Shown here: positions 1 to 64,000 of the stretch, piece after piece
How positions within the stretch are numbered: the first letter of the stretch is position 1
How the letters are laid out: the number at the start of each line of letters is the position of its first letter
Assembly: GCA_964510095.1 (NCBI GenBank)
Contig: CAZEAE010000002.1
Span: 22,639 to 86,638 of the forward strand
Reading direction: 5' to 3'
Origin: an uncultured Elusimicrobia bacterium
GTDB lineage: Bacteria; Elusimicrobiota; Elusimicrobia; UBA1565; UBA9628
DNA: 64,000 bases
Position numbers and translations under genes: made by a program
Notes under the pieces: model-generated
Database searches by the model: none
Seen by the model: the letters and a program-made list of their open reading frames with translations, nothing else
What the model was told of the DNA's origin: nothing

Positions 1-760
1 AGAACACCACGCCGTCCAGGATGATCGCCATGTTCTTGCCGACGTTGGCCGCGGTGAGGTTGCCGAAGATGACGCCGGCCTCCGGCTTGAACTTGAAGGC
101 CACGACCGGGGCGCCGTAGCTCCCGCCGGTCTCTACGCGGGCGGTCTCGAGGCCCGCGCCGGTCAGCGGGACGTTCTTGCTGACGAGGTAGAGCGAGTTC
201 TCCTTGCCGCGGACGAGCTCGTCTGCTTCCGGCACGAGCTTGGCGGCGGAGCTGGAGACGGTGACGCGCGCCGAGCCCTCTCCGACGAAGGGGTTGCCGA
301 GCTCGGCGATCTTGCTCAGGGCTTTTTGGGCGGCCTCGGAGCCGTCTACCATGCGGAACTCGAGCATGGCGGTCTTGCCGACCATCTCTTTGGCCGCGGC
401 GGAATTGGTGATGCCGGGCAGCTGGACGACGATCCAGCGCTGCCCTTGGCGCGCGATCAGGGGCTCGGCGACGCCCAGCTGGTCGACGCGGTTGCGGATG
501 ATCTCGATGGCGCGGCTGAGGGCGTCGTTGAGGTCGGCCTTAGGGTCGAGCTTCGCGACATCTAGCTCCATGAGCAGATGGGTCCCGCCCTTGAGGTCGA
601 GGCCGAGGTTGAGCAGCCACTTCGGGCGCATCCGGTAGCTTTCCAGCTTCTGTCTTTCGGCGGCGTCGAGGCTGTACCAATTGACCGAGGGGTAAAGAAG
701 GAACAAGGCGACGACGACCGCCGCCAGGACCCCCAGCCACTTGAACTGCAGCTTGCTCAT
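1..760 (-). CDS. secD: Protein translocase subunit SecD, N-terminal portion; gene continues beyond window start
   Basis: Reverse-strand translation ends ...AGVIFGNLTAANVGKNMAIILDGVVF (SecD signature). ATG at 760 overlaps the yajC stop (ATGA). Classic yajC-secD order. Confidence 0.8.
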   Translation of the reverse strand, partial: MSKLQFKWLGVLAAVVVALFLLYPSVNWYSLDAAERQKLESYRMRPKWLLNLGLDLKGGTHLLMELDVAKLDPKADLNDALSRAIEIIRNRVDQLGVAEPLIARQGQRWIVVQLPGITNSAAAKEMVGKTAMLEFRMVDGSEAAQKALSKIAELGNPFVGEGSARVTVSSSAAKLVPEADELVRGKENSLYLVSKNVPLTGAGLETARVETGGSYGAPVVAFKFKPEAGVIFGNLTAANVGKNMAIILDGVVF

Positions 761-1071
761 GCGGCCGTGCCGTTCTTAGCCGCCGGAGCGGGGGTGGTCT
801 CAGAGGCGACCACCTTGCTGACGGCGGAGCGGGCCACCAGCAGCTTGACGTTCTCGGCGAAGCGGACCTCGAGGTCCTGGTCCTTGACGCCGATGATGGT
901 GCCGTAGAGGCCGCCGGTGGTCAGGACCTTGTCGCCCTTTTTGAGGCCCTCGAGCATGGCTTCATGCTCCTTGGCCTGCTTTTGTTGGGGGCGGATGAGC
1001 AGGAAGTAGAAGATGACGAAGATGGCCGCGATGGGGACCAGGCTCATGATCGGGTTTGGCTGTGGCTGCAT
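757..1071 (-). CDS. yajC: Preprotein translocase subunit YajC
   Basis: 104-aa ORF with N-terminal TM helix and ...FYFLLIRPQQKQ... motif of YajC. GGAGG SD upstream. Followed by secD. Confidence 0.85.
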   Translation of the reverse strand: MQPQPNPIMSLVPIAAIFVIFYFLLIRPQQKQAKEHEAMLEGLKKGDKVLTTGGLYGTIIGVKDQDLEVRFAENVKLLVARSAVSKVVASETTPAPAAKNGTAA

Positions 1072-1103
1072 GTGTTTCTCCTCTCTTTAAGCGTCAGATT
1101 CTA

Positions 1104-1787
1104 TCATTTCTTAGCGTCGAGGAACAGCTTCTCGTAGAGCAGGGCGGCGCCCAGGGCGCCTGCCAGCGGGCCGGCCCAATAGACGTACCAAGCGGCCCAA
1201 TTCCCGGTGACGATGGAAGGGCCGAAGGCGCGGGCGGGATTGAGGGCGCCTCCGGTCAAAGGGCCCAGCACAAGGACGCCCGCGAAGAGGGCCAGGCCGC
1301 AAGCCAAGGGCGTCGTGCCGCGCTTGGCCCGGTTGTCGATGGCGGTGGCGTAATAGGCCGTGACAAGGAAGAATGTCATGACGGCTTCGAGCAGGGTGGC
1401 TGCTTTGAAACCGATCCCGGTCAGGCCCACGCTTCCCAAGAAGGGGGGCGAGGCGACCTCAGGATGACGATGGAGGGCGGCGATCAGGAGCTGGCCGGCT
1501 AAGGCGGCGCCCAGCAGCTGGGACACGAGGTAAAAGACGCCCTTGATGAGGTCGATGCGGCGCATCAAGAGCAGGGAGAGGGTCAAGGCGGGGTTGAAAT
1601 GTCCGCCGGATACCGTCCCGTAGGCGTAAGCCATCACGGCGTAGGCGCTGCCGTAGGCGAGAGCGGGGCCGAGGGAGCTCGCTGATCCCGGCGTCAGGCC
1701 CGCCGCGCAAGCCGCCGCGGCCGCGGCGAAGACCAAGGCGAAGGTCCCGATGAACTCAGCGAGGTAGGCTTTGAGGTGTCCGCTCAT
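1104..1787 (-). CDS. aqpZ: Aquaporin Z (MIP family water channel)
   Basis: Two NPA boxes (HFNPALT and LNPARAF). GTFxLVF N-terminus typical of AqpZ. ATG at 1787 chosen; an in-frame TTG at 1805 is the alternative. Confidence 0.85.
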   Translation of the reverse strand: MSGHLKAYLAEFIGTFALVFAAAAAACAAGLTPGSASSLGPALAYGSAYAVMAYAYGTVSGGHFNPALTLSLLLMRRIDLIKGVFYLVSQLLGAALAGQLLIAALHRHPEVASPPFLGSVGLTGIGFKAATLLEAVMTFFLVTAYYATAIDNRAKRGTTPLACGLALFAGVLVLGPLTGGALNPARAFGPSIVTGNWAAWYVYWAGPLAGALGAALLYEKLFLDAKK

Positions 1788-1814
1788 CTCCGCCGATGAT
1801 ACCAAAAAGCAAAG

Positions 1815-1877
1815 ACGGTGTCAGGCTTTCCGGTTCACATATCGCGGGAATACCGCGAGCGGAAAGCCTGACACCGT
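1815..1877. repeat. REP-like palindromic element: 19-bp inverted arms (acggtgtcaggctttccgg / ccggaaagcctgacaccgt), each matching the distal half of the inverted repeats flanking the RAYT at 19314-20254
   Basis: Near-perfect inverted repeat (18/19) with a 25-nt spacer that itself contains a small hairpin (cgcgg gaata ccgcg). Intergenic, between the peroxiredoxin stop and the aqpZ start. The GGTGTCAGGCTTTCCGG core also occurs in the RAYT flanks. Confidence 0.6.
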
Positions 1878-1887
1878 TGTTGCGCTA

Positions 1888-2475
1888 TCAGACCGGCGAG
1901 GCGAAATACTCCTTCGATTTGACGGGGTCGGCCTTCATGGTCTTCTTGCCCTTGGTCCAGTTAGCCGGGCAGACCTCGCCGCTCTTCTCGACCTGCTGGA
2001 AGGCGGAGAGCACGCGCAGGGTCTCGTCGACGCTGCGTCCCACGGGAAGGTCGTGCACGACGGAGTATGCCACCTTGCCCTTGGGGCTGATCAGGAACAG
2101 GCCGCGCAGCGCGACCCCGCCGGCCGTGAGCACGCCGTAGCTGCCCGCGATCTTCTTGGTGACGTCGGCCAGGAGGGGGTAGCTGAGCTCGCCCAGGCCG
2201 CCTTCCTTGCGGGCGGTGTTGATCCAGGCCAGGTGGCTGAACTGGCTGTCCACCGAGCAGCCGAGGATCTCGCAGTTGAGCTTCTTGAACTCATCGTGCG
2301 CGTCGCTGAAAGCGACGATCTCGGTGGGGCAGACGAACGTGAAGTCCAGCGGATAGAAGAACAGGGCCACCCACTTGCCCTTGTAGTCGGCCAGCTGGAT
2401 CTCCTTGAACTGCTTGCCGACCACGGCGGTCGTCTTGAAGTCGGGCGCGTCTTGCTGCACGAGCGTGTCGTTCAT
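1888..2475 (-). CDS. ahpC: 2-Cys peroxiredoxin (AhpC/TSA family)
   Basis: Peroxidatic Cys motif FTFVCPTEI and resolving Cys near the C-terminus (EVCPANW). 195 aa. Confidence 0.9.
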
Positions 2476-2486
2476 TGTTTTCTCCT

Positions 2487-2927
2487 TTATTTGGGGCGTT
2501 TAGAGCAGGCGGCGCAAAGGCCGTGGAAGTGCACGGAATGCCCTTGCGGGCGGAAGCCCGCGGGTAGAGAACAGCGCAGGGCATCGAGCTCCCGGGCGAA
2601 GACGTCCTCGATCTTGCCGCAGTCGGAACAGACGGCGTGATGATGCACGCCGGTCAGGGCGTCATAGCGGGCCTGGTTGGAGGGGGAATGCACCTCTTGC
2701 ACCAGCCCCAGCTTTCCCAGGGTCTGCAGCGTCTTGTAGACCGTCGCCAAGGAAAGGCTGGGGTAGCGCGGCTTGAGCGACTTATACAGCGTTTCGGCGC
2801 TGGGATGGTCGTGAGAGGCCGCCAAGCGCTCATAGATCGCCAGACGCTGCACGGTCAGGGGCAAGCCGGCCCCCTTGAACAGGCTGGCCACCTCCGCGCG
2901 CGCCTTAGGCTGCAAAGCCGTCTTCAT
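2487..2927 (-). CDS. Fur-family transcriptional regulator, probably the peroxide sensor PerR by context
   Basis: 146 aa. Fur-family winged-helix N-terminus, HHHxxC and CxxC metal sites ([13 protein letters not shown]...C at C-terminus). Sits between dps and the peroxiredoxin. Confidence 0.8.
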
Positions 2928-3385
2928 CTAGAGGCGCGCAGCATCCAGGCAGTCTTCTGATGGGCGCTCTGCAGCCCGGTGAGGAAATCCGCGGTGGCGA
3001 AGTCGCTCTCCTCGCCAGCGGCCGCGATATCGGCGCCCAGCGTACGGACCAAGGCCTCATGGTCGGCTTGCAGTTCAGCGAGCATGTCCGAGGCCGACGG
3101 CGCGGCGCCGAGGCGTTCCTTGAGCCGGGCGAAGCGGAGAAGCTCGGCATTGGAGCCTAGCGCGCGGCCGCCCAGCGCGCGGGAGCGCTCGGCCACATCG
3201 TCGAGGACGAGCGCCAGCTCGGCATACTGCGTCTCGAAAAGCTTGTGCAGCTCGCTGAAGTTCGGGCCGGTGACGTTCCAATGGAAGCCGCGGGTCTTCA
3301 TCGTCAGGACATGCTCGTCAGCCAGAAGCTGGTCCAGGCGCGTCAACATCGCGGGCTTGGTCCTCTCGGCATGGGTGGTTCTCAT
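2924..3385 (-). CDS. dps: DNA starvation/stationary-phase protection protein Dps (ferritin-like)
   Basis: 153 aa. Dps ferroxidase-site context (HWNVTGPNFSELHKLFE...DDVAERSRALGG). ATGA overlap with downstream regulator. AGGAG SD upstream. Confidence 0.85.
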   Translation of the reverse strand: MRTTHAERTKPAMLTRLDQLLADEHVLTMKTRGFHWNVTGPNFSELHKLFETQYAELALVLDDVAERSRALGGRALGSNAELLRFARLKERLGAAPSASDMLAELQADHEALVRTLGADIAAAGEESDFATADFLTGLQSAHQKTAWMLRASR

Positions 3386-3396
3386 AGCGCCTCCTA

Positions 3397-3412
3397 GATA
3401 ATAATCTTTATC
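3397..3412 (-). promoter_or_regulatory. Fur/PerR-box-like palindrome GATAATAATCTTTATC just upstream of the dps start
   Basis: Inverted arms GATAA/TTATC resembling the GATAAT-repeat Fur box, in the AT-rich leader of the dps-regulator-peroxiredoxin operon. Confidence 0.3.
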
Positions 3413-3460
3413 AACAAATAAACTATAGCAGATAAAGCCGTCGCCGTCAATAGGGGGGAC

Positions 3461-3497
3461 TGCAACAAAAAGGCCCCGCTCCGGTAGGAGCGGGGCC
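3461..3497 (-). terminator. Rho-independent terminator downstream of hppA
   Basis: Minus-strand hairpin GGCCCCGCTCC-GGTA-GGAGCGGGGCC followed by a U-tract (TTTTTGTTG), 15 nt after the hppA stop. Confidence 0.55.
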
Positions 3498-3511
3498 CTT
3501 CTCGCGGCGTT

Positions 3512-5656
3512 CTAGAGGAAGAGCGGCGCCAGCACCAGCGTGATCGTGGCCAAGAGCTTGATGAGCACATGCAAAGACGGCCCTGCCGTGTCCTTGAAGG
3601 GGTCGCCCACGGTGTCGCCGACGACGGCCGCCTTGTGCGGGTCGGAGCGCTTGCCGCCGTGCGCGCCCGTCTCGATGTACTTCTTCGCGTTGTCCCAGGC
3701 GCCGCCCGAGTTGTTGAAGAACAGCGCCATCAGGATGCCGGCGATGGTGCCGACCATCAGGAGGCCGGCGACGACCTCGGCGGCGATCGTAGGGTCCTCC
3801 GGCGTGATGAAGCTGCGGAAGACCAGGCCGGTGACGATGGGGCCGCCGACGGCGAGTATGCCCGGCAGGACCATGGCCTTGAGCGCGCCCACGGTGACGA
3901 TGTCGACGCACTGGCCGTAGTCGGGGTCCTCGGTGCCCTTCATGATGCCGGGCTTCTCCTTGAATTGACGGCGGACCTCGTTGATGACCGCGTAGGCGGC
4001 CGTGCCGACGGCGCGGATCGCCAAGGAGGAGAACAGGAACACCATCATGGCGCCGATCAGGCCGCCGACGAACACCTCGGGCTTGGCGAGGTTGACGGCC
4101 ATATGGACGCCGGTGTAGTTGTAGATCTCGTCAAGGTAGGCGGAGAACAACAGGAACGCGGCCAAGGCGGCCGAGCCGATGGCGTACCCCTTGGTCAGCG
4201 CCTTGGTGGTATTGCCGACGGCGTCCAGGCGGTCGGTCTTCTTGCGGATCTCCTCGGGCTGGCGGGACATCTCGACGATGCCGCCGGCGTTGTCGGTGAT
4301 CGGGCCGAAGGTGTCCATCGCCAGGATGTAGGCGGCGGTGCCGAGCATGCCCATCGTGGCCACTGCGGTGCCGAAGAGCCCGCCGACGCCGGGCAAGGCC
4401 AGGAGGCCGAGCTTGTAGGAGGCGAGGATGGCCACCGAGATGACGATGACCGGGATGGCCGTGCACTCCAAGCCGACGGCGATGCCGGCGATGATGTTGG
4501 TGGCGGGGCCCGTCTCGGAGGCCTGGGCGATCATCTGCACCGGGCGGTACTTGTACTCCGTGTAGTACTGGGTGATGTACACGAAGGCCTGAGCGGTCAG
4601 GATGCCGATGACGCCGCAGGCGGTGTAATACATCCAAGCGTCGGGGGCCCGCTCGGAGGACAGCATCACGTAGGCGGCGCCGGCAAATCCGATGGCGGCC
4701 AGCACCGAGGTGAGATAATAGCCGCGGTTGAGCGCGTCCATCGGGTCGGCGTCTTCCTCCGTCTTGACGATCATGATGCCGAAGATGGAGGCCAGGATGC
4801 CCAGCGCGCGCGCGACCAGCGGGAACACGACGCCTTTCCAGCCGAAGTACGGGATCAGGCCGACCCCCAGGATCATCGCGCCGATGTTCTCGGCGGCGGT
4901 GGACTCGAAGAGGTCGGCGCCGCGGCCGGCGCAGTCTCCCACGTTGTCTCCCACCAGGTCGGCGATGACGGCGGGGTTGCGGGGGTCGTCCTCGGGGATG
5001 CCGGCCTCGACCTTGCCGACGAGGTCGGCGCCGACGTCGGCGGCCTTCGTGTAGATGCCGCCGCCGAGCTGGGCGAAGAGGGCGACGAAGCTGGCGCCGA
5101 AGCCGTAACCGACGATCATGAAGGGGATCTTGGCGTAGTCATAGCCCATGAACTTGAGGACGCTGAAGAGGCCCCCGACGCCGAGCAAGGAGAGGGCCGT
5201 GACGAACAGGCCGGAGACGGCGCCTCCGCGCAGCGCGATGCGCAGGGCGTCGTTGAGGGAGGTCCGGGCGGCCGAGGCCGTGCGGATGTTGGTCCTGATA
5301 GAGACCCACATGCCGATATAGCCGGCGATGACGGAGCAGGCCGCTCCCATGACGAAGGAGATCGTAGTGAAGATGGCCAACTGCATCGGCGCCGCGGGAT
5401 CGTGCTCGTTATGATGGCGGACGAAGGCATAAAGGACGAAGATGATCACCGACAAGACGCTGGCGAAGGTGATGATCGTATTGTTCTGGCGCTTGAGGAA
5501 GGCCTCGGCGCCGGCCTTGATGGCGTCGGAGATCTTGCGCATCTCGGGGGTGCCGGTGTCCTTGGCCAGGACCCACTGGATCAGCCAGTAGGCGACGGCG
5601 AGGGCGATGACGCAGATCGTGAAAACGAGGCCGAGGGCGGGTTTCATCGAGTCCAT
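3512..5656 (-). CDS. hppA: Membrane-bound H+(or Na+)-translocating pyrophosphatase
   Basis: 714 aa, about 16 TM segments. Signature motifs GGIYTKAADVGADLVGKVE and DNVGDCAGRGADLFES of V-PPases. Confidence 0.95.
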   Translation of the reverse strand: MDSMKPALGLVFTICVIALAVAYWLIQWVLAKDTGTPEMRKISDAIKAGAEAFLKRQNNTIITFASVLSVIIFVLYAFVRHHNEHDPAAPMQLAIFTTISFVMGAACSVIAGYIGMWVSIRTNIRTASAARTSLNDALRIALRGGAVSGLFVTALSLLGVGGLFSVLKFMGYDYAKIPFMIVGYGFGASFVALFAQLGGGIYTKAADVGADLVGKVEAGIPEDDPRNPAVIADLVGDNVGDCAGRGADLFESTAAENIGAMILGVGLIPYFGWKGVVFPLVARALGILASIFGIMIVKTEEDADPMDALNRGYYLTSVLAAIGFAGAAYVMLSSERAPDAWMYYTACGVIGILTAQAFVYITQYYTEYKYRPVQMIAQASETGPATNIIAGIAVGLECTAIPVIVISVAILASYKLGLLALPGVGGLFGTAVATMGMLGTAAYILAMDTFGPITDNAGGIVEMSRQPEEIRKKTDRLDAVGNTTKALTKGYAIGSAALAAFLLFSAYLDEIYNYTGVHMAVNLAKPEVFVGGLIGAMMVFLFSSLAIRAVGTAAYAVINEVRRQFKEKPGIMKGTEDPDYGQCVDIVTVGALKAMVLPGILAVGGPIVTGLVFRSFITPEDPTIAAEVVAGLLMVGTIAGILMALFFNNSGGAWDNAKKYIETGAHGGKRSDPHKAAVVGDTVGDPFKDTAGPSLHVLIKLLATITLVLAPLFL

Positions 5657-5756
5657 GAGGGGGTGTCTCCGAGTGCTATTTAGTAGCGTTCTGTGTCTTT
5701 AGGACGGACATTCAATCAAATTCTGTCCATGAAATCAAGAAAGGCCCGGCGGCGCC

Positions 5757-6254
5757 TCAATAAACCGAGTCCCATTCCCGGCGGATGAGCGAGAATTCCA
5801 CGCGGCGGTTCTTCTCACGACCCTCCTCGGTATCGTTGGAAGCCACCGGTTGCGAAGCGCCGTAGCCCTTGAAGCGGATCGAGGGCGGCGGGACGCCTTT
5901 CTTGACCAGGTAGCCCTTGACGGCCTTGGCGCGGCGCTCCGAGAGCTGCTGGTTGTAATCCGCTCCGCCTTCGCTCGAGGTGTGGGCCGTGATGCGGATC
6001 TTCAGGCTCTGGTGGCTCAGCAGGAACTCGGCGATGAGGTCGAGCGCCGGATAGCCGTCGGCGCGCAGCTGGGCGGAGTCGAAGTCGAAGCCGATCTTGG
6101 GCAGCTGGCCCGTATCGATGCGTTTCTGGATGGCGGAGAGCTCCACGCTGGCGCGGATCTCCTTGTGCCGGGCCGCCGCGGCGCCTGGCGCGTCGTCTTG
6201 GGCCGCTAGCGAAGCGGCCAAGAGCATGCAAACGATCGACAATCCTTTCCTCAT
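5757..6254 (-). CDS. OmpA-family protein (signal peptide + OmpA-like peptidoglycan-binding domain)
   Basis: N-terminal signal peptide. C-terminal OmpA_C-like motifs (TSSEGGADYNQQLSERRAKAV...RRVEF). Confidence 0.8.
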   Translation of the reverse strand: MRKGLSIVCMLLAASLAAQDDAPGAAAARHKEIRASVELSAIQKRIDTGQLPKIGFDFDSAQLRADGYPALDLIAEFLLSHQSLKIRITAHTSSEGGADYNQQLSERRAKAVKGYLVKKGVPPPSIRFKGYGASQPVASNDTEEGREKNRRVEFSLIRREWDSVY

Positions 6255-6260
6255 AAGTGT

Positions 6261-8039
6261 CTACCTCTCATATCCGAGTTCGCGCAGCCGGACGCGGATG
6301 GCCTCGACTAAGGGCCGGTCGGCCGGCCGGGTCAGCAGGCTCCCGTACCATTCAAGGTTCATGGCGTAAGCTTTCAAGACATAGATGTCCTGCGTTCGGG
6401 CCTGGACATCCGCGCGCGACAGCCCCGCGCTGGCGGCAAGCAAACCGCGCCCCCCGGCCTCGAGCGCGGCATGAGGGGCCTTCTTGGCTCCGCCCAGGGC
6501 GACCCAAACCCCTTTAGGCGCGGCGTCGGGGAAGCGGTCGCGTATCTCGTCGCGCAGCACGGCCTCGATCAGGATGGCGCGCCCCGGGTTGAGAGACTCC
6601 CATCGGTCCCATTCCTTGGAGAAGCCTCCGGTGCCGAAGGGGACGTGGAGCTCCGGGTGGCGCTCCCGCAGCGCGCGCAGGTAGGGCAGGAAGGTGAAAT
6701 GGGAGGGATAAAGGAGGACGCGGCTTCCGACGAGCTCCGGACGCCGTATCTGAAGGTACGTCATCGCGAAGATGGAGTCGTCGGAGGCTAGGACGAGGAG
6801 GTCTCCGTCGCGCGAGCCGCGGAGCAGGTCGATGCCGTAGTCGTAGAGCGGCTGCCGTTTGGACAGGTCGACGGGGCGCAGCAAGAGAGGGATGAAGACG
6901 GCGGCGGCGATCAGCCCGAAGGCCAGCGGCTTGCGCACCCTGCCCAGCAGCTCATCGAGAGCGGGGCCGCAGAGCGCGAAGAGCGCCAGCTCCGGGAGCA
7001 CATGATACTTGACCACCAGGGCCTGCGCGTAATCCAGGCTGCAGACGATCATCTGCTGGCTGGCGGCGATGATGAAGAGGACGGCCGTGCCGCCTAGCCA
7101 GGCCAGCCAAAGCCCGAGCAGGGGCCTAGGACCTTTCCTCCAGAGCGTCCAAGCTCCCGCCGCGGCCAAGGCCAGCCCCGGCAAGGAAAGGTCGCGCCAG
7201 AGGGAGCCAAGGAACCAAGAAGCCTGCATCTGCAGACGCGTGAAGTCGAAGCCCGCGGCGCCGAGGAAGCCGGTGCCTGCGACCATCCTGTTGTACCCGC
7301 CATAATGGGTCCTTAGGAAGAGCCCCGGCAGATCACGCCAATCGGTGATCGCATAGGGGTTGAACAAGGGCGGCGCGCCGTAGGAGAGCCTGAGGCCCAG
7401 GATCAAATAGGGGATGGCGATGGCCGCCAGGAGGGCGCCGAGGAACCATGTCCATTGACGCCCTTTCGGCCAGGCCTTCTTCAGCCAGACCCAGAGGCCG
7501 ACGGCCGGCAAGATGAAGACGTAGGTCGGATGATGGCCCAGCCCCAGGCCGAGGCAGGCGGCCAGGGCCAGCAGCGCCTTCTGCGACCTGTCCTCGCTCC
7601 AGACGATGGCGGCGTGGACGCTCAGCAGCGCCAGCAGGTCGTTGAGGGCCCGGACCTCGGCGACCTCGGCGTAGATCCAGTACAGCTCTGAAAATGACAT
7701 GAGCGCTGTCGCGGCCAGCGCGGAGAGGGGCCGGCAGCCGGTGCGGCGCAGGATCAGGTAGAAGACCCCGGCGGCGGCGGCGTGGCAGAGCCCGGAGAGG
7801 CCGTTGACGGCGGCTTCGGGCGGGCCCGGCAGCAAGGTCATCAGATACCCTAGTGCTACTGAAAGAGGGAAGCCCGGAGGATGCGGCACGCCCCAGGTCA
7901 AGGCGGCAAGGACGTGCTCGGCGCTGTCGCCGGGGCCGAAGGTGCGGCAGCGGAAGTACCAGTAGACGGCGGCCAAGACCAGCGAGAGGGCGGCGGCGGC
8001 TCGCCCGTCCGAATGAGCGAAGGGCTCAGCCTTCTTCAT
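6261..8039 (-). CDS. Polytopic membrane protein, GT-C-fold glycosyltransferase-like (DUF2723/PMT-like)
   Basis: 592 aa. About 11 N-terminal TM helices with an early extracytoplasmic acidic loop, plus a soluble C-terminal domain. Family assignment recalled from architecture, not verified. Confidence 0.5.
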   Translation of the reverse strand: MKKAEPFAHSDGRAAAALSLVLAAVYWYFRCRTFGPGDSAEHVLAALTWGVPHPPGFPLSVALGYLMTLLPGPPEAAVNGLSGLCHAAAAGVFYLILRRTGCRPLSALAATALMSFSELYWIYAEVAEVRALNDLLALLSVHAAIVWSEDRSQKALLALAACLGLGLGHHPTYVFILPAVGLWVWLKKAWPKGRQWTWFLGALLAAIAIPYLILGLRLSYGAPPLFNPYAITDWRDLPGLFLRTHYGGYNRMVAGTGFLGAAGFDFTRLQMQASWFLGSLWRDLSLPGLALAAAGAWTLWRKGPRPLLGLWLAWLGGTAVLFIIAASQQMIVCSLDYAQALVVKYHVLPELALFALCGPALDELLGRVRKPLAFGLIAAAVFIPLLLRPVDLSKRQPLYDYGIDLLRGSRDGDLLVLASDDSIFAMTYLQIRRPELVGSRVLLYPSHFTFLPYLRALRERHPELHVPFGTGGFSKEWDRWESLNPGRAILIEAVLRDEIRDRFPDAAPKGVWVALGGAKKAPHAALEAGGRGLLAASAGLSRADVQARTQDIYVLKAYAMNLEWYGSLLTRPADRPLVEAIRVRLRELGYER

Positions 8040-9163
8040 TGTCCGGCGTTATAGACCTCGAAGAAGGCCTTGCGCCGCTCCGCGAAGTTCCCTTCCGCCA
8101 GAGCGGTGCGCATGATGGCCATGATCTCGTCCATGAAGTGCAGGTTGTGGTAGGAAAGCAGCTGGTATATGACGAGCTCGCGCGCCCGGTACAGATGGCT
8201 CAGGTAGGCGCGGGTGTAGCGCTTGCAGACGAAGCAGGCGCAGTCGGCGTCGAGCGGCTCGAACTTGCGGCGCTGAGGGGCGTTCTGGATGTTGAATTTG
8301 CCGCGCCGGGTCATGATCTGCCCGTTGCGCGCGACCCGGGTAGGCCAGACGCAGTCCATCATGTCGACGCCGAGGCTCACGGCCTGCCAGACATCGTCGG
8401 GCGTGCCGACGCCCATGAGGTAGCGGGGTTTATCGGCCGGCATGTGCGAGATCGCCCCGTCCAAGGTGGACCAGGTGAGGTCCTTGGGCTCGCCGATGGA
8501 GAACCCGCCGATGGAGACGCCGTCCCAGGGGACTTTTTCCTGGAGATGCTCGACGGCGCGCTTGCGGAGGTCGGGGAAGAAGCCGCCCTGGAGGATGGGG
8601 AAGAAGAGCGGCTTGTGCCCGGCGTCCTTGGCGCGGTTCAAGGCGGTGACGGAGCGGTCGGTCCAGGTCATGGTGCGGTTCAAGGCCTGCTCGGCCTGGG
8701 CTTCGGTGGAGGGGTAAGGGGGGCATTCGTCGAGAGTGGTCCAGCAGTCGCTGCCGAGGTCGGATTGGATCTCGATGACCTTCTCGGCGGTGAGGCGGTG
8801 CTCGCTGCCGTCGATGTGGGAGCGGAAGGTGACGCCTTCATCGTCGACTTTCCGGAGGTCGGACATGCTCAGCACCTGAAAGCCGCCGGAGTCGGTCAGG
8901 ATCATGCCCTTGTAGTCCATGAACTTATGGAGGCCGCCGGCGGCCTTGATGAGGTCGGTGCCGGGGCGGAGGTACAGGTGATAGGAGTTGGAGAGGATGG
9001 CCTTGGTGCCGAGGCGTTCCAAGTCCTCTTGAGAGATGGCTTTGACCGAGGCTTGGGTGGCCACGGGCATGAAGACGGGGGTCTCGACGTCGCCGTGGCC
9101 GGTGGAAAGGACGCCGCTGCGGGCTTTGCCGTCTTTGTCTTTGGCCAGTACCTTGAAGCTCAT
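8036..9163 (-). CDS. tgt: Queuine tRNA-ribosyltransferase (tRNA-guanine transglycosylase)
   Basis: 375 aa. Conserved Tgt motifs (LTDSGGFQV, zinc site CxCxxC...H: CACFVCKRYTRAYLSHL). Confidence 0.95.
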   Translation of the reverse strand: MSFKVLAKDKDGKARSGVLSTGHGDVETPVFMPVATQASVKAISQEDLERLGTKAILSNSYHLYLRPGTDLIKAAGGLHKFMDYKGMILTDSGGFQVLSMSDLRKVDDEGVTFRSHIDGSEHRLTAEKVIEIQSDLGSDCWTTLDECPPYPSTEAQAEQALNRTMTWTDRSVTALNRAKDAGHKPLFFPILQGGFFPDLRKRAVEHLQEKVPWDGVSIGGFSIGEPKDLTWSTLDGAISHMPADKPRYLMGVGTPDDVWQAVSLGVDMMDCVWPTRVARNGQIMTRRGKFNIQNAPQRRKFEPLDADCACFVCKRYTRAYLSHLYRARELVIYQLLSYHNLHFMDEIMAIMRTALAEGNFAERRKAFFEVYNAGQ

Positions 9164-9190
9164 GGAGTGAGGGAAGGCTAGTCTAGCAAA

Positions 9191-10765
9191 TCATGAAGGA
9201 GGAACCAGCTTTATGAGCTTATCGGTCGCCATGTCGTATTGATACAGATCCTCATAGCTGTAGGATCGGCGGACCGTGCTCCCGAACCGCTCGATGACGC
9301 CGGCGCGCTCGCCGGTCATCCAGGGCGTTTGAAGATTGATGGTCATGCCTTTGCGTCCGGTTTTGAGCTTGAGGGCTGAATCGAACCCCCATGGTTCATC
9401 CAAGAAAAACATGTCCGCGCCGTAGAAGCTCGGCTGGTTCCAAAGGACCAGGAGCGTGGCCGAGCCCGGCAGCTCGGCGGTCCTGCGGCTTATCCTTTCG
9501 ACACCCTCCATCTGAGCCTTCCACGCATCCCCCCAGTGCCGCGCCATGGTCCAGTTCGTCGCGGTGAATACACCCACGGTCATGGCCAGCAAGGCCCCTT
9601 GGACCGAGCCGGAACCTTTGAGGCCCATCGGCGCGGAGATGCGCCGGGAGACCTCTAAGATCGCGGCGGCCAGCAGCAGCCCCGCGCTTAAGCCCGCGCC
9701 CCCATTGACGCGGCCCGCCAGGCCTAAAATCTTCACGCCGTAGCCCCCGAGGGCATAGGGGACATAGGCCGCCAAGAACCCCAACACGCCCATCCAAAGG
9801 ATCACCACAAGCGAGCCATGGGCTGCCGCCTCTCGATGTTTCAAGGCAGTCTTCCGCGTTGGAGCAACGGCGGGTTCCGCCGCCATCAAGAACCTGGCGA
9901 CGGCGATGGTGAACACCGCCCAAAGAATGAGCCCCGCTGGGGTCGACTCTTTGAGCGACCATGCCGATGCATCGGCGCAGACCCGCAGCATCCCCAAGGT
10001 CAGGCAATCCAACCCGTCTCCCATCACTTTCAACATGAGAGGGACAGAAAGCGCCAGGGTCTTTGGATTTTCATACCCCATGACCAGTTGCATCCCTTTC
10101 TTCGCCCAAAATAGGACGATGAGCAAGACGACGCCGAAGGGCGCCAGGCTCCCGAGGGCTTCGCGCGCTGAAGCGCGGAGCGTTCGGCCGGCGACCCGCG
10201 CGTTGGCCAGCACGGCCGCACCCGACATCAGCGGCAGCAGGACACCGGCTTCGTAGCACAATGCGCCTGCTAGATAGGCGGTCATGCTGGCGGCCAGGCC
10301 GGCGCGCTTGCCGGTCTCGAGCCATCCCCAATGAAGCACCATGCTCAGAAGGATCAAAGCCTGGGCCGCGGGCTGGGCAATATTGGTCACCCAGTGATGC
10401 GTGGCGGCATGGACGGGATAAATCAGGGCTAGGCAGGCGGCCAGCAATGCGAAGGCCTCGTTCTTTAGGACTTTTTTAAGGAAAATATAAAAAAGGACTC
10501 CGCCGGCCGCATCGAAAGCCGGCAAGGCAAGATGATAGAGAAGCGGTTTTTCTCCCGCCAGATGGTGGAGCAAGGCGAAAATGGGGATCGACGCGGGGCG
10601 GGCGCCATAATTCGAGCGTGCCACCGCAAGCACGGTGTTCCAAAGGCCCGGATGTTTCCCTAGATCCTCCAGCAAGACCCAATCATCATGATAAAAGCCG
10701 AGTCTTGATGAAAAGATCCCGAACGAGATGACCTCGAGGGCGATGATGACGACGATGGGGCGCAA
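9191..10765 (-). CDS. Polytopic membrane protein of unknown function (possible GT-C-like glycosyltransferase); TTG start
   Basis: 524 aa, very hydrophobic with at least 10 predicted TM helices. Lies between tgt and the protease. No confidently recognised motif. Confidence 0.4.
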   Translation of the reverse strand: MRPIVVIIALEVISFGIFSSRLGFYHDDWVLLEDLGKHPGLWNTVLAVARSNYGARPASIPIFALLHHLAGEKPLLYHLALPAFDAAGGVLFYIFLKKVLKNEAFALLAACLALIYPVHAATHHWVTNIAQPAAQALILLSMVLHWGWLETGKRAGLAASMTAYLAGALCYEAGVLLPLMSGAAVLANARVAGRTLRASAREALGSLAPFGVVLLIVLFWAKKGMQLVMGYENPKTLALSVPLMLKVMGDGLDCLTLGMLRVCADASAWSLKESTPAGLILWAVFTIAVARFLMAAEPAVAPTRKTALKHREAAAHGSLVVILWMGVLGFLAAYVPYALGGYGVKILGLAGRVNGGAGLSAGLLLAAAILEVSRRISAPMGLKGSGSVQGALLAMTVGVFTATNWTMARHWGDAWKAQMEGVERISRRTAELPGSATLLVLWNQPSFYGADMFFLDEPWGFDSALKLKTGRKGMTINLQTPWMTGERAGVIERFGSTVRRSYSYEDLYQYDMATDKLIKLVPPS

Positions 10766-10771
10766 ATGGGT

Positions 10772-11824
10772 CTATCGGACCGCGACGGTCTCGGCGCTCG
10801 CCGAGACAAGCAGGGCCCGGATCGTAGCCGCGGCATCGGCGCTCAGAGAACCGGAGGACAGGGCGGCCTTCAGGCCGTCTCGGATGCTGGCCGCAGGCAC
10901 GGTATAAGAAAGCTCGGTCCAGATCTCGGGGCTGTTGAGGCGCTGCATCTCGGTCAAATACGCGGAGCTCGACACCTTGGGCGATTTGGGGATGCGCCCC
11001 GTCCAGACGATGCCCACCACGTCGCCGGTGTTGCGGTCCACGAAGGCCGAGCCCGAATCCCCGTGGGACACCTCGCAGCCGCTGGCGAAGGACCACACCT
11101 TGTCCGGGCCCGGGTTGAAGTCGTCGGGGTCGGCCATCTTGCGGAACTCGTTGCGCTTGGAGAAAACGCGGCAGTCGGAATCCTGGTTGGCCATCATGAC
11201 CCCTCGAGGGTTGTTGGCGACGCCAAAACCGATGGTCAGCAGCTCTTGCCCCGGATAGATCTCGGCGTCGTAGGCGAAATTCCGGCCGAGCCCCGCCAGG
11301 ACGGCCGCGTCCGCGGCGCCGACGCGTATGGCGAAGACCGCCAGGTCGATCTCCTTCCAATCGCCGTAGACCTTTTCGCACGGGAAGCTCTTGCCCAGCA
11401 GGACGAAATCGGCGCGGACGCCGCAGCCCATCGCCCGCATCACATGGTGGTTGGTGGCCATCATATGGTGGCCGTTGAAGATCCCCAGGTAAAAAGCCGT
11501 GCCGCCGCCGTAATTGGCGGTGGCTTTGGCCGCGCGCTGGAAAACCGCGCTCTCGCGGCCCAAAGAGCCCGCCGTCACCGGCTTCTTGCCCCATTCATCG
11601 CCCAGCTGATAGTCCTTGTTGAGGAAGCCCGCGGCCGTGCCCATGTTCGAGATGCTGGTGTGCCTCAGGTGGACCGTCGGCGCGGGAACGGGAACGGCTG
11701 TGAGCGCGACCGGGGCGGGCTGGACGCGCGCCTGCTGGAGGAATGCTTCTAGGGAAGGCAGGGGTTCCGCCGAGACCAGCAGAGGAGCGCCGCACAGTGT
11801 CAGGACCGCCAGGAATTTGTTCAT
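10772..11824 (-). CDS. Secreted trypsin-like serine protease (S1 family)
   Basis: Signal peptide. Catalytic triad context: H in GHHMMATNHHV, D in KEIDLAVF, S in GDSGSAF. Confidence 0.75.
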   Translation of the reverse strand: MNKFLAVLTLCGAPLLVSAEPLPSLEAFLQQARVQPAPVALTAVPVPAPTVHLRHTSISNMGTAAGFLNKDYQLGDEWGKKPVTAGSLGRESAVFQRAAKATANYGGGTAFYLGIFNGHHMMATNHHVMRAMGCGVRADFVLLGKSFPCEKVYGDWKEIDLAVFAIRVGAADAAVLAGLGRNFAYDAEIYPGQELLTIGFGVANNPRGVMMANQDSDCRVFSKRNEFRKMADPDDFNPGPDKVWSFASGCEVSHGDSGSAFVDRNTGDVVGIVWTGRIPKSPKVSSSAYLTEMQRLNSPEIWTELSYTVPAASIRDGLKAALSSGSLSADAAATIRALLVSASAETVAVR

Positions 11825-11881
11825 GCTCTCAGGATAGCGGCATTCAGGGACGGCTCCCAGGGTCGAAAGGTGGAACGCGGC

Positions 11882-11899
11882 CTAGGTCTAAAGACCTAG
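11882..11899. promoter_or_regulatory. Perfect palindrome CTAGGTCT-AA-AGACCTAG in the divergent promoter region between the protease and vapB
   Basis: 8-bp inverted arms, followed by an AT-rich stretch (aataataatgtgatgattatag) 90 bp upstream of vapB. Candidate operator for antitoxin autoregulation. Confidence 0.25.
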
Positions 11900-11991
11900 A
11901 ATAATAATGTGATGATTATAGATCCGCAACTTGGTCCCTGGGACCTCCTGGGTCTTGTGGTGCAGGCGTTTTTTGAATACACTGTAGGCAT

Positions 11992-12246
11992 ATGAAGAAG
12001 GCATATAGGCAGTACACTATCAGGAGCGTGCCCGCGGCCCTCGACGCTGTGCTGCGCGAGAAGGCAAGGCGCCAGCGCAAGAGCCTCAATCAGGTGGCCT
12101 TGGAGGCTCTCTCCGGAGGAGCCGGAGTCCTGGCTGAGACCCGTTATAGCGATCTCGACGGCTTCTTCGGCTCCTGGATCTCGGACAAGGCGGTGGATCA
12201 GGCGCTCGAGGACCAGCGGCGGATCGACGAAGGGATCTGGTCTTGA
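11992..12246 (+). CDS. vapB: Type II antitoxin, VapB/ribbon-helix-helix-like
   Basis: 84 aa. Basic N-terminal region (RSVPAALDAVLREKARRQRKSLNQVALEAL) typical of RHH/Arc-type antitoxins. 4-nt overlap with the PIN toxin gene. Confidence 0.7.
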   Translation: MKKAYRQYTIRSVPAALDAVLREKARRQRKSLNQVALEALSGGAGVLAETRYSDLDGFFGSWISDKAVDQALEDQRRIDEGIWS

Positions 12247-12626
12247 GGGTCGCGCTCGACACCAACGCCTACCGTGCCGCCGCCGAGGGGGACGCCAAGA
12301 CCGTAGAGGTGCTCCAACGCGCGGAAGAGGTGCGTCTTCCGTTCGTCGCCTTAGGCGAGTTGCGCGCCGGTTTCGCCGCCGGGACGCAGGGCCGCAAGAA
12401 CGAGGCCCGGCTCACGGAGTTCCTCAATACTCCGCGCGTCAGCATCCTCTATGCTGACGAGCAGACGACGCATCATTACGCGTCGCTCTTCGCGGAGTTG
12501 CGGCGTCAGGGGACGCCTATCCCGACCAACGATCTCTGGATCGCCGCGCTGGTGGTCCAGCATGACCTGCTTCTGCTCACCGGCGACGCTCACTTCTCGA
12601 AGATCTCTCGGATCGTCCGCCTATAG
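12243..12626 (+). CDS. vapC: PIN-domain toxin VapC (TTG start overlapping the vapB stop)
   Basis: 127 aa. PIN acidic residues (ALDTNAY..., ...LLTGDAHF). Confidence 0.8.
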   Translation: MRVALDTNAYRAAAEGDAKTVEVLQRAEEVRLPFVALGELRAGFAAGTQGRKNEARLTEFLNTPRVSILYADEQTTHHYASLFAELRRQGTPIPTNDLWIAALVVQHDLLLLTGDAHFSKISRIVRL

Positions 12627-13460
12627 GCTGAGCGCGCCCCAAGCGATCCTGAGATGGATCGAGGAGTTCTCCAGGGTCTCGTGCAGCAGCTGGAACTTGG
12701 ACGCCCGGCAGCCCGTCTTCCACTTCCCGTCCTCGAAGGCCAAGGTCGGCTCCTCCAGCCAGATCGCGCGCCCGGCGGGGAAACCTCGGGCGGCCAGGCG
12801 CCTCAGGCGGTCGGCGTTGGGCTCGAGCTCGGCGGGCAGGATGATGCCCCGTCGCCGGCTCCACTTGACCATGAAGGTCAGCCCGCGCAGCTCGTCGTAC
12901 TCGTAGAAGCGCGGGAAGAACGGGCTCAGCCAATCCTCGTTGAGCACCTTGCCCTTGGCGCTGCAGACCAGCTTGTGCTTGAGCAGGTAGTCCGCCCCCT
13001 TGTCGAGGAACGTCTCTTCTTCAGGGCTCAGGTCCTTGGCGCCGATCATCGCTTCCATCGGCGGCAGCGTGGAGACGATCGAGCTCTTGGCTGATCCTGA
13101 GTAGGCGCCATCGGCGCAATTGAGCCCGCCGTCAGGCAGCTGGTATTTGAGGAACCACGGCCGCACCCAAGGAAGCTCCTTGTCGACGTCCACGCCGTAG
13201 GCCTGCAGGACCTGGTACATCGTGCCCCAGCCGCAGTGGCACATGATCTCCCGGTAAGGGTCGGTCGTCTCCGGGGCGGGGTCCTCCGAGGGCAGGAAAA
13301 AGCGCCGGTAATGGCCTTGGATGTCGGCCACCATCTTCTTGACGGTGGGCTCAGGGATCTCTTTGACGCGGCCTAGCTCCCATAACAGGGTCATATGCCA
13401 CCACGGCGAGTCCCACTTCGGCCAATAAGGGTCGGTGTCTTTCACGAGTTGCGCTTTCAT
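12621..13460 (-). CDS. Hypothetical Trp-rich protein, translationally coupled to queA
   Basis: 279-aa ORF whose ATG overlaps the queA stop (ATGA). W-rich motifs (WPKWDSPWWHMTLLWELG) and CHCGWG. No family recognised. Confidence 0.6.
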   Translation of the reverse strand: MKAQLVKDTDPYWPKWDSPWWHMTLLWELGRVKEIPEPTVKKMVADIQGHYRRFFLPSEDPAPETTDPYREIMCHCGWGTMYQVLQAYGVDVDKELPWVRPWFLKYQLPDGGLNCADGAYSGSAKSSIVSTLPPMEAMIGAKDLSPEEETFLDKGADYLLKHKLVCSAKGKVLNEDWLSPFFPRFYEYDELRGLTFMVKWSRRRGIILPAELEPNADRLRRLAARGFPAGRAIWLEEPTLAFEDGKWKTGCRASKFQLLHETLENSSIHLRIAWGALSL

Positions 13461-14491
13461 AAAATCAGCATCGCGTCGCCGTAAGAATAGAGGCGGTAGC
13501 GCTCTTTGATCGCTTCAGCGTAGGCGGCCAGCAATTTCTCTCGGCCCAGAAATGCGCTGGCCAGCAGCAGCGGCGTCGAGCGCGGCAGATGAAAGTTGGT
13601 GATCAAAGACGAAGCGGCCAAAAACTCGAAGCCCGGCGTAATGTAGAGCTCCGTCCAGCCTTCCCCGGGGCCGAAGCCCTCCGGGCGGCGTGCCAGCGTC
13701 TCCAGCGTGCGGGTGCTCGTCGTGCCTACCGACACCACCCGCCTGCCGGCCTTTTTCGCGGCGGCGATGGCCTCAGCCGGACCCGCAGGTAGACTATACC
13801 ATTCCGGGAGCATGATATGAAGGGCTGCGTCATTGGCCTGGATAGGTCGGAATGTGCCGCGCCCCACGTGCAGAGTCGCTTCCGCGGTGATCACGCCCTT
13901 GGCGCGCAGCTCTGTCAGGAGCCTTTCGGTGAAGTGCAGGCCGGCCGTCGGCGCCGCGATCGATCCGGTGTCCTGGGCGTAGACCGTCTGGTAGCGTTGG
14001 GCGTCAGGCGTGGCGTCCGGCTGGGCCTTCTTTTTTTTGAGGATGTAGGGCGGCAGCGGCGGCAAGCCGTGTTTTTCCAAGTAGGCCCTGATGTCGGGCC
14101 GATCAAAAGTCAGCTCATATTCCCCATCGGCGTTGGTGGTCTCGACGGTCGCATGCAGCCCGCCTTCGAACTCCAGCTTCATGCCCGCCCGGAAGCCCGA
14201 GGCCAGCGCGCACCAGCGGCCCGGCTCAAGCTCCTTGACCAGCAGCAAGTCCGCCTTGCCGCCCGTGCTTTTCTTGCCGTGCAGCCGGCAGGAGAACACC
14301 TTCGTGCGGTTGAGGACGACGCAGTCGCCCGGGGCCAGATATTCCGGCAGGTCGCGGAAATTCCGGTGGGCCCAGGCGCCCGTGCCGCGGCGCACGACCA
14401 AGAGGCGCGAGGCGTCGCGCGGCTCGGCCGGCACCGAGGCGATCAGTTCCTCGGGATACTCGAAGTCGAAGTCGGATGCGGGCAGCTTCAC
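13457..14491 (-). CDS. queA: S-adenosylmethionine:tRNA ribosyltransferase-isomerase
   Basis: N-terminus (V/M)KLPASDFDFEYPEELIA matches QueA. GTG start at 14491 overlaps the stop of the upstream methyltransferase (GTGA). The 561-aa track ORF is an artefactual 5' extension. Confidence 0.9.
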   Translation of the reverse strand: MKLPASDFDFEYPEELIASVPAEPRDASRLLVVRRGTGAWAHRNFRDLPEYLAPGDCVVLNRTKVFSCRLHGKKSTGGKADLLLVKELEPGRWCALASGFRAGMKLEFEGGLHATVETTNADGEYELTFDRPDIRAYLEKHGLPPLPPYILKKKKAQPDATPDAQRYQTVYAQDTGSIAAPTAGLHFTERLLTELRAKGVITAEATLHVGRGTFRPIQANDAALHIMLPEWYSLPAGPAEAIAAAKKAGRRVVSVGTTSTRTLETLARRPEGFGPGEGWTELYITPGFEFLAASSLITNFHLPRSTPLLLASAFLGREKLLAAYAEAIKERYRLYSYGDAMLIL

Positions 14492-15228
14492 GGCCGCGGT
14501 CTCCACAGTATCGCCGCCGTGCGATAGGCAAAATCGATCGTCCCCTGCTTTTGGTGCCTTTCGAAGAGCTCTTCGAGCTCTCCTTCGAAGGAAGGCCGGT
14601 CGGCGACGCTCAAGGCGGCATAGGAGCTGGAGAACACCCGTCCGAAGAACCCCTCCAGGCCCAGCTTTTGAAGGTTGGGGAACTCCGCGAAGAAGGCGTC
14701 GTGCGCGCCGCGCTTGATGGCCGCGATCGTGTCGGGCCCGCTGCGCAGCCCCGCGTATTCCGCCGAATGGCGGCGTAAAAGCACCTCGTAGTCGCGCATG
14801 GCCGGCGTATCGGCCCGGAGGTTCCAAAAGGCGCAGCAGGAGCCCCCCGGCTTGAGGATGCGCGAGGCCTCGACCTGCGCCTTGGCTAGGTCGAGCCAGT
14901 GGAAGGATTGTCCCGCGCTGAGCAGGTCGAAGGCGCCCGAGGGCAATCCGGTGGCCTCGGCGGCGGCCAGCACGTAGGTCTCCGGCCCCGAAACCCGCGC
15001 TTGGGCCAGCATGTCCAGGTTGGGGTCGACGCCGGTCACCCGGTAGCCTCGCGCCGTCCAGAGCCGAGTCGAGATCCCCGTCCCGCAGCCTATGTCGACG
15101 ATCGCGGCACTCGGCTTGAGCCCTGCAGTCTTCTCGATCCAATCGAACAGCGCGGGAGGATAAGACGGCCGCCAGCGCGCATAGCCCTGCGCCAAGCCGT
15201 TGAACCGCTGGCGCGGATCCACGCTCAT
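14488..15228 (-). CDS. Class I SAM-dependent methyltransferase
   Basis: Motif I VDIGCGTGIST and motif post-I. ATG at 15228 overlaps the upstream stop (ATGA). 246 aa. Confidence 0.85.
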   Translation of the reverse strand: MSVDPRQRFNGLAQGYARWRPSYPPALFDWIEKTAGLKPSAAIVDIGCGTGISTRLWTARGYRVTGVDPNLDMLAQARVSGPETYVLAAAEATGLPSGAFDLLSAGQSFHWLDLAKAQVEASRILKPGGSCCAFWNLRADTPAMRDYEVLLRRHSAEYAGLRSGPDTIAAIKRGAHDAFFAEFPNLQKLGLEGFFGRVFSSSYAALSVADRPSFEGELEELFERHQKQGTIDFAYRTAAILWRPRP

Positions 15229-16352
15229 TCGTCCACCACCGAGAGGACCGCCCCGGGGAAATAGAACGAGAGTATCTGCTCGTAGCGCCGGCCCTTGTCG
15301 GCCTGCAGGCGCGCGCCCCACTGGCAAAGCCCGACGCCGTGGCCGTTGCCGCCGCCTTGGAATTCGTAGCCCCTCTTGCGTCGGACCACCTGCCGGATGC
15401 GCGAGCTCCTGAGCTCGGTGTTGCCCAGCTGCTTGCGCAAGTCCGTGGCGCGCAGGCTCATCGTCTCGCTGCCGATCTTGGCGGAGAACACCCGGATCAT
15501 CCCGGCGGCGTCGCGCTTGGCGGCCTTGAGCCACTTCAAGCCGCCGCCGATCATCCGGCGCGACTGCAGCGCCTCCAGGATGTCCGAGTCTTGGAAGAAG
15601 ACGTTCCAGCGGAAGTGGGGGGAGGCCGCGCAGTAGCGGTCCTTCACGCCTTTGAGCGGCCGCGGCGACTCGGCGCCCGAGGGCCATACGGCGCTCTGGT
15701 CCTGCGTGCGGCCGCCGCAGCAGGCATGGTAGTAGACGCTGAGCAGCTGCCCCTTGTAGCCCAACACCTCGCCGCGGGTCTCGTGCACGGCACGGCGCAC
15801 GTTCTCGTAGACCGGCCCAAGGCCGCCGTACATCTGGGAACGGGTGTCGGAGGTCAGATCGAAGCCGGAGCGCCGGTACTTGCCCATGTTGTAGTAGGCG
15901 AAGGTCCGGGCCACCACGGCCTGCGCCTTCAAAGACTCCAGCGGCCATTGCGGCTCCATCTCATACGGCAAGACCCCGAGGAGGTATTCCTCCATGGCCA
16001 GTTCGGCGATGACGGTCACCGTCTCGCCTGAGTTGGCGCGCAGCAGCAGGGTGCCGCGATAGCGCTTGGACCCGATCATCAGCGTCGCCTCAGCGTCTCC
16101 CGGGATCAGCCGGGTCTCCGATGCCAGCCGAAGGCTGCCCAGGCGCAGGTCGGAGCCTTCGGCGTCGAGCGGGTACTTTTGATGCGGCGTCAGCGCGTGC
16201 ACGGAGCGTCCATCTTGGGCCGAGAACTTGCCCTCCGGCACCAGGACGAGGCGCCGCGCCTGATGGGCGACGGCGATCGAGATGCTCTTCTCGGTGTAGG
16301 GAGCCGCCGCGGCCGGGCCGGCCAGGGCCAGGAGGAGCAAGCCGAGCGTCAC
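15225..16352 (-). CDS. SpoIID/LytB-domain protein
   Basis: Signal peptide. SpoIID signature [13 protein letters not shown] near the C-terminus. Confidence 0.85.
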
Positions 16353-17374
16353 AACAGCTCGAGGTTCTTGCGGGGCGCCGTCAGCCCCAGGTGCGTGTAG
16401 GCCTTGGGAGTGGCCACCCGGCCGCGGGGGGTGCGCGCGATGAAGCCGGACTGGATCAAGAACGGCTCGGTGACGTCGGTGAGCGTGTCGAGCTCCTCCG
16501 AGACGGCGATGGCCAGGTTCTCGACTCCGACGGGGCCGCCGTCGAATTTCTCGATGATGGCCAGCAGGAGCCGCTTGTCCATCGCGTCCAAGCCCTCGTG
16601 GTCGACCTCGAGCGATTCCAGCGCGTAGCGGGCGATCTTGCCGCCGATGACGCCGTCGCCTTTGACTTGGGCGAAGTCGCGGACCCGGCGCAGCAGCCGG
16701 TTGGCGATGCGCGGCGTGCCCCGGCAGCGGCGCGAGATCTCGCTGGCTCCTTCTTTGTCGGTCTCGATGCCCAAGATCGCCGCGGACCGGGCGACGATAG
16801 CCTCGAGCTCCTTGGGTTCATAGAAGCCAAGGTTGCCGATGATGCCGAAGCGGTCGCGCAGCGGCCCGGTCAGCAGGCCGGCCCGGGTCGTAGCACCGAT
16901 GAGCGTGAAGGGAGGGATGGAAAGCTTCAGCGTCGAGGCGGAGGGGCCCTTGCCGGTGGAGATATAGAAGGTGTAATCCTCCATCACGGGATAGAGGGCT
17001 TCCTCCACCAAGGGGCTCAGGCGATGGATCTCGTCGATGAAGAAGACGTCCCCCTCATTGAGGTCCGTGAGCAGCGCGGCCAGGTCGCCGACGCGCTCAA
17101 GGATGGGCCCCGAGGAGGTCCGCAGATTGACGCCGAGCTCCCGCGCGAGGATATTGGCCAAGGTGGTCTTGCCCAACCCCGGAGGGGAATAGAAGAGGCA
17201 GTGGTCGAGCGGCTCCTTACGCTTTCGCGCCGCCTCGATGAAGACTCCGAGGTTGTCCTTGAGCTTCTGCTGGCCGATGAATTCGGCCAAGCTCTTCGGG
17301 CGCAGGGCCCGGTCGAAGGCCTCTTCTTCCGCTTTGGGCGCCCTAGACAGCACGGAGTCGGGTTCCTTGGCCAT
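16349..17374 (-). CDS. ruvB: Holliday junction branch-migration ATPase RuvB
   Basis: Walker [12 protein letters not shown], sensor motifs, 341 aa. Confidence 0.95.
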
Positions 17375-17997
17375 CAGAGCCTCTTGAGCGCCAGGCGCAC
17401 GATCTGCTCGGCGGGAAGGTCTTGGGCGCCCTTCTCCTCGGCCAAAGCCAAGAGGGCGGCGCGCGCTTCGGCGGGCTTGTACCCCAGCGAGGAAAGAGCG
17501 TTGAGGGCCTGGGACATGGCGCTGGTGCCCGCGGCTTCGGAGGCCGGGGTCTTCAGCCGCTCGGCGCCCGGCATCTGCACGCTCTCGAGCTTATCCTTAA
17601 GGGCATCGACCAGCCGCTCGGCGGTCTTCTTCGAGAAGCCGAAGACGCCGGTCAGCATCTTGGCGTCCTGATCGAGGATGGCGCGGCGGAAGTCCGGCAG
17701 GGACTTCGACGCCTTGTCGAGATACTCCAGAGCCTTCTTGGCTCCGGTGCCGGGCACCTCGTCTTTGATCGTGGAGAACAAGGACTTCTCGGCGGGCGTG
17801 GCGAAGCCGTAGAGCGTGGCCCCGCCGCCGTACATGCCGAAGGACTCGACGGTAAGCAGGAAAGCCTCATGGCCGGGGGCCGGCAGCGCGCGGGCCGTCG
17901 CTTGGGTCACGAGGACCTCGTAGCCGACGCCGGCGGCCTCCAGAACGACGCGCTCGCCGTCTTGCGAGAGCACGACGCCGCGCAGCGAGGCGATCAC
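17374..17997 (-). CDS. ruvA: Holliday junction DNA helicase subunit RuvA
   Basis: MIASLRGVV... N-terminal OB domain, HhH motifs, 207 aa. Overlaps the ruvB start and the ruvC stop. Confidence 0.9.
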
Positions 17998-18506
17998 TTC
18001 GCGCCTCCGAAGCGCTCAAGGACTTTCATCCGGCTCATCCGGCTGGCGCGCAGGTGGCAAAGCGCGATGGCGGCGGCGTCGGCCACGTCGTCGGGCTTGA
18101 GCATGGCCTCGAGGTTAAGGGCCTTCTGGAGCACCTTCTGCATCTGCGCCTTGTCAGCGCTGCCGCTGCCGGTCAAGGCCGATTTGACGGTGCGCGGGTT
18201 GTACTCATGGATGGGGCAGGCCTTCTGGCCGGCGGCCAGGAGGATGACGCCGCGCGCCTGCAGCGTGGCGCGGATGGTGTTGGCGGTCTTCACGAAGAAC
18301 ATCTCCTCGATGGCCACATGGTCCGGCTGGTGCTCTTCGATCAGCGCGCTGATGGCGCGGTGGATGGTCACCAGGCGTTCGGCAAGAGGCGTGCCAGCGG
18401 AGGTGCGGATGAGCCCCGACGCGGCCAGGACGGGCGTGCCTTCGGAGGACTCGAGCACGGCCCAGCCGGTCTCCGATACGCCCGGGTCGATGCCGAGGAC
18501 GATCAT
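17994..18506 (-). CDS. ruvC: Crossover junction endodeoxyribonuclease RuvC
   Basis: MIVLGIDPGVSETGWAVLE N-terminus with catalytic Asp. 170 aa. Confidence 0.9.
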   Translation of the reverse strand: MIVLGIDPGVSETGWAVLESSEGTPVLAASGLIRTSAGTPLAERLVTIHRAISALIEEHQPDHVAIEEMFFVKTANTIRATLQARGVILLAAGQKACPIHEYNPRTVKSALTGSGSADKAQMQKVLQKALNLEAMLKPDDVADAAAIALCHLRASRMSRMKVLERFGGAK

Positions 18507-19286
18507 TTAGCCGAGCTTGGCGAGGACTTGGTCGGAGATGTCGAAGTTGGCATACACGTTCTTGACGTCGTCCAATTCCTCGAGCAGCTCGATGAGCTTG
18601 AGCAGCGTGCGCGCGTCCTCCTCGTTGACCGGGACCAGGTTGTCGGGGATCTGGGAGACCTCGGCGGACGTCCACTTGACGCCTTTGGCGGCCAGCCCTT
18701 CCTTGACCTTGTCCAAGTCGAAGGGGGGGGTAAAGACCTCGTAGGCGTCGTCGCCGGCCTTGAAATCCTCGGCGCCCAGGTCCAGGGCCAAGCCCATCAG
18801 GGTGTCCTCGTCGGGCGCGCCCTCTTTGCTCACGACGATCAGGCCGCGGGTCTTGAACATCCAAGCCACGCAGCCGGCCGCGCCCTTGGTGCCGCCGTTC
18901 TTGGCCAGGACGGTGTAGACATCGCCGCCGGTGCGGTTGCGGTTGTCGGTGGTCACCTCGATGAGCAGCGCGACCCCGCCGGGGCCGTAGCCCTCGTAGG
19001 CCAGCTCTTCGTAGGCCGCGCCTTCCAGTTCGCCGGTGCCTTTCATGATGGCGCGCTTGATGGTTTCGGCCGGCATCATCACGTCTTTGGCGTCGCCGAC
19101 GGCCTTGCGCAGGCGGGGGTTGCCGTTGACGTCGCCGCCGCCCAGCTTGGCCGCGATGGAGATCTCGCGGGAGCACTTGGTCCAGGCCTTGCCGCGCTTG
19201 GCGTCCGTCGCGCCCTTCTTGCGCTTGATATTAGCCCAATGCGAGTGACCGCCCATAGCGCCTCCTAGGTCGAAGAAATCAAGCAA
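18507..19286 (-). CDS. yebC: YebC/PmpR-family probable transcriptional regulator
   Basis: 259 aa. Conserved N-terminus GHSHWANIKRKKGATDAKRGK. Confidence 0.9.
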   Translation of the reverse strand: MLDFFDLGGAMGGHSHWANIKRKKGATDAKRGKAWTKCSREISIAAKLGGGDVNGNPRLRKAVGDAKDVMMPAETIKRAIMKGTGELEGAAYEELAYEGYGPGGVALLIEVTTDNRNRTGGDVYTVLAKNGGTKGAAGCVAWMFKTRGLIVVSKEGAPDEDTLMGLALDLGAEDFKAGDDAYEVFTPPFDLDKVKEGLAAKGVKWTSAEVSQIPDNLVPVNEEDARTLLKLIELLEELDDVKNVYANFDISDQVLAKLG

Positions 19287-19313
19287 AGTATATCAGAAAA
19301 AGCAGTGGGCGGG

Positions 19314-20254
19314 ACGGTGTCAGGCTTTCCGGTATTACCGGTATTACCGGTATTGCATGGAACAAAATCGCACCCTCGATCGTATAAGAGATATGGGGAG
19401 ACCACCAAGAATCCATTTCCCGGGCGCCATCTTCCACCTTATCTCGAGAGGCAACGACAAACAAGACATCTACCTCGATGATGAGGACCGCCGTCGATTT
19501 ATCTCGATCTTGACGATGATGAAGAAACGGCATCCTTTCCAGCTCTATGCATATTGCCTGATGACCAACCATTTTCACCTGCTGGTGGAAGTCGACCGCT
19601 GCGAGGCCAAGGTTTTTATGCACGCAATTCTGACCAGCTACTCACATTACTTCAATGGTCTTCACAATCGGGTCGGCCATCTCTTTCAGGGCCGCTATAC
19701 GTCGCTGCTTTGCCAGAGGGACTCCTACTTGATCAGGCTGATCCAATATATCCACCTCAACCCGGTCGCCGCAGGGATGGTCTCGCATGCCTCCGGTTGG
19801 CCATGGTCGGGACATCATGACTACCTCTCCGAGCGCCCGGGATTGACCGATACATCTTTCCCATTAAGCCTCTTCGGCGCGGATCGCAAGGAGAGTCTAG
19901 ATGCCTACAAGGAGCTTGTTTCGCAGCCGCGCTGCGTGCTTCCCAGCACGCAAGAAATTCAATCGTTCACGCCTGAGCTGTTCGAACCCTTAGGGATGGG
20001 TAAGTCCTTGCAGCTGGTGGCGCTGGAGACAGCTAAAGCCACGGGGATCTCCGAAGGCTTTCTAAGAAGCAACAGTCGGGCGCGATGTTTGACACCCGTA
20101 CGGCGGAGATTTCTGGAACAGGCGCTTAGGGAGGGGTATTCGGCTGCCGAAGTGGGATCGTTTCTCAACCGGTCCCCAGTAGCGATTTCGCGGTTGCTGG
20201 CTCGTCAGGCCTAATTACCGGTAATACCGGTAATACCGGAAAGCCTGACACCGG
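19314..20254 (+). mobile_element. REP-associated tyrosine transposase unit: RAYT gene bracketed by about 40-bp inverted REP arms
   Basis: Left arm acggtgtcaggctttccggtattaccggtattaccggtatt (19314-19354). Right arm is its reverse complement (20213-20254, about 39/41 identical). A further partial copy of the same REP lies at 1815-1877. Confidence 0.7.
19357..20214 (+). CDS. REP-associated tyrosine transposase (RAYT, IS200/IS605 TnpA-like HUH Y1 enzyme)
   Basis: HUH motif in CLMTNHFHLLVEV. Catalytic Tyr context GHLFQGRYTS. Size and architecture of TnpA-REP. Immediately flanked by inverted REPs. Confidence 0.85.
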   Translation: MEQNRTLDRIRDMGRPPRIHFPGAIFHLISRGNDKQDIYLDDEDRRRFISILTMMKKRHPFQLYAYCLMTNHFHLLVEVDRCEAKVFMHAILTSYSHYFNGLHNRVGHLFQGRYTSLLCQRDSYLIRLIQYIHLNPVAAGMVSHASGWPWSGHHDYLSERPGLTDTSFPLSLFGADRKESLDAYKELVSQPRCVLPSTQEIQSFTPELFEPLGMGKSLQLVALETAKATGISEGFLRSNSRARCLTPVRRRFLEQALREGYSAAEVGSFLNRSPVAISRLLARQA

Positions 20255-20276
20255 CTATTTGCTAGAATGGCGCCTA

Positions 20277-20348
20277 GGGCCCGTAGTTCAAAGGATAGAG
20301 CACGTGGCTTCGAACCACGGGATCCGGGTTCGATTCCTGGCGGGCCCA
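20277..20348 (+). tRNA. tRNA-Arg (anticodon TCG); CCA not encoded
   Basis: Cloverleaf by hand: acceptor GGGCCCG/CGGGCCC, D-arm GTTC-AAAGGATA-GAGC, anticodon stem CGTGG/CCACG with loop CTTCGAA (U33-TCG-A37), T-arm CCGGG-TTCGATT-CCTGG, discriminator A. TAGAAT -10-like hexamer 9 nt upstream. Confidence 0.85.
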
Positions 20349-20399
20349 TGTTTTTGCCGTTTTTTGGCTTAAATATTGAAATATTTCCGTAAAGGGCGG

Positions 20400-21500
20400 A
20401 TGGTACTCTTCGGGGGCATGCTCCTCTTAGCTTCCGTGGTCATGGCCGCGCCGTCCATTCAGGCTCCGGCTGACCCTGCCGCAGCTCTCGGCCGCCGCGC
20501 GCTGGCGTTCTTGGCCGGCAGGGCCGCCGACCCCGATCCCGAGGTGAGGGCCGCCGTGGCCGCTGCCTGGGGGGAGATCGGCAACCCCGCCGCCAAGCCC
20601 TTGCTCGAGAAAGCGGCGGCCGACCGCAACGACTACGTCCGCATCGAAGCCGCCGCCAGCCTCGAGCTGTTGGGGGCCCGGGGCGCGCATGTCTTGGAGG
20701 AGATCGTTTCAAAGTCCTCGGCCACGACGGGCGCGCATCTGTCCCCGGCCGAAGAGATGCGCGTGCTGGCGCATGACAAGGCCCGCGTCGCCGCCATCCG
20801 GAAATTAGCCGGCATGGGCAGCGAGCGTGTCGTGGCGCTCCTGGAGAAGACCCTCGAGGACCGTTCGCCCTCCGTGCGCGACGCCACCGCCGTGGCGCTA
20901 TGCCGGCTCGGCTTCGACGAGTTCTCGTCAAGGTTCCTCGAAGCCCTCTCCGATCCCGACGAGTCGGTCCGCTCCGCCGCCGCCAAGGCCCTTGGCGAGA
21001 TCGCCCTTCCCGCCGCCGCGGAACCCCTGATGCGCATCGCCGGAGAGGATTCCGCGGCCGTGCGCGCCGAGGTCATGCGGTCCTTGGGCGCTCTGGAGGA
21101 CGACATCGTGGTCGACACCCTGGTCAAGGGGGTCCAGGACGACAAAGCGCGCGTCCGGCTCATGGCGGCGGGGGGGCTGGCGCGCCACGCATCCTCTTCG
21201 GCCGCGATGCCCATGCTGCGCCGCCTCGCCAAGGACGAAAAGACCCCCGACCTGGCGCTCAAGGCGATGGAAGGCCTGGCCCGGCGAGGCGAGACCGTGG
21301 GGCTTTCTCTGGCGGAGCGCACGCTATCCGGCCCGGATATCGACGGCCGGATGATCGCCCTCGACGTCATCGCGGCCGTGCGCACCGACGCGGCTTTGGA
21401 ACTGCTCAAGGGCGCGATGGAGCGAGACGCCGCGCCCAGGGTGCGCGTGCAGGCCGCCGCCTTGATCGTCAAACGCCTCCAAAAAGGCGGGGCCCAATGA
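20400..21500 (+). CDS. HEAT-repeat protein with signal peptide (PBS-lyase-type HEAT repeats)
   Basis: Repeated ...DPDPEVRAAAA.ALGEIG.P.A..PL... units. ATG at 20400 gives a signal peptide (the track's TTG at 20376 is an extension). Stop overlaps the protease start (ATGA). Confidence 0.7.
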   Translation: MVLFGGMLLLASVVMAAPSIQAPADPAAALGRRALAFLAGRAADPDPEVRAAVAAAWGEIGNPAAKPLLEKAAADRNDYVRIEAAASLELLGARGAHVLEEIVSKSSATTGAHLSPAEEMRVLAHDKARVAAIRKLAGMGSERVVALLEKTLEDRSPSVRDATAVALCRLGFDEFSSRFLEALSDPDESVRSAAAKALGEIALPAAAEPLMRIAGEDSAAVRAEVMRSLGALEDDIVVDTLVKGVQDDKARVRLMAAGGLARHASSSAAMPMLRRLAKDEKTPDLALKAMEGLARRGETVGLSLAERTLSGPDIDGRMIALDVIAAVRTDAALELLKGAMERDAAPRVRVQAAALIVKRLQKGGAQ

Positions 21501-24500
21501 GGCGCGCGGCCTTCTCCCTGGCCTTCGCCGCGCTGTCCTGCCTGACGGCGGCCCCCGCCCAGGCGATCAAGGCGCCTCCCGGGGCGGCCAAGGACGCCAA
21601 GCGCTTCGCCCGCCAGCCGGCCCTTCAGGTGGGCGCGCCCGCGTCGGCGGTCCGCCGCTTCACTTCCTTCAACCAAAGGCATGGCGGGGGCTGGAAGATC
21701 CGCTTCGACGGGCGGACGGGCGTCGCCTCGGCCCTCGTCGAAGGAAGCGCCCCGGCTCCCCTCGGCCCGCCCGCGCCCGCGGCGCAATCCTTCCTCAACG
21801 AGAACTTCGACCTGCTGGGCATCGATCCCCGCACGCTCGAGGTCGAGCGGCAGAACGAGGTGGACGGGCACAAGCACGTGCTCTTCCGCCAAACATACCG
21901 CGGCCTGCCCGTCGAGTTCGCCCGCGTCAAGGTGCACTTCTCCGGACGCGGCGACGTCCTCGGCGTCAATTCCGATTACCAGCCGGGCCTCGACCTCAGC
22001 GTGACGCCCTCCGTCCCGGAGCAGGCGGCGGCAGACGTCGTGCTGCGCGACAGCGGATTGCCCGTGCTCCCTGACGGCCGGCTGGTCGTCTATCCCGCCG
22101 CGCAAGGCGCCAGGCTCGCTTGGAAGTTCACCGTGCGCGGCAAGCAGGCGCTTTGGCGCTATTACATCGACGCCCAGACCGGCGAACTGCTTTTTCGCTT
22201 CAATGACCTGCGCTTCCAGACGCCGCCCGTCTGCCTCACCTCGGGCACGATCATGGGGATGGTCTACGACGTCGACCCCAGCACGTCGCCCGGACCGGTG
22301 ATGCGCCCCTTCAACAACCAAAAGGTCTACGTGGTCGACGGCTCCACCTTCGCGGTCACCAGCGGCGCGCCCACCTACGGCCAGGGCTTCTTCTGCAGCG
22401 GCACCAAGGGGAAGATCATCACCTCGCTCCAAGGCCCGTTCGTCAACGTCGGAAATTTTCGCGGCCCCAGCGCCCATTATGACAACGGCAACGGCGTCTG
22501 GAGCACGCTGGCGACGCCGATCTCGTCCCCGCATCCGTATCCTAATAACGTCGTCCTGACCTCCACGATCAATATCGCCGCTTCGGCCCCTCTGGCGGTC
22601 AAGGTCCTGCCGGTCTTCAACAACTTCAACGTAGGGCGCTTCGACTCGAGCGTCCAGGACGGCGGCGATGTCACGGACAGCGACCAGGTGGCCGTCCTCG
22701 ACGCCAACGGGAACCCCGTCTCCTTCTATATCGGAAACCGGGGCAGCTTCAACGGCGCCGCCGTCCACGGACAGCTGCTGCGCCTTCGTCTTTCCTCCAA
22801 CGACTCGGGGACGAACTTCGGCTACGACGTCAGCCTGTCGAGCTACCTGACCGTCAGCAACCCCACCGACTACGGCGCCGATGGCTCCAGCTTGACTTGG
22901 AAGCCCGAGAACACCACCGCCGGCCTGCGCGGGGAGATCAACCTCTTCTATCACCTCAACAAGATGCACGACTACTTCGTCTCGGACGTCGATCGCTCGA
23001 GCATCGCGTCGATCAGCAACAAGCCGCTGGTGGCCATGGCCCATGCCGGCCCCGACCTGAACAACGCCTTCTATGACCCCGTCTACGACGGCCTGATGTT
23101 CGGCGACATCTCGAACCTCGTCCCGATCGACGCGCTGACCGACGACGCCACCGTGCCGCGCCACGAGTACACCCACTACGTCGTCGAGAAGATCTGGCCC
23201 ATCCAGAATTTCGGCCAGGCGGGCGCCATCTCGGAAGCCATCGCCGATTATTTCTCGGCCAGCTCCCTGGAACACAGCGCCATCGGGACGTACTACAAGC
23301 AATCCATCGGGCTGGGCGGCGCCCTCCGAGAGCTGGACTGCCAGACGCACCCTCCCTGCAAGTCGCTCAACGGGAACACCGACTGGGAGGGCGAGATCCA
23401 CGAGGACAGCATCTTCCTCAGCCAGGCGCTTTGGGACATCCGGCGCGACCGCATCACCGCGCTGGGCCCGGCCGCGGGGAGGTCTTGCGTGGACAACCTC
23501 TTCTTCCAAAGCCTGTTGTTCTTCCCGGAAAGCTTCACCGAGGTGCTCGATGCTATGAAGCGGGTCGACAGCGCCGGCATCGTGGCCGCTTGCGGCGGGG
23601 CCAACGCGACGCAATCGGTCATCAACGCTAAATTCGCCCTCCATGGCCTTCAACTCGCCAGCGGCGATGCCTTCGAAGGCTCGCGCGGCAACAACGGGTT
23701 CGAGACCGCCGTCGACATCAGCACGTACCCCTCGCTCAACGGCACCGTCTCGCCCGCCGGAGACATGGACTTCTACACCTTCGGCGCGGGAGCGGGCCCG
23801 GTGCAGATCACCCTCACCCTGCCCATCGACGGCCCTTTCCATAAGGTCTACGCGCTGACCCTTTTCGACCGCAACCATAAGCAGGTGGCCTACGCCCAGC
23901 CGCCGCTGGACGGGCAGCATACCCTCTTCGACGGCGCCGCCTGCGACCAGAGCGACTGCCTGACGACGGCCTCCAAGGTGGTCCTGACCTACAACAACCC
24001 CGCCGCCAGCCAGCTCTTCCTGCAGATAGCCGGCGGGCCGGCGGCGGGAGGGTCGAACTCCGGCGTCAACTCCTCCCTCCCCTACCTGTTGGAGACGACC
24101 TACAGCAAGGCCGCGGCGCTCTCCGGCCGCGTCGTTTCCGCGAAGTTCGACAACGACCGCATCAGCTTCGCCGTGAACGTGACGAGCCACCCTCAGATCC
24201 AAGACTACCGCTTCGCCTACGCGCAGCTGCGCGACCATTCGACGAGCATCATGGCCAATACGCTCACGCATGTCCCAGCGCAGGCCGGGGACTTCCTGAC
24301 GATGACCTCCTCGGAGAACGCCTCGGGCAGGATCACGGGCGAGGTCACCCTCGTGCCGGGCTTCGCGGCGCGCTTCCCCGCCGTGGGCACCATCCACGTG
24401 GAGGTCTTCGGCTACAACGTGGCGGGGAGCACCGTCTCGCTGGGTTTGTCCAACCCGCTGAACCTGACCACCACGAAGTCCGAGCTGAAGGCCTTCAACA

Positions 24501-24760
24501 ACATCTTCAACCCCGCCAAAGGCGATAAGACCACGGCCAAATTCGACGTCCAAAGCGGCGGCCGCGTGACGATCAAGCTCTACTCGATGAGCGGGGCCTT
24601 GATCGCGACGCTTTTCGATGGGGAGGTCGAATCCGGCAAAGGCTCGGTGGATTGGTCGGGGCGCAACCTCTCGGGCAGCGTGGTGGCTAGCGGCATCTAT
24701 CTGCTCCGCATGGAAGGCCCGGGCATCTCCAAGACGCAAAAGATCGCCATCGTCAAATGA
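21497..24760 (+). CDS. Secreted thermolysin-like zinc metalloprotease with PPC domain and T9SS-type C-terminal sorting domain
   Basis: Signal peptide MRRAAFSLAFAALSCLTAAPAQA. HEYTHYV (HExxH) plus downstream EAIADYF (ExxxD third zinc ligand) as in M4/M36 gluzincins. PPC-like segment (GDMDFYTF). Last about 90 aa (FNPAKGDKTTAKFDV...VTIKLYSMSGALIATLFDGE...SGIYLLRMEG...KTQKIAIVK) match the Por-secretion-tail/FlgD-Ig-like CTD pattern. Confidence 0.8.
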   Translation: MRRAAFSLAFAALSCLTAAPAQAIKAPPGAAKDAKRFARQPALQVGAPASAVRRFTSFNQRHGGGWKIRFDGRTGVASALVEGSAPAPLGPPAPAAQSFLNENFDLLGIDPRTLEVERQNEVDGHKHVLFRQTYRGLPVEFARVKVHFSGRGDVLGVNSDYQPGLDLSVTPSVPEQAAADVVLRDSGLPVLPDGRLVVYPAAQGARLAWKFTVRGKQALWRYYIDAQTGELLFRFNDLRFQTPPVCLTSGTIMGMVYDVDPSTSPGPVMRPFNNQKVYVVDGSTFAVTSGAPTYGQGFFCSGTKGKIITSLQGPFVNVGNFRGPSAHYDNGNGVWSTLATPISSPHPYPNNVVLTSTINIAASAPLAVKVLPVFNNFNVGRFDSSVQDGGDVTDSDQVAVLDANGNPVSFYIGNRGSFNGAAVHGQLLRLRLSSNDSGTNFGYDVSLSSYLTVSNPTDYGADGSSLTWKPENTTAGLRGEINLFYHLNKMHDYFVSDVDRSSIASISNKPLVAMAHAGPDLNNAFYDPVYDGLMFGDISNLVPIDALTDDATVPRHEYTHYVVEKIWPIQNFGQAGAISEAIADYFSASSLEHSAIGTYYKQSIGLGGALRELDCQTHPPCKSLNGNTDWEGEIHEDSIFLSQALWDIRRDRITALGPAAGRSCVDNLFFQSLLFFPESFTEVLDAMKRVDSAGIVAACGGANATQSVINAKFALHGLQLASGDAFEGSRGNNGFETAVDISTYPSLNGTVSPAGDMDFYTFGAGAGPVQITLTLPIDGPFHKVYALTLFDRNHKQVAYAQPPLDGQHTLFDGAACDQSDCLTTASKVVLTYNNPAASQLFLQIAGGPAAGGSNSGVNSSLPYLLETTYSKAAALSGRVVSAKFDNDRISFAVNVTSHPQIQDYRFAYAQLRDHSTSIMANTLTHVPAQAGDFLTMTSSENASGRITGEVTLVPGFAARFPAVGTIHVEVFGYNVAGSTVSLGLSNPLNLTTTKSELKAFNNIFNPAKGDKTTAKFDVQSGGRVTIKLYSMSGALIATLFDGEVESGKGSVDWSGRNLSGSVVASGIYLLRMEGPGISKTQKIAIVK

Positions 24761-25908
24761 GGCTCCCTTCGCTCGCCGCCTTCCTGCTTTGCCTCGCGGC
24801 GCCCGCCGCCGCGGGCGACGCCGGCGTCACCGGCGCGCCGGTCCTGCAGATGCCGATGGGAGCGCGCGCCTTGGGCATGGGGGGGGCCTTCGCCGCCGTC
24901 GGCACCGATGCTTCGGCCTTGTTCTATAATCCCGCCGGCTTGGCGCGCCTCAACGCGCACGAGGTCGGATTCTCCTTCATCAGCGGCCTCGACGACAACA
25001 ATCTCCAGCAGATCGCCTACGGCGGCCCGATCGCCTTCACCGGCATCTCCGGCAACGGCTACGCCAGCGTGGGCTCCAGCCTTTTGTTCTCGCAGAGCGG
25101 CACCCTGGAGTACAACAAGCTCAATGCCGACGGCTCCTTGAACGCGACGGAGCAGGTGAGCGCCGGCTCGGATTTCGTGGGCAGCCTGGCCTACGGCGAG
25201 CGGGTAGGCGCCACCTCCCTCGACTTGCGCGACGGCAGCTACAGCATCAACCATTTCGTCGGCGTCTCGGGAAAATTCCTGCGGTCCACGCTCGTCGAAC
25301 AGTACGCCGCCTCCACCTTCGCCGCCGACATCGGCTACCTCATCCACTCGCCCGAGGCCGGCCTGAGCGGGGCATTCTCCGTGGCCAACCTCGGCAAGGG
25401 GCTCAAGTACGTCGATGAAACGGACCCGCTCCCGTTGACCCTTCGCCTCGGGACCGCTTACCAGGGAGGGGTCCCGTCGGTGCACACCTACACCGTGGCC
25501 ATGGACGGGGATTACGTCCTCTACGACAAGCAGTGGCACGTCAACACAGGCGTCGAGTATTTTTGGCAGAAGAACTACGGCTTCCGGCTGGGGTATCAGT
25601 TCCACCGCGACAACATGGGGCTGACGATGGGCTTCGGCACGCGGTGGCGCGGCCGCGTCCTGTTCGATTATGCGCTGGTCTTCGCCGATTCGCTGAGCAA
25701 CTCCCACCGGGTCACGCTTTCCTATCGCTTCGGCGGCGTGACTCCCACCGTCAGAGGACGGGAGCGGCGACCGTTCATCGAGAGCGTGCCCGAGCGCGAG
25801 CAGCTGAGGAACCAGGAAGAGGACAAGCCCGTCATCGAGATGCCGCCCGCGCGGCCGCGGGCCGTGCCGCGAGAGCGCTCCAACGGCGTCCCCGGGTGGA
25901 TCTACTGA
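24757..25908 (+). CDS. Outer-membrane beta-barrel of the FadL/OMPP1 superfamily, PorV-like
   Basis: Signal peptide. N-terminal signature GARALGMGGAFAAVGTDASALFYNPAGLA (FadL/PorV-type hatch motif). Alternating beta-strand pattern with C-terminal aromatic. ATGA overlap with the CTD-bearing protease gene. Confidence 0.65.
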   Translation: MRLPSLAAFLLCLAAPAAAGDAGVTGAPVLQMPMGARALGMGGAFAAVGTDASALFYNPAGLARLNAHEVGFSFISGLDDNNLQQIAYGGPIAFTGISGNGYASVGSSLLFSQSGTLEYNKLNADGSLNATEQVSAGSDFVGSLAYGERVGATSLDLRDGSYSINHFVGVSGKFLRSTLVEQYAASTFAADIGYLIHSPEAGLSGAFSVANLGKGLKYVDETDPLPLTLRLGTAYQGGVPSVHTYTVAMDGDYVLYDKQWHVNTGVEYFWQKNYGFRLGYQFHRDNMGLTMGFGTRWRGRVLFDYALVFADSLSNSHRVTLSYRFGGVTPTVRGRERRPFIESVPEREQLRNQEEDKPVIEMPPARPRAVPRERSNGVPGWIY

Positions 25909-27383
25909 TGTTCGAAACAGCCGAGCTCGATGAGAAGGTGTCGAAGGCCGACTACAGGCGCCTGGAGCCTGAGCTGCGCTCGGAGCTCGTCGCCGCCCAA
26001 AAAGCCTTAGCGGCCTCGCCGCTCTCCTTGGTCGTCTTGATCGGCGGCGTCGAGGGCGCAGGCAAGACCGAGTTCGCCAACCGTCTGCTCGGCTGGCTCG
26101 ACGCGCGCGGCATCGAGGTCTACGCCGGCGAGGGTCCCACCGAGGATGAGCGCGCCCGGCCTGCGTTCTGGCGATTCTGGCGGCTCTTGCCGCCGAAGGG
26201 CAAGTGCGCGGTGCTGCTCACATCATGGTACACGACCCCGATCATCGACCGGGTCTTCAAACGCACCAAGCGCGGCCGCTTCGATCGCGAGCTGGCGCGC
26301 ATCACCGCCTTCGAAAAGATGCTCTCCAGCGAAGGGGTCGTGGTCGTCAAGCTCTGGATGCACTTGTCCGAAAAAAACCAAAAGCGCCGCTTCAAGGAGC
26401 TGGAGGCCGACCCGGACACCTCTTGGAGGGTCACCGCCCGGGACTGGCGGTTCCACGGCCGTTACGACCGCTTCCGCCAGGTCTGCGAGCAGGCCCTCAT
26501 GCAGACGAACCCCGCCAACGCGCCCTGGCACATCATCGGCGCCGCCGACCGCCGCTTCCGAGACCTCACCGGAGCGCGCCTGGTCTTGGAAGCCTTGCGC
26601 GCACGGCTTCACGGGATATCCGCCGCCAAGCCGGGTCGCGACGGGCAGCCGCGGGCCACCCACAACGGCAAGGACCTCATCGGCGCGCTCGACTTGACGC
26701 TGCGGCTGCCCGATGACGCGTACAAGGATCTCCTTGAGACCCTGCAGGGCCGCCTTGGCCGGCTGACCCGGAAACTCCGCGAAAGGGGCCGCTCGCTCAC
26801 GTTGGTCTTCGAGGGGACCGACGCGGCCGGCAAGGGCGGGGCGATAAGGCGCCTGACCGAGGCGATGGACGCGCGCCTCTACCGCGTCCAATCCGTGGCC
26901 GCGCCCACCGACGAGGAGCGGGCCCATCCCTACCTTTGGCGGTTCTGGCGCCACCTCCCGGGCGCCGGCCGCGCGACGATCTTCGATCGCTCCTGGTACG
27001 GGCGAGTGCTCGTGGAACGCGTGGAGGGCTTCGCCAGCCCTGAGGAGTGGCAGCGCGCCTACGGCGAGATCAACGCCTTCGAGGAACAGCTCGGAGAGGC
27101 GGGGAACATCGTGCTCAAGTTCTGGCTGGCGATCAGCCCTCAGGAGCAGCTCAAGCGTTTCAAGGACCGCGAAGTGACGCCTTATAAGCAATATAAGATC
27201 ACCCCGGACGACTGGCGCAACCGCAAGAAGTGGACCGCCTACAGGAAGGCGGCCTGCGAGATGATCGAACTCACGGGCCTGGAGCGCGCGCCCTGGACCC
27301 TGATCGAAGCCGAAGACAAGAATTGGGCGCGCATCAAGATCCTGGAGACGGTGGTCGCCGCGCTGCGCCGCGAGCTTCGTTGA
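25908..27383 (+). CDS. ppk2: Two-domain polyphosphate kinase 2 (PPK2, polyphosphate:AMP/nucleotide phosphotransferase type)
   Basis: 491 aa with two PPK2 repeats, each with a Walker A (GVEGAGKT / GTDAAGKGG) and lid motifs (WYTTPI / SWYGRVL). ATG overlaps the upstream stop (TGATG). Confidence 0.9.
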   Translation: MFETAELDEKVSKADYRRLEPELRSELVAAQKALAASPLSLVVLIGGVEGAGKTEFANRLLGWLDARGIEVYAGEGPTEDERARPAFWRFWRLLPPKGKCAVLLTSWYTTPIIDRVFKRTKRGRFDRELARITAFEKMLSSEGVVVVKLWMHLSEKNQKRRFKELEADPDTSWRVTARDWRFHGRYDRFRQVCEQALMQTNPANAPWHIIGAADRRFRDLTGARLVLEALRARLHGISAAKPGRDGQPRATHNGKDLIGALDLTLRLPDDAYKDLLETLQGRLGRLTRKLRERGRSLTLVFEGTDAAGKGGAIRRLTEAMDARLYRVQSVAAPTDEERAHPYLWRFWRHLPGAGRATIFDRSWYGRVLVERVEGFASPEEWQRAYGEINAFEEQLGEAGNIVLKFWLAISPQEQLKRFKDREVTPYKQYKITPDDWRNRKKWTAYRKAACEMIELTGLERAPWTLIEAEDKNWARIKILETVVAALRRELR

Positions 27384-27420
27384 GCCGGCATGACGACGGC
27401 CGGGCGCTTGGCTAGGCTCA

Positions 27421-27448
27421 TTGACAAAACGCGCCATCCGCTTATACT
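27421..27448 (+). promoter_or_regulatory. Sigma70-like promoter (TTGACA-16 nt-TATACT) positioned for a leaderless ABC-transporter transcript
   Basis: The -10 hexamer ends 6 nt before the GTG start at 27455. No SD sequence. Confidence 0.4.
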
Positions 27449-27454
27449 TTCTCC

Positions 27455-28387
27455 GTGGCCTTGATCGAGACGCACAGCCTGCGCCGGGAGTTCGGCGACA
27501 CCGTCGCGGTCGATGACGTCAAGCTGACCATTGAAAAGGGCGCGGTCTTCGCGCTGGTCGGGCCCAACGGCGCGGGCAAGACGACCCTATTAAGGATGAT
27601 CGCCGCCTTGCTCGAGCCGACCGCGGGCACCGCGCTGATCGGGGGATTCGACATCATCGAGTCGCCGCGCCTCGTGCACGGCTGCCTGGGCTACCTGCCG
27701 GATTTCTTCGGCCTCTACGACGACCTGACGGCTCGGGAGTACCTGACCTATTTCTACCTGGCCTACCGGCTGAACCCGGACCTGCTGGAGCAGCGCATCG
27801 ACTCGGTCCTCTTCCAGGTGGGCTTGAGCGACCGCCGCGAAGCGCCCATCGAGACCTTGTCGCGAGGCATGCGCCAGCGCCTGGGTCTGGCGCGCACGCT
27901 GCTGCACGAGCCGCAGCTGCTGCTGCTCGATGAGCCGGCCTCCGGGCTGGACCCCGGCGCGCGCCATGAGCTCCAGGAGCTCCTCCGTTCGCTGGCGCGC
28001 TCGGGCAAGACGATCGTCGTCTCCTCGCACATCCTCGCCGAGCTGGAGGATTACTGCTCCCATGTCGCTATCTTGAACCGCGGCCGCCTTGTCTTCTCCG
28101 GCACGGTCAAGGAGGCGCGGCTCAGCCTCGCCAAGGGAAAGCGCTATCGTCTTCGCGTGCTGGGAGACGCCGCCAAGACTCGCGACCTGGTCCTGCTGGA
28201 CCCCTCCGCCAAGGATTGGCGGCCCGACGGCGCGGAATGGTCCTTCGAGTTCTCGGGCGACGACGCCGCGGCGGCGTCGCTGCTCAAGGTCCTGGTGGAC
28301 TCGGGCGTCGGCATAAGCATGTTCTGCGAAGCCGCCGGGACTATCCAGGACAGCTATCTCGCCATGCTCGGGCGGGAGACCCATTGA
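27455..28387 (+). CDS. ABC transporter ATP-binding protein
   Basis: Walker A GPNGAGKTT, signature LSRGMRQRL, Walker B LLLLDEP, H-loop. GTG start. Confidence 0.9.
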   Translation: MALIETHSLRREFGDTVAVDDVKLTIEKGAVFALVGPNGAGKTTLLRMIAALLEPTAGTALIGGFDIIESPRLVHGCLGYLPDFFGLYDDLTAREYLTYFYLAYRLNPDLLEQRIDSVLFQVGLSDRREAPIETLSRGMRQRLGLARTLLHEPQLLLLDEPASGLDPGARHELQELLRSLARSGKTIVVSSHILAELEDYCSHVAILNRGRLVFSGTVKEARLSLAKGKRYRLRVLGDAAKTRDLVLLDPSAKDWRPDGAEWSFEFSGDDAAAASLLKVLVDSGVGISMFCEAAGTIQDSYLAMLGRETH

Positions 28388-28428
28388 ACGCCTTCACCCG
28401 GCGCTTCCCGGAGATCGAGCGCTACGCC

Positions 28429-29682
28429 ATGAGCGAGGCGCGGCCCGGCCGGCTGGTGACGGCGGCAGTCACCTCTTTGGTGGTCGGGGGCTGCCTTTAC
28501 GCCTCGACGGCCGCATCCTCTAGCCAGGACTCCGGCGGCGCCCTCTTCGGCGCCGCTTTCTGGCTGCAGGCCATGATCCTCCTGCTCTACGGGACCTCCC
28601 GGACGACGGGCAGCGTGCTGACCGAACGGCTGGAGAAGACCTGGGACCTCCAGCGGCTGACGCCTATGTCGTCTTGGGAATTGTCCATCGGAAAACTGCT
28701 GGGAGCGCCGATCCTGGCCTTCTACCTCGCCGCGCTCTTCATCCCCTGGGCCGCGGCCGGGCTGGCGACTTCCTCGACGCTGCCCATGAGGGAGGTGATG
28801 TGGGATTACCTCCTGCTTGCCGGGACCACGTTCTTCTCCTTGTCCTTGGGCTTGCTCGTCTCCTCGCACGGGGAAGGCTCGGTGGGGGGAGCCTCCGCCG
28901 GCACGGCGGGGGCGCTGATGGGCGCATTCGGGCTCTCGTTCCTCGGCTCGGCGATGACCTCCACCGGCGCAAGCAAGGGGGGCACGCTGATCCCTTTCTT
29001 CGGACGCCCGTGCCCGCTCGAGTTCGTCATCCTCTTCAGCGCCGTCTTCTTCGGGGCTTGGGCCTTGGCCGGCGCGCGGTGGCGCCTGGGCCGCGAACTC
29101 CTCGAGCCCCGGCGCGCCTGGCGCCTGCCGGCGTTCATCCTCTCCCTAGCCGCCTATGAGCGGGCCTTGGGGGTCCCGCCCTTCATGACGCTGATCGCCC
29201 CCGGCGTCGTCATGTACTTCGCCGGCGTCCTGGATGGAGCGGCCGCCGACCGATGGAAGGCTTGGCTGGCCGCGCCGCCGCGGCTATGGTGGGACCGGAT
29301 GCCGTCCTGGATCGGCGGGGCGGCCGCCTGCGTCTGCGCCGCTTGCGTCCTCGCGACGCTCGATCAAGGGCCGCAGACACAAAGCTCACCGGCGACCGTG
29401 CGGTTCTATCCGCTGATCCTCTGCGGCTTCATCATCCGCGACCTTGCCTTCCTCCAGCTCTGCCGCTTCAGCAAGAGCCGCAGCCCGGAGGTCATGGCGA
29501 TGATCTTCATCGGCCTGGCCTACGCCCTCCCCTCTATCGTCCTGGGCGCGGCCAAGGCAAGCGTGCTCCTCTACCTCTTCATGCCGGCGCCCTCGGAGAG
29601 CCTCCCCATCCTGGCCAACCTCGCCCCGGGCTGGCTGCAAGCCGCCGGCGTCTGCCTGCTCCTCAAGAACCGCCGGGGCTAG
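28429..29682 (+). CDS. ABC-2-type transporter permease (start uncertain: ATG 28429 or TTG 28384)
   Basis: Highly hydrophobic multi-TM protein immediately after the ABC ATPase. The track ORF's N-terminal 56 aa overlap the ATPase gene and are rejected. Confidence 0.65.
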   Translation: MSEARPGRLVTAAVTSLVVGGCLYASTAASSSQDSGGALFGAAFWLQAMILLLYGTSRTTGSVLTERLEKTWDLQRLTPMSSWELSIGKLLGAPILAFYLAALFIPWAAAGLATSSTLPMREVMWDYLLLAGTTFFSLSLGLLVSSHGEGSVGGASAGTAGALMGAFGLSFLGSAMTSTGASKGGTLIPFFGRPCPLEFVILFSAVFFGAWALAGARWRLGRELLEPRRAWRLPAFILSLAAYERALGVPPFMTLIAPGVVMYFAGVLDGAAADRWKAWLAAPPRLWWDRMPSWIGGAAACVCAACVLATLDQGPQTQSSPATVRFYPLILCGFIIRDLAFLQLCRFSKSRSPEVMAMIFIGLAYALPSIVLGAAKASVLLYLFMPAPSESLPILANLAPGWLQAAGVCLLLKNRRG

Positions 29683-31511
29683 TTCTTCTCGGCGCGGGCG
29701 CGCAGGCTCTCGTTGAGGATCTTCTTGCGCAGACGGATGCTCTGCGGCGTCACCTCGACGAGCTCGGTCTCGTCGATGAATTCGATGGACTGCTCGAGCG
29801 TGAGGATGGTGGGCGGCGCGAGGTCGATGGCGTCATCGGTGGCCTTGGAGCGCATGTTCGACATGGCCTTCTCCTTGCAGGGGTTGACCACCAGGTCGTT
29901 GCTCCGCGAGTTCGACCCGACGATCATGCCCGGATAGACCTCGGTGCCGGTGTCGATGAAGAAGGCGGATCGCTCCGCCAGCTTGGAGAGGGCGTAGCCG
30001 GTGGAACGGCCCTTCTCCTTGGCCACGAGCACGCCTTGGGGGCGCTCCGCCGGGTCGGCGCCTTTGGGCCCGTAGCCGTGGAAGCTGTGGTGCATCATCC
30101 CCTGGCCTTTGGTCGTCGTCATCAGCTCGCTCTTGAAGCCCATGAGGTTGCGCGACGCGACCACGTATTCCAGGCGCACCCGCGTCGTGCCTTCGGGGGT
30201 CATGTTGAGCATCTGCCCGGCGCGGCTGCCCAGGTTCTCGATGACGGTGCCCTGGTGCTCGGAGGGAACGTCTACGACGAGGTGCTCCATGGGTTCATGA
30301 AGCTGGCCGTCGACGTCCTTGAAGATGACCTCGGGCCGGGAGACGGCCAGCTCGAAGCCCTCGCGGCGCATCGTCTCGATGAGGATGGAGAGATGCAGCT
30401 CGCCGCGCCCGGAGACCTTGAAGTTCCCTTCGCCTTCCATCTGTTCGATCTTGAGGCCCACGTTGATCTGCTGCTCCTTGAGCAGCCGCTCCTTGATATG
30501 GCGGCTGGTGACGAACTTGCCTTCGAGGCCTGCGAAGGGGCTGTTGTTGACCATGAACTCCATCGACAGCGTCGGTTCGTCGATATCGAGGGGGGGCAGC
30601 GGCTTAGGGTCCTCGCCGGAGGCCACGGTGTCCCCGACGTTGATGGTCTCCAGGCCCGCCACGGCGACGATGTCGCCGGCGAAAGCCTTGTCGACGTCTC
30701 GGCGCGCCAGCCCGAAATACTGCTGGAGCATCGTGACCTTGCCGGTCAGGACCTGGCCGGTGGATTTGACCAGGGCGAGGGTCTCCCCCTTGGCGATGGT
30801 GCCGTTCAAGATGCGGCCCATGCCGATCTTTCCGATGTAGCTGCTGTAGTCGAGCATCGTCACGAGCATCTGCAGCGGCTTGGAGGGATCGACCATCGGG
30901 CCGGGGACGGAGTCCAGGATGGTGTCGAAGAGCGGCGTGAGGTCCTTGCCGACGTTGTCGACCGTGAGGCTGGCCCAGCCGGCTTTGCCGGCGGCGTAGA
31001 CGACCGGGAACTCCATCTGGGGATCGGAGGCGCCGAGGTCGATGAAGAGGCTGAAGATGCGGTCCAACGCCTCATTGGGCCGGATGTGAGGGCGGTCCAT
31101 CTTGTTGATGACGACGATGGGATGCAGGCCGAGGGCCAGCGCCTTGCGCAGCACGAAGCGCGTCTGCGGCATGGGGCCTTCGACGGCGTCGACGAGCAGC
31201 AGGCAGCCGTCGACCATCTTGAGGATGCGCTCCACTTCGGAGCCGAAGTCGGCGTGACCGGGCGTGTCGACGATGTTGATCGTCACGCCCTTGTACGGCA
31301 CCGAGGTGTTCTTGGCAAGGATCGTGATGCCGCGCTCGCGTTCCAGAGGATTGGAGTCCAGGACCTGCTCCTGCGCCGCGTCGACCTTCACATGGAAGGA
31401 CCCGGTCTGCTTGAGCATGGCGTCGACGAGCGTCGTCTTGCCATGGTCGACGTGGGCGATGATGGCGATGTTGCGCAGGTCCTTGCGGCGGTTCTCGGCG
31501 GCGTTGGTCAT
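29679..31511 (-). CDS. typA: Translational GTPase BipA/TypA
   Basis: 610 aa. G1 [10 protein letters not shown]3 [11 protein letters not shown]-like domains. N-terminus [30 protein letters not shown]. Confidence 0.95.
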
Positions 31512-33745
31512 TTTGTTGGAGTGTCCTTTTGAGTAGAGGCTGTTAAACCTTGGAGCGTCTTATAAGAATCCTGGCCGAAGGGATCGCCCGGCTCGGGCGG
31601 GCCCAGCACGGTGAAGAAGTCCATCATGGATTGAGGGATCAGGATGTGGCTCTCCGGGCCGGTGGCCAGGACGATGTGGTGCAGGTTCATGTCCACGAAG
31701 AGCCCTTGATGCTTGCCCACCTTGACGATCTTGCCGAAATTCCGGGAATTGGCCCAGAGATTCTTCGCGCCGTCGATCACGCTCTGGAAGACGTCGGCCG
31801 TGGCCCAGCCGAAAACGACGGAGCTGGCCCCCATCGTCGCCATGAGCTTGCCGAAAGAGAGCCCCAGGACGCCGAGGCCGATCCAGAAGCTCGCCCCGTA
31901 GACCACGGCGCGCGCCCCCAGGCGGATGACCATCGTAGACTGCCGGCTCCAGCCGTTGCGTTGAGCGAGGCCGTTGATGAAGCCGGTCAGCCAGCGCTCG
32001 GTGGTCCGCGAGGCGACGAGAACGGCGGCGGCTTGCAGGTAAGGCAAGGCGGCGCCGATGCCGATCCAAGCGGTGAGGGCGGGCATGACGAAGGTCAGGC
32101 CAAGCCCCAGGCCCATCCAGACGGCGGCGGACTTCATGTCGATCTCAGCCGTCTTCTGCTTGGCCAGGGAGAGGAAGTCCTTCAAGCCGAAGCGCGGCAA
32201 GGCCCGGCGCTCCTCCTTGGTCTTGTACTCGCGCTCGACCACGATGACCTTCCCGGCCAATTCATTGTAGGTGATCGTGGTGGTCTCACCGACCGAAGGC
32301 TTGAGCACGACGTTCTGCAGCGTCATGTCCTCCACAAGATAGGTCTCTCCATCGATCCGGATCCGCTCTCCTTGCTGGAAAGGAGCGTTGAGCAGCAGCA
32401 TCACGCCGCGCATGAGGTTGCCGATCACCTTCTTGGCCGCTAAGGTGGCGAATACGGCGCCGATGCCGGCGGTCGCCAGCAGCGCCGTGGCGGAAACGCC
32501 GGCCGTGTGGAGGCCGATCACGCCCGCCGAGGTCCAAACGACGACGTAGGCGAGCCGCCGCCACAAGCCCTCATGCGTCGGGTCGATCCAGCCCTTGGTC
32601 TTGAGCCATGTGACCAGTCGGCCGGCGTAGCGCGAGACGAAGACGGCGCCGACGATGGCGCCTCCCGTGCCCGTGAAAGGCGCGACGAAGGCCCAAGCGG
32701 AACTGGCCAGCGCCTGCGTCGAATAGCCGGCCGACTCGAGCCCGGCGCCCAGGCCCGCGAGCCACAGCGCCGAAGTGGCGCCGGCGCGAAGGATCCGCGT
32801 CGTCTTCGCCGACCACTCGAAGGCGGCGGAGGTCTTGTCTATGGCGCGGTTGAGCAGGACGTTGAGACCGTAGGTAGCCGCCACGACGCCGGCTCCCGCC
32901 AGGTAAGGCTTGGAAACGGCGAACAGCTCGGGCAAAGCGGTCGGGATGGACACGGAGCCGATGACGGCGGCGACCATGGAGACCTTCTGCAGCGACTCCT
33001 TGACGGCCGGGCTCCATTTGGCCCAGTCGGCGAGCTTGCCGGCCGCGGCCTTGGCCGCCCGCGCCGAGGCGTAGATGGAGAGGGCGAATCCTCCGATCCA
33101 AGCATAAGGCGCGGCTACCGCGGCGAGCTGGGCGAACCAGGCGAAAGGAGCGGAGACTCCGGCGGCCGCGACGGCGAATGCCGGCACCGACGGTTTCTGC
33201 GAGGGCGCCGACGGCGCGCCGACGGCGCGAAGCAGAGGCGCGCCGAGCGATGCCGCGGCCGGCGTCGCCTCGGAAGCGGGGGCCGCGCGGCTGGCGGACC
33301 AGAAGGACTCCCAGCGAGAAGCAACGGACGTCCCGGCGGCGGCGTCATCCTGGGGGTTCTCGAGGATGGCGCGGCCCGTCTCGAGCTGGGCGGCGGCGCC
33401 GAGCGCTGCCAGCGGCTCCGGCACGAAGGCGGCGGCCTGCGCGTCGAGGGCCGAAGCGGCGGCGGCGTCCAGGGCGGCCGCCGGTGAAGGCGCGACGGCC
33501 AGCGAAGGGGAGGGGCTCAGCGAGGGCGTCAGCGAAAGGGCGAGGCTGGGCGTCAGCGTCCCGGGCAACGATGCCGCGAGGGACCCTGGGCGAGCATTGC
33601 CGCCGAGTGTCAGCCCGTTGGGCGCGAGGCGGATGGAGACCGGCCGCATGACGGCCTGGGCGGCCCAGACGCTGCTGGGGCCGAGGCAAGGAGACACGGC
33701 GACCAAGGTGGCTAAGAGGAAGCGGCTGACGATGGGATTTTTCAT
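31508..33745 (-). CDS. Large mechanosensitive ion channel family protein (MscS-like) with signal peptide and low-complexity Ala/Ser/Pro N-terminal region
   Basis: 745 aa. MscS beta-domain signature ...[43 protein letters not shown]... preceded by several TM helices. A second TM block with an MscS-like C-terminal beta segment follows. Confidence 0.75.
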
Positions 33746-33837
33746 GGTCCGATTATAGCTGTTGGCGACGCGGCCCTAGAACGGTCGAAAGTCCCAGGGC
33801 GCAGCCGGTAAAGGACCTAGGAGAGTTGGGACCCTAC

Positions 33838-33893
33838 AAAAAAAATGAAAGCCACCTCTAGATGCCGTACAAGTTGAGGGGCGGTGGCTTTCA
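33838..33893 (-). terminator. Probable rho-independent terminator downstream of the CBS gene (minus strand)
   Basis: 11-bp perfect stem TGAAAGCCACC/GGTGGCTTTCA with an imperfect inner stem (CCTC/GAGG). On the transcribed strand it is followed by a U8 tract (plus-strand A8 at 33838-33845). Confidence 0.4.
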
Positions 33894-33953
33894 ACGACAT
33901 TCTACCACAAACCGGCCTGCGATGCAAGCGCGAAAGGGAGCCAGGCCCGCGCG

Positions 33954-34376
33954 CTACTTGATCTCGTCGGCGAAGCTCTGCAGGTATTTTTCGTCGCTGG
34001 CCAGCTCGCCGAGGACCTTCGCCAGGTCGGTGAGCGAGACGATGCCGACGACCTTGCCTCCCTCGGTGATGGGCAGGTGCCGGAACTGGCCCTTGGCCAA
34101 GCACTGGAAGACGCTGGCCAAAGGCTGGGAGGCCTCGACGGTGACGAGCTTGCGCGTCATCACGGCGCCGACGGTCGTCGTGACCGGGTCGAGGCCCTCG
34201 GCCACGACCTTGCGCGCCAGGTCGCGCTCCGTGAAGATCCCGTCCGGCTGGGTCTTCTCTCCGACGAAGACCGAGCCGATGTTGGCCTTCTTCATGATCT
34301 GCGCCGCCTTGGACACGGTGGTGTCGGGCGGCACGCTGATCACGTCGCGCATCAGGACCTTGGCTGTCTCAGGCAT
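33954..34376 (-). CDS. CBS-domain pair protein
   Basis: 140 aa with two CBS motifs (..VISVPPDTTVSKAAQIM...NIGSVFV.. and ..AVMTRKLVTVEASQPLASVFQ...RHLPI). Confidence 0.85.
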   Translation of the reverse strand: MPETAKVLMRDVISVPPDTTVSKAAQIMKKANIGSVFVGEKTQPDGIFTERDLARKVVAEGLDPVTTTVGAVMTRKLVTVEASQPLASVFQCLAKGQFRHLPITEGGKVVGIVSLTDLAKVLGELASDEKYLQSFADEIK

Positions 34377-34386
34377 AGGGCACCTC

Positions 34387-35898
34387 TCAGAGTGCGAAGC
34401 TCAGAAGATATTCTTTCTTGCGATCCAGGATGGAGCGGAGGTCCTGGCCGGGCGCAGGCGTCGTCACGGCGGCGACGCCGTGGGCGTATCCCAAGCCGCC
34501 TTCGGCTAGAGCCCCGAGGTCCCATATGACGGGCGCCTCCTGGTCCACGGCGGCGGCCAGCAAGGCCGCCGACTCCTGTGGAGGCGCGGTCTTCTCGGGA
34601 TCGACGGCTTCCTCAGGAGGCGGCGGAGGGGGGGCTTCCTCGTACATGAAGAGCTTCGGCCGGCCGGGGTTGCTGGGGTTGGGCCGCACCACGATGCCGG
34701 GCCGGCCGTCGTCCAAGCGCACCAGGCTGCCCACGGGATAGAAGCCGACGCAATTGACCAGCAGCTTGACCAAAGCCGCCTCGTGACGGTCGCCGCGCGC
34801 GTTGACCAAGGAGGCGAGCATCCGGTCGCGCCGCTGCTTCTTCCAGTAGAAGCGCTCGCTGAACCGGGAGAGGTCGTAATCGTCGGCCAGCGCCAGGATC
34901 CGGTGATAGACGTCCGGGTGGTAGCCGCCCTCGACGGGGGGCGGGCAGTCATGATGATAGGCCGCCAGCAGGCCGACCTGCGGCGACACATCCTCGTTGC
35001 GGGTCAGAAGGAGGTATCCCCAATCGGCATGATCGCGCGCGATCTTCCTTTCCGCCAGGCTCAACGGCGTATGATCCTGAGTCCATTCGACGGGGATGGT
35101 CAAGCGGCCCAGGTCATGCAGCATAGCCATGATGGTGACGGTGTTGATCTGCCCCGAGTTGAGGCCGTGGGCATCGCCTAGGGCGCAGGACAACACCGCG
35201 ACATTGACGCTATGGGCCAGGTGCGGGTCGAGCCCCTGGCCGAGCAGCGGCAGGAGGAGGAACGGCTCATACCCTTTGCTGCGGATCGTGGCCGTCATGT
35301 CGTCGACCAGGCGGAAGAGCGGCTTGAGGTCCGGCTGCTTGCCGCCCTGGAACTCGTCGCGCACGAGACCCAGGACGCCGACGGCCTTCTCGTACCAGTC
35401 GAGCAAGGTCTTCTTGCGCGTGAGCTTGTTCTTGCTGGCCAGGTCGTCGACTTCGGCCTCCACGATGTGCATCGTCCGGACGCCCTTCTGGTCGAGGAGC
35501 TCGGCGGGGTGGTCGGAACTGGGCTTGGTGGCCTCCGCGTTGAGGATCTGGAAGAAGATGAGCAGGTCGGCCATCGTCAGGCCCTTCATGATGGTCAGGT
35601 ACTTCACCCGGCACTTGGAAAAACGGTCGACCAGCATCTGGTTGTTGGCCGTCTCCTCGATCGACATCGCCCCTTCGATATAAAGCAGCTCGTCCATGAA
35701 GCCGAAGCCCAGGTCTTCCTGCTCCTCCAGGATCGGGGTGAGGGTCTCCAGGAGCTTCGTCAGGACCCCGACCACCTCGGAGTGCGTCGGAGGGTAGAGC
35801 CTGATGTTGTTGAAGGCGAAATTCATCAGCCGCAGCGCGGCCGTCATCTGATTCCAGCGCTGGTTGTCCGCTCGCGAGCGTCGGACGCGGCGAGCCAT
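34387..35898 (-). CDS. HD-domain signalling protein (HD-GYP-like, GYP degenerated to GYH)
   Basis: C-terminal HD motif ...AMLHDLGRLTIP... and ...YHHDCPPPVEGGYHPD... 503 aa with an N-terminal uncharacterised domain. Confidence 0.65.
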   Translation of the reverse strand: MARRVRRSRADNQRWNQMTAALRLMNFAFNNIRLYPPTHSEVVGVLTKLLETLTPILEEQEDLGFGFMDELLYIEGAMSIEETANNQMLVDRFSKCRVKYLTIMKGLTMADLLIFFQILNAEATKPSSDHPAELLDQKGVRTMHIVEAEVDDLASKNKLTRKKTLLDWYEKAVGVLGLVRDEFQGGKQPDLKPLFRLVDDMTATIRSKGYEPFLLLPLLGQGLDPHLAHSVNVAVLSCALGDAHGLNSGQINTVTIMAMLHDLGRLTIPVEWTQDHTPLSLAERKIARDHADWGYLLLTRNEDVSPQVGLLAAYHHDCPPPVEGGYHPDVYHRILALADDYDLSRFSERFYWKKQRRDRMLASLVNARGDRHEAALVKLLVNCVGFYPVGSLVRLDDGRPGIVVRPNPSNPGRPKLFMYEEAPPPPPPEEAVDPEKTAPPQESAALLAAAVDQEAPVIWDLGALAEGGLGYAHGVAAVTTPAPGQDLRSILDRKKEYLLSFAL

Positions 35899-37712
35899 TA
35901 GGCGCGGCCCTCTTTCTTCAGCGTGGCCAAGGAATCCCTCGCCGCGGCCTTGATCTCCTTGTCGCGCCCGGTGATGATCTCATACCAGGTGCGCCGGGCC
36001 GTAGCCTTGAGGAAGGCCAGCGAGGCGTTGGTGGGGAAGCGGCCTAGGGCGGTGACGATGGAGACCTTGACCTCCTCGTGCGGCGTCGCTCCGAAAGCCC
36101 CGATGAGCATCTCGTCTAGCCCCGGGTGGTTGAGCAGCGACAGCGCGATGATGGCCGGGGTCGTCTCCTCGGGCGCGCCGGAGACGATATAGGCGATCAG
36201 GCCGACGATGGCCTTCGGCCCTCCGGTCTTGCCGAGTATCTTGGCTGCGGCCTCCCTGACTTTGTGGTGAGAGTGCCCTATCAAAGGGACCAGCGCATCC
36301 AGATTCTCCTCGCCGCCGATGTCGGCTAGGACGGCGATGACGTTCACGATGATGAACCAGTCCTCGTGGCCCAAAGCCGCCCTGAGGGCTTTGGTACCGA
36401 AGCGCCGTCCCAGCGCCGCCAACAACGCGCAGAGCTTGGCGCGGTGGCTCTTGTCCTGGACCTTCTGCATCTCGCCCAGCAGCATGGGCATGACCCCTTC
36501 GCCGAGGAATACGAGGAATTCCGCGACCTTGGCGAAGGCGTCAGAATCCTTCTCCAAGGCGGCTAGATGCGCGACGATGCGTTCGGCCACGGCGGGGGAG
36601 GCGATCTTCTCTTCGATGAGCTTGCGCAGGAGGGGCAGGAAGGCGGTGAGCCTGGCATCCCTCGCCATGAGCGTCCAGCGCTCATGTTCCTTCATGAGCG
36701 ACTCGATCTGCCCGTCGCGCCCCAGCTCCATCAGCAGCCGGCCATAAGCCTCGATGACGTACTTCGGCTTGCGATCGTCTTCGGGCGCCGCCAGCATCGC
36801 CTGCGCTTTGGCCAGCGACCACAGCATGGCGGCGTTCTTCTCATGCGTCTGATGCACGCCCAGGCTGTCGCGGTCGGCCTTGAGCATGACCCCGGCCCAG
36901 GAGACCACGGTCGGGCGGTCCCAGCCCGGACGGCCCTTCGCGGCGGTGCGCGGGCGCCCCTGCCATCGCGGCGGCCGCCGGACCAGCGCGGAAAACTCCT
37001 CAAAGCGCGCCCGGATCCGGGGATCGTAGCAGGACCAGGGCATGGCCGCCTCGAATTCCTCCAGGGGGAGCTCGCGGTTGCGGCAGCTGTCGAGGAGCTC
37101 GGTGACCTCTTCAGCCTCCTTGCCCTGAAGCCCCTCGTTCTGCTGGAAGAGCAGGCCCAGGAAGTCCGGCAAGGTCTTGGCGCGGGCGAAGGCCTCCACT
37201 TGCGCCTCGCTGAGCTGCCCCGGCATCTCATGCTTCTCCTCTTGCTCGCCGGTGACGACGAAATTGAGGATGAAGGTCATCTGCAGGCCGTCGATGCGGA
37301 CCTCCTGGACGCTCTTCTGGATATCGCTGAGGGTCGTCTTCTCATCGGGCTTGGCGACCAGGATCTTCAGGAACTCGACCATGCCCTCCTTGGTCAAGCG
37401 ATTGGTCAAAAGGAGCTGGCCGATGCCGAGCGTGTGCAGCGCGACGGCGAAAGCCGTCACATCGGGGCTGTCGGTCAGCTCGACCTCGTCGACCGTGATG
37501 ATCTTGGCTTTGACGTCCAAGACGAGCGTCGTCTCCTGCCCCAGCGTCTTAAGAAGCACCTGGGTCACCCTTTCGGCCAGCTGGAGGATGATGGGATGGC
37601 CTGCCTTATAAAGCGAGGTGGTCTTGGCGCTCGTCGCCAAAGAGCCGATCAAGACCTCCACCGAGGCCAGTTTTTGCCGCGAGGCCTGCTGTTCCGCCGT
37701 GTGCTCCGCCAC
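35898..37712 (-). CDS. HEAT-repeat protein
   Basis: 604 aa. C-terminal PBS-lyase-type HEAT repeats (GHEDWFIIVNVIAVLADIGGEEN..., HSHHKVREAAAKILGKTGGPKA...). Confidence 0.7.
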   Translation of the reverse strand: MAEHTAEQQASRQKLASVEVLIGSLATSAKTTSLYKAGHPIILQLAERVTQVLLKTLGQETTLVLDVKAKIITVDEVELTDSPDVTAFAVALHTLGIGQLLLTNRLTKEGMVEFLKILVAKPDEKTTLSDIQKSVQEVRIDGLQMTFILNFVVTGEQEEKHEMPGQLSEAQVEAFARAKTLPDFLGLLFQQNEGLQGKEAEEVTELLDSCRNRELPLEEFEAAMPWSCYDPRIRARFEEFSALVRRPPRWQGRPRTAAKGRPGWDRPTVVSWAGVMLKADRDSLGVHQTHEKNAAMLWSLAKAQAMLAAPEDDRKPKYVIEAYGRLLMELGRDGQIESLMKEHERWTLMARDARLTAFLPLLRKLIEEKIASPAVAERIVAHLAALEKDSDAFAKVAEFLVFLGEGVMPMLLGEMQKVQDKSHRAKLCALLAALGRRFGTKALRAALGHEDWFIIVNVIAVLADIGGEENLDALVPLIGHSHHKVREAAAKILGKTGGPKAIVGLIAYIVSGAPEETTPAIIALSLLNHPGLDEMLIGAFGATPHEEVKVSIVTALGRFPTNASLAFLKATARRTWYEIITGRDKEIKAAARDSLATLKKEGRA

Positions 37713-37794
37713 GTTCGAAGTGTAACAAGGACTTCAGGATTTTACAAGACCTCACGATAACCGAATAACCGAGGGCCTGGCACCGATTTAAATA

Positions 37795-37800
37795 TATAAT
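37795..37800 (+). promoter_or_regulatory. TATAAT -10 hexamer 6 nt upstream of the pepP ATG (leaderless configuration)
   Basis: tatataat ends at 37800 and the ATG begins at 37807. No SD. No clear -35. Confidence 0.35.
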
Positions 37801-37806
37801 ACGTCC

Positions 37807-39132
37807 ATGGAACCCTATCTCGGTCATCGCAAAGCTTTGGAGCGCCGCCTGCCCGACGGGCTGATCCTCCTTTCCGGCGGCACCATGCTCACGCGCAATC
37901 ATGACGTCGATTTCGTGTTCCGGCAGAAATCCCACTTCCTCTATCTGACCGGCGTCGAGGAGCCCGGCTGCCATCTTCTGATCGACCCCAAACGGCGCCG
38001 ACACACCCTCTTCATCCCTCGGATCGACAATCACCACCGGGTCTGGCTGGGCCATGTGCCGGGGCCGCAGGAGGCGCGGCGGCTCTTCGGCATCGACCGG
38101 GTGGCCTACACCGACGAGCTCCCGGCCGCTCTGCGCCGGGCAAAAGCCGGCTATCGCAAGACCTACCTCGATGCCATCTCGGCTTCCCGCCACAAGCAGG
38201 CCCTGCGCGGCGTCGCCGCGGCGCCGGCCCTGCTCGAGGACGCGCTCCAGGAACTGCGCGCCTGCAAGACGCCGGGCGAGCTTGCGCTGCTGAAGCAGTC
38301 CAACGCCGTCAGCGGCCAGGCGCACCGCGAGGTGATGCGCTCGGTGCGTCCCGGCCAATATGAATTCGAGGCGCAGGCCGTCTTCGAGGCGGCATGCCTG
38401 CGGCGCGGCTTTCGGCACTTGGGCTATCCCTCGATCGTCGCAACGGGCACCAACGGCGCCGTCCTGCACTACCACCGCAACGCCGCCAAGATCAAGGACG
38501 GCGACCTCCTCCTCATCGACGCCGGCGCCGAGCTCAAAGGCTATACCGCCGACATCACTCGCACCTTCCCGGCCAACGGGCGCTTCACCCGGCGCCAGCG
38601 CGACATCTACTCCATCGTGCTCGCCGCCCAGAAATCCTGTATCGCCCGCTCGCGCCCGGGGATCGTCTCGGCCGACCTCCATCTGCACTCGATGACGGTC
38701 ATCGCCGAGGGGCTTAAGGACCTCGGCATCCTTCGCGGCGACACCGCCGGGCTCGTCGAGGGGGGCGCGGTCCGGTTGTTCTACCCTCATGGGTTGACCC
38801 ACATGCTCGGCTTGGACGTCCATGACGTCACGGGGGGGCGCAAGCGGCGCATGCCCAACCCCACGAAGGTCCCGGTGCGCTTCGTCGCGCGCCTGGAGCC
38901 GGGGTTCGTCATCACCATGGAGCCGGGGATCTATTTCATCGGGGCCCTGCTTCAAGACCCCGCGCTCCGGCGCAAGCACCGCGCCTCGGTCGACTTCGCC
39001 AAGGCCGACGGCTTCCTTGATTTCGGAGGCGTGCGCATCGAAGACGATATCGTGATCCGTCCCGGCGCGCCCCTGAACCTGACGGATGTCCCCAAGGAGA
39101 TCGCGGATGTGGAAGAAGCCTGCCGCCGCTAG
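37807..39132 (+). CDS. pepP: Xaa-Pro aminopeptidase (M24B)
   Basis: 441 aa. N-terminal creatinase-like domain. M24 metal-ligand motifs (HYHRNAAKIKDGDLLLIDAGAELKGYTADITRTFP, ...HGLTHMLGLDVHD..., EPGIY). Confidence 0.9.
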   Translation: MEPYLGHRKALERRLPDGLILLSGGTMLTRNHDVDFVFRQKSHFLYLTGVEEPGCHLLIDPKRRRHTLFIPRIDNHHRVWLGHVPGPQEARRLFGIDRVAYTDELPAALRRAKAGYRKTYLDAISASRHKQALRGVAAAPALLEDALQELRACKTPGELALLKQSNAVSGQAHREVMRSVRPGQYEFEAQAVFEAACLRRGFRHLGYPSIVATGTNGAVLHYHRNAAKIKDGDLLLIDAGAELKGYTADITRTFPANGRFTRRQRDIYSIVLAAQKSCIARSRPGIVSADLHLHSMTVIAEGLKDLGILRGDTAGLVEGGAVRLFYPHGLTHMLGLDVHDVTGGRKRRMPNPTKVPVRFVARLEPGFVITMEPGIYFIGALLQDPALRRKHRASVDFAKADGFLDFGGVRIEDDIVIRPGAPLNLTDVPKEIADVEEACRR

Positions 39133-40207
39133 CCTCCTAGCCCTCGGCTTGGCCGCTTCCGCCGCGGCTCAGGACGTCGGCATGAAGGTCGGCTTCTCCG
39201 CCCGCCCGCTCGGAGGGATGTCGTTCTGGGTCGCTACGCGCGCCGCTTCCGTGATCTTCGAGACCGGGGAAAGCGACGCGGTGTCCCAGCCTTGGGACAG
39301 CGTCCTCATACAAGGAGAAAGCCCCGATCAGGGGGTCGACTTCGAATTCTCGCGCCGGCTGGCCTCGGGCGCCTGGGGCGCCTGGACGCCTGCCCAGATC
39401 ACGCGCCGTACGGCGGACGGACGGTTTTGGGCCCGCGCCCGGCTTGCGAAGGCCTCGCCGGGCAGCCTCCGCCTTCGCGGGCTCGACGCAGGCGTGCAAT
39501 CCGGCCATTGGCTCGAGATATACACGGTGGAGGCCTTCGATTCGGGAGCCGTCACCCAGGAGGCGCCAGGGCCGGCGCCTGCCGAGCCGCCTTCCGCCCC
39601 GCCCGCGCCGCGTCCGTTGGTGCATGGACGGCAGGAATGGGCCGCCCGGGAGCCCAAGGAGCCTTATACCCCTCACGCACCCGACCGGCTGACGCTGCAC
39701 CATACGGCCGGAAGGCAGACGGCCTCCCTCCAAGCTTCTCTCGATGAGGTCCGATTCATCCAGGATTTCCACCAGAACGGGCGGGGCTGGAGCGACATCG
39801 GCTACCACTTTTTGGTCGACCCCGCGGGCAACATATTCACGGGCCGCCCCGAGACGGTCCAGGGCGCCCACGTCAAGGAGAGCAACAAGGGCAACCTCGG
39901 CATCTCCCTGCTCGGCAATCACCATCCGCCCAAGGATCATCCCGTCACGCCCGCCGCGCTCGACGCCGTCACGGCGCTAGGGCGATTCCTCATCGGCGCG
40001 TACCTCATCCCCGCCGGAACCCTGCGCGGCCATCGCGATTTCAACTCCGGGACGGAATGCCCGGGGGACCTAGCCTACATGCGCTTGGGGGAGCTTCGCG
40101 GCCGCTTATCGCAGACGGGGGCCAAGCTCTCGGCGCCGCGCAAGCGCTTCCACGTCCCGTCTTGGGCGTCGAGCGCGCTGGATTGGGACGCGGGGCTCAG
40201 GCCCTGA
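39107..40207 (+). CDS. N-acetylmuramoyl-L-alanine amidase (Amidase_2/PGRP domain) with signal peptide
   Basis: Signal peptide MWKKPAAASLLALGLAASAAAQ. Amidase_2 zinc-site context (LTLHHTAG..., GWSDIGYHFLVD, GHRDF...TECPG). Confidence 0.85.
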   Translation: MWKKPAAASLLALGLAASAAAQDVGMKVGFSARPLGGMSFWVATRAASVIFETGESDAVSQPWDSVLIQGESPDQGVDFEFSRRLASGAWGAWTPAQITRRTADGRFWARARLAKASPGSLRLRGLDAGVQSGHWLEIYTVEAFDSGAVTQEAPGPAPAEPPSAPPAPRPLVHGRQEWAAREPKEPYTPHAPDRLTLHHTAGRQTASLQASLDEVRFIQDFHQNGRGWSDIGYHFLVDPAGNIFTGRPETVQGAHVKESNKGNLGISLLGNHHPPKDHPVTPAALDAVTALGRFLIGAYLIPAGTLRGHRDFNSGTECPGDLAYMRLGELRGRLSQTGAKLSAPRKRFHVPSWASSALDWDAGLRP

Positions 40208-40988
40208 AACCGGAGGCCGCGGCCCAGAGGATGGCGCCGCCGGCCAGCAGCCGATAGACCACGTAGGGGCGCAGGCTGAGGCTCCCCAGATTCGCAAGGA
40301 AGAACCGCACCGCCGCAAACCCCATGACCGCGGAGACGGCGATGCCCCAAAGGAAGGGGCCCGACGCGTCGCCGATCTGCAAATGGCGGAGCTTGAGCAG
40401 GCAGGCCCCCGCCGTGATCGGCGTCGATAGGAGGAATGAATAGCGCGCGGCCTCGGCCCGCGATAAGCCAAGCGCCAGGCCCGCGGTCAGGGTCACGCCG
40501 GAGCGCGATACCCCGGGGCAGATCGACAAGGCCTGCGCCAACCCGATGCCGACGGCGCCCGAGAGCCCTAATTGATCGAGAGCGCGCTTCTTGGTCCCCC
40601 AGCGGTCGGCCAGTTCCATGAGGACGGCGAAACCCATCAAGGCTGTGGCGATGCGCCAAGGCTGGCGGAAAGCATGCTCCGCCTGATCCTCCAGGATCAA
40701 GCCCGCGGCGACGGCGGGCAAGGTGGCGAGCACGAGAAGCCCCAAGAACCGCGCTTGGGCTCCGCGACGGTCGCGCGCCGCCCCGCGGAGGATGTCCAGC
40801 CAGTCGCGCCAAAAACAGCTCACCACGGCGGCCAGCGTGCCGATATGCAGGGCCACATCGAAGGTGAGCCCAGGGTCCTCCCAGCCAAGGACCCAAGGCA
40901 GCAGCGTCAGATGGGCCGAGCTGGATACGGGCAAGAACTCGGTCAAGCCTTGGACGGCGCCGAAGACCGTGGCCTGGCCGTAGGTCAA
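40197..40988 (-). CDS. uppP: Undecaprenyl-diphosphatase
   Basis: 263 aa. N-terminal motif VFGAVQGLTEFLPVSSSAHL and about 8 TM helices. TTG start. Confidence 0.9.
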   Translation of the reverse strand: MTYGQATVFGAVQGLTEFLPVSSSAHLTLLPWVLGWEDPGLTFDVALHIGTLAAVVSCFWRDWLDILRGAARDRRGAQARFLGLLVLATLPAVAAGLILEDQAEHAFRQPWRIATALMGFAVLMELADRWGTKKRALDQLGLSGAVGIGLAQALSICPGVSRSGVTLTAGLALGLSRAEAARYSFLLSTPITAGACLLKLRHLQIGDASGPFLWGIAVSAVMGFAAVRFFLANLGSLSLRPYVVYRLLAGGAILWAAASGFRA

Positions 40989-42634
40989 GGCTTTTCCGGC
41001 AGGACCTTGGGGATCATCACGAAGTCACGCTTCGAGGCCGAGCCCCGCGCGCCGACCCACGGCCGGTTGCGCGCGGCCGCATCCGCCAAGGCGTGGCGCT
41101 CCGCGGCCTCGACCTCCCGGAACGGGGGAGAGATCTCGTCGATGTACTTCGGCTGGTAGTCGGGGTGGCTGACTTCCAGCGTATAGCCCTTTCCGCCGGC
41201 GAGGGCTTCCACCGACACCTTGAAGCGGCCGGCGTCTCCGGTCGTCGCCTCCCCGCGCTGATTGCCGGAAGGATCCTTGAACGCGAGCTTGGCCGCATAG
41301 ACTGATTCCAGACTGATGAGATCGTAGACCGAGCCTTCGAAGACCCACATCGCCGCCGGAGCGGCTTTCGCGGCTTTGGGAGCTTCGGCCGGGCTGGGCT
41401 TGGACGGCGCCGTCGCTTGGCTGGCGGCCGGCTTGGCAAGCTCCGGCGGCTTCGGCGGATCCATGGGGTTGGGCCTATCCATCGGCTTCGGCGATTCGGT
41501 GGCGACGGTGGTGCGGGTCAGCGTAGGGGCGGCCGCGGGCGCAGGTACGGGCGCGGCTACGGGCGCGGGCTTAGGCACGACCACCGGACTGAGCACGGGA
41601 GCAGGGGCGGGCGCGGGAGGCTTCACGACGGGCGCCGTTACAGCCGTCAACGGCGCGACCGGCTCTGGCACCACGGCGATGGGTGGAGCTGGGGGAGGCG
41701 CGACGGCCTGCGGGGGCTTTTCGCCTGGCGGCGGGATGCGCACCGTATCCGAACCCTTCGGGAAAGGCGAGCGCACCGGCCCCTGGCGTCCTTCCGGCGC
41801 GACGGGGCGCATGACCAGCGCCATCGCGACGAGGAAGCCGATGCCGACGACGACCGCGCCGCCGATGAGCCAATGGTTCATCGTCACGCGCGGGCGCGGC
41901 AAGGAGGTATTGGTCGTCGGGGCCGTTTTGGGCGCGGCGGGTTTAGCCTTGGGCGTCGGCACGGGCGGCGGCGAGATGGGTTTAGCTCGGTCAGGGCGGC
42001 GCGCCGGAACCGGAGGAGGCGTGGGGGTCCGCGGCGCAACGGGCGTCGGAGTAGGCGTAGGTGGAGGGGGAGGGGTCCGCGGCGCGGGAGCCGGAGGTGG
42101 AGCGGCGGGCTTAGGCGGCTCCTTCGCCGGGACCTTCGTCTTCTCCGGCGGTTTCGCTGGAGGCTTCGCGCTTCCGGGTATAGAAGGAAGCTCATCGGCA
42201 TGCAAGCCGATCTCGGGCGGCGGCCCCGTCACCTTACCCAAGGTGGGGATGGAGAACCCGGGGATGCTGTCGTTAGGCTGCACCTTCATCGGCGCGCGCG
42301 GGACGGCCCTGACCGGTTTTTCCGCGGGGGCGACCTCGGGTTGAGCCTCAAGGTCTTCTGGCGGCTCCGGCTCCTTTGGCTTGGGGGCCTCGGGAGGTTT
42401 GGGGGGCGCTTTGACGGGCTTAGCCGCCGGCAATTGAGGGGTGGCGGCCTTTTTTTCCACCGACGGCGGAGCCTCGACTTTCACGGCCGGAGGCAGCTGC
42501 GGGGTCTCTACTTTGACCGGCTCCGGCGGGTCGTCGGTGATGCGTTTAAAGGCGATGAAATCCCAATGACAAGAAGCGCACCTGGTGGCTTCGTCGTCGA
42601 CTTGGGCACCACAACTTGGACAGCGGGAGATCAT
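40985..42634 (-). CDS. Zinc-ribbon / proline-rich bitopic membrane protein with C-terminal carboxypeptidase-regulatory-like beta domain
   Basis: N-terminal CPSCG...CASCH zinc ribbon. About 230-aa Pro/Ala/Lys-rich repeats (PPKPPEAPKPKEPEPP...). One TM helix (LIGGAVVVGIGFLVAMALV). C-terminal segment GRFKVSVEALAGGKGYTLEVSHPDYQPKYIDEI. Confidence 0.6.
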   Translation of the reverse strand: MISRCPSCGAQVDDEATRCASCHWDFIAFKRITDDPPEPVKVETPQLPPAVKVEAPPSVEKKAATPQLPAAKPVKAPPKPPEAPKPKEPEPPEDLEAQPEVAPAEKPVRAVPRAPMKVQPNDSIPGFSIPTLGKVTGPPPEIGLHADELPSIPGSAKPPAKPPEKTKVPAKEPPKPAAPPPAPAPRTPPPPPTPTPTPVAPRTPTPPPVPARRPDRAKPISPPPVPTPKAKPAAPKTAPTTNTSLPRPRVTMNHWLIGGAVVVGIGFLVAMALVMRPVAPEGRQGPVRSPFPKGSDTVRIPPPGEKPPQAVAPPPAPPIAVVPEPVAPLTAVTAPVVKPPAPAPAPVLSPVVVPKPAPVAAPVPAPAAAPTLTRTTVATESPKPMDRPNPMDPPKPPELAKPAASQATAPSKPSPAEAPKAAKAAPAAMWVFEGSVYDLISLESVYAAKLAFKDPSGNQRGEATTGDAGRFKVSVEALAGGKGYTLEVSHPDYQPKYIDEISPPFREVEAAERHALADAAARNRPWVGARGSASKRDFVMIPKVLPEKP

Positions 42635-42668
42635 CTTCGGGCGGGAGGCCCGACCTCATTCTAGCTTT

Positions 42669-45600
42669 TTATTCCCGCTTCTTGCGAGTCAACCCGAGGA
42701 TGTAGGGCAGGTTCGAGTGCATGGCCAAGAAGCCGATGGACAATGCGGCCGCCGCTTGCAGGCCGAGCCTCAGCAAGTAGCGCGACATGGGGTCGTCCTT
42801 GGACTTGTTGTCGGCATCGAGTTCGTAGCGGTGCTGAGCCGGGGGCAGGTAGGTGTAGCCGTAGTCCTCGCCCTCCGGGCGGGGGGCGGCCGCGGGCTGG
42901 GAGGCCGTCGCAGGAGCGGAGGTCGAGCCGGCGTCGCGGCTGCGCTCCGCTATCGGAGCTTCCTCGGCGTTCGACTTGAAGACCGGGGCCTTGGGATTGA
43001 AAGTGGGCATGCCGGCGGAGCCGCCGGCCGGACCGCCGGTGGGGCCTTGCCCGTTGCGGACCTCAAGAGGCGACTTGCGTTCTTTCGAGCCATCGAAACG
43101 CGAGGCTAGAGAAGGCGTAGGCTCATGACCGCCGGCCAGGGCGCCCTCATTGGGGGTCATCAAAGATTTGGGGCGAGGCGCCGCCAGGTCCGGCGCGCTA
43201 GCCGCGGCGATCGAGCGCGGCGCCGCAGGGCTGATGTCGGCTGGAGCCGGAGTTCCGTTCATGGCCATCTGATTCGAGGGTGCAGGGTCCTGAGAGGCTC
43301 CGCCGCCGCCACCACCGCCTCCACCGCCACCGCCGCCTCCACCACCGCCACCGCCTCCACCACCGCCCCCACCGCCGCCTCCAGCACCGCCCCCACCGCC
43401 GCCGCCCGAAGTGTCGCCGGATTTGTTCCCGCCGCCCTTATCTCCGCCGGCAGGGGCGGCACCGCCGCGCGATGCGGTCGTATCCCTATTGTCAGCCGCG
43501 GGGCGAGTCGTCTCGGGGGCTTTCTGCTGGACCTGCTGCGGAGGCTCAGGGCGCCGCTCTGGCTCGACTTCGGGCTCCGGCTTTTCCGGCAGGTCCGGAG
43601 GCTGCGGGGGTTCGTTATGGATCACGCGGGGAACTTCTTCCTCCAACTTGCGAGGCTCCTCTTTGGGGGCTTCCTTGGGGATATGGGTTTCTTCAGGGGG
43701 CTTCACGAAGACGGAGGCGTAAGGCAACACCACGGTGCTGCCGGTCAACGGCTTCTTGACCACATCCTTGACCTTCTCCCAGACGGACTTGGGCTTGATG
43801 GGCTCTTCGCCCTTGAGTTTGGGGGTCTCCTTGACCGCCGGCGTATCCTTGGCCACCGGTTTTTCCTTGGCCGCGGCTTCATCCATGAATGATCGGCGAG
43901 GGATCTTGACGCGTGGCTTCCCATCGGGACCAAATTCTCCCTCGACGATCTTGGGCGCCTCCGACTTGATGCGCGGCTTGCCGTCAGGGCCGAACTCGCC
44001 TTCGACGATCTTGGGGCTTTCCGCCTTGACCCGCGGCTTGCCGTTGGGGCCGAATTCTCCCTCGACGATCTTGGGAGCCTCCGATTTGACGCGCGGCTTG
44101 CCGTTGGGGCCGAATTCGCCTTCGACGATGAGCTTGGGAGTCGCTTCCAGCGGGCGCTCGAGGACGGCCTTGGGTTCGATGATCTCGCCGGCGGCTTTTT
44201 TGACGCGCGGCCGGCCATTGGGGCCGAACTCTCCTTCCACGATCTTGGGGGCTTCGTTCTTGACGCGGGGCTGGCCGTTGGGACCGACCTCGCCCTGCAC
44301 TATTTTGGGCGCTTCGCTCTTGACGCGCGGCTTGCCGTCGGGGCCGAACTGGCCTTCGACGATCTTGGGGGCGGCCTTCGAGAAGGGCTTGCCGTCGGGG
44401 CCCAGCAGCGCCGGGGCTTCGCCGGAGAGCGGCCGGCCGTCAGGCCCCAAAAGTCGGGGCTTCGCCGCCCCCGCCGTTTCGGCCGTCACCTCGATGATGC
44501 CGCCTTTTTTGGGCGCCTGGACCTCGAGGACCGGAGCCGCCTCCTTGACTATCTTGGCCGACGGCGGCAAGGACCCCTCCGCGACCGCGACCGCGGCGGC
44601 GGGCCCGCCCGTCCCGGCGGCGCCGCCCTTTTCTCCCGCCGTCATCTTGAAATTGGCCTTCCCCTCGCCTACGCCCTCGATCGCCCCGGCCTGCACCTTG
44701 GCCGCGCCTTCCGCGTTGATCTTGGCGGCCTCGACCGTGGCCGTCTGCAGCGCCTTGTCGGCCTTTTTGGATTCGAATACGCTCATGAAGCCTTCTTTGA
44801 AGGTGGTCAGCAGGCTCTTGGCCGCGGGAGCCGCCGCCGGCCCGCCCGTCGCTGTCGCGTCGGGCACGCCGCCTTGAGCGGCCGGCTGCGCTTGCGCGCT
44901 GGCGGATTCCGCGGCGGCCTTGGCCTGAGCCTCGGCCGCCTTTCCGGCCTGAGCGGTATCCTTCAGCCCCTTCTCAAGCTCCAGCAGCTTGGCCTTCTCG
45001 ATGCCCAGGGCCTTGGCTTCGGCGGCCGCGGCCCGCTTATCGCGCATGCCTTTGGCCATGACCGCCAGGAAGGCCAGGTCCGACAGGTTGTGCGACACCT
45101 GCATCGTGGCTTTGTCGTCCCAGGCCTTGTCCCCCGTCACGGCGTCGGCGACGTTCATCGTCGTGCGCCCCAGGCCGTCCGCCGCGCTGGCGACGAAAGG
45201 CACGACCATCAGCAGGGTGACCGTCGTGTCCAGGGCCTGCAGGCCCTTCACGCCCCAAACCGCCGCCTTGGCGCCGTTGGCGAAGGCCGCCGTGGCTTTG
45301 ATGGCGACGATCGCCTCGCCTAAGCCGAACGTCGCCAGCACCAAGGGATTGAGCAGGCTCTCCGCCACGTTCTCCACCGCGCCTACGACCACTCCGGCCG
45401 TGGTATAGCCGTTCTCGATGAGCCGCTTGCCGTAGGTGCTGGCGCCGTACTCGTTGCGGACCGTCTGCGCCGCCTCTTTGGCGGTGATCGGAGCGTTGAC
45501 GGACTGCTCGATGACGTCGGGAGACATCGGGAAGGGCTGGTCCTCCAGATTCTTGCGCCGGAGCTCGCGGACCTTGTCGTAAAGCCTCCGCCGGGCTCCC

Positions 45601-48149
45601 GGAGTCAAGCGGTCGATATGCCCTTGGTCGTCGACCAGCAGGTTGGCCAGAGGGTTCTTCGACATGCTGCCGACCATCTCCAGACTGGCGGTGTCGTTGC
45701 CGAAAGCGGCGACGGTCATCTGGGGGATGGCCACGAGGCTCGTGTAGGCCGTCTTGCCCACGTTGCCGCAGAAACCGAGGACATCACTGAGGATGGGGAC
45801 CTTCATGATCCCCGAACCGACCCCGCCCAGCCAGGATTCGCCCTCCTTCACCGTCACGTCCTTGATGAAGTCCTTCTTCGTTTGGTTCCAGCCGCCCTGC
45901 GCCGCCGAGCCCTTCCAGGCCGACTCCTTCAGCCAGATCTTCTTGATGTCGTTGGTATAAGCCCAAGGGCCCCAGCCGTGGTCCTCGGTGTCGTCGGAGG
46001 CGGCCCATTCGCGCCGCGTGCCCCACGGCGTGTACTCCCGCCAGGCGCCGGGGTGCTCCTGGGAGGGCGTGCCATCCGAGCCCAGCGTGATGGCGCCCAT
46101 CAGCGTGAAGCTGGTCTTTCCGGGCTGTTTGTAGGTCTCCAAGAACTGTCCGGCGATGATCTTCTTCTGGCCGTTGCTGCGCTCGAAGATCAGCTTGTAG
46201 TTGCCCTTCTCGTCGACGCAGAAGCGGATCGCCGCCGGACCGTCGGCCAGGTCCGTCGGCTTGTATTCGTCCGCGTCGAATAGGAAGTTGCCCAGCGCGA
46301 CCTTGCGGGTGCCGTCCTGATCGGCGACCCCCAGGATCTTGAGGAGCTCCTCGGCCAGCGCCCTGCTGGCCTTGGCGCGCTCCTCTCCGCGCGCGATCTT
46401 GAGCAGGCCGGCCAGCGAGACGTCATAGGTCAGGAATTTCCCTTTAGGGTCGATGATCTTGTTGACGTGGGACGAGAGGATCAGGATGCTGTTGTCGTTG
46501 CCCAGCACGATCCGGTTGATCGTGATCGAGCCGTCATCGTTGAGCGTGCCGTACTGGAACTTATATAGCGGCGCGTCGGTCTTGCCTAGGTTGAGGTTGG
46601 TGATCTTGGTCGAGCGATCCTCGGAGGTGGCGATCTCCGTGCCGCGGCTGAAGTCCGTCATCGTCCGGACCCCGCCGTTGTCCTCGACCTTGGTCTCCAC
46701 CGAGCCGTCGGGATTGAAGACCTTGATCCGGGTCACCTTCTTGGCGATGTCGGCGAATTCCTCCCGCAGGACCCGGCCCGTCTTCTCGTCGATGATCCGC
46801 GTCTGGGCGAGCCGGAGCTGCCTCTCCGCGTCGAAGAACGCCCGGGTGCGGACCTCTTTTCCGGTGACGGGGGACCGGGCCACGCTGAGCGCGGAGTCGT
46901 CGTCGCGGCCCTGCCCCTGGAATCTGGAAGTGCCGTCCTTGTAGTGGTATTGGAAGCCGAGGAAGACCGTCCCGCTCTCCTGCTGAGCCGAGAAGACGAT
47001 CTTGGTGACGGGGGGCTCGGCGGGAGCCCCGACCTCCCAGGCCTCGAAAACGGTCCCCACCGGGATCGCTTGCGAGAGGAAGGCTTGCTGGAGGAAGACC
47101 TTGTACATGGCCATGTCGACCATATAGAGGGCCAGCGGCATGTTGGTCTCGGCGATGACCTTCATGCGGCGCTGCTCTTCGGCGGCGTCCTTGGCCGGGC
47201 CCTTGATGCCGTTCGTCTCCAGGAGGAACCTGCGGGTCTGCTCCAGATGGGCGATGAGGCTCGGCAGGCCGACGAACGCGTCGGGGTCGCCATGGGAAGC
47301 CAGGATCGCCTCACGGGCGCCGCGCAGCAGGGACCTCCGTTTGTCCAAGCGGTCCGCGGTGAAGAGGCGCTCCTTGGCGTCGGGGAGGAGGTTGAGGAAG
47401 GGGGAGGCGGCGTCCTCGGCGGCATCCGACAATCCGGGCCCCTTGACGTTCTTCACCGCGCCCTGGACGCCGGGCGCCGGAGGGCTGAGGTCCAGATCCT
47501 TGGGCTTGCCGCTCTGAGCGTTGGGGTTGCGGGGATCGGCGAATTCGATGGGGCTCTCGGCAAGCCCCTTCTGGACTTTGGCGAGCCGGGCCTGCGCGTC
47601 GGGGAGGCCGCCGAGGCGCTGCTGCAGGTTCTCGAAGATGCGCGCGGCTTGGCTCGGGTCGGCTGCGGCATCGCGCAAGCCGCCGACCAGGGCCGCCACG
47701 GTGGCTCCATCGCCTTGCTTCGGCCCGGCGCTGACGGCCTCGACGAGCGCCGTGACCTGAGGGTTGGGCTGGCCGCTGCCCCCGAGCGTCAAGCTCTTGG
47801 TGCTCTCGAGCAGGGCTGAGACCTTCTTCACGTCATCGCGGACTTTCGCCTGCTCGGAGGCCAGCATCGAGCCTTCGGCGAGCATGGCCTCGACGCGCTT
47901 GAGGCGCTTCTCCAGGTCCGCGACCGAGGCTTTCTTCTTGCCGCGCAGATGCGCCAAGAGGTCTTCATTGAGGCTCTGCAGCTCGCCGCGCGCCTGCATC
48001 ACCGTGCCGGAGTTCAACGTGATCGTGGGCGCGCCGGCCATGGCCAGCTGCTGGTCGGAGGCGAGGGAGGGGCCGGCGCCGAAGGCCAGGACGGCCGCCA
48101 ACGACAGCGCCGATAGGGGTCTGGGTCTTTCGGTCCCGGCCATGCCCAC
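42669..48149 (-). CDS. Giant (1826 aa) signal-peptide-bearing, C-terminally TM-anchored protein of unknown function with poly-Gly tract and tandem 20-aa repeats
   Basis: N-terminal signal peptide. Coiled-coil and unknown globular regions. 8-9 tandem repeats SEAPKIVEGEFGPNGKPRVK. Lys/Pro/Glu-rich linker. 35-residue Gly homopolymer. C-terminal TM helix LLRLGLQAAAALSIGFLAMHSNLPYILGL followed by TRKKRE. Confidence 0.75.
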   Translation of the reverse strand: MGMAGTERPRPLSALSLAAVLAFGAGPSLASDQQLAMAGAPTITLNSGTVMQARGELQSLNEDLLAHLRGKKKASVADLEKRLKRVEAMLAEGSMLASEQAKVRDDVKKVSALLESTKSLTLGGSGQPNPQVTALVEAVSAGPKQGDGATVAALVGGLRDAAADPSQAARIFENLQQRLGGLPDAQARLAKVQKGLAESPIEFADPRNPNAQSGKPKDLDLSPPAPGVQGAVKNVKGPGLSDAAEDAASPFLNLLPDAKERLFTADRLDKRRSLLRGAREAILASHGDPDAFVGLPSLIAHLEQTRRFLLETNGIKGPAKDAAEEQRRMKVIAETNMPLALYMVDMAMYKVFLQQAFLSQAIPVGTVFEAWEVGAPAEPPVTKIVFSAQQESGTVFLGFQYHYKDGTSRFQGQGRDDDSALSVARSPVTGKEVRTRAFFDAERQLRLAQTRIIDEKTGRVLREEFADIAKKVTRIKVFNPDGSVETKVEDNGGVRTMTDFSRGTEIATSEDRSTKITNLNLGKTDAPLYKFQYGTLNDDGSITINRIVLGNDNSILILSSHVNKIIDPKGKFLTYDVSLAGLLKIARGEERAKASRALAEELLKILGVADQDGTRKVALGNFLFDADEYKPTDLADGPAAIRFCVDEKGNYKLIFERSNGQKKIIAGQFLETYKQPGKTSFTLMGAITLGSDGTPSQEHPGAWREYTPWGTRREWAASDDTEDHGWGPWAYTNDIKKIWLKESAWKGSAAQGGWNQTKKDFIKDVTVKEGESWLGGVGSGIMKVPILSDVLGFCGNVGKTAYTSLVAIPQMTVAAFGNDTASLEMVGSMSKNPLANLLVDDQGHIDRLTPGARRRLYDKVRELRRKNLEDQPFPMSPDVIEQSVNAPITAKEAAQTVRNEYGASTYGKRLIENGYTTAGVVVGAVENVAESLLNPLVLATFGLGEAIVAIKATAAFANGAKAAVWGVKGLQALDTTVTLLMVVPFVASAADGLGRTTMNVADAVTGDKAWDDKATMQVSHNLSDLAFLAVMAKGMRDKRAAAAEAKALGIEKAKLLELEKGLKDTAQAGKAAEAQAKAAAESASAQAQPAAQGGVPDATATGGPAAAPAAKSLLTTFKEGFMSVFESKKADKALQTATVEAAKINAEGAAKVQAGAIEGVGEGKANFKMTAGEKGGAAGTGGPAAAVAVAEGSLPPSAKIVKEAAPVLEVQAPKKGGIIEVTAETAGAAKPRLLGPDGRPLSGEAPALLGPDGKPFSKAAPKIVEGQFGPDGKPRVKSEAPKIVQGEVGPNGQPRVKNEAPKIVEGEFGPNGRPRVKKAAGEIIEPKAVLERPLEATPKLIVEGEFGPNGKPRVKSEAPKIVEGEFGPNGKPRVKAESPKIVEGEFGPDGKPRIKSEAPKIVEGEFGPDGKPRVKIPRRSFMDEAAAKEKPVAKDTPAVKETPKLKGEEPIKPKSVWEKVKDVVKKPLTGSTVVLPYASVFVKPPEETHIPKEAPKEEPRKLEEEVPRVIHNEPPQPPDLPEKPEPEVEPERRPEPPQQVQQKAPETTRPAADNRDTTASRGGAAPAGGDKGGGNKSGDTSGGGGGGGAGGGGGGGGGGGGGGGGGGGGGGGGGGGGASQDPAPSNQMAMNGTPAPADISPAAPRSIAAASAPDLAAPRPKSLMTPNEGALAGGHEPTPSLASRFDGSKERKSPLEVRNGQGPTGGPAGGSAGMPTFNPKAPVFKSNAEEAPIAERSRDAGSTSAPATASQPAAAPRPEGEDYGYTYLPPAQHRYELDADNKSKDDPMSRYLLRLGLQAAAALSIGFLAMHSNLPYILGLTRKKRE
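43300..43406 (-). repeat. In-frame (GCC/ACC/TCC)n microsatellite encoding a 35-residue polyglycine tract (one Ala) in the giant protein
   Basis: Plus strand reads ccgccgccgccaccaccgcctccaccgccaccgcc... for about 105 nt. Minus-strand codons GGC/GGT/GGA. Confidence 0.8.
43903..44420 (-). repeat. Tandem 60-bp coding repeats (about 8 copies, degenerate at the 3' end) encoding the 20-aa unit SEAPKIVEGEFGPNGKPRVK
   Basis: Repeating plus-strand unit cgcggcttgccgttggggccgaattc[gt]cc[ct]tcgacgatcttggg[ag]gc[ct]tccga[ct]ttgac, near-identical in the first four copies. Confidence 0.8.
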
Positions 48150-48282
48150 AGTGTAGTCCTTAAGGTCCTAGAGCGTCAGTGTCCTAAGGCCCAGAGGACC
48201 ATAGGTCCAAGGGCCTAGGAGGCAGGATTAGTATAACCGGAAAGGCGGGAAATGCAAGCGGGCCGGCGGCGCGAGCGAGAAG

Positions 48283-49182
48283 CTAGCCCTGGGTCGTCAA
48301 GGAGGCGAGCCGTTCCTCGAATCTGACCCGGGGGACGGCGCCTTCTTCCTTTAAGAGGAAATACTTGCTGGCCTTTTGGGACAGGATCGTGAGGAACTTG
48401 GCGGGCACGCCGGCGCGCCGATAGGCCGCCAGCTTGTGATGACCGTCGAGGACGAAGCCGGCGAAGAAGGAGTGCAGGTTCTTGTTCTGCCCTTTCTTGA
48501 CGGCTTCCGGGATGCCGCGCTGATACATGCCCAGCATCAGGATGCGCGGACGGTCGCCGTTGGTGATCATCGATTGATAGAGCTTGATGTATTCCTCTTT
48601 CAGCGCGGCGCGCGGCACCAGAGGGATGACGAAATCGAACTGCTTTTCCATGACGCCGGTGTCGGCGTTGCGGAAGATCCGGGGCCGCTGGCTCTCGTAG
48701 TGCTCCCAGCCGGACAGAAGGCCTTCTTCCTTCGGGTCCGAGATGTCCCAGAGCTCCATGAACTCGCTGTTGAAGAAATAAGAGCCTTCGTCCTCGCTGT
48801 CATAAGGTCCGCCCAGGTTGATGGAGGTCTCGAAGACCTCGTACTCGCCCTTCTCCATGAGGTCGAGCATCGGGGAGAGTTCCTGGACCATCGATTCGTC
48901 GATGGGACGGGGGAGCTGGATGGTCTTGGGGAGGTTGGCGATCTTCTTCTGGCTGGAGAGCCGCGGCTCGTGCAGGCACTTGAACCAGAAATGGCAGGTA
49001 TCGCAGTCGTTGCCGATCTCGAACTTGCGGGAGCCATTGATCTCAAGGAAGATGGAATTGGCTTCGCCGTGCTTCTTCTCCACGCCGATCTTGAAGAAAC
49101 CCTTGCCCTGGTTCAGCTTGACCTTCATCAGGCCGTCGGCCAACCGGGTGACCTCCAGCTTCGGAGCCGTTTCTGATTTCAT
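48283..49182 (-). CDS. Hypothetical protein (299 aa, no signal peptide, Cys cluster GNDCDTCHFWFKCLH), first gene of the giant-protein operon
   Basis: Clean ORF with slightly lower GC (about 60%) than its surroundings. No recognisable family. Confidence 0.55.
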   Translation of the reverse strand: MKSETAPKLEVTRLADGLMKVKLNQGKGFFKIGVEKKHGEANSIFLEINGSRKFEIGNDCDTCHFWFKCLHEPRLSSQKKIANLPKTIQLPRPIDESMVQELSPMLDLMEKGEYEVFETSINLGGPYDSEDEGSYFFNSEFMELWDISDPKEEGLLSGWEHYESQRPRIFRNADTGVMEKQFDFVIPLVPRAALKEEYIKLYQSMITNGDRPRILMLGMYQRGIPEAVKKGQNKNLHSFFAGFVLDGHHKLAAYRRAGVPAKFLTILSQKASKYFLLKEEGAVPRVRFEERLASLTTQG

Positions 49183-49248
49183 GAAAAGAGGATACCGCTA
49201 AAGCGTCCGGATGTCAAGCAACCGGAGGCGGCTGACATGCGCGACGCC

Positions 49249-49277
49249 TTGACAGATTCGGCCGCGAGGAGCATACT
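49249..49277 (+). promoter_or_regulatory. Sigma70-like promoter TTGACA-17 nt-CATACT placed for a leaderless PAS-kinase transcript
   Basis: The -10 hexamer ends 6 nt before the ATG at 49284. No SD. Confidence 0.4.
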
Positions 49278-49283
49278 TAGCCC

Positions 49284-50342
49284 ATGGCCGAGCGGACCTT
49301 CGAGGATGCCCTGCTCCGCGAGGCTTTCGCGCTCTCGGAAGAGCCTCTGGCGGCGCTCGACGCGGGACGCAAGATAAGGCTCTTCAGCCGCGGCGCGGCG
49401 CGCCTGCTGGGGCGCGACGCCTGCGGCCAGCCGGCTTCAAGCCTGTTCGCGGAACCTTCCGCCTGCGAGGACCTCCTGCTGCTGGCCGCCGAAAGCGGCT
49501 CGCTGTCTGGCTGCGAGGCTTGGCTCAAGCACAGCAACGGGGGGAGGCTTCGGCGCCGTGTCGGTGTCCGAACGCTCGAGGGAAAAGGGGCTCCCGCCGG
49601 CTGGCTATTGAGCTTCGAGGCCTCGGCGCCGCGGCAGGGAGCGGCGGCGAAAGGCGAAAAGACCGGCGCGCTCGTCCAGCTCGAGCGTTTTGCCGCGGTC
49701 GGCCGCATGGCCGCTTCCTTCGCCCATGACGTGCGCGGGCCGCTCCATGTGATAGCTTCCGCCTCCGAATCGGCGCTTTCCGGCATGCCTGAGGCCCACC
49801 CCCTGCGCCCCGCGCTCGACATGATCGGCCGCAATGCCGTTCATGCGGCGCTCTCGGCGCAGTCTCTGCTCGATTTCGCCAAGACCGGCAGCGCCCAGCT
49901 GAAGACCGAACCGCTGGATCCGGTCGTCTCCGCCGCGCTGAACCTGGCGGAGAAGGACTGCCTCGACGCCGGCATCAAGGTCCAGCGCGCCTTGGGGGAC
50001 CCGCCGGCGCTGCCCTTGGACGCCCGCCTCCTGCAGGGGGTGTTCTATAACCTGATCACCAACGCCCGGCAAGCGATGGCCCGCGGAGGGACCTTGACGG
50101 TCAGCACCGGCCGCGACCGCCGCGGCACCTTCGCCGTCGTGGCGGACACGGGAGCGGGGATGTCGGCCGAGACCCTGGGCCGAGCTTCGAAGGCATTTTT
50201 CACGACCAAAAGCTCCGGCACGGGCCTGGGTCTCTACGCTTGCCGCCTCATCCTGGCCGAGCATCAGGCCGAGCTCATCCTGGAGTCGGCCAAAGGACGC
50301 GGCACCTCGGCGCGCATCCGTTTCCAAGACTCGACTCAATAA
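49284..50342 (+). CDS. Cytoplasmic PAS-domain sensor histidine kinase
   Basis: No TM. N-terminal PAS-like region. H-box FAHDVRGPL. HATPase_c N/G boxes (YNLITNARQAM, DTGAGM, GTGLGLYACR). Confidence 0.85.
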   Translation: MAERTFEDALLREAFALSEEPLAALDAGRKIRLFSRGAARLLGRDACGQPASSLFAEPSACEDLLLLAAESGSLSGCEAWLKHSNGGRLRRRVGVRTLEGKGAPAGWLLSFEASAPRQGAAAKGEKTGALVQLERFAAVGRMAASFAHDVRGPLHVIASASESALSGMPEAHPLRPALDMIGRNAVHAALSAQSLLDFAKTGSAQLKTEPLDPVVSAALNLAEKDCLDAGIKVQRALGDPPALPLDARLLQGVFYNLITNARQAMARGGTLTVSTGRDRRGTFAVVADTGAGMSAETLGRASKAFFTTKSSGTGLGLYACRLILAEHQAELILESAKGRGTSARIRFQDSTQ

Positions 50343-50410
50343 ATCCGCAATACCGTTCTCCTATATTTAGAACGCTCACGGTTCAACAATCTAAAGGAAC
50401 GGAGAAATCG

Positions 50411-51208
50411 ATGCCTGAAGAGTCCCTCTGGCTGCGGCCCAGAGCCGCGGCGGCCCTCTCGCTGCTCCTGGTATTGAAGGCCCTGCCGGCTGCGGCCGCT
50501 CCGGCCGCCCAAGCCGTGCTCCGGCTGGACGGACGGCTGACGGACGCCTCTCAGGCTCCGCTGGCCGGCAACTATCTGCTGCGGTTCGGGATCTGGGACG
50601 CGCCTCGGGACGGCAGTGAGGTCTGGAGCGAGTCGCTCTACGTCAGCGCCAAGGACGGCTTCTATACGGCGCTTCTCGGGCGGCTCAAGCCTCTGCCCAC
50701 TACGGTGATGGATTCGGCCTACCGCCTAGAGGTCTCGGCTCCGCCCGGGACCGGCTGGCTGTCCCAGTCCTTGAAGGCGCCGACCCTGAGCCGGGGCGCC
50801 CCGGCGGAGCCGCAGTTCACTCCCGATCCCGGTCTGCGGGTCGAATCCGACCCGATCCAAGCCTCCGCGCCGGCGCCGGCATCGGAGCCGGTGAGGACCC
50901 CTCGGCCCGCGCCCACGGCGCCCCCGGCATCGTCCTCGGTCGTCGTGCTGCCCGACGCGGCGGCCTTGGCCAAGGAATTGGCCGCGGTCAAGGAAGAGCT
51001 GGACCGGCGCAAAACGGCGGGTTTCGAGACCAGGATCTACCAGGTCCTGGCCGGCGACACCCTGCGCAGCGTCGCCGTCAAGCTCTATGGCGACGCCGAG
51101 CGCTGGATAGACCTCTATCAAGCCAACGACGACCGGATATCGCGCGGCGGCGAGCTGATCGCAGGCCAGCGCCTGCTGGTCCCGCGCGAGGGCGCGATCA
51201 AGAGATAA
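50411..51208 (+). CDS. Secreted LysM-domain protein
   Basis: Signal peptide. Ala/Pro-rich linker. C-terminal LysM YQVLAGDTLRSVAVKLYGDAERWIDLYQANDDRI...GQRLLVP. GGAG SD. Confidence 0.75.
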   Translation: MPEESLWLRPRAAAALSLLLVLKALPAAAAPAAQAVLRLDGRLTDASQAPLAGNYLLRFGIWDAPRDGSEVWSESLYVSAKDGFYTALLGRLKPLPTTVMDSAYRLEVSAPPGTGWLSQSLKAPTLSRGAPAEPQFTPDPGLRVESDPIQASAPAPASEPVRTPRPAPTAPPASSSVVVLPDAAALAKELAAVKEELDRRKTAGFETRIYQVLAGDTLRSVAVKLYGDAERWIDLYQANDDRISRGGELIAGQRLLVPREGAIKR

Positions 51209-51214
51209 TCCGCG

Positions 51215-54200
51215 ATGAACGACTGGGACGAAGAAGCCCTGCGGGAGATCGGCAGCCTCGACGCCGCCCGTTTGGCTATCCGGGGGGCGCTGGCCACCAT
51301 CCGCGACCTCCAGGACATCAACTCCCAGGCCAAGGCGGAGATCCAGGACGAAGCCAGCAAGCGCAAGCATGTCGAAGCCAAGGCCGCCGAGCTCGCCGCC
51401 CAGCTGGAGCAATGGAAGAAGGAAGCCGAACAATGGGCGCAGGAGCGCGCCGAGCGGGCCAAGAACGAAGGCCAGTGGCGCGACTCCGCTCGCGCGCAGG
51501 TCCGCGCCGAGGAACGCGCGCGCATCGAGGAAGCGCGCGTCCGCGTCGATGAGGAGCTGGGCCGCCTGCGCGCCGAGCTGGAGAGCATGGTCCTGCTGCA
51601 GAAGGAGAAGGACCAGAAATGGTCGCTCCTCAAAAAGCAGGTCGAGGCCCGCGACGCCGAGCTGCTGGCCGCCCAGCGCGAGAAGCTCGACCTCAACAAC
51701 CGGTTCGCCCACGACGCCGATATGCTCGAGCGCATGCGCCAGCAGCGCGACCGCGAGATCGCCGCCTCCATCCGCAGCCGCGAGCTCGAGCTCGAGGACA
51801 AGCAGCGCGAGATCCAGGCGCTCAGATCCCAGGGCGACGAGCTCAAGCAGGTCCTGGCCGCCTCCGCTCAGGACCAGGAGCTCAAGAGCAAGGCCGCCGA
51901 AGAGAAGTTCATCCGCGACTACCGCGCCAAGGAACAAGCGCTCGTCGAAAAATACGCCAAGCGCGAGGCGGAGCTGCAGTCCTCTTGGTCCGAGCTGGAG
52001 AACGGGCTCTGGGCCAGGACCAAGGACGCGCGCGAGAAGCTGGACAAGGCCGTCCACAGCCAGTTCGAGGAGCGCGCCCGCTCCCTGGCGGACCGCACCA
52101 AGGAAACCGAGTCGCACCTGGCCGCGCGGGCCAAGGAGCTCGAAGAGTCTTTCATCCGCAAGTGCGCCGAGGCCGAGGCGCTCTACGCCCAGCGCGAGCA
52201 CGCCCTGCAGGAAGGCTGGCGCGACAAGGAGTCCAAGTCGATCCTGCGCTTCGAGGAAGAGCTGGCTCACGAGAAAGCCCTGGTCCAAGAGCAATCCGCG
52301 GCTCGAGGGAGGTCCGCGGAGGCCCTGCTCGATGAGAAGCTCCGCGAGCTCGCGCTGAAGGCCGAGCAGCTCGACGCCGAATTCCGCCACCGGACTTCGC
52401 TGGCGCTGGAGGATCATGCCCGCAAGGACGCCGAGCGCTTGCGCGCCCAAGACGATTTCGTGGCCCAGAAGGCCGCCGAGCTCGACGGCGAGCATCGCGC
52501 CAAGATCTCCGAGCTCAATGAGAAGGACGTCGTCCGCCAGGAGGCCTTCAACCTCAAGGAGACGGCCGCCTCTCAAGAGCTCAATCAGAAGAAGCTCGAT
52601 CTTCTAGAGCAGCACGAGCGCGCCGTCGAGCTGGAAAAATCCGCCCTTCACGAGCAGCTGGAGCAGAAGGCGCGCACCCTTGACGAGGCCTTCCGGGCCA
52701 AGGTCCTGGAGACCGAGCGCGCCCAGGCCGCCCTCGAGGAGCAGTATCGGAACTGGAAGGCCTCCGTGGTCGCCGACTACGCGCTGAAGGAGAAGGACCT
52801 CGACAAGCGCTGGCATACCAGGGAGCAGGAGCTTCTGCGCAACCATGCCATCGCCATGGAGACCCAGCGCGGCGATTTCCACATCGAGTCGCAGAAGACG
52901 CGCGACCAGTTCGAGCAGCAGCGCAAGCGCTCCGAGCTGGATTTCTTCGCCAGGGAAGCCAAGGCGAAGGATGCCTACGAGCGCCTGGAGCGAGAGCTCA
53001 AGGAGACCTGGGCCGCTCGCGAGGACGAGCTTCATAAGCTCCATGAGGCCCATCTCGAAGCCGCCCGCGAGCAGCACCGCAAGGAGCTCCGGCTTCACGC
53101 CGAGCACGCCGCCAACGAGACGGGGCGCGTCCGCACCGCCGGCGCGCTTGAAGCCAACGCCCTGCGCGAGGCCCACCAGAAGGACGCCGCGGCCAAGGAC
53201 CGCCAGCTGGCCGACAAGGAGCTCTTGCGGCAGGCTGAAGCCGATGCCGGCCAAGCCGCCGTCGCCAAGATCCGCGAGAAGCTGGCGGAAGCCGAGCGCA
53301 TGCACCAGGCCCTCACCCAGGACTTTTGGGCGCGCGAGCGCTCCTGGGAAGCCGAACGCCAGGGCGCGCGCGACCAGCAGAAGCAGCTCGACGCGGCGCG
53401 CGAGCAGAAATTCTTCGAGCTGGAGCGCTCGCTGCAGAGCGTCTGGAGCCGCAAGGAGGCCGAGGCGGCGGCCGCCCACCAAGCCGCCCTGGAGAAGCAG
53501 CACGCCTTGTTCCTGGAAGACCTGGCCCAGCGCGAGGAGGCCCATCGCCTGGCCTTCGACGAGCACAAGAAGCTGTCGGCCGTCGACCTCGAGCTGCAGA
53601 AGAAGGACTGGATGGACCGCCAAAGCCTCAGCCTCATCCAGGAGAAGGAGCGCCTGCAGGCCGAGAACCACCGCGTCCACGAGCAGCTGCAGAACGAAGG
53701 GCGCGCCCGAGAGAAGGAGCTGTCCGACCGGCGCAAGGCGCTGGAAGCCCATCACCACTTCGAGACCGAGCAGCAGACGAAGGAATGGAACAAGCGCGAG
53801 GCGCATCTGCGCCAGCAGCAGGCCGTCGACCTAGCCAAGGCCCGCGCCGAGCTCGACATCTCGCTGCGCGAGCGCGAGACTTCCTTGAACGAGCGCTACC
53901 TGGCCCTGGAGAAGGAGCTGCACGCCAACTGGGCCTCCAAGCAGCAGGCCGCCGACGAGCAGGGCAAGGCTCGGCTGGCCCAGGACCTCCACGCTCTGGA
54001 AGAGCGCGCCGCCCAGCGCCTCAAGCAGCTGGAAAGCGAGTTCCTCCTGCGAAAAGACGCCGAACTCTCCTCCCAGCGCAACGAGGTCGAAATCGAGCTT
54101 CAGCGCCGCCTCTCCGAGGTCGAGGCCAAGAAGGGCGAGCTCGAGCACGAATTCCTAGAGCGCCAGAAGCGCGCCGATCATGCCTATCTCGAGCGGGAGA

Positions 54201-57200
54201 AGGGCCTCGACCACGAATGGAAGGAGCGCGAGGCCCAGCTCATGGCCCGCATCGAGGACGAACGTCAGGAATACCGCGCCAAGCTGCAGATGGAGATCGA
54301 CCGCGTCCGCTCCGAGGCCGCCGCCCGCCTGCGCCAGAAGGAATTGGCGCTGGAGACCGAGAAGAGCGCGGCTATGGCGAAGGTCCAAGCGCAGCTCGAC
54401 GAGCAGCGCGCCGTCCTGGAGCATGAGAGCGCCCAATGGCTGGCCGCCCATAAGAAGACCATGGATTCCGAGCGCGAGACCCTGCAGGCCCAGACGCGCC
54501 GGGAGTTCGCCTCCGTGGCCGCCACGCTCAAACAGAAGGAAGACGAGCTGGGCAAGCGGCGCGAAGCCCTCGACGAGCACATCCGCCGCCGAGAAGCCGA
54601 ACTCGTCTCCCAGGCGCGCTCGAAGGAGAAGGAATTCGTCGAGCAGCAGCAGGCGCTGTCGGCCAAGGACCGAGCCGCCCTCGACGCGCTTTATCGGGAT
54701 CGCGAATCGTCGCTGCAGAAGAGCTACGTGGCGTTGGAAGCGGAGCTCAAAGGTTCCTGGGCGCAAAAGGACGCGCAGCTCAAGGCCGAGGGCGAGCAGC
54801 GCATGACCCACCATTTCAAGCTGCTCGACGAGCAATTCAGGGAAAAAGAAGCCCGGCTCGGTGAAGAGACCCGACGCAAGAACGAGGCTCTGCTCGAGGG
54901 CGAGCTGAAGTCGCTGCGCGCCGACTGGACGAAGCGCCGCGACGCCCTGGAGGCCGACAAGGCCCAGCGAGAGGCGGAACTGCGCCAACGCGAGCGGTCT
55001 GCCGAAGAAGCGCGCGCCGCGCAGGCCGCCGCGCTGCAGGCGGAGTCCGCCGCCGCCTTGGAGGCGGAGAGGCGCGCCCTCGAAGCGGAGCGCCAGGAGC
55101 TCGCGATCGCGGCCGCCAAGCGCGCCGCCGAGCTCGACCGCGCGAAGGCCGACATGGACAGGGAGCTGGCGCGCCAGCGCCTGGCGCAGGAACAGCAATC
55201 CCATAAGAGCGAGCTGGAACGCGCGGCGGCCTTCGAGAGGGAGAAGGCCGAGCTGGCCCGGCTGCTGGAGTCGCGCAAGGCCGAGCTCGACGCGGCCCGG
55301 GAAGCGCTGGACGCCTCCTATCAGGACAAGCATGCCGTGCTGGACTCCGAGATGGTCCGCCTCGCCGAACAGACCCAGAAGGCGCGCCTGGCCTTCGAGG
55401 CCCAGGCGCATCAGCGCGAGCTGGAGCGCGCCGCCGCCCTGGAGAAGGAGAAAGCCGGCCTCGAGACGGCCAAGCACGCGCTGGAGGCCGCCGGCCGCGT
55501 CAAGCAATCCGCGCTGGAAGCCGAGCGCAAGCGCTTGGCCGAAGAAGCTCAGAAGACGCGCTTGGCCTTCGAGCAGCAGGCCCGGCAGAAGGAGGTCGAG
55601 CGCGCGGCCGCCTTCGAGGCCGCCCAGGCAGAGCTCAAGGCCGCCAAGGAATCCGTCGAGGCCGAGCGCATCCGGCTCGCCGAGGAAGCCGAAAGGGGCC
55701 GGCGCGCCGCCGAGCAGTCGGCCCACGACGGCGAGAAAGCGCACCGCGCGCGGCTCGAAGAGGAGCGCGCGGCGATGGCCCGCGAATTCGAGGAGAAGCG
55801 CCGTCAGCTCGAGGCCGACCTGCGCGCCCGCGCCCAGCTGGTCGCCCGCGAGGAGAACCGCCTGGAGTCCGAGGTCGCCGTCAAGCTGGAAGAGCTCGAC
55901 GCCGCCAAGGCCGCCCTCGCCGTCTCCTTCCGCGCCAAGGAGCGTGAGCTCAACTCGACCGCCGAGGCCGCCCAGCGGAAGACGGAACAGCGGCTGCAGG
56001 CGGATCGCCTGAACCTGGAAAGCGAACGCACGGCTTTCAAGGAGAGCGTCGCCAACGGTAAAGCCGAGCTCGAGCGGGCTCAGGAGTCCTGGGAGGCCGA
56101 TCATCGCGAGAAGACGGCGGCCTGGCAGAAGGAGCAGCAGCAGCGTCTCAAGGAGGCGCAGGCGGTGCTGGAAGCCGAACGCCTGGCCTTGAAAGCCAAA
56201 GCTGCCGCGCTCGACGAGGTCAAGCGCGGAGAGCTTGACGCCGCGCGGGCCGAGTTGGAGGCCGCGCTCGAGACCGAACGGCAGAGGCTCGGGCGCGAGC
56301 GCGCCGAAGCGCAAGCCGAGGCCCTCAAGCTGCGCGCCGAGATCGAGAAGGCAAAACGCTCGGCGGAAAAACAGGACGCCGAGCGGCTGCGCCGCGCCGC
56401 TGCCGCCGAGGTCGCATCGGCGGAAGCCAAGGCAAAGGAGCTGGCGCAGGCCAAAGCCTCCTTGGACAAGGATTTCGACGACCGAGTGGCGCAAGCCCAG
56501 GCCGCCGCCGACGAGGAGCATCGCGCCCTGGAAGCCGAGCGCGCCTCCTGGCGGCAGGAATCCGCCAAAGCCCGCGCCTCCGCCGAGGCCGAGTTCAAGA
56601 GCCGCGAACGCCGTCTGGCCGACGACCTGCGCCGGGCGCAGGCCGCCGAAGCCGCGCTGGCGACTCAGGCCGCGGAGAACGCCGGACGCCTGGAGCGCGA
56701 GTTCAGCGACCGGACGGCGGAGCTCGAGGCCCGGACATCCGCCGCCGAGGCGGCGCGCCGGAAGCTCGAGCACGAGCTGGAGGCCGAGAAACGGCGGCTG
56801 GGCGACGCGCTCGAAGACGCCCGGGCCCAGACCGAGGCGCTCATCGAAGTGCGCGCCCGCCTGCTGCGCAAGCCCGCCAAGGGAGAAGCCGCCTCCGCCA
56901 TCATCGAGGCGGAGCTGGAGAACCTCCGCGAATCGCAGGCGGCTCTCGAGGCCGAGCGGGAGAAGCTGGAGAAACAGCGCGCCGAGACCCAGGCTGAGGC
57001 CGCCCGCCTGCGCGCCGAGGCCGAGAAGGACAAGCGGAACTCCGAGCGCCAGGCCGCCGAGCGCCAGCGCCAGGCGCTCGCCGCGGAGTCCGCCGCCGCC
57101 GAGGAGCGGGTCAAGGAGCTCGAAGAGGCCCGCCAGGCGCTGGAGAAGGATTTCGAGGAACGCTCCGCCGAGGCGCAGGAGGCGGTGGAGGCGCAGCGGC

Positions 57201-58240
57201 GCGAGTTGGCCGCCGAACGGGCCGCTTGGCGCGCGGAGGCGGCCAAGGCCCGGGCCGCCGTCGAAGCCGAGCTCAAGGCCAAGGAGCGCCGGCTCTCTTC
57301 AGGCCTGCGCAGCGCCGAAAGCAGCGAGAGCGTGTTGGCCGCCCAGTTCCGGCAGAAGGAAGCGCTCCTCGCGATGGAAACAGCCAAGCAGGCGGCGGAG
57401 CTGGAAGCCCGCGCTTCGGCGGCCGAAGCCGCCCGGAAGAAGCTCGAGGCCGAGCTCGAGGGCGAGCGCCGGCGCTTGGCCGAGGCCATCGAGGACGCGC
57501 GCAGCCAGGAGTCCGCGCTCAAGGAGGTCCGCGCCCGCCTGCTGCGCAAGCCCGCTAAGGGCGAGAGCGGCGCCTCCAACGCGGCGGAGCTCGAGAACCT
57601 CGTCTTCGGCGTGGCGCACCAGATCCGCAACCCCTTGGGCATCATCCGCAGCCTGGCGGAGTCGCGCCGCGGGCGCATGCTCGCCAGCTCAGGAGAGCGG
57701 CAGTCCCTCGACGCCATCCTGCGCGCCATCACGAACCTTTCGGAGCGCCTGGAGGACCTCGTCGACTTCTCGCGGCCCCTGCAGCTGAGCTTCAAGAAAC
57801 AGACTCCCGCCAAGCTGCTGACGGAGCTGCGCGAGCGCGTCGCGGCGCGCTGCCAGGCGCAGCAGGTGAGCCTGAGCGCCGAGAGCCCCGAGGACCTGCC
57901 GCCCGTCAACGTCGACAAGGCGAGCCTGCTGGAAGCCCTGCTCAACGTCGCCGTCAACGCTCTGGAAGCCATGCCGCAGGGCGGGAAGCTGAGCCTATCG
58001 GCCCGGCGCGACGCCGGCCGCGGCGAGATCGTCTTCACCCTTGAGGACACCGGCCCCGGCGCCGATCCCGAGCATCTGCCCCAATTAGGGACGCCTTTCT
58101 ACACCACCAAGCCCGGAGGCGTCGGCCTGGGTTTGGCCGCCGCGCGCCGCATCCTCGCCGCCCACGGCGGGACGTTGGAATTGTCTAGTCAGAAAGGGAA
58201 AGGCTGCCGAGTCGAGTGCCGCCTTCCGGAGGCCGGTTGA
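51215..58240 (+). CDS. Giant (2341 aa) cytoplasmic coiled-coil protein fused to a C-terminal histidine-kinase transmitter (HisKA + HATPase_c)
   Basis: About 2100 residues of uninterrupted E/R/A/K/Q/L-rich heptad-like sequence with no signal peptide or TM. C-terminus has H-box ELENLVFGVAHQIRNPLGIIRSL, N-box LLNVAVNALEAM, G1 DTGPGA, G2 GGVGLGLAAARR. Begins 6 nt after the LysM stop. Stop 2 nt before the response-regulator ATG. Confidence 0.85.
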   Translation: MNDWDEEALREIGSLDAARLAIRGALATIRDLQDINSQAKAEIQDEASKRKHVEAKAAELAAQLEQWKKEAEQWAQERAERAKNEGQWRDSARAQVRAEERARIEEARVRVDEELGRLRAELESMVLLQKEKDQKWSLLKKQVEARDAELLAAQREKLDLNNRFAHDADMLERMRQQRDREIAASIRSRELELEDKQREIQALRSQGDELKQVLAASAQDQELKSKAAEEKFIRDYRAKEQALVEKYAKREAELQSSWSELENGLWARTKDAREKLDKAVHSQFEERARSLADRTKETESHLAARAKELEESFIRKCAEAEALYAQREHALQEGWRDKESKSILRFEEELAHEKALVQEQSAARGRSAEALLDEKLRELALKAEQLDAEFRHRTSLALEDHARKDAERLRAQDDFVAQKAAELDGEHRAKISELNEKDVVRQEAFNLKETAASQELNQKKLDLLEQHERAVELEKSALHEQLEQKARTLDEAFRAKVLETERAQAALEEQYRNWKASVVADYALKEKDLDKRWHTREQELLRNHAIAMETQRGDFHIESQKTRDQFEQQRKRSELDFFAREAKAKDAYERLERELKETWAAREDELHKLHEAHLEAAREQHRKELRLHAEHAANETGRVRTAGALEANALREAHQKDAAAKDRQLADKELLRQAEADAGQAAVAKIREKLAEAERMHQALTQDFWARERSWEAERQGARDQQKQLDAAREQKFFELERSLQSVWSRKEAEAAAAHQAALEKQHALFLEDLAQREEAHRLAFDEHKKLSAVDLELQKKDWMDRQSLSLIQEKERLQAENHRVHEQLQNEGRAREKELSDRRKALEAHHHFETEQQTKEWNKREAHLRQQQAVDLAKARAELDISLRERETSLNERYLALEKELHANWASKQQAADEQGKARLAQDLHALEERAAQRLKQLESEFLLRKDAELSSQRNEVEIELQRRLSEVEAKKGELEHEFLERQKRADHAYLEREKGLDHEWKEREAQLMARIEDERQEYRAKLQMEIDRVRSEAAARLRQKELALETEKSAAMAKVQAQLDEQRAVLEHESAQWLAAHKKTMDSERETLQAQTRREFASVAATLKQKEDELGKRREALDEHIRRREAELVSQARSKEKEFVEQQQALSAKDRAALDALYRDRESSLQKSYVALEAELKGSWAQKDAQLKAEGEQRMTHHFKLLDEQFREKEARLGEETRRKNEALLEGELKSLRADWTKRRDALEADKAQREAELRQRERSAEEARAAQAAALQAESAAALEAERRALEAERQELAIAAAKRAAELDRAKADMDRELARQRLAQEQQSHKSELERAAAFEREKAELARLLESRKAELDAAREALDASYQDKHAVLDSEMVRLAEQTQKARLAFEAQAHQRELERAAALEKEKAGLETAKHALEAAGRVKQSALEAERKRLAEEAQKTRLAFEQQARQKEVERAAAFEAAQAELKAAKESVEAERIRLAEEAERGRRAAEQSAHDGEKAHRARLEEERAAMAREFEEKRRQLEADLRARAQLVAREENRLESEVAVKLEELDAAKAALAVSFRAKERELNSTAEAAQRKTEQRLQADRLNLESERTAFKESVANGKAELERAQESWEADHREKTAAWQKEQQQRLKEAQAVLEAERLALKAKAAALDEVKRGELDAARAELEAALETERQRLGRERAEAQAEALKLRAEIEKAKRSAEKQDAERLRRAAAAEVASAEAKAKELAQAKASLDKDFDDRVAQAQAAADEEHRALEAERASWRQESAKARASAEAEFKSRERRLADDLRRAQAAEAALATQAAENAGRLEREFSDRTAELEARTSAAEAARRKLEHELEAEKRRLGDALEDARAQTEALIEVRARLLRKPAKGEAASAIIEAELENLRESQAALEAEREKLEKQRAETQAEAARLRAEAEKDKRNSERQAAERQRQALAAESAAAEERVKELEEARQALEKDFEERSAEAQEAVEAQRRELAAERAAWRAEAAKARAAVEAELKAKERRLSSGLRSAESSESVLAAQFRQKEALLAMETAKQAAELEARASAAEAARKKLEAELEGERRRLAEAIEDARSQESALKEVRARLLRKPAKGESGASNAAELENLVFGVAHQIRNPLGIIRSLAESRRGRMLASSGERQSLDAILRAITNLSERLEDLVDFSRPLQLSFKKQTPAKLLTELRERVAARCQAQQVSLSAESPEDLPPVNVDKASLLEALLNVAVNALEAMPQGGKLSLSARRDAGRGEIVFTLEDTGPGADPEHLPQLGTPFYTTKPGGVGLGLAAARRILAAHGGTLELSSQKGKGCRVECRLPEAG
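56271..57578 (+). repeat. Diverged internal tandem duplication (about 650 bp x 2) within the coiled-coil kinase gene
   Basis: Two about 215-aa segments share collinear similarity (...LDKDFDDRVAQAQAA...ARLLRKPAKGEAAS vs ...LEKDFEERSAEAQEA...ARLLRKPAKGESGAS). The second copy ends exactly where the HisKA dimerisation region begins. Confidence 0.6.
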
Positions 58241-58242
58241 TC

Positions 58243-59436
58243 ATGGCTAAGGTATTGGTCGTAGACGACGAAGCGGACATGCGGCTGGCCTTGCGCACCG
58301 TGCTCGAGCAAGGAGGTCACTCCGTGGAAGAGGCGGGCGACGGCCCCGCCGCGCTGGAGCGCGTGGCGCGGGGGGGGCTCGACTTGGTCCTGCTCGACAT
58401 CCGCCTGCCCGGCATGGACGGCCGGCAGATCCTGCGGCGGATCCGGGAGCAGACCGCGGATCTGCCCGTCATCATGGTCAGCGGCTACGGCAGCGTGGAC
58501 TCCGCCGTCGAGGTCCTGCAGCTGGGCGCCAGCCACTATCTGGCCAAACCCTTCAGCAACAAGGAGCTCAGCGACACCATCGCCCGCGTCCTGGACCCCC
58601 AGCTGGCGCAGGAAGGAGCGCTGCGCCGCCGGCTTTCCCAGAAAGTCAGCGCGCTGGGCGCGGAAAGCCCGCCGCGGGCGGCGCAGGCGAGCTCCTTGCC
58701 CGTCTCGGCCCTGGCTATGGGCTTGGCGGCGGTCGTCCTGCTCGGCGGCCTCCGGTGGGCCTGGCGCTCGGAGAGCGGCGGCAGCACGACGATACCTTAC
58801 CTGCATCCGACGGCGATCTGCTGGGTCGGGGATACCCTCTGGAGCGCGGATTGGTTCACGCAGACGATCTACGAACAAAGGCTCAAGGGCTCGAAGCTCG
58901 AGCTGGTGCGCTCGGTGCGGCTCCCAGAGACGCACGTCACCGGGCTGACCGTGGTCGGAGACCGCCTTTACCTGACCGACTCATGGAAGAAAGTCGTCGA
59001 AAAGCGGCGGATCGACGCGACCCTCTCCCTGGTGGAATCCTCGCCCAGCCCCGGCTCCAAGCCCTCGGGCCTCTTCTGGGACGGCCGCTACCTCTGGTCG
59101 AGCGATTCGGCCACCGGGCGCTTCTATCAGCACGACGTCGATGGAAGCCTGAGCGTGCTGGCCTCCTACAAGAGCCCGGGGAAGACTCCGGCCGGCATGT
59201 ACAAGGACGCCCAGTACTTCTGGTCGGCCGACGCCGACACCCGCATGCTCTACCAGCACAGGCTCGACAACGAGCTGCGGGTCGTGGCGCGCTACAGCCT
59301 GCCGGCGCTCGACGAGGGCACGCAAGCCCTATCCTGCTTCACCTTCAAGGATGGACTGTTGTGGCTGGGCCGCGACGGCCGCGCCAAACTGCTCCGCTCG
59401 GAACTCAAGGCCTTCCGGAAGCTCTCGGCGTCCTAG
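58243..59436 (+). CDS. Response regulator with N-terminal REC domain, one TM segment and a C-terminal W/Y-rich beta-propeller-like repeat domain
   Basis: REC motifs (VLVVDDEADMRLAL, D54 in LVLLDIRLPGMDG, PVIMVSGYG, K in LAKPF). Hydrophobic segment LAMGLAAVVLLGGL. Five or more repeats of type YLWSSDSATGRFYQHD / YFWSADADTRMLYQHR. Confidence 0.8.
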   Translation: MAKVLVVDDEADMRLALRTVLEQGGHSVEEAGDGPAALERVARGGLDLVLLDIRLPGMDGRQILRRIREQTADLPVIMVSGYGSVDSAVEVLQLGASHYLAKPFSNKELSDTIARVLDPQLAQEGALRRRLSQKVSALGAESPPRAAQASSLPVSALAMGLAAVVLLGGLRWAWRSESGGSTTIPYLHPTAICWVGDTLWSADWFTQTIYEQRLKGSKLELVRSVRLPETHVTGLTVVGDRLYLTDSWKKVVEKRRIDATLSLVESSPSPGSKPSGLFWDGRYLWSSDSATGRFYQHDVDGSLSVLASYKSPGKTPAGMYKDAQYFWSADADTRMLYQHRLDNELRVVARYSLPALDEGTQALSCFTFKDGLLWLGRDGRAKLLRSELKAFRKLSAS

Positions 59437-59549
59437 GGAAGCCCCGTCGAGGAATGGCCTTGACAGGACGGGGCAATCCTGTTATAAATGAGTGTTCATC
59501 TAACCTCTGGGTTATAGAACGCCGAGACATCAGTGGGGGGGTAAATACT

Positions 59550-59822
59550 ATGAGCGAAGATAGAGGTAGCGCCGGGGTCCTGTTTTTCCTTGTCGGAGCC
59601 GCCGTCGGAGCCGGGCTGGGCGTCTTGTTCGCGCCGAAGGCCGGGAAAGAGACCCGCGAGCAGATCGGCGACTGGCTGAAGGAGCGCCGGGAAGCCGGTT
59701 CGGACCTGCTGGAGAAGATCAAGGAAGAGGGCTCCAGCAAGAAGGAGGCGATCACCGCCGCCATCAAGGCCGGAAAGCAGGCCTATAACGAGTCCAAGCA
59801 CCACGAATCGGTCAACTCCTAA
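59550..59822 (+). CDS. YtxH-like small membrane-associated protein
   Basis: 90 aa: N-terminal hydrophobic GVLFFLVGAAVGAGLGVLFAPKAGKETREQI followed by a charged helix. GGGGG SD. The track's 355-aa ORF is a spurious 5' extension. Confidence 0.7.
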   Translation: MSEDRGSAGVLFFLVGAAVGAGLGVLFAPKAGKETREQIGDWLKERREAGSDLLEKIKEEGSSKKEAITAAIKAGKQAYNESKHHESVNS

Positions 59823-59838
59823 GACCCGTTCGTCCGAT

Positions 59839-59872
59839 GAAGGCCCCCCGAAAGGGGGGCCTTCTTTTTTTC
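59839..59872 (+). terminator. Strong rho-independent terminator
   Basis: GAAGGCCCCCC-GAAA-GGGGGGCCTTC perfect 11-bp GC stem followed by T8. Confidence 0.85.
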
Positions 59873-59911
59873 TGATTTTAAGAGTTGACAAGCCTCGCCG
59901 CTCCTGTTAGC

Positions 59912-60340
59912 ATGGAGAGCAGAACCATGGCCAGTCCGCCGACCACTTCGTCGCGCCCGCAGGATAAGATGATCTTCGTCATCGATGACGATGCCACGGT
60001 CCGCGACCTGCTCGAGCTCCTGATCGAAGGCGAGGGCTTCCGCTGCGAGACCGCCGCGGACGGCGAGGAGGGGCTGCAGAAGATCGGCAAGCTTCGGCCC
60101 GACCTGATCCTTCTGGACCTCATGCTGCCGCGCTACGGAGGCATCGAGATCCTTCGTCAGCTGCAGACCGGAGACACCGCCTCCATCCCGATCGTGGTCG
60201 TGACCGGACGCTACGCCGACGCCACGACCTCGGAAATGATCCGCCAGGAACCCAACGTCGTCGATTTCATCGAGAAACCGATCAACACCAAGCCCTTCGG
60301 GCTGCTGCTCCACAAGATCCTCCAGACCAAGCCGATCTAA
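59912..60340 (+). CDS. Single-domain response regulator (CheY-like REC only)
   Basis: REC motifs (IFVIDDDATVRDLL, DLILLDLMLPRYGG, IPIVVVTGR, EKPI). ATG at 59912 chosen (in-frame TTG 59885 and ATG 59927 are alternatives). TTGACA -35-like hexamer at 59885. Confidence 0.85.
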   Translation: MESRTMASPPTTSSRPQDKMIFVIDDDATVRDLLELLIEGEGFRCETAADGEEGLQKIGKLRPDLILLDLMLPRYGGIEILRQLQTGDTASIPIVVVTGRYADATTSEMIRQEPNVVDFIEKPINTKPFGLLLHKILQTKPI

Positions 60341-60954
60341 GGACGGCGCTTGGCCTTGAGCAGCGGCGGCAGCGAGGCTCCCGCGGAGATCGCCGCCTGG
60401 ATCCCCTCCTGCAAGGTCAGCGGCGTCGCCAGGACCGCCTCCTTGGGGACCAGGATGTAGTCGCCGATGTACATGTGGTTCGTCGGGATGTAAACGCAGA
60501 CCATGGCCGAGACGACCTCCCCATCGGCCAGGCTCACCTCGTTGGTCAGAAAACCCACGGAATAGACGCCGGGCCGGGGGAATTCCACGAGGACGACGCT
60601 CTTGAACGAATTCTTCCCGTTCGGCGAGAAGAGCTCCGCCACCTGCTTGATCGTCTTGTACAGCCAGTTGAAGATCGGGATGCGAAGGAGCAGCTCCTCG
60701 AAAAGGTCGAGGAGATGCTGGCCGACGATGTTGCTGGCCAGCGCGCCGGTGCCCAGGATGACCGCCACCGCCGTGATCAGCCCCAGGCCGGGGATGCGTT
60801 GACCCGAGACCTGCGTGAGCGGCATCACCAGGCCCTCGATGAAGGCCACGAGCCAGGCCAGCAGCATGAAGGTCAGGCCGAAGGGGGCTAGGACGAAGAG
60901 GCCGGTCAGAAACAGCCGCTGCAGCCGCCGCAGCGTCAGCAGCACGCTCTTCAC
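60337..60954 (-). CDS. DUF502-family membrane protein
   Basis: 205 aa. Two N-terminal TM helices and conserved ...PIFNWLYKTIKQV...VVLVEFPRPGVYSVGFLT... pattern of DUF502. Confidence 0.8.
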   Translation of the reverse strand: MKSVLLTLRRLQRLFLTGLFVLAPFGLTFMLLAWLVAFIEGLVMPLTQVSGQRIPGLGLITAVAVILGTGALASNIVGQHLLDLFEELLLRIPIFNWLYKTIKQVAELFSPNGKNSFKSVVLVEFPRPGVYSVGFLTNEVSLADGEVVSAMVCVYIPTNHMYIGDYILVPKEAVLATPLTLQEGIQAAISAGASLPPLLKAKRRP

Positions 60955-61772
60955 TTGGGACGCGCCCGGCGCACGATGCCGGCCTTCTCGATCATCTTGA
61001 GCGCGCCCTTGCCCAGGCTTTCACCGCCGTCGATGACGACGACCTCTCCGGTGATGTAGGCGCCCATCGGAGAAGCGAGGTAGAGGACCATGTTCGAGAC
61101 GTCCTTCTCGGAGCCGAACCGTTTGGAGGGCACGCTGTCGAGCAGCATCTCGCGCATCCACTCCTCGGGCCACAGGCGCTCGCGCGTCTGCGGGGTGTCG
61201 ATGAAGCCGGGGCATATGGCGTTGACGCAGACCCCGCGGGAGGCCCATTCCACGCCGAGGGTGCGCGTCATCGCCACGACCCCGGCTTTCGCGCTCGCCG
61301 AAGGAGCCAGGCCCGGCCCCCCGGTCCAGGCGTAGGCCGCCACCATGCTGATGATGCGCCCCTCCTTCTGCTCGAGCATGCGCCGGCCCGCCTCCAGCGC
61401 GCAGAAGAAGGAGCCGTGCAGGACGATGTCGATGACCTTCTTCCAGCGCACGGCGGTCAACGTCTCGCTGGGCCGGATGAAGTTGGCGGCGGCGTTGTTC
61501 ACCAGGATGTCGACGCGCCCGAACTCGCCGTCGACGCGATCGAAGAGGGCGCCGACCTGCTTGAAGTCGCTGATGTCGGTGGCGACCGCGATGGCGCGCG
61601 CGCCCTTGGCGCTGAGCTCCTTGGCCAAGGATTCGATGCGGTCGAGCTGCCGGGCCGCCAGCACGACGCTGGCGCCATGCGCCGATAATTCCTCAGCCAC
61701 GACCCGGCCGATGCCCGTGCCTCCTCCCGTCACCACGGCCACCTTGTCCTTCAAGAGACCTTTATCGAACAT
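60951..61772 (-). CDS. SDR-family oxidoreductase (short-chain dehydrogenase/reductase)
   Basis: Start MFDKGLLKDKVAVVTGGGTGIGR (TGxxxGxG), catalytic YxxxK, NNAA motif. The upstream 39 codons of the track ORF have no support. Confidence 0.85.
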   Translation of the reverse strand: MFDKGLLKDKVAVVTGGGTGIGRVVAEELSAHGASVVLAARQLDRIESLAKELSAKGARAIAVATDISDFKQVGALFDRVDGEFGRVDILVNNAAANFIRPSETLTAVRWKKVIDIVLHGSFFCALEAGRRMLEQKEGRIISMVAAYAWTGGPGLAPSASAKAGVVAMTRTLGVEWASRGVCVNAICPGFIDTPQTRERLWPEEWMREMLLDSVPSKRFGSEKDVSNMVLYLASPMGAYITGEVVVIDGGESLGKGALKMIEKAGIVRRARPK

Positions 61773-61773
61773 G

Positions 61774-62541
61774 CTAATCCTCCCAGCGTGGGCGCCGCTT
61801 GTCGCGCATGGCGCTGATGCCTTCCAAGGCTTCGGGGGTGGCGAAGAGGCGGTCGAACTCGGCTCGGCTGCGAAGCCAGCGGGCTTCATCCTCGGCGGCG
61901 CTCAGGCCGGAGAGGGCCCCCTTGATCGAGGCGTAGGCCGGCGGCGCCAGCTTGGCGAGCTGGCGCGCTTCCTTTTCGGCCTCGGCCCGCAGGTCAGCGG
62001 CCGGCACGACCTGATCGACGAAGCCGCCGGCAAGAGCCTCGGCCGCCCGCAGCGTCCGCCCGCGCAGCACCATCTCCTTGACCAGGCCGGGGTGCGTCGA
62101 GATCTCGCGCATCCGGCCGATCAAGGCCTCCGTGGGCGATAGTCCGAAGCGGACCTCCGACAGCGCGATGCGGCCATCATCGGAGATCAGCCGGAAGTCG
62201 CATCCCAGGGCCACGATCCAGCCCCCCAAGATCGCGCTGCCGCCGATGGCCGCCAGGGTGGGCTTGTCCAACGCCCGCAATTGGCGGTAGGCTCCCAGCA
62301 AGGTCATGAAAGGCTCGGCGCGCCGGTCCTCCGGCAGGGTCATCATCTCCGCCAGGTCGAGGCCCGTGGAGAAGTAGCGCGGGATGGAGGATGCCAACAC
62401 CAGGCAGCGCGTCTGAGGGTCGGCGCCGGCAGCCGAGATCTCCTGCCCGAGGCGTTGGAGCAGCGCCAGGTTGAGCACGTTGGCGGGAGGACTGTCCAAA
62501 GACACTATCCTCACCTTGGACTGCTGCGTCACCGAGATCAT
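61774..62541 (-). CDS. Enoyl-CoA hydratase/isomerase (crotonase) family protein
   Basis: 255 aa. Crotonase fold motifs (...AAIGGSAILGGWIVALGCDFRL..., oxyanion hole region). Confidence 0.9.
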   Translation of the reverse strand: MISVTQQSKVRIVSLDSPPANVLNLALLQRLGQEISAAGADPQTRCLVLASSIPRYFSTGLDLAEMMTLPEDRRAEPFMTLLGAYRQLRALDKPTLAAIGGSAILGGWIVALGCDFRLISDDGRIALSEVRFGLSPTEALIGRMREISTHPGLVKEMVLRGRTLRAAEALAGGFVDQVVPAADLRAEAEKEARQLAKLAPPAYASIKGALSGLSAAEDEARWLRSRAEFDRLFATPEALEGISAMRDKRRPRWED

Positions 62542-63425
62542 GGCTTCTCCTGGACCCGAAAGGACTTCATAAAACGGCGGTACACCGGCTCATAAGAATC
62601 GTAGAGCTCCGCGGGAGCGCTGAAGTTCAGCGTATAGTACCGATCGCCGCCGCTGGCCAAATAGGCCGTTTTGCTCTCCCCGGGCACCTGGAGGAAGCGG
62701 CCCGTCATGCCGCCGGCGGAAGCCTCCCCGCCGTCTTGGGCTCCCTGCCACTCTTTCTCCTTGATCATGGCGAAGCGCATCTCCTGGTATCCCGGCTGGC
62801 CCTTCTCCAGCCGGGTGACGACCAGCGTCACCTGTTTGCCTCCGCCGCGGCCTGGATCGAAAGCGACATAGATGGTCGGCGGCTCGTCGCGCCAGCCGTC
62901 GGTAAGATGCCAGCTCTTGGGATAATCGAAGGAGACCTCGCCTGGGACCGTGTAGCGGCGGAAGGTCCCGGAGGCCACGGCCGCTTTTCTCGGCTTGACG
63001 TCGACGCAGCGCGTGGGCTCAAGGGGGTCGTCGCTCCGGACCTTCTTTTGTCCGGGGGGACAGGCCCCGGCCTTGACGGGCTGCAGGGTCGACTTCTCGG
63101 GCGTCAAATACGGGCTGAACCCCGTACCTTCCAGCGCGGGCTTGAGATCCGGCTCGGAAGGAGCTTCCTGGCTCATCACGCAGCGATAAGGCTGCATCTT
63201 GTCGGGGGTCAAGACCGGCCGAGAGCCGCGCGGGCACTTTGGTCGCACCGCGAAGCCCTTGGGGCCCACGATCCCCTTGAGGCCCGTTTCTTTTTTCCCA
63301 GCCTCGACGCATTTGAAGGGCTCGTAGGGGTTCTCGGTCTGGACCCGGACCTGGCCCTCGGGGCAGTCGGGCTGGGCCGCCGCCGGCAGGGCGAGCCCCA
63401 AGATCAGCCCCGGCCAAAGGCTCAT
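62538..63425 (-). CDS. Hypothetical secreted protein with three N-terminal Cys-pair modules (CP.GQ...P.EP..CV)
   Basis: Signal peptide. Repeats CPEGQVRVQTENPYEPFKCV / CPRGSRPVLTPDKMQPYRCV / CPPGQKKVRSDDPLEPTRCV. C-terminal globular part. No family recognised. Confidence 0.55.
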   Translation of the reverse strand: MSLWPGLILGLALPAAAQPDCPEGQVRVQTENPYEPFKCVEAGKKETGLKGIVGPKGFAVRPKCPRGSRPVLTPDKMQPYRCVMSQEAPSEPDLKPALEGTGFSPYLTPEKSTLQPVKAGACPPGQKKVRSDDPLEPTRCVDVKPRKAAVASGTFRRYTVPGEVSFDYPKSWHLTDGWRDEPPTIYVAFDPGRGGGKQVTLVVTRLEKGQPGYQEMRFAMIKEKEWQGAQDGGEASAGGMTGRFLQVPGESKTAYLASGGDRYYTLNFSAPAELYDSYEPVYRRFMKSFRVQEKP

Positions 63426-63877
63426 TTGATCCCCAGGCGACCTCTCGCCATCGCCTTAAGATGCTCGGCAAGCTCGGCGTTGTTGGTCAGGATGTAGTGC
63501 AGGTCGACAAAAGCAAGCATGAAGACCAAGACCCTCCCCATCGCCACGGCCGTGGCGCCGCGCACTCCGTCTCGCAGCAGCGCGATCTCGCCTAGCAGGT
63601 CGCCTGGGCCCAGCGTCGCCAAGGTCGTCGAAGCGTTGCCCAGGCTCTTGCGTATCTCCACATGGCCGGAATAGAGGATGAAAAGGTCGCGGCCGGCGTC
63701 GCCCTGCTCTATGATGTGGAAATCGTTGGCCACGATGAAGAGGCCGCTATGGGGGAAAAGCTTGGTCGCATGCTCCCCCAAGAACTCGGGGAAGAAGCCG
63801 TCGAGCTTCAATGCCTGGGACAGGAAAGCCGCGCCGGCGTCGTCGATGGGCAGCCTCTCAGGGGCGACGCCGCTCAT
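63422..63877 (-). CDS. Cyclic-nucleotide-binding domain protein
   Basis: 151 aa. cNMP-binding beta-roll motifs (GDAGRDLFILYSGHVEI..., GPGDLLGEIALL..., RGATAVA). Confidence 0.8.
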   Translation of the reverse strand: MSGVAPERLPIDDAGAAFLSQALKLDGFFPEFLGEHATKLFPHSGLFIVANDFHIIEQGDAGRDLFILYSGHVEIRKSLGNASTTLATLGPGDLLGEIALLRDGVRGATAVAMGRVLVFMLAFVDLHYILTNNAELAEHLKAMARGRLGIK

Positions 63878-64000
63878 TTGGGACCAAGGATCTCGGGGTT
63901 GCGCATGGCCCCCGCGGCCGTCTCGCGGGTGATGATCTTTTTCTGATAGAGGTTCTTGATCGAGGCATCCTTCGATATCATGCCCGCCGACATACCGGAC
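63874..64000 (-). CDS. 3' end of an upstream gene; C-terminus resembles PilT/PilU-type retraction ATPases (partial)
   Basis: Translation ...SGMSAGMISKDASIKNLYQKKIITRETAAGAMRNPEILGPK* resembles the PilT C-terminal motif (LYxxGxISxExAxxxAxNP). Stop overlaps the next gene's start (ATGA). Only 42 codons are visible. Confidence 0.3.
   Translation of the reverse strand, partial: SGMSAGMISKDASIKNLYQKKIITRETAAGAMRNPEILGPK

What the first reader, a model, noticed from the sequence alone, without database searches (positions are those of the whole stretch)
19314..20254. RAYT with cognate REPs inserted between yebC and tRNA-Arg, and a REP copy of the same family at 1815-1877
The transposase has HUH (HFH) and single-Tyr (QGRY) motifs and is bracketed by about 40-bp inverted repeats, each containing the iterated CCGGTATTACCGG motif. 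A REP of the same family, a 19-bp-arm hairpin, sits in another intergenic region 17 kb away. This is the hallmark of an active or recent REP/RAYT system. The right REP arm ends about 20 nt before the tRNA-Arg gene and overlaps its probable promoter.
Basis: partly seen in the sequence, partly recalled or inferred. Interest (0 to 1): 0.5.

Follow-up and report, generated by a model that had tools for sequence, protein, structure and literature searches.

The report
TIR-flanked RAYT-like transposase gene (TIRtron)
A single-copy tyrosine (HUH) transposase gene in a groundwater Elusimicrobiota genome carries a DnaA-like DNA-binding tail and sits between two perfect 38-bp inverted repeats, with one miniature copy of those repeats 17 kb away; it belongs to the known but untested "TIRtron/TIRYT" relatives of REP-RAYT systems, so it is a tidy example and not a new kind of element.

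Summary
The sequence features are real. A Y1/HUH gene lies between perfect 38-bp inverted repeats (19315-19352 / 20216-20253). A 63-bp inverted pair of the same 17-mer lies at 1815-1877.

It is not a canonical REP/RAYT. The flanks are terminal inverted repeats with a GGTGTCAG tip, followed by three 9-bp iterons. There is no GTAG-tagged hairpin, and the protein misses NCBI's REP-transposase cut-off. It has a C-terminal DnaA-domain-IV-like HTH. These are the defining features of TIRYT/TIRtrons (Di Nocera 2013), equal to TnpA-Y1 subclass 2.1.2 (Quentin 2018).

- The likely start is ATG 19393, giving 273 aa.
- The catalytic Tyr is in QYIHLNPV, not QGRY.

The gene is an old resident, not a recent insertion. 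It occupies the same site in a 96-97%-identical strain, with dS similar to yebC and dN/dS 0.32. Every relative I examined was recorded in only one genomic context.

Additional observations:
- Outer box GGKGYCAG is conserved across phyla.
- Element-specific 9-bp iterons are candidate HTH sites.
- A conserved GGAAC-N17-CGTA (ECF-like) motif precedes the start codon.
- A second lineage has its own TIR dimer.

A genome-wide copy count could not be made.

The parts
19315..19352 (+). Left terminal inverted repeat (TIR-L). Outer box GGTGTCAGGCTTTCCGG lies at 19316-19332. Next come 9-bp iterons: GGTATTACC twice (19331-19348) and a third degenerate unit GGTATTGCA (to 19357).
   Evidence: 38/38 complementary to 20216-20253. 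The outer box is conserved in 8 related elements and in 3 of 4 plasmid homologues. The iteron occurs only in the TIRs.
19359..19384 (+). Conserved bipartite motif GGAAC-N17-CGTA between TIR-L and the start codon. It is a candidate ECF-sigma-type promoter. With this spacing the mRNA would be leaderless or nearly so.
   Evidence: It is the only match in the window, against 0.13 expected. GGAAC and CGTA are invariant with the same 17-nt spacing in the seven left ends aligned (six independent elements; L118 is the window's orthologue), whose proteins share only about 36-56% identity between lineages. It fits the AAC / CGT(A) / T-tract rules for ECF promoters in PMC5758882. Promoter function is inferred and was not tested.
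19393..20214 (+). TIRYT gene, 273 aa. The N-terminal Y1/HUH nuclease domain has HUH = H60-F61-H62 (codons 19570-19578) and catalytic Tyr119 (codon 19747-19749). A low-confidence linker follows. The C-terminal DnaA-domain-IV-like HTH spans residues about 200-273 (19990-20211).
   Evidence: Pfam Y1_Tnp. Invariant H60, H62, Y119 and N123 in 111 homologues. AlphaFold model pLDDT 89.6; the best PDB match is 4er8, E 2e-8. The C-terminal profile hits 1j1v at E 4e-4. For the C-terminal model, the top 7 PDB matches are all DnaA DNA-binding domains, with TM 0.72-0.82 and rmsd 1.4-2.5 A. dN/dS is 0.32 against the sister strain.
20216..20253 (-). Right terminal inverted repeat (TIR-R). It starts one base after the stop codon, and the iteron tract overlaps that codon. 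The sister strain has 4 iterons here instead of 3.
   Evidence: It is 38/38 identical between strains apart from iteron number.
1815..1877 (.). ORF-less TIR dimer (MITE/REPIN-like). Two inverted copies of the outer box (1815-1833 and 1859-1877) surround a 25-nt spacer that holds one iteron-like GGTATTCCC in a small hairpin. It sits between the ahpC-like stop (1888) and the aquaporin-like start (1787), both on the minus strand.
   Evidence: The RNA hairpin on the minus strand folds at -53.6 kcal/mol, z = -6.6. An outward-facing CTGACA-17-TATCAT site with a TG before the -10 points toward the aquaporin gene.

Best explanation

Shown:
- The protein joins a Y1/HUH single-strand DNA nuclease-ligase domain (H60-F-H62, Tyr119) to a DnaA-domain-IV-like helix-turn-helix domain.
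- It is bounded by two identical 38-bp terminal inverted repeats.
- Each repeat has a phylogenetically conserved outer box (GGKGYCAGRC) and an element-specific inner block of 9-bp direct repeats.
- It has stayed at the yebC / tRNA-Arg site since the divergence of strains with dS about 0.1, and it is under purifying selection.
- The outer boxes also exist as ORF-less inverted pairs in other intergenic regions. One lies in this window, one in a JGI metagenome contig, and an independent example lies beside a 40%-identical relative.

Inferred:
- The enzyme no longer moves itself. It acts in trans on those TIR dimers, as RAYTs do on REPINs.
- The Y1 domain would cleave and rejoin one strand at the outer box when the dimer extrudes as a long hairpin in single-stranded DNA.
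- The HTH domain would dock on the 9-bp iterons in duplex DNA. There it could position the enzyme and, because the iterons abut the -35-like GGAAC, autoregulate the gene.
- Transcription probably starts from an ECF-sigma-type promoter, GGAAC-N17-CGTA.
For: Identity:
- Pfam Y1_Tnp; 4er8 is the best match by sequence and by fold.
- Catalytic residues are invariant in 111 homologues.
- DnaA-IV-like C-terminus: Bac_DnaA_C in 24/111 relatives, HTH_23 in 8, HTH_38 in 5; profile hit to 1j1v; fold matches to 3pvp, 1j1v, 8btg, 1l8q.

TIRs:
- Perfect 38-bp inverted repeat.
- Tip GGTGTCAG matches 7 of 8 positions of the published TIRYT consensus GGGGWSAS.
- Relatives have GGGGTCAG or GGGGACAG, in Elusimicrobiota and also in Sporomusa, Legionella and Pseudomonas plasmids.

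Iterons:
- A 9-bp period at the same position in window, L120, L124, L127/L129 and Sporomusa, with different units.
- 17/17 identical between L127 and L129, although their proteins are only 56% identical and the adjacent spacer has diverged.

Residency:
- Same site in L118/L119.
- Nucleotide identity 94.6-94.8% for the gene, against 96.4-99% for the flanks.
- dS 0.118 against 0.082 for yebC; dN/dS 0.32.
- Each homologue protein was recorded in one genomic context only.
- One copy in the window.
- Rare on plasmids: 21 of 72,556 records.

Dispersal:
- Dimers at window 1815-1877, L121 640-699 and L131 5977-6051.

Literature:
- TIRtrons and TIR repeat families, PMC3733652.
- Subclass 2.1 with DnaA_C/HTH tails, PMC6006769.
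Against: - No transposition, cleavage or DNA-binding activity is shown for this or any other TIRYT. The literature search found only the two descriptive papers.
- Only one dimer was found in 64 kb. Six of eight related loci show none within about 20 kb, so a real repeat population in this genome is unproven.
- The dimers keep the outer box but at most one degenerate iteron. If the HTH needs iterons, it is unclear how dimers would be recognised.
- Two relatives (L128, L137) have small palindromes in place of 9-bp iterons.
- TIR-L has lost its first iteron in the sister strain.
- The window's tip differs from GGGGWSAS at one position.
- Placement in subclass 2.1.2 rests on shared features, not on a tree with the published reference sequences.
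Confidence: 0.75

Rival explanations
1. Canonical REPtron. A RAYT is flanked by its cognate REP sequences, and a large REP/BIME or REPIN population is spread through the genome.
For: The closest solved structure is TnpA-REP 4er8. The best NCBIfam model is REP_Tyr_transpos. JGI annotators call many relatives RayT. The gene shows single-copy, vertically inherited behaviour. There is a REPIN-like hairpin 17 kb away.
Against: The score of 73.7 is below the 80-bit equivalog cut-off. The flanks have no GTAG or CGTC tag and no imperfect-palindrome REP; they are 38-bp TIRs abutting the ORF. The C-terminal DnaA-like domain is typical of subclass 2.1, for which no REPs were found. Only one extra copy was seen in 64 kb.
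Confidence: 0.1
2. An autonomous insertion sequence. The 939-bp TIR-ORF-TIR unit would transpose as a whole, and the short inverted pair would be its internally deleted MITE.
For: The unit is compact and bounded exactly by perfect TIRs. The L131 dimer looks like an internal deletion that retains about 19 nt of one end and about 35 nt of the other. The site between tRNA-Arg and yebC is occupied by a different gene (Omp85) in a related genus, so the element did arrive there at some time. A relative (L124) has its TIRs around two genes.
Against: There is no second copy in the window. Identical proteins were never recorded in two contexts, over up to 8 contigs per protein. The orthologous position is retained, with dS like the neighbouring gene. 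P0008 and P0019 are syntenic at 56% identity. No target-site duplication was seen at any of the copies inspected. The family is rare on plasmids.
Confidence: 0.12
3. A decaying relic. The transposase and its repeats would no longer do anything, and the second copy would be a fossil.
For: TIR-L has accumulated 3-5 changes in the sister strain. The C-terminal domain evolves fast, with dN/dS 0.51. Few repeat copies were detected.
Against: The reading frame is intact in all three strains. dN/dS is 0.16 in the catalytic domain. All catalytic residues are conserved. In the window the two TIRs are still 38/38 identical. The upstream motifs are conserved over deep divergence.
Confidence: 0.03

Closest known systems
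TIRtron / TIRYT (Di Nocera, De Gregorio & Rocco 2013, BMC Genomics 14:522; PMC3733652)
   Same: A RAYT-like Y1 gene is flanked directly by long terminal inverted repeats. The repeats overlap or abut the ORF. Their tip fits GGGGWSAS: 7/8 here, and 8/8 in relatives L120, L124 and Sporomusa. The TIRs also occur as solo or dimeric copies in modest numbers.
   Different: This is the first example I am aware of in Elusimicrobiota. The tip is GGTGTCAG. The passages of that paper that I read do not mention an inner block of 9-bp iterons, a conserved GGAAC-N17-CGTA motif, or orthologous conservation.
TnpA-Y1 subclass 2.1.2 (Quentin, Siguier, Chandler & Fichant 2018, BMC Genomics 19:475; PMC6006769)
   Same: These are long Y1 proteins with a C-terminal domain resembling Bac_DnaA_C, HTH_23 or HTH_28. 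They have no typical REP nearby. The authors equate the subclass with TIRYTs.
   Different: The authors left the target of the DnaA-like domain open, because GGGGWSAS does not resemble a DnaA box. Here a 9-bp iteron array sits next to that box and is a concrete candidate. Placement in their tree was not tested.
REPtron: RAYT/TnpA-REP with REP/BIME or REPIN (Nunvar 2010; Bertels & Rainey 2011; Ton-Hoang 2012; structure 4er8, Messing 2012, PMC3479197)
   Same: The catalytic fold and the HUH/Tyr/Asn active-site residues match. The gene is single-copy and vertically inherited. Its flanking repeats recur as hairpin-forming inverted doublets in intergenic DNA.
   Different: There is no GTAG-tagged imperfect palindrome. 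The flanks are long TIRs. An extra DnaA-like DNA-binding domain is present. The protein falls below the NCBIfam equivalog threshold. The apparent repeat density is far lower.
IS200/IS605 family (IS608, ISDra2 TnpA)
   Same: Y1 HUH fold (Foldseek E about 1e-4). No target-site duplication.
   Different: Those elements have no terminal inverted repeats. They use subterminal hairpins, are multicopy and move horizontally. Their TnpA proteins are about 130-155 aa and have no HTH domain.

Membership tests
TIRYT / TIRtron (= TnpA-Y1 subclass 2.1.2) | Y1/HUH protein homologous to TnpA-REP, with an HUH motif and one catalytic Tyr | tested here: met
   Pfam Y1_Tnp 9e-12. 4er8 is the best match by sequence (E 2e-4) and by fold (E 2e-8). 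H60, H62, Y119 and N123 are invariant in 111 homologues.
TIRYT / TIRtron (= TnpA-Y1 subclass 2.1.2) | Gene flanked directly by long terminal inverted repeats instead of REP hairpins | tested here: met
   A 38-bp perfect inverted repeat, 40 nt before the start codon and 1 nt after the stop codon. Eight relatives have TIRs of 21-32 bp at the same positions.
TIRYT / TIRtron (= TnpA-Y1 subclass 2.1.2) | TIR tip fitting the consensus GGGGWSAS | tested here: met
   The window tip is GGTGTCAG, 7 of 8. L120, L124 and Sporomusa have GGGGTCAG, and the P. aeruginosa plasmid has GGGGACAG, all 8 of 8. The consensus is quoted from PMC3733652.
TIRYT / TIRtron (= TnpA-Y1 subclass 2.1.2) | C-terminal HTH domain related to Bac_DnaA_C / HTH_23 / HTH_28 | tested here: met
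   The window protein alone gives only sub-threshold HTH_38 (21 bits against 27). Relatives hit Bac_DnaA_C (24), HTH_23 (8) and HTH_28 (2) out of 111. The domain profile hits E. coli DnaA domain IV, 1j1v, at E 4e-4. The domain model's top 7 PDB matches are all DnaA DNA-binding domains.
TIRYT / TIRtron (= TnpA-Y1 subclass 2.1.2) | Phylogenetic placement within subclass 2.1 of the published tree | not tested
TIRYT / TIRtron (= TnpA-Y1 subclass 2.1.2) | TIRs recur elsewhere as solo or dimer repeats (true of some TIRtrons only) | tested here: met
   Dimers at window 1815-1877, in a JGI contig (L121) and independently in L131. Genome-wide numbers are unknown.
REPtron (RAYT + REP/REPIN) | Flanking repeats are short imperfect palindromes carrying a conserved 5' GTAG (or CGTC) tetranucleotide | tested here: not met
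   The repeat tip is GGTGTCAG and there is no GTAG. The only hairpin within one TIR comes from the palindromic core of the iteron, at -6 to -11 kcal/mol.
REPtron (RAYT + REP/REPIN) | Protein reaches the NCBIfam NF047646 REP_Tyr_transpos equivalog cut-off | tested here: not met
   73.7 bits against a cut-off of 80, and only residues 17-151 are matched.
REPtron (RAYT + REP/REPIN) | Tens to hundreds of cognate repeats per genome | tested here: inconclusive
   One extra element was found in 64 kb. The rest of the genome could not be read.
REPtron (RAYT + REP/REPIN) | Single copy, vertical inheritance | tested here: met
IS200/IS605 insertion sequences | No terminal inverted repeats, subterminal hairpins, multicopy and horizontally mobile | tested here: not met
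   Perfect TIRs. One context per protein. Rare on plasmids.

The most novel reading that the evidence does not exclude
The DnaA-domain-IV-like tail of TIRYTs reads arrays of element-specific 9-bp iterons. These iterons lie between the conserved cleavage box and an ECF-sigma-type promoter. If so, duplex-DNA recognition in the style of a replication initiator has been recruited to aim, and to autoregulate, a single-strand HUH nuclease. Expression would then be tied to a stress sigma factor. This would answer the question left open by Quentin et al. (2018) about what the DnaA-like domain binds, and it would set the TIRYT mechanism apart from the hairpin-plus-GTAG recognition used by RAYTs.
Probability: 0.3. 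Interest if true: 0.55.

Novelty: new member of a known kind. Interest (0 to 1): 0.3.

Why it matters
TIRYTs are very common. This search found 36,898 cluster representatives at E <= 1e-3. Yet the literature search found only two descriptive papers and no experiment.

This locus is a clean, minimal example: 939 bp, perfect ends, an intact enzyme and one cognate miniature element nearby. Comparative data mark three short non-coding blocks as functional: the outer box, the 9-bp iterons and the GGAAC-N17-CGTA motif. That turns a vague class into a set of directly testable binding and cleavage predictions.

For genome annotation, it shows that "REP-associated transposase" labels on such genes are imprecise.

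Tried and rejected
1. Scan of genome contigs with the exact 17-mer CGGTGTCAGGCTTTCCG. These are chance matches and the source genome was not recovered.
2. Metagenome scan with the paired-arm pattern. It found only one hit (L121), which is useful but gives no census.
3. Viral-contig search with the protein alignment. It returned two loci, one of them truncated, so it added little.
4. Search for an exact empty site through YebC homologues. The nearest genomes either carry Omp85 between tRNA-Arg and yebC (L141) or are rearranged (L140). The ends of the insertion could therefore not be defined.
5. Search for a presence/absence polymorphism of the 1815-1877 dimer through the AhpC-like protein. Only the same strain was returned.
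6. Sigma-70 promoter for tRNA-Arg inside TIR-R. The scan found none.
7. Target-site duplications. None was seen at the TIRtron, the three dimers or the relatives.
8. Iteron as a DnaA box. The units share a T-rich TWTTRC-like core but match TTWTNCACA at only about 4 of 9 positions. I do not claim they are DnaA boxes.
9. Whether L124 (a 49%-identical paralogue from the same sample) belongs to the same genome. GC content is similar and no marker genes overlap, so this is undecided.
10. Rfam gathering scan of the window. It found only the tRNA.
Full report
**1. What is in the sequence**

- The window holds an ORF at 19357-20214 (+). It matches Pfam Y1_Tnp at 9e-12.
- The ORF lies between arms 19315-19352 and 20216-20253, which are 38 nt long and 100% complementary.
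- Each arm has an outer part, GGTGTCAGGCTTTCCGG, followed by GGTATTACC units with a 9-bp period. That 9-mer occurs four times in 64 kb, all in the arms, against 0.03 expected.
- The outer 17-mer occurs four times with up to 3 mismatches, against 0.33 expected; no shuffle reaches four. Two copies are the element's ends.
- The other two copies form an inverted pair at 1817-1833 / 1859-1875 with a 25-nt spacer. The pair folds as a long hairpin: DNA -30.9 kcal/mol, z = -9.8; RNA on the minus strand -53.6 kcal/mol, z = -6.6.
- tRNA-Arg(TCG) is at 20277-20348, 23 nt beyond the right arm.

**2. Corrections of detail**

- In the sister strain (L118/L119) the ATG at 19357 reads AGG. Homologues begin MGRPPR or MPRPPR. 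The start is therefore almost certainly ATG 19393, giving 273 aa.
That position is F or H in several homologues.
- The residue that aligns with the catalytic Y115 of E. coli TnpA-REP is the Tyr of RLIQ-Y-IHLNPV, which is Y119 here. Y115, H59/H61 and N119 are named in PMC3479197.
- H60, H62, Y119 and N123 are invariant in 111 homologues.

**3. The protein**

- An AlphaFold model built on 111 sequences has mean pLDDT 89.6.
- Its best PDB match is the REP-associated transposase 4er8 (E 2e-8, TM 0.71 on the target). IS608, ISDra2 and IS200 TnpA follow at about 1e-4.
- After a low-confidence linker comes a C-terminal helical domain.
- The window protein alone gives only a sub-threshold HTH_38 hit. 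Among 111 relatives, 24 hit Bac_DnaA_C, 8 hit HTH_23, 5 hit HTH_38 and 2 hit HTH_28.
- A profile of the domain hits E. coli DnaA domain IV (1j1v) at E 4e-4 over nearly its whole length.
- A separate model of the domain (pLDDT 89) has DnaA DNA-binding domains as its top seven PDB matches: 3pvp TM 0.82 and rmsd 1.4 A, 1j1v TM 0.79, then 8btg and 1l8q.
- In the alignment, the arginines of the basic loop (DnaA R399/R401) have counterparts. The DnaA recognition-helix signature RDHTTV is replaced by RSPxxIS, so a different DNA specificity is expected. This last point is an inference.
- NCBIfam REP_Tyr_transpos scores 73.7 bits, below its 80-bit cut-off, and covers only the N-terminal domain.

**4. 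What it is**

- The literature contains exactly this combination.
- Di Nocera et al. 2013 (PMC3733652) described RAYT-like genes flanked by long terminal inverted repeats instead of REPs. The repeats often carry the tip GGGGWSAS, and some have moderately abundant solo or dimer TIR families. The authors named these TIRtrons and TIRYTs.
- Quentin et al. 2018 (PMC6006769) placed 20 of the 26 TIRYTs in TnpA-Y1 subclass 2.1. Its subgroup 2.1.2 carries Bac_DnaA_C-, HTH_23- or HTH_28-like C-termini. They found no REPs nearby. They noted that GGGGWSAS is unlike a DnaA box, which leaves the role of the DnaA-like domain open.
- The window's tip GGTGTCAG fits that consensus at 7 of 8 positions.
- Relatives examined here fit fully: L120 and L124 GGGGTCAGGCC, Sporomusa termitida pSPTER GGGGTCAGGCCT, a P. 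aeruginosa plasmid GGGGACAG. A Legionella plasmid has AGGGTCAGGCC.
- The element is therefore a TIRtron. Filing it as a canonical REPtron fails on two tested features, the GTAG-tagged palindromic REP and the NCBIfam threshold.

**5. Residency versus mobility**

- The source is an Elusimicrobiota MAG from Hainich groundwater.
- A strain with 96-97% nucleotide identity carries the same element at the same place, between yebC and tRNA-Arg (L118, L119).
- The gene is 94.6-94.8% identical between strains, against 96.4-99% for the neighbouring genes.
- Synonymous divergence is 0.118 for the gene and 0.082 for yebC.
- dN/dS is 0.32 overall, 0.16 in the catalytic domain and 0.51 in the C-terminal part.
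- The gene has therefore diverged in place and is under purifying selection. It is neither a recent arrival nor a pseudogene.
- The same pattern holds for relatives. P0087 is on 8 contigs, all in the same context. P0017 is on 4 contigs and P0004 on 5, each in one context.
- P0008 and P0019 are only 56% identical but occupy the same site, between a TrkA-type channel gene and a giant ORF.
- There is one Y1 gene in the window. Only 21 of 72,556 plasmids carry any relative.
- The element is not ancestral to the whole clade. A genome with 73%-identical YebC has HEAT-repeat gene, tRNA-Arg(TCG), Omp85, yebC at this position.

**6. Anatomy of the ends, from comparison**

Seven left ends were aligned. 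Their proteins share about 36-56% identity between lineages. The alignment shows three conserved blocks in otherwise diverged DNA.

- (a) The outer box GG[KG]G[YC]CAG is invariant at GG.G.CAG.
- (b) An inner block is made of two to four direct 9-bp units, and the sequence of the unit is element-specific:
  - window: GGTATTACC
  - L120: GTTATTACA / GTTGTTAGG
  - L124: AATTATTGC / AATTATCAG
  - L127 and L129: CACCCTTTT / CACTCTTT
  - Sporomusa: CACTATTTA / CACTAATGG
  
  L127 and L129 keep this block 17/17 identical, while their outer boxes differ at 3 of 13 positions and the next spacer has diverged. Iteron number varies between strains, 3 against 4 in TIR-R. Two relatives, L128 and L137, have a small palindrome here instead.
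- (c) GGAAC-N17-CGTA lies just before the start codon, always with a 17-nt spacing and usually with a T-tract after GGAAC. In the window it occurs once, against 0.13 expected.
  - It fits the description of ECF-sigma promoters in Gaballa et al. 2017: AAC in the -35, CGT(A) in the -10, a -35-proximal T-tract and spacers of 14-17 (PMC5758882).
  - CGTA ends 8 nt before the ATG, so the mRNA would be leaderless or nearly so.
  - Promoter function is an inference.
  - L137 is an awkward case, because there the CGTA overlaps the start codon.

**7. Miniature copies**

- The pair at 1815-1877 keeps both outer boxes and one iteron-like GGTATTCCC.
- A second pair of the same family, with 23-bp arms and a 16-nt loop, lies between an hflX-like gene and plsY on a JGI metagenome contig (L121).
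- Independently, the relative P0087 (40% identity) has a 75-bp dimer of its own TIR about 4 kb from its TIRtron. The dimer sits in a convergent intergenic region in four assemblies. It retains about 19 nt of one end and about 35 nt of the other, as an internal-deletion derivative would.
- No dimer was seen within about 20 kb of the other six relatives.
- No target-site duplication is visible at any copy, as expected for Y1 enzymes.
- These counts agree with the "moderately abundant" TIR families of Di Nocera et al. They are far too few to establish a population in this genome.

**8. Likely mechanism**

Shown:
- the domain composition;
- intact catalytic residues;
- selective constraint on the gene;
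- the bipartite TIRs;
- the existence of ORF-less dimers.

Inferred:
- The Y1 domain cuts and rejoins one strand at or beside the conserved outer box. This would happen when the dimer is single-stranded and folded into its long hairpin, for example on the lagging-strand template, as in IS608 and as proposed for REPINs.
- The HTH domain binds the iterons in duplex DNA. That would tether the enzyme to its own ends. Because the iterons abut the -35-like GGAAC, it could also repress or tune its own transcription.
- The gene itself no longer transposes and serves the dimers in trans.

Weak points:
- The dimers largely lack iterons.
- Nothing in this class has been tested experimentally.

**9. Local effects**

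- On the minus strand, the 1815-1877 hairpin follows the ahpC-like stop by 11 nt and is followed by CTTTGCTTTTTGG.
- Its outward tip supplies CTGACA, spaced 17 nt from TATCAT with a TG before the -10. This points toward the aquaporin-like gene. It is the only promoter-like site found there, and none occurs in the shuffles.
- A combined terminator and hybrid-promoter effect is plausible but untested.
- For tRNA-Arg, a TAGAAT lies 8 nt upstream. There is no sigma-70-type -35 at proper spacing inside TIR-R. The tRNA is on the same strand as the TIRYT gene and could also be read through from it.

**10. Verdict**

- The feature is real and the description is correct in outline.
- It belongs to the TIRtron/TIRYT class, not to REP/RAYT proper. 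It is an old resident rather than a recent or active insertion.
- Novelty: a new member of a known kind, although that kind has never been studied experimentally.
- The iteron array and the ECF-like motif are the parts worth following up.

Noticed in passing
window 37746-37784 (minus strand), intergenic between divergent genes ending at 37712 and starting at 37807: GGTGCCAGGCCCTCGGTTATTCGGTTATCG looks like a solo end of a different TIRYT subfamily. Its outer box resembles L127's GGTGCCAGGCCTT and is followed by two 8-bp CGGTTATY repeats. No partner arm and no Y1 gene lie nearby. The outer-box match alone could be chance, since about 0.5 such hits are expected by my rough estimate.
   Followed up: partly
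L124 9881-12024 (P0004, 49% identical; same sample as the window: Hain_H51_02um_R2, contig 165): Perfect 31-bp TIRs enclose two convergent genes: the TIRYT (about 9954-10822) and a 388-aa TPR-like gene on the opposite strand (10779-11945). There is no TIR directly after the TIRYT stop. This may be a TIRtron with a passenger gene, or a rearranged right end. Whether the contig belongs to the same genome as the window is undecided.
   Followed up: partly
window 19302-19314, against L118 7105-7108: The window has a 13-nt stretch, GCAGTGGGCGGGA, directly outside TIR-L. It is absent in the sister strains L118 and L119, which otherwise match the flank exactly. This is an indel at the element's border with unknown cause.
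   Followed up: no
window 1796-1824 (minus strand): The outward-facing tip of the TIR dimer gives CTGACA, then a 17-nt spacer, then TATCAT with a TG before the -10. The site lies just upstream of the aquaporin-like gene. The same hairpin followed by CTTTGCTTTTTGG looks like a terminator for the ahpC-like gene. The dimer may both end one transcript and start the next.
   Followed up: partly
window 19287-19295 (minus strand); L140 about 5110-5125; L141 about 5960-5975: yebC keeps an extended -10 (TGATATACT, TGATATAAT or TGGTATTAT) in three genera. The TIRtron sits just upstream of it and does not touch it.
   Followed up: no
L127 7976-8838 and L129 7921-8823 (minus strand): A second, 31%-identical Y1 gene lies on the other side of the TrkA-type channel gene that adjoins the TIRYT. 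It is intact in L129 (300 aa) and split into two reading frames in L127. No flanking inverted repeat was found for it.
   Followed up: partly
L146 570-700 (Skermanella mucosa plasmid pSM-2): Upstream of a distant homologue, the unit CACGCAAATGGGGTCAG(AGTCGATTCTT) is repeated three times in direct orientation. No inverted copy was found downstream. This is a different arrangement of the same outer box.
   Followed up: no
L141 4377-5893, against window 19257-20348: In a genus with 73%-identical YebC, an Omp85-family gene occupies the slot between tRNA-Arg(TCG) and yebC. In the window that slot holds the TIRtron. This intergenic position is a variable spot in otherwise conserved synteny.
   Followed up: partly

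Follow-up and report, generated by a model that had tools for sequence, protein, structure and literature searches.

A secreted M4-like protease and a PorV/PorQ-family barrel form a conserved gene pair in Elusimicrobiota and suggest a T9SS-type module of cognate cargo and carrier

In the common view, T9SS is an invention of the Bacteroidota or of the FCB phyla, in which the type A C-terminal sorting domains (CTDs) share one PorV carrier. The locus described here raises the question of what a secreted protease ending in a CTD of this kind does next to a PorV-like outer-membrane barrel in a groundwater member of the Elusimicrobiota, which does not belong to the Bacteroidota. The analysed stretch of DNA, which is 64 kb long and is called the window below, matches an 81.7-kb contig from a Hainich groundwater metagenome. 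Four genes on the + strand with overlapping stop and start codons are located in it between a tRNA-Arg(TCG) (20277-20348) and a promoter-like site with 11 of 12 positions matched (27421-27448), placed 3′ of the last gene. They encode an exported HEAT-repeat protein (20376..21500; HEAT_2, 141 bits), a secreted M4-like zinc metalloprotease of 1087 aa (21497..24760), a PorV/PorQ-family outer-membrane β-barrel of 383 aa (OMP; 24757..25908), and PPK2, a two-domain polyphosphate:AMP phosphotransferase (25908..27383; TIGR03708, 662.6 bits against a cut-off of 547.65). The start of the HEAT gene could be either TTG at 20376, which gives 374 aa, or ATG at 20400, as called in the source contig, which gives 366 aa. 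The protease ATG at 21497 precedes the last base of the HEAT gene (21500), hence the two genes overlap in ATGA; the protease stop codon (24758-24760) forms another ATGA with the OMP ATG at 24757, and the OMP stop codon (25906-25908) shares one base with the PPK2 ATG (25908) in TGATG. Sec-type signal peptides were read from the sequence of three of the products, with cleavage sites between AAPAQA and IKA in the protease, APAAA and GDA in OMP, and APSIQA and PAD in the HEAT protein. The open reading frames and their overlaps are as described in the earlier note, and its observation of a protease overlapping OMP, with an overlap-coupled HEAT gene upstream and an overlapping PPK2 gene downstream, is confirmed as written. 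The scan for promoters and terminators gave nothing over background within the operon.

The protease begins with a signal peptide (residues 1-23), which is followed by a propeptide region of the FTP/PepSY type at about residues 121-232, and by a catalytic region with HEYTH at residues 556-560 (nt 23162-23176) and GAISEAIAD at residues 576-584. The comparison with Pfam gave matches over threshold to FTP (37.7 versus 21) and to Peptidase_M4 (PF01447, 26.6 versus a gathering cut-off of 22.4), while the PepSY match was below it (21.9 versus 24). The middle domains had no family match, and the family of the M4 C-terminal helical catalytic subdomain (PF02868) was not listed for the protease at E ≤ 0.1. 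The closest sequence match in the PDB was the B. cereus neutral protease 1npc, and in the alignment with it HEYTH corresponds to HELTH, and GAISEAIAD to GALNEAISD, that is, to the HExxH and the glutamate-ligand motifs. HExxH and a downstream glutamate motif are the zinc-binding motifs of thermolysin-like enzymes. Since these motifs align with those of 1npc, and since HExxH is kept in all full-length protease orthologs (118/118), the protease is probably active as an enzyme. Judged by its sequence, it is M4-like, but divergent and much enlarged.

The last 100 residues of the protease (24458..24757, + strand) form the CTD, which reaches the last residue of a protein that also carries a Sec signal peptide. 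It contains the motifs NNIFNP and WxGxNxxG...SGIY, and ends with KTQKIAIVK-COOH. A Lys close to the C-terminus does not vary among the protease orthologs. In the structure of the substrate-bound translocon, a conserved CTD Lys makes contacts with PorV (PMC10994853). Its fold is a compact seven-strand Ig-like β-sandwich, as expected of a type A sorting domain, and its closest structural match is the PorU chain. The earlier note had proposed that this region is a T9SS- or FlgD-Ig-like sorting domain. The FlgD_ig model (cut-off 27) was exceeded both by the full-length protease (27.4) and by the isolated CTD (32.1). The T9SS type A sorting domain model TIGR04183 (cut-off 23) was exceeded by the isolated 100-aa CTD, with a score of 29.1, while the full-length protease, at 22.9, was just under it, and PF18962 (cut-off 27) was reached neither by the full-length protease (19.1) nor by the isolated CTD (23.3). 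Hence, the proposal is upheld by FlgD_ig and by TIGR04183 on the isolated domain, which lies above the T9SS-tail threshold, but not by TIGR04183 on the full-length protein or by PF18962. Three orthologs of the protease are named "T9SS type A sorting domain-containing protein" by NCBI. A search with 95 aa of the CTD alone against a collection of 5.8 billion proteins returned two matches and was uninformative, and no further CTD proteins were found by phmmer within the 64-kb window.

The OMP consists of a signal peptide (residues 1-19), an N-terminal hatch at about residues 23-66, and a barrel at about residues 67-328, the last strand of which is SYRFGGV. The hatch includes GARALGMGG and FYNPAGL, and so the FadL/PorV N-terminal signature that had been pointed out before is present. 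The match to NF033709, "PorV/PorQ family protein", which covers residues 25-325, had a score of 140.1 bits, above the cut-off of 90, and the closest structural match was PorV, with the overall fold of a FadL-type outer-membrane barrel. On the other hand, the scores against the equivalog models of PorV (NF033710, 58.8 bits versus 250) and PorQ (NF033711, 64.2 bits versus 220) were below the cut-offs, and so the description of OMP as PorV-like stands at the level of family and structure, but does not extend to either equivalog. The Pfam matches were all below threshold (UPF0164, 21.3; PorV, 17.5; FadL PF03349, 13.4, with a gathering cut-off of 29.7), and that to FadL was confined to residues 40-75. 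Beyond the last barrel strand there is a tail of 55 residues with pLDDT below 50 (residues 328-383; 25738..25905, + strand), which is probably disordered/periplasmic and leads from a basic RGRERRPFIE through an acidic stretch to the end PGWIY-COOH. G380, W381 and Y383 are invariant in the OMP alignment. This tail is conserved in the orthologous loci, with a few variant endings and one locus (L015) cut short, and it is absent from distant family members; by this distribution in the alignment it is specific to the ortholog group that is paired with the protease.

The close homologs of the protease and OMP all come from Elusimicrobia/Elusimicrobiota MAGs, with identities of 40-65% for OMP and 45-59% for the protease, near-identical strains apart. 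Wherever an orthologous locus includes upstream DNA, the ortholog of the protease is placed directly upstream of OMP and ends at most about 50 nt from the OMP start. In one related locus (L004, 59% identity) the order of the HEAT, protease and OMP genes and the four-base overlaps are the same, and PPK2 is absent. The HEAT protein has no lipobox. Of the orthologous loci from the genome scan, 23 extend far enough upstream, and in 20 of these the protease gene is immediately preceded by a HEAT homolog, as it is in L004. The HEAT gene is missing in three loci (L019, L020 and L036), which contradicts an obligatory role; it is a frequent, but not universal, third or accessory member of the pair. The strain of the window (L001-L003) is the only one in which PPK2 comes after OMP; in L004 and in L006-L036 it does not. 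PPK2 is probably co-transcribed with the cluster here, but this coupling is probably incidental, because it is not kept in the relatives, and PPK2 was rejected as a member of the module. An Omp85-family gene, which is located upstream of the three genes in L004, was likewise rejected as a part of the system, as neither the window nor any of the other loci has it.

The pairing of CTD proteins with barrels was then followed beyond these orthologs by searching one genome of each GTDB species with the alignment of OMP as the query, and the best 80 of 451 relatives were kept. Members of the family also occur in the Endomicrobiales (L075). A CTD profile, built iteratively on the six-frame ORFs of the loci of the scan, detected 89 domains, all of which end no more than 3 residues from a stop codon. 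When a pair was defined by a CTD-terminated ORF on the same strand with its stop codon within −150 to +400 nt of the barrel start, 63 of 80 PorV-family genes with 300 bp or more of DNA in front of them were paired, compared to 0.9 expected from the frequency of CTD ORFs not adjacent to a barrel within the same 1.17 Mb. Hence, the pairing is far beyond chance, and, together with the constant position of the protease next to OMP in the orthologous loci, it strongly supports the suggestion that such a CTD protein and its barrel are encoded by a dedicated gene pair. The 63 pairs comprise 30 orthologs of the window pair and 33 distant family members (24-34% identity), the hosts of which are Elusimicrobiota, FCPU426, Omnitrophota, Desantisbacteria, WOR-3, KSB1, Coatesbacteria and Ignavibacteria. 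The passengers are mutually unrelated (Amidase_6, an NHL propeller with CarboxypepD_reg, BNR, fn3 and PMP repeats), and their lengths range from 215 to more than 3300 aa. Two or three pairs occur within single MAGs, in two cases there are two in tandem (L060 and L077), and in four Calditrichota loci the gene order is flipped, so that the barrel precedes the CTD protein.

The nine distant barrels that were tested all passed NF033709 (155-200 bits) and all failed both the PorV and the PorQ equivalogs, and each of them, as well as OMP, scored higher with the PorQ than with the PorV model. Among 87 distinct CTDs, matches were obtained to TIGR04183 (73), the PorZ C-terminus (71), FlgD_ig (60), the PorU C-terminus (27) and CHU_C (24), while the type B model TIGR04131 was matched by one. 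The CTDs and barrels have co-diverged, as the Mantel correlation of their distances in 32 distant pairs was 0.90, a value to which shared descent contributes, and in 18 of these 32 pairs the nearest CTD belonged to the nearest barrel. The identity to the window CTD was 43-67% for orthologs and 15-38% for the other pairs. Going by these sequence comparisons, the type of CTD follows the type of barrel and not the genome.

How does this arrangement relate to known systems? The window pair is similar to PorU-PorV of P. gingivalis (PG0026-PG0027), which is also encoded by adjacent genes (PMC5445135), in that a peptidase with a type A-like CTD, nearest in structure to the PorU chain, is placed directly upstream of a PorV-family barrel of the FadL fold. 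The CTD of P. gingivalis PorU is uncleaved and tethers PorU to PorV (PMC10202324, PMC5445135), and the uncleaved CTD of PorZ holds this protein on PorQ in the same manner (PMC10202324, PMC12618676). The window barrel differs from PorV by its score below the equivalog cut-off, its host, the additional PGWIY tail and the HEAT-repeat gene that is usually attached, and the pair is without known PorZ, PorQ or SprA partners. The peptidases also differ, as that of the window is an M4-like zinc enzyme, while PorU is a C25-type cysteine sortase. The similarity to PorQ-PorZ consists in the retention there, by a PorV-family barrel, of the uncleaved CTD of one specific partner, and it is consistent with the higher PorQ than PorV scores and with the 71 of 87 CTDs that match the PorZ C-terminus. 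Nevertheless, the window barrel is below the PorQ cut-off (64 versus 220), and its passenger is a protease, while PorZ is a β-propeller LPS carrier; porQ and porZ are not known to be adjacent in P. gingivalis.

The one-to-one relation resembles that of SprB-SprF in F. johnsoniae, where each type B substrate is encoded beside its own cognate PorP/SprF carrier, a PorV-like barrel that later becomes its surface anchor (PMC10202324, PMC12618676). The pairs described here are unlike SprB-SprF in the class of their CTDs, which is type A/FlgD-Ig-like (TIGR04183) and not type B, and in their barrels, which belong to the PorV/PorQ and not to the PorP/SprF family. In contrast to these one-to-one pairs, the type A CTDs of F. 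johnsoniae are all recognised by a single PorV shuttle (PMC12618676). The hosts, which include phyla outside FCB, the usual presence of a periplasmic HEAT-repeat protein, and the PGWIY tail also set the module apart from the described T9SS. The individual family assignments are already in automated annotation, since NCBI names many OMP homologs "PorV/PorQ family protein", although no discussion of this assignment was found in the literature searched. A systematic one-to-one CTD-carrier module outside the FCB phyla appears to be undescribed.

Because the pair fits the carrier and anchor logic of PorU/PorZ and of PorP/SprF, we propose that the CTD is retained by the barrel, which would present the protease at the cell surface. 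We consider it fairly probable that the two form a T9SS-type module of cognate cargo and carrier, outside the phyla with a described T9SS, in which a surface protease is tethered to its barrel. According to this proposal, the HEAT protein, the protease and the barrel would each be exported via Sec, as their signal peptides indicate, and the barrel would insert in the outer membrane, as expected from its family and fold. The Ig-like CTD of the protease would dock on the extracellular loops of the barrel, as type A CTDs do on PorV, and could remain on it without being cleaved, in the way that PorU and PorZ keep their CTDs on PorV and PorQ, so that an active M4-like protease would be exposed on the cell surface with its own barrel as the tether. 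The overlaps of stop and start codons may favour the synthesis of both partners from one transcript. The passenger could cross the outer membrane through a SprA-type translocon encoded elsewhere in the genome, or by another route, for example type II secretion followed by capture. PPK2 is probably a bystander. More speculatively, the periplasmic HEAT protein might bind the unfolded protease, or the PGWIY tail of the barrel, as a holder or an adaptor.

It could instead be considered that the locus belongs to an ordinary T9SS, with the full SprA/PorKLMN/PorU/PorZ set encoded elsewhere, with the barrel as a general PorV shuttle, and with the protease as a cargo that is its neighbour by chance, and that, after cleavage by PorU, is released or attached to LPS. 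The membership of the CTD and barrel in the T9SS type A CTD and PorV/PorQ families would agree with this explanation, and, as the genome was inspected over 64 kb, the core machinery could be elsewhere. However, the barrel reached 58.8 of the 250 bits of the PorV equivalog, several family members per MAG each adjoin their own CTD gene, and the CTD type tracks the barrel type. Moreover, the NCBIfam models of T9SS core components, including SprA/Sov, PorK/L/M/N, PorU and PorZ, had zero matches among about 34 ORFs of the 64-kb window, and T9SS genes are absent outside the FCB phyla according to a review (PMC11285876). The literature searched contained no paper linking Elusimicrobia to T9SS, but merely incidental co-mentions. 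All this makes an ordinary T9SS unlikely. Slightly less likely still is self-contained secretion without SprA, in which the PorV-like barrel, possibly with BAM, would export its partner in a manner similar to split autotransporters or two-partner systems. FadL-fold barrels have a lateral opening in their wall, which could serve such export, and the pairing is one-to-one and probably translationally coupled in phyla without a described T9SS. On the other hand, the barrel lumen is plugged by the N-terminal hatch and is too narrow for a folded passenger of 100 kDa, and the known PorV, PorQ and PorP proteins are carriers and not translocons (PMC10994853).

An attachment complex analogous but not homologous to PorU-PorV, in which the M4-like protease would process other CTD proteins while being held on the main barrel by its own uncleaved CTD, would be consistent with the conserved, single-copy and syntenic protease gene. 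We regard it as improbable, since the remaining CTD proteins come with barrels of their own, a fact that speaks against processing in common. In addition, M4 proteases are typically nutritional endopeptidases, and PorU is a C25-type cysteine peptidase, which is unrelated to M4. Finally, OMP shares with the FadL/TodX channels the barrel fold and the N-terminal hatch with an NPA-containing motif, and it could in principle be an importer of hydrophobic compounds, the position of which next to the protease would be functionally meaningless. This explanation is very improbable, and a FadL transporter function of OMP was rejected, because the score against PF03349 is less than half of the gathering cut-off, while that against NF033709 is above its own, PorV is the nearest structure, and OMP is linked with CTD proteins and not with genes of lipid or aromatic catabolism.

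The cognate cargo-carrier reading could have a wider, and so far tentative, extension. It is conceivable, though doubtful, that Elusimicrobiota and other non-FCB phyla (Omnitrophota, FCPU426, Desantisbacteria and Coatesbacteria) have a minimal CTD-dependent surface display, which would work without SprA and PorKLMN and would use a separate PorV-like barrel for each protein. Such a display might be either an ancestral carrier and attachment module of T9SS or an independent pathway of secretion and anchoring, with the protease-barrel pair possibly forming a processing core similar to PorU-PorV. The CTD-carrier unit described here is modular, one-to-one, probably translationally coupled, multiplied within genomes, and spread across non-FCB phyla. 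If these lineages lack SprA and PorKLMN, then the recognition of CTDs by carriers is either older than the translocon and motor or independent of them, which, if true, would bear on the evolution of T9SS and on the real role of carrier barrels. The pairing would also offer an easy way to predict, in uncultured phyla, which proteins are displayed at the surface and what anchors them, and 61 natural CTD-barrel pairs provide a data set for mapping the specificity determinants that have been sought in the F. johnsoniae work.

The upstream flank of the HEAT–protease–OMP triad contains a Y1-type (IS200/RAYT-like) transposase gene (19357–20214, + strand), which is placed between yebC and a tRNA-Arg(TCG) gene (20277–20348, + strand), the latter located immediately 5′ of the HEAT gene. 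The GC content of the transposase-bearing stretch is lower (0.61), and in the relative L004 an Omp85-family gene occupies the position held in the window by the transposase. On the downstream side, a near-consensus sigma-70-like promoter (27421–27448, + strand; TTGACA, 16 nt, TATACT), matching at 11 of 12 positions, lies just 5′ of an ABC-transporter ATPase gene (27455), and it likely marks the end of the HEAT–protease–OMP–PPK2 transcription unit. The window also encodes a second, larger HEAT-repeat protein of 611 aa (35901–37733, − strand; HEAT_2, 64 bits), 8 kb downstream and on the opposite strand.

Among other large ORFs of the window, that of 1832 aa (42672–48167, − strand) had no match in Pfam or NCBIfam at E ≤ 0.01, and its syntenic counterpart in L004 is a 1766-aa protein without a recorded Pfam hit. 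The 1832-aa ORF comes after that of a 556-aa protein, in which a zinc ribbon and a weak CarboxypepD_reg match were detected. The HisKA and HATPase domains of a 2343-aa histidine kinase (51209–58240, + strand) are restricted to its last 220 residues, with no domain match before residue 2100. When read by translation, residues 1–600 are charged and rich in E, K, R, A and Q, and they look like a coiled coil. A strong AT skew (0.33–0.37) at 52–58 kb coincides with this region, and a response regulator (58189–59436) follows the kinase.

The C-terminal tail of the OMP comprises residues 328–383 (25738–25905, + strand) and runs past the last strand in the order RGRxRRPFIE, acidic stretch, PRPRAVPRER and PGWIY-COOH, which is the invariant end of this conserved tail. 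The tail is confined to the protease-paired ortholog group and is probably periplasmic, where the HEAT protein, a PDZ protease or peptidoglycan could be considered as candidate partners. Unlike it, the extensions of distant PorV-family barrels are of other kinds: an OmpA-like peptidoglycan-binding domain, confirmed by NCBIfam, in L040 from Omnitrophota (9962–11371), TPR-like tails in L044 (9926–11272), L047 (9977–11347), L050, L053 and L084, an SH3-like tail in L067 (806–2230), and extensions of 320–420 aa on the barrels of L042 (9869–11845) and L052 (1602–3497).

The arrangement of barrel and cargo genes also varies among the relative loci. In four Calditrichota loci (L041, L054, L056 and L062; about 10000–14100 in each) the order is reversed, with the PorV-family barrel directly followed by a CTD protein of ~950 aa, which in L041 contains tandem-95 repeats, and a second CTD protein is encoded 1.5–2.9 kb upstream. 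Two cargo–barrel pairs are present back to back in L060 (170–8598), and about 3 kb apart in L077 from Melioribacteraceae (1281–10927), which encodes four CTD proteins besides its two pairs. These paired modules suggest that the cargo–barrel module multiplies via duplication as a unit.

Follow-up and report, generated by a model that had tools for sequence, protein, structure and literature searches.

What might a protein of 1826 aa do for its cell when nothing characterised resembles it? The question is raised by the minus strand of the window, by which the whole 64,000-nucleotide stretch analysed here, from an uncultured Elusimicrobia bacterium, is meant. An earlier note on this DNA described the protein (the giant) as a C-terminally anchored surface protein resembling an envelope-spanning tether, encoded in an operon with a 299-aa protein (u299) and a zinc-ribbon/proline-rich membrane protein (ZnR).

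Gene order and architecture

The ORFs for u299, the giant, ZnR and uppP lie in this order on the minus strand, where the earlier note had placed them (Table 1). Other gene callers start the giant at an ATG two codons downstream of the GTG, giving 1824 aa. The gap of 133 bp between u299 and the giant has its own weak promoter-like hexamers, and the start of uppP, which follows ZnR in locus L008 too, overlaps the ZnR stop by 4 nt. UppP is a full-length member of Pfam BacA (PF02673; 246.7 bits, E 4e-73, cutoff 33.4), and it matches the NCBIfam undecaprenyl-diphosphate phosphatase models with E down to 4e-73, yet under their equivalog cutoffs. Envelope-themed genes near the giant are ZnR, uppP, an Amidase_2 peptidoglycan amidase and a LysM-like protein (adjacent).

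Table 1. Features of the locus, with coordinates in the window
Feature	Coordinates	Strand	Remarks
u299	48283..49182	(-)	299-aa ORF, cytoplasmic protein
Giant gene	42669..48149	(-)	1826-aa ORF; GTG start; AAGGA 7 nt upstream
ZnR (zinc-ribbon/proline-rich membrane protein)	40985..42634	(-)	549-aa ORF
uppP (undecaprenyl-diphosphate phosphatase)	40197..40988	(-)	Pfam BacA match
Sigma-70-like promoter match, TTGACA-17-TATCCT, upstream of u299	49189..49217	(-)	Consensus match only
Giant, signal-peptide-like N-terminus, aa 1-31, SLA then SD	48057..48149	(-)	Comparable N-termini in orthologues
Giant, conserved N-terminal module, aa 46-1040	45030..48014	(-)	
Giant, conserved Gly/Ala-rich hydrophobic helices, aa 916-1004	45138..45404	(-)	KD peaks 1.82, 1.69
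Giant, Ala/Lys/Glu/Gly-rich region, aa 1040-1230, start of variable spacer	44460..45032	(-)	Sequence, composition
Giant, tandem repeat region, aa 1232-1415	43905..44456	(-)	TRF period 60, 7.9 copies
Giant, Lys/Pro/Glu-rich stretch, aa 1416-1560	43470..43904	(-)	Comparable Pro-rich stretches in orthologues
Giant, glycine tract G7-A-G28, aa 1582-1617	43299..43406	(-)	Mixed GGC/GGT/GGA/GGG codons
Giant, conserved C-terminal linear motifs, aa 1660-1790	42780..43172	(-)	Alignment
Giant, C-terminal hydrophobic segment and basic tail, aa 1791-1826	42672..42779	(-)	KD 1.65

From end to end the giant has the layout described earlier, namely a signal peptide, repeats, a Lys/Pro/Glu-rich stretch, a glycine tract, and a C-terminal segment with a basic tail. 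Its N-terminus carries two Arg residues and a hydrophobic stretch (aa 11-30, KD 1.68) before SLA and SD. In the N-terminal module, helical bundles (48-360) are followed by a single-layer beta-meander (381-577), then by helices and a Trp-rich beta region (640-768), and last by a helical domain (773-1040). Its best-conserved stretch, aa 801-1000, has 42-57% identity to close orthologues and includes the Gly/Ala-rich hydrophobic helices of aa 916-1004, in which G919, E926, E930, N934, P935, G942, and G944 are nearly invariant. These helices, where AF2 confidence is lower (41-83), were absent from the earlier note.

In eight full-length proteins a module of 1008-1089 aa is followed by a spacer of 600-751 aa rich in A/G/P/K/E. 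The spacer sequence varies widely; identity among orthologues is 2-20% over aa 1201-1500 and 12-32% over aa 1040-1230, a region that AF2 modelled only up to aa 1060, where it is helical. The tandem repeats of the giant start with two degenerate half-units, after which come seven complete units of 20 aa (aa 1258-1317 and 1336-1415; consensus SEAPKIVEGEFGPNGKPRVK). They are not conserved (2-18% identity to orthologues), and unrelated repeats fill the same slot, e.g. 16-aa E/R/K/A units in L016 and 21-aa units in P0128. Still, the order of the low-complexity elements recurs in orthologues despite their unrelated sequences. The glycine tract, described before as a 35-Gly homopolymer, does contain 35 Gly, interrupted by one Ala, and it is close to the anchor only in a relative sense, with 174 residues preceding the hydrophobic segment. 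In ten other full-length members examined, a peak of 17-34 Gly per 40-aa window is found at the equivalent position, ~230-300 residues from the C-terminus.

The linear motifs that follow, GGHxPTPSLAxRFDGS and E[DE][YF]xYTY[LM]xPAxH[KR]YEL, lie in a region with 33-41% identity to P0142 and P0136. The C-terminal segment is the best-conserved part of the giant (38-77% identity to orthologues; motif HS[ND][LF]PY[IL][IL]G[LM][TS]RR[RK]R), and it consists of a hydrophobic segment (aa 1791-1820) and the tail TRKKRE. By the positive-inside rule, a type-I topology is predicted when a signal peptide is paired with a hydrophobic C-terminal segment and its polybasic tail. The topology proposed earlier, with ~1780 residues outside the cytoplasmic membrane, is less certain than it was put there, as the C-terminal segment of this copy is only marginally hydrophobic and there is a conserved internal hydrophobic hairpin. 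A crude insertion energy is +3.5 kcal/mol here (marginal) and +0.9 in L011 (better), and several orthologues fail the threshold altogether; P0128 and P0139 have a clearly hydrophobic segment (KD 1.98-2.33).

A protein family of Elusimicrobia

No Pfam-A or NCBIfam family matches the giant at E up to 1, and no Pfam family matches the conserved ~1040-aa N-terminal module in any of 54 relatives. The protein is not without a family, since an exhaustive HMMER search with a limit of E<1e-3 gives 60 relatives, of which 37 score below 1e-30. The family is defined by the ~1040-aa module (HMMER E<1e-30), a low-complexity spacer, and the C-terminal pattern HS[ND][LF]PY[IL][IL]G.[TS]RR, all of which are present in the window's giant. 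All 20 of the 20 genome loci come from Elusimicrobia MAGs, and every relative with a source name or an organism record is from Elusimicrobia(ota) and annotated as hypothetical. The giant belongs to an unannotated, uncharacterised family of putative cell-envelope proteins that is known to date from Elusimicrobia alone. The statement that no recognised family accounts for the giant, u299, and ZnR holds for characterised families, as none was found in Pfam, NCBIfam, PHROGs, PADLOC, PDB sequences, or fold searches.

Neighbouring proteins and recurrent gene order

More than 120 homologues of u299 (55-88% identity) were found, with source names that are all Elusimicrobia MAGs. u299 has no match in Pfam, NCBIfam, or PADLOC, and its AF2 model (pLDDT 91.8, pTM 0.91) has no Foldseek match in the PDB (best E 0.56). 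ZnR is a bitopic protein with one strong TM helix (aa 256-274), which separates a putative N-terminal zinc ribbon and a Pro-rich linker from a second Pro-rich linker and a beta-sandwich-like C-terminal domain (aa 430-549). The N-terminus has a CxxC-x10-CxxC motif (Cys at positions 5, 8, 19, and 22), as would fit the zinc ribbon assigned to it earlier; the match to Zn_Ribbon_1 (PF13240; 20 bits, E 5.7e-4) is under the Pfam cutoff of 25 bits. The C-terminus matches CarboxypepD_reg (PF13620) at 19.8 bits (E 1e-3), under the 32.3-bit cutoff. Among homologues, identity is 45-69% over the first 32 aa and 32-59% over the C-terminal domain.

The search for homologues with the same three-gene neighbourhood found the order u299, giant, ZnR again in at least six other genomes. 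In L008, L009, L011, L014, L015, and L018 the giant has a ZnR homologue downstream of it, and u299 is additionally adjacent to the giant in L025 and, by locus tag, P0131. Each gene is also met apart from the others: u299 without the giant in L003, L005, L006, and L007, ZnR without it in L003 and L006, and the giant without either partner in L016 and L017. Moreover, u299 is partnered more constantly with a divergently transcribed coiled-coil gene than with the giant. The three genes are thus not a strict operon, and with the 133-bp gap after u299, the operon proposed earlier is only partly supported.

A proposed envelope scaffold or tether

Tentatively, the best reading of the giant is that of a membrane-anchored envelope scaffold or tether. 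The tether idea of the earlier note is still the most economical one, and it is strengthened because orthologues keep the order of low-complexity elements with unrelated sequences. The envelope-themed neighbours, the recurrence of the giant-ZnR order in six other genomes, and the signal peptide paired with a C-terminal segment and polybasic tail also speak for it.

TolA and TonB likewise have one membrane anchor and a folded domain that a long low-complexity spacer keeps off the cytoplasmic membrane; this spacer is rich in Pro/Glu/Lys in TonB and an Ala/Lys/Glu helix in TolA. They are even closer to ZnR, with its TM helix, Pro-rich linker, and folded C-terminal domain. In contrast, the giant has its anchor at the C-terminus, a signal peptide at the N-terminus, and a spacer 5-10 times longer. 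TonB and TolA are recognised by a TM anchor at the N-terminus, by TonB_C or TolA_III as the C-terminal domain, and by ExbBD or TolQR as partner genes. The giant has no TonB_C or TolA domain in Pfam, its called neighbours include no ExbBD or TolQR genes, and neither sequence nor fold homology to TolA or TonB was found; it is not a member of either family. Borrelia OspA, the TCP domain of CPAP/SAS-4, and MORN repeats align with only 135-180 of 1060 residues at 8-12% identity; what they share with the giant is an analogous repetitive fold and no kinship, and the giant, unlike OspA, has no lipobox.

Alternative readings

The giant might instead be a surface fibril or adhesin, with its N-terminal module displayed beyond the outer membrane or shed, attaching to particles or cells at the end of a long flexible stalk formed by the spacer. 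This is rather unlikely. Large bacterial surface proteins typically combine a signal peptide, tandem repeats, and low-complexity stalks, as the giant does. Many surface or ligand-binding proteins have Trp-rich hairpins and OspA-like single-layer sheets, and the middle region of the giant diverges fast. However, no secretion partner, beta-barrel, T1SS/T5SS/T9SS signal, SLH, or adhesin domain was found in the giant or its neighbours, the anchor is at the inner-membrane end with no evident route through the outer membrane, and purifying selection acts on the N-terminal module (dN/dS 0.19), while diversification is usual in the exposed tips of adhesins. Homology to a characterised adhesin or S-layer family was searched for in the giant and none was found.

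Large repetitive adhesins of the RTX/T1SS and Bap-like types resemble the giant in size, tandem repeats, and low-complexity stalks. RTX/T1SS adhesins have no N-terminal signal peptide and carry GGxGxD nonapeptides, a C-terminal secretion signal, and adjacent ABC/MFP genes. The giant differs from these adhesins in its N-terminal signal peptide and C-terminal membrane segment, without a C-terminal T1SS signal. It has no RTX match in Pfam and no Ig-like or cadherin-like repeats, its glycine tract is homopolymeric and not made of nonapeptides, and no T1SS or transporter genes are in the neighbourhood, so that it is not an RTX/T1SS adhesin. An S-layer/SLH- or OmpM-type anchor, recognised by an SLH domain or a porin-like barrel, was likewise rejected, as no such domain was matched in Pfam and the AF2 model has no barrel.

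The conserved internal hairpin could, if it formed two inner-membrane helices, change the topology and speak against a tether. With helices aa 931-957 and 969-995 as a Sec-inserted TM hairpin, the giant would be a polytopic inner-membrane protein of three spans, in which the ~800-aa low-complexity region loops through the periplasm and is held in the membrane at either end. The protein would then serve as a periplasmic brush or spacer instead of a tether between two membranes. Both KD peaks (1.82 and 1.69) exceed the usual threshold of 1.6, the connecting loop ANGAKAAVWGVKG with its two Lys residues fits a cytoplasmic loop, and the hairpin, at which AF2 confidence falls, is inside the best-conserved stretch of the module. 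But the two helices each exceed 4 kcal/mol in the crude sum of insertion energies, they include conserved Glu, Asn, and Pro residues, the region is under KD 1.5 in most orthologues, and AF2 packs the hairpin into the helical domain; overall, three spans are distinctly unlikely.

Another possibility is toxin delivery, in which the N-terminal module would work as a carrier or a translocation device dependent on Sec, with the hairpin entering a target membrane, the C-terminal region a membrane-active cargo, and ZnR a protector of the producer. Polymorphic toxins are typified by C-termini that vary behind a conserved N-terminal carrier, and the giant family resembles MafB-like Sec-exported polymorphic toxins and Rhs/teneurin proteins in having a conserved N-terminal carrier with differing C-terminal ends. 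Two distant relatives illustrate this. P0149 has the module in common at aa 322-1056, ends in GGDEF, a kinase-like domain, and DUF6883, and is followed by a DUF4926 gene, and P0167 has a ParB-like nuclease domain at its end. DUF6883 has been described as a BECR-Tox3 RNase toxin, with DUF4926 as the matching immunity partner (bioRxiv 10.64898/2026.08.28.747851). The two ends resemble a BECR RNase and a ParB nuclease, and the DUF4926 gene after P0149 is immunity-like. These toxin-like C-termini keep a delivery role open. For the window's giant it is quite improbable, since neither it nor any syntenic orthologue has a toxin domain, conservation instead of polymorphism marks the C-terminus of all of them, and ZnR is large (343-549 aa), conserved, and present without the giant as well. 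There is also no adjacent secretion system, no PADLOC or PHROGs match, and no viral relative.

Rhs proteins are characterised by YD repeats forming a closed beta shell and by a C-terminal toxin followed by an immunity gene. Foldseek matches of the giant to Rhs/teneurin beta shells are weak (probability 0.3-0.77, TM 0.05), and no RHS/YD match to Pfam exists in the 54 family members. With no RHS_repeat, no toxin domain, and a TM of 0.05, the giant is not an Rhs/YD-repeat polymorphic toxin.

It is very improbable that the C-terminal segment is cleaved off as a sorting signal, as in substrates of a sortase, exosortase, or rhombosortase, with the mature giant attached elsewhere. Motif, hydrophobic stretch, and basic cluster are arranged much as in such signals, but substrates of these enzymes (LPXTG, PEP-CTERM, GlyGly-CTERM) have their signature motif immediately before the TM helix and basic tail, and in the giant the conserved residues are within and after the hydrophobic stretch. 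No NCBIfam CTERM model matches at E up to 1. Sorting signals are normally common to many different proteins of one genome, whereas this motif was found only on the giant family, both in a strict-pattern metagenome scan (five matches) and in every match within the loci examined. The giant is therefore not placed among such substrates.

That the giant is an artefact, either a chimeric ORF from repeat misassembly or a spurious long ORF in GC-rich DNA, is practically negligible: contig breaks at the glycine tract do occur (L002, L017), but a second assembly covers the entire gene, sixty homologues have the same layout from end to end, and AF2 gives a confident model. Over the 5481 nt, contig L001 of a replicate sample differs by just one synonymous base, which lies within the glycine tract, and L002 is identical over 4786 nt, its end falling inside this tract. 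The repeat units can be distinguished in the assembly because their DNA is no more than 75% identical and they differ by 125 synonymous codons. Two independent assemblies agree on the gene, and the chimeric ORF considered earlier was not found. With a dN/dS of 0.19 against the strain variant L034 and a GC3 of 0.91 that matches its neighbours, the giant is a real, native gene under purifying selection.

A possible role in the cell envelope

For the envelope scaffold or tether, some observations are unfavourable, among them the marginal hydrophobicity of the C-terminal segment in this copy. Not all members have a spacer of like length: that of P0139 reaches ~1100 aa, and L025 is a 1059-aa short form with a much shorter spacer and no glycine tract. 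In two distant relatives, toxin-like or enzymatic domains replace the spacer and anchor, and therefore the module is not tied to tethering.

A proposed mode of action of the giant as a scaffold or tether can be described as follows. The Sec pathway would export the giant by its N-terminal signal peptide, and the conserved C-terminal hydrophobic segment would keep it on the cytoplasmic membrane, with the polybasic tail on the cytoplasmic side. From there the spacer of ~600-750 residues may leave the membrane, its sequence varying freely and its element order kept: outward, conserved short motifs, the glycine tract, a Pro/Glu/Lys stretch, and tandem repeats or charged helices. It would keep the rod-like N-terminal module of ~1000 residues, with its helical bundles and single-layer beta-sheets, distant from the membrane, where the Trp-rich beta region and the Gly/Ala-rich hydrophobic hairpin might plausibly make contact with peptidoglycan, with the outer membrane, or with a partner protein. 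Overall, we infer that the giant probably holds a large rod-like module off the cell membrane via a long floppy spacer, and that the whole protein may act as a flexible envelope scaffold or tether and not as an enzyme.

A new protein family in Elusimicrobia

The 1826-aa protein encoded on the minus strand of the window (the giant) represents a new family of an already familiar general kind, envelope proteins that have a membrane anchor and a low-complexity stalk. No match to it was found in Pfam, NCBIfam, PHROGs or PADLOC. Among PDB sequences, the whole protein matched only the Gly linkers of scFv constructs, and a profile of the family gave nothing meaningful. A word-indexed search with its N-terminal module (N-module, aa ~46-1040) returned only a strain fragment with 97% identity, suggesting an orphan, but this was overturned by an exhaustive HMMER search with aa 1-1060 against 1.84 billion representatives, which found 60 relatives (37 below 1e-30; identity 24-44%), many of them 1535-2177 aa long. 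Pfam searches of 54 members gave no model for the N-module. A pattern derived from an alignment of 10 closer sequences, scanned against one genome per species, located 20 giant loci, all in Elusimicrobia MAGs. The source names of the relatives are likewise all Elusimicrobia(ota), and all are hypothetical proteins. Viral contigs contained no relatives, PHROGs and PADLOC gave no phage or defence link, and no description of the family was found in the literature on Elusimicrobia giant or tether proteins. The view of the earlier note that no recognised family is involved is thus upheld for the giant, since no library searched has a model for it and its annotations are hypothetical only.

That the giant is an assembly artefact or spurious ORF is practically excluded by agreeing assemblies, resolvable repeats, a dN/dS of 0.19 (791 codons, against a strain variant from well H52) and a GC3 of 0.91, similar to that of neighbouring genes. 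In two independent assemblies of replicate samples from the same groundwater well (Hainich H51), the gene is identical over all 5481 nt except for a single synonymous difference (L001), or matched over 4786 nt until the contig stops inside the Gly tract (L002). Since the repeat units share 75% DNA identity and are set apart by 125 synonymous and 98 non-synonymous codon differences, they are old and resolvable. Short-read contigs from two different species end inside the polyglycine-coding tract (L002 at nt 15819 and L017 at nt 10164); therefore, many database copies are likely truncated. Several carry the annotation 'partial', and databases probably understate the size of the family.

Features of the gene block, the giant and related loci
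Feature	Sequence	Position	Strand	Description
u299	window	48283-49182	minus	299-aa ORF
giant	window	42669-48149	minus	1826-aa ORF
ZnR	window	40985-42634	minus	549-aa ORF
uppP (UppP/BacA)	window	40197-40988	minus	263-aa ORF; Pfam 4e-73, also NCBIfam
Amidase_2 amidase	window	39086-40207	plus	secreted peptidoglycan amidase
LysM-like protein	window	50240-51208	plus	LysM-like C-terminus (E 0.007, below cutoff)
coiled-coil kinase	window	51215-58240	plus	2341 aa; nearly all coiled coil, C-terminal HisKA and HATPase_c
helical bundles	giant	aa 48-360		AlphaFold2
17-strand antiparallel meander	giant	aa 381-577		AlphaFold2
helices	giant	aa 580-629		AlphaFold2
second beta region	giant	aa 640-768		AlphaFold2; long hairpins, invariant W703, W715, W726, W729, W754
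Trp cluster	giant	aa 700-770 (window 45900-46050)		9 Trp within 80 residues
helical domain	giant	aa 773-1059		AlphaFold2; Gly/Ala-rich hydrophobic helices included, these at lower confidence
membrane protein	L003	10887-12134		multi-pass
membrane protein	L006	10887-12074		multi-pass
membrane protein	L011	6664-7929		multi-pass
short-form paralogues	L019, L024, L025	about 6000-9100		
P0149 and next gene	L012	225-6529		toxin-like relative

Architecture of the giant

AlphaFold2 modelled the N-module from a 54-sequence alignment with a mean pLDDT of 83, and 602 residues reached at least 90. The features that the earlier note had read along the giant, from a signal peptide to a C-terminal hydrophobic helix with a basic tail, were borne out, but an additional conserved hydrophobic helical region is present at aa 916-1004. 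The Trp cluster lies on long predicted beta-hairpins, and five of its nine Trp are invariant among close relatives; it may bind glycans or lie at a membrane interface.

Eight full-length giants were compared, namely the window's and those of L008, L009, L011, L014, L015, L016 and L018. Their N-modules are 1008-1089 aa long and are followed by an A/G/P/K/E-rich spacer of 600-751 aa. Over this full-length comparison, identity to the window's giant is 20-57% in the N-module, 2-20% at aa 1201-1500, and 38-77% in the last 26 residues. The 20-aa tandem repeats described earlier are present, corrected to seven full units in two blocks with two degenerate half-units. The repeat slot of other giants holds unrelated repeats: 21-aa in P0128, 16-aa E/R/K/A repeats resembling single-alpha-helix sequence in L016, and yet others in P0131, P0134 and P0139. 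What had been taken for a 35-Gly homopolymer near the anchor is G7-A-G28 (35 Gly in 36 residues), located 174 residues ahead of the hydrophobic segment. The other full-length members that were examined have a Gly-rich peak (17-34 Gly per 40 residues) ~230-300 residues ahead of the C-terminus. A strictly conserved spacer length was also considered, and is weakened by P0139 (~1100 aa) and by the short form in L025.

In the short-form paralogues of L019, L024 and L025, the N-module is reduced to its first ~170-260 aa and aa ~555-1040, without the first beta-meander; neither aa ~230-550 nor the Gly tract is present in short forms. The L025 protein (1059 aa) retains the C-terminal anchor motif.

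The C-terminal 170 residues of the giants carry the conserved motifs GGHxPTPSLAxRFDGS and E[DE][YF]xYTY[LM]xPAxH[KR]YEL, followed by a hydrophobic segment ending in HS[ND][LF]PY[IL][IL]G[LM][TS]RR[RK]R. A degenerate DNA pattern for this anchor motif matched five metagenome contigs, each at the C-terminus of a giant-family gene, and all matches within the related loci examined fall there as well. Therefore, the anchor appears to be family-specific. A shared sorting signal was rejected, since the motif was found only on the giant family and NCBIfam gave no CTERM match; a cleavable sorting signal in this segment is extremely improbable. By a crude Hessa-type sum, the segment is marginal in the window copy (+3.5), as compared with +0.9 for the L011 anchor and -1.5 for the helix of ZnR, the zinc-ribbon/Pro-rich membrane protein encoded downstream.

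The gene block and its relatives

The minus-strand order of u299 (the 299-aa protein upstream of the giant), giant, ZnR and uppP is confirmed by the ORFs. Since giant and ZnR are spaced by 34 bp and ZnR overlaps uppP by 4 nt, the three genes are, from their sequence, plausibly co-transcribed in the window. The 133-bp gap between u299 and the giant contains AAGGA 7 nt before the GTG start, along with weak promoter-like hexamers, and a match to the promoter consensus lies upstream of u299; co-transcription of u299 with the giant is uncertain. Rfam and tRNA scans of the region gave no match.

The order u299 - giant - ZnR is found in the window, L008, L009, L014, L015 and L018, with uppP after ZnR in the window and L008. 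In L011 a 421-aa membrane protein stands between u299 and the giant, and ZnR follows the giant. In L025 u299 adjoins the short-form giant, and u299 and giant are adjacent by locus tags for P0092/P0131. L003 and L006 have u299, the membrane protein and ZnR without the giant; L005 has u299, a small ORF and uppP, and in L007 u299 is directly beside an M24 peptidase. A full-length giant lies elsewhere in the genome in L016, where it adjoins rimP-nusA, and in L017; L016 and L006 belong to one genome. Thus, what the earlier note proposed as an operon is a syntenic gene order that recurs in other genomes but whose members are optional. The multi-pass membrane protein after u299 (395-421 aa, no Pfam match), which replaces the giant in L003 and L006 and precedes it in L011, is lacking in the window.

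Over more than 120 homologues, the named ones all from Elusimicrobia, u299 shows 55-88% identity, and its invariant residues include DGHHK and a CDTCHFWFKC stretch that hardly varies. It matched nothing in Pfam, NCBIfam or PDB sequences by profile, and its AlphaFold2 model (pLDDT 91.8, pTM 0.91) had no Foldseek match in the PDB (best E 0.56). The protein as modelled may be a new fold or enzyme. A ParB/Srx-like C-terminal domain, suggested by the motif FVLDGHHKLAAYRRAG, is unsupported by Pfam, PDB sequences and Foldseek against the PDB. In eight of the relatives examined, u299 is divergent from an adjacent coiled-coil gene; therefore, its firmest link is to this gene. The first 400 aa of the window's coiled-coil kinase are 49-59% identical to these 688-867-aa coiled-coil proteins, and the window's protein appears to have grown greatly in length and to have been joined to a histidine kinase. 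L011 too has a very long version.

The theme of the neighbourhood is the envelope and cell wall, as represented by ZnR, uppP, the Amidase_2 amidase and the LysM-like protein. The amidase gene converges on uppP, their ORF ends overlapping by 11 nt, and the LysM-like gene lies upstream of the kinase.

Possible function of the giant

In working, the giant is closest to the anchored, periplasm-spanning TolA/TonB, alongside large stalked surface proteins, and ZnR is laid out like TonB, its TM helix being followed by a Pro-rich linker and a folded domain at the C-terminus. The giant itself does not belong with TonB/TolA, RTX adhesins, Rhs toxins, CTERM sorting substrates or SLH proteins. It is possible, if still short of probable, that it is an exported, C-terminally membrane-anchored protein which holds a scaffold-like N-module off the membrane by a long spacer. 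For its export, topology and function, we infer the following scheme. The giant would be exported by Sec and retained in the cytoplasmic membrane by its C-terminal segment, with the basic tail inside. The spacer, conserved in physical character, would keep the N-module away from the membrane, and the Trp-rich beta region and conserved hydrophobic hairpin would be the likely contacts to peptidoglycan, outer membrane or a partner.

A more specific proposal, which we regard as unlikely, describes the giant as a tether or ruler, its C-terminal helix in the cytoplasmic membrane and its N-module fixed in the outer membrane or peptidoglycan by the conserved helical hairpin and Trp-rich beta region. 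The spacer, with its polyglycine tract, polyproline-type stretch and repeats, would then act as an entropic spring whose physical length, not sequence, is under selection, and distant relatives would have reused the N-module as a carrier of toxin domains. By a standard polymer scaling law, we estimate that a random coil of ~750 residues spans ~25 nm, about the width of the periplasm. A surface fibril or adhesin, in keeping with the likeness to stalked surface proteins and at odds with the lack of RTX or SLH membership, is likewise improbable. It is quite unlikely that the giant is a polytopic inner-membrane protein crossing by its internal hydrophobic helices, since these do not pass the threshold of the crude Hessa-type sum.

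That the giants deliver toxins is highly doubtful. In P0149 the N-module is followed by GGDEF, a Kdo/protein-kinase-like domain and DUF6883, with a DUF4926 gene next, a layout resembling a polymorphic toxin, and P0167 (L013) ends in a ParB-like nuclease domain. DUF6883 and DUF4926 have been described as the BECR-Tox3 RNase toxin and its immunity partner (2026 preprint, bioRxiv 10.64898/2026.08.28.747851). However, these are two distant relatives, whereas the syntenic giants have a conserved C-terminus without a toxin domain.

Significance

Hardly any Elusimicrobia are in culture, and what is known of their envelope biology comes mostly from genome inference. In the giant family, a very large envelope protein is built in a way that current annotation does not capture. 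The family combines a confidently modelled ~1000-residue N-module that is assigned to no family, a spacer several hundred residues long whose sequence turns over but whose low-complexity character stays, a long Gly-rich tract in most full-length members, and an anchor motif found only there. If the tether reading is true, the family would be a new answer to how a two-membrane envelope links its layers or keeps them apart, and bacterial disordered linkers selected for length could naturally be studied in it; should the toxin-carrier reading hold, the N-module would be a new Sec-dependent delivery domain. Under either reading, three 'hypothetical' genes now have defined limits as families, along with motifs and synteny from which database models can be built.
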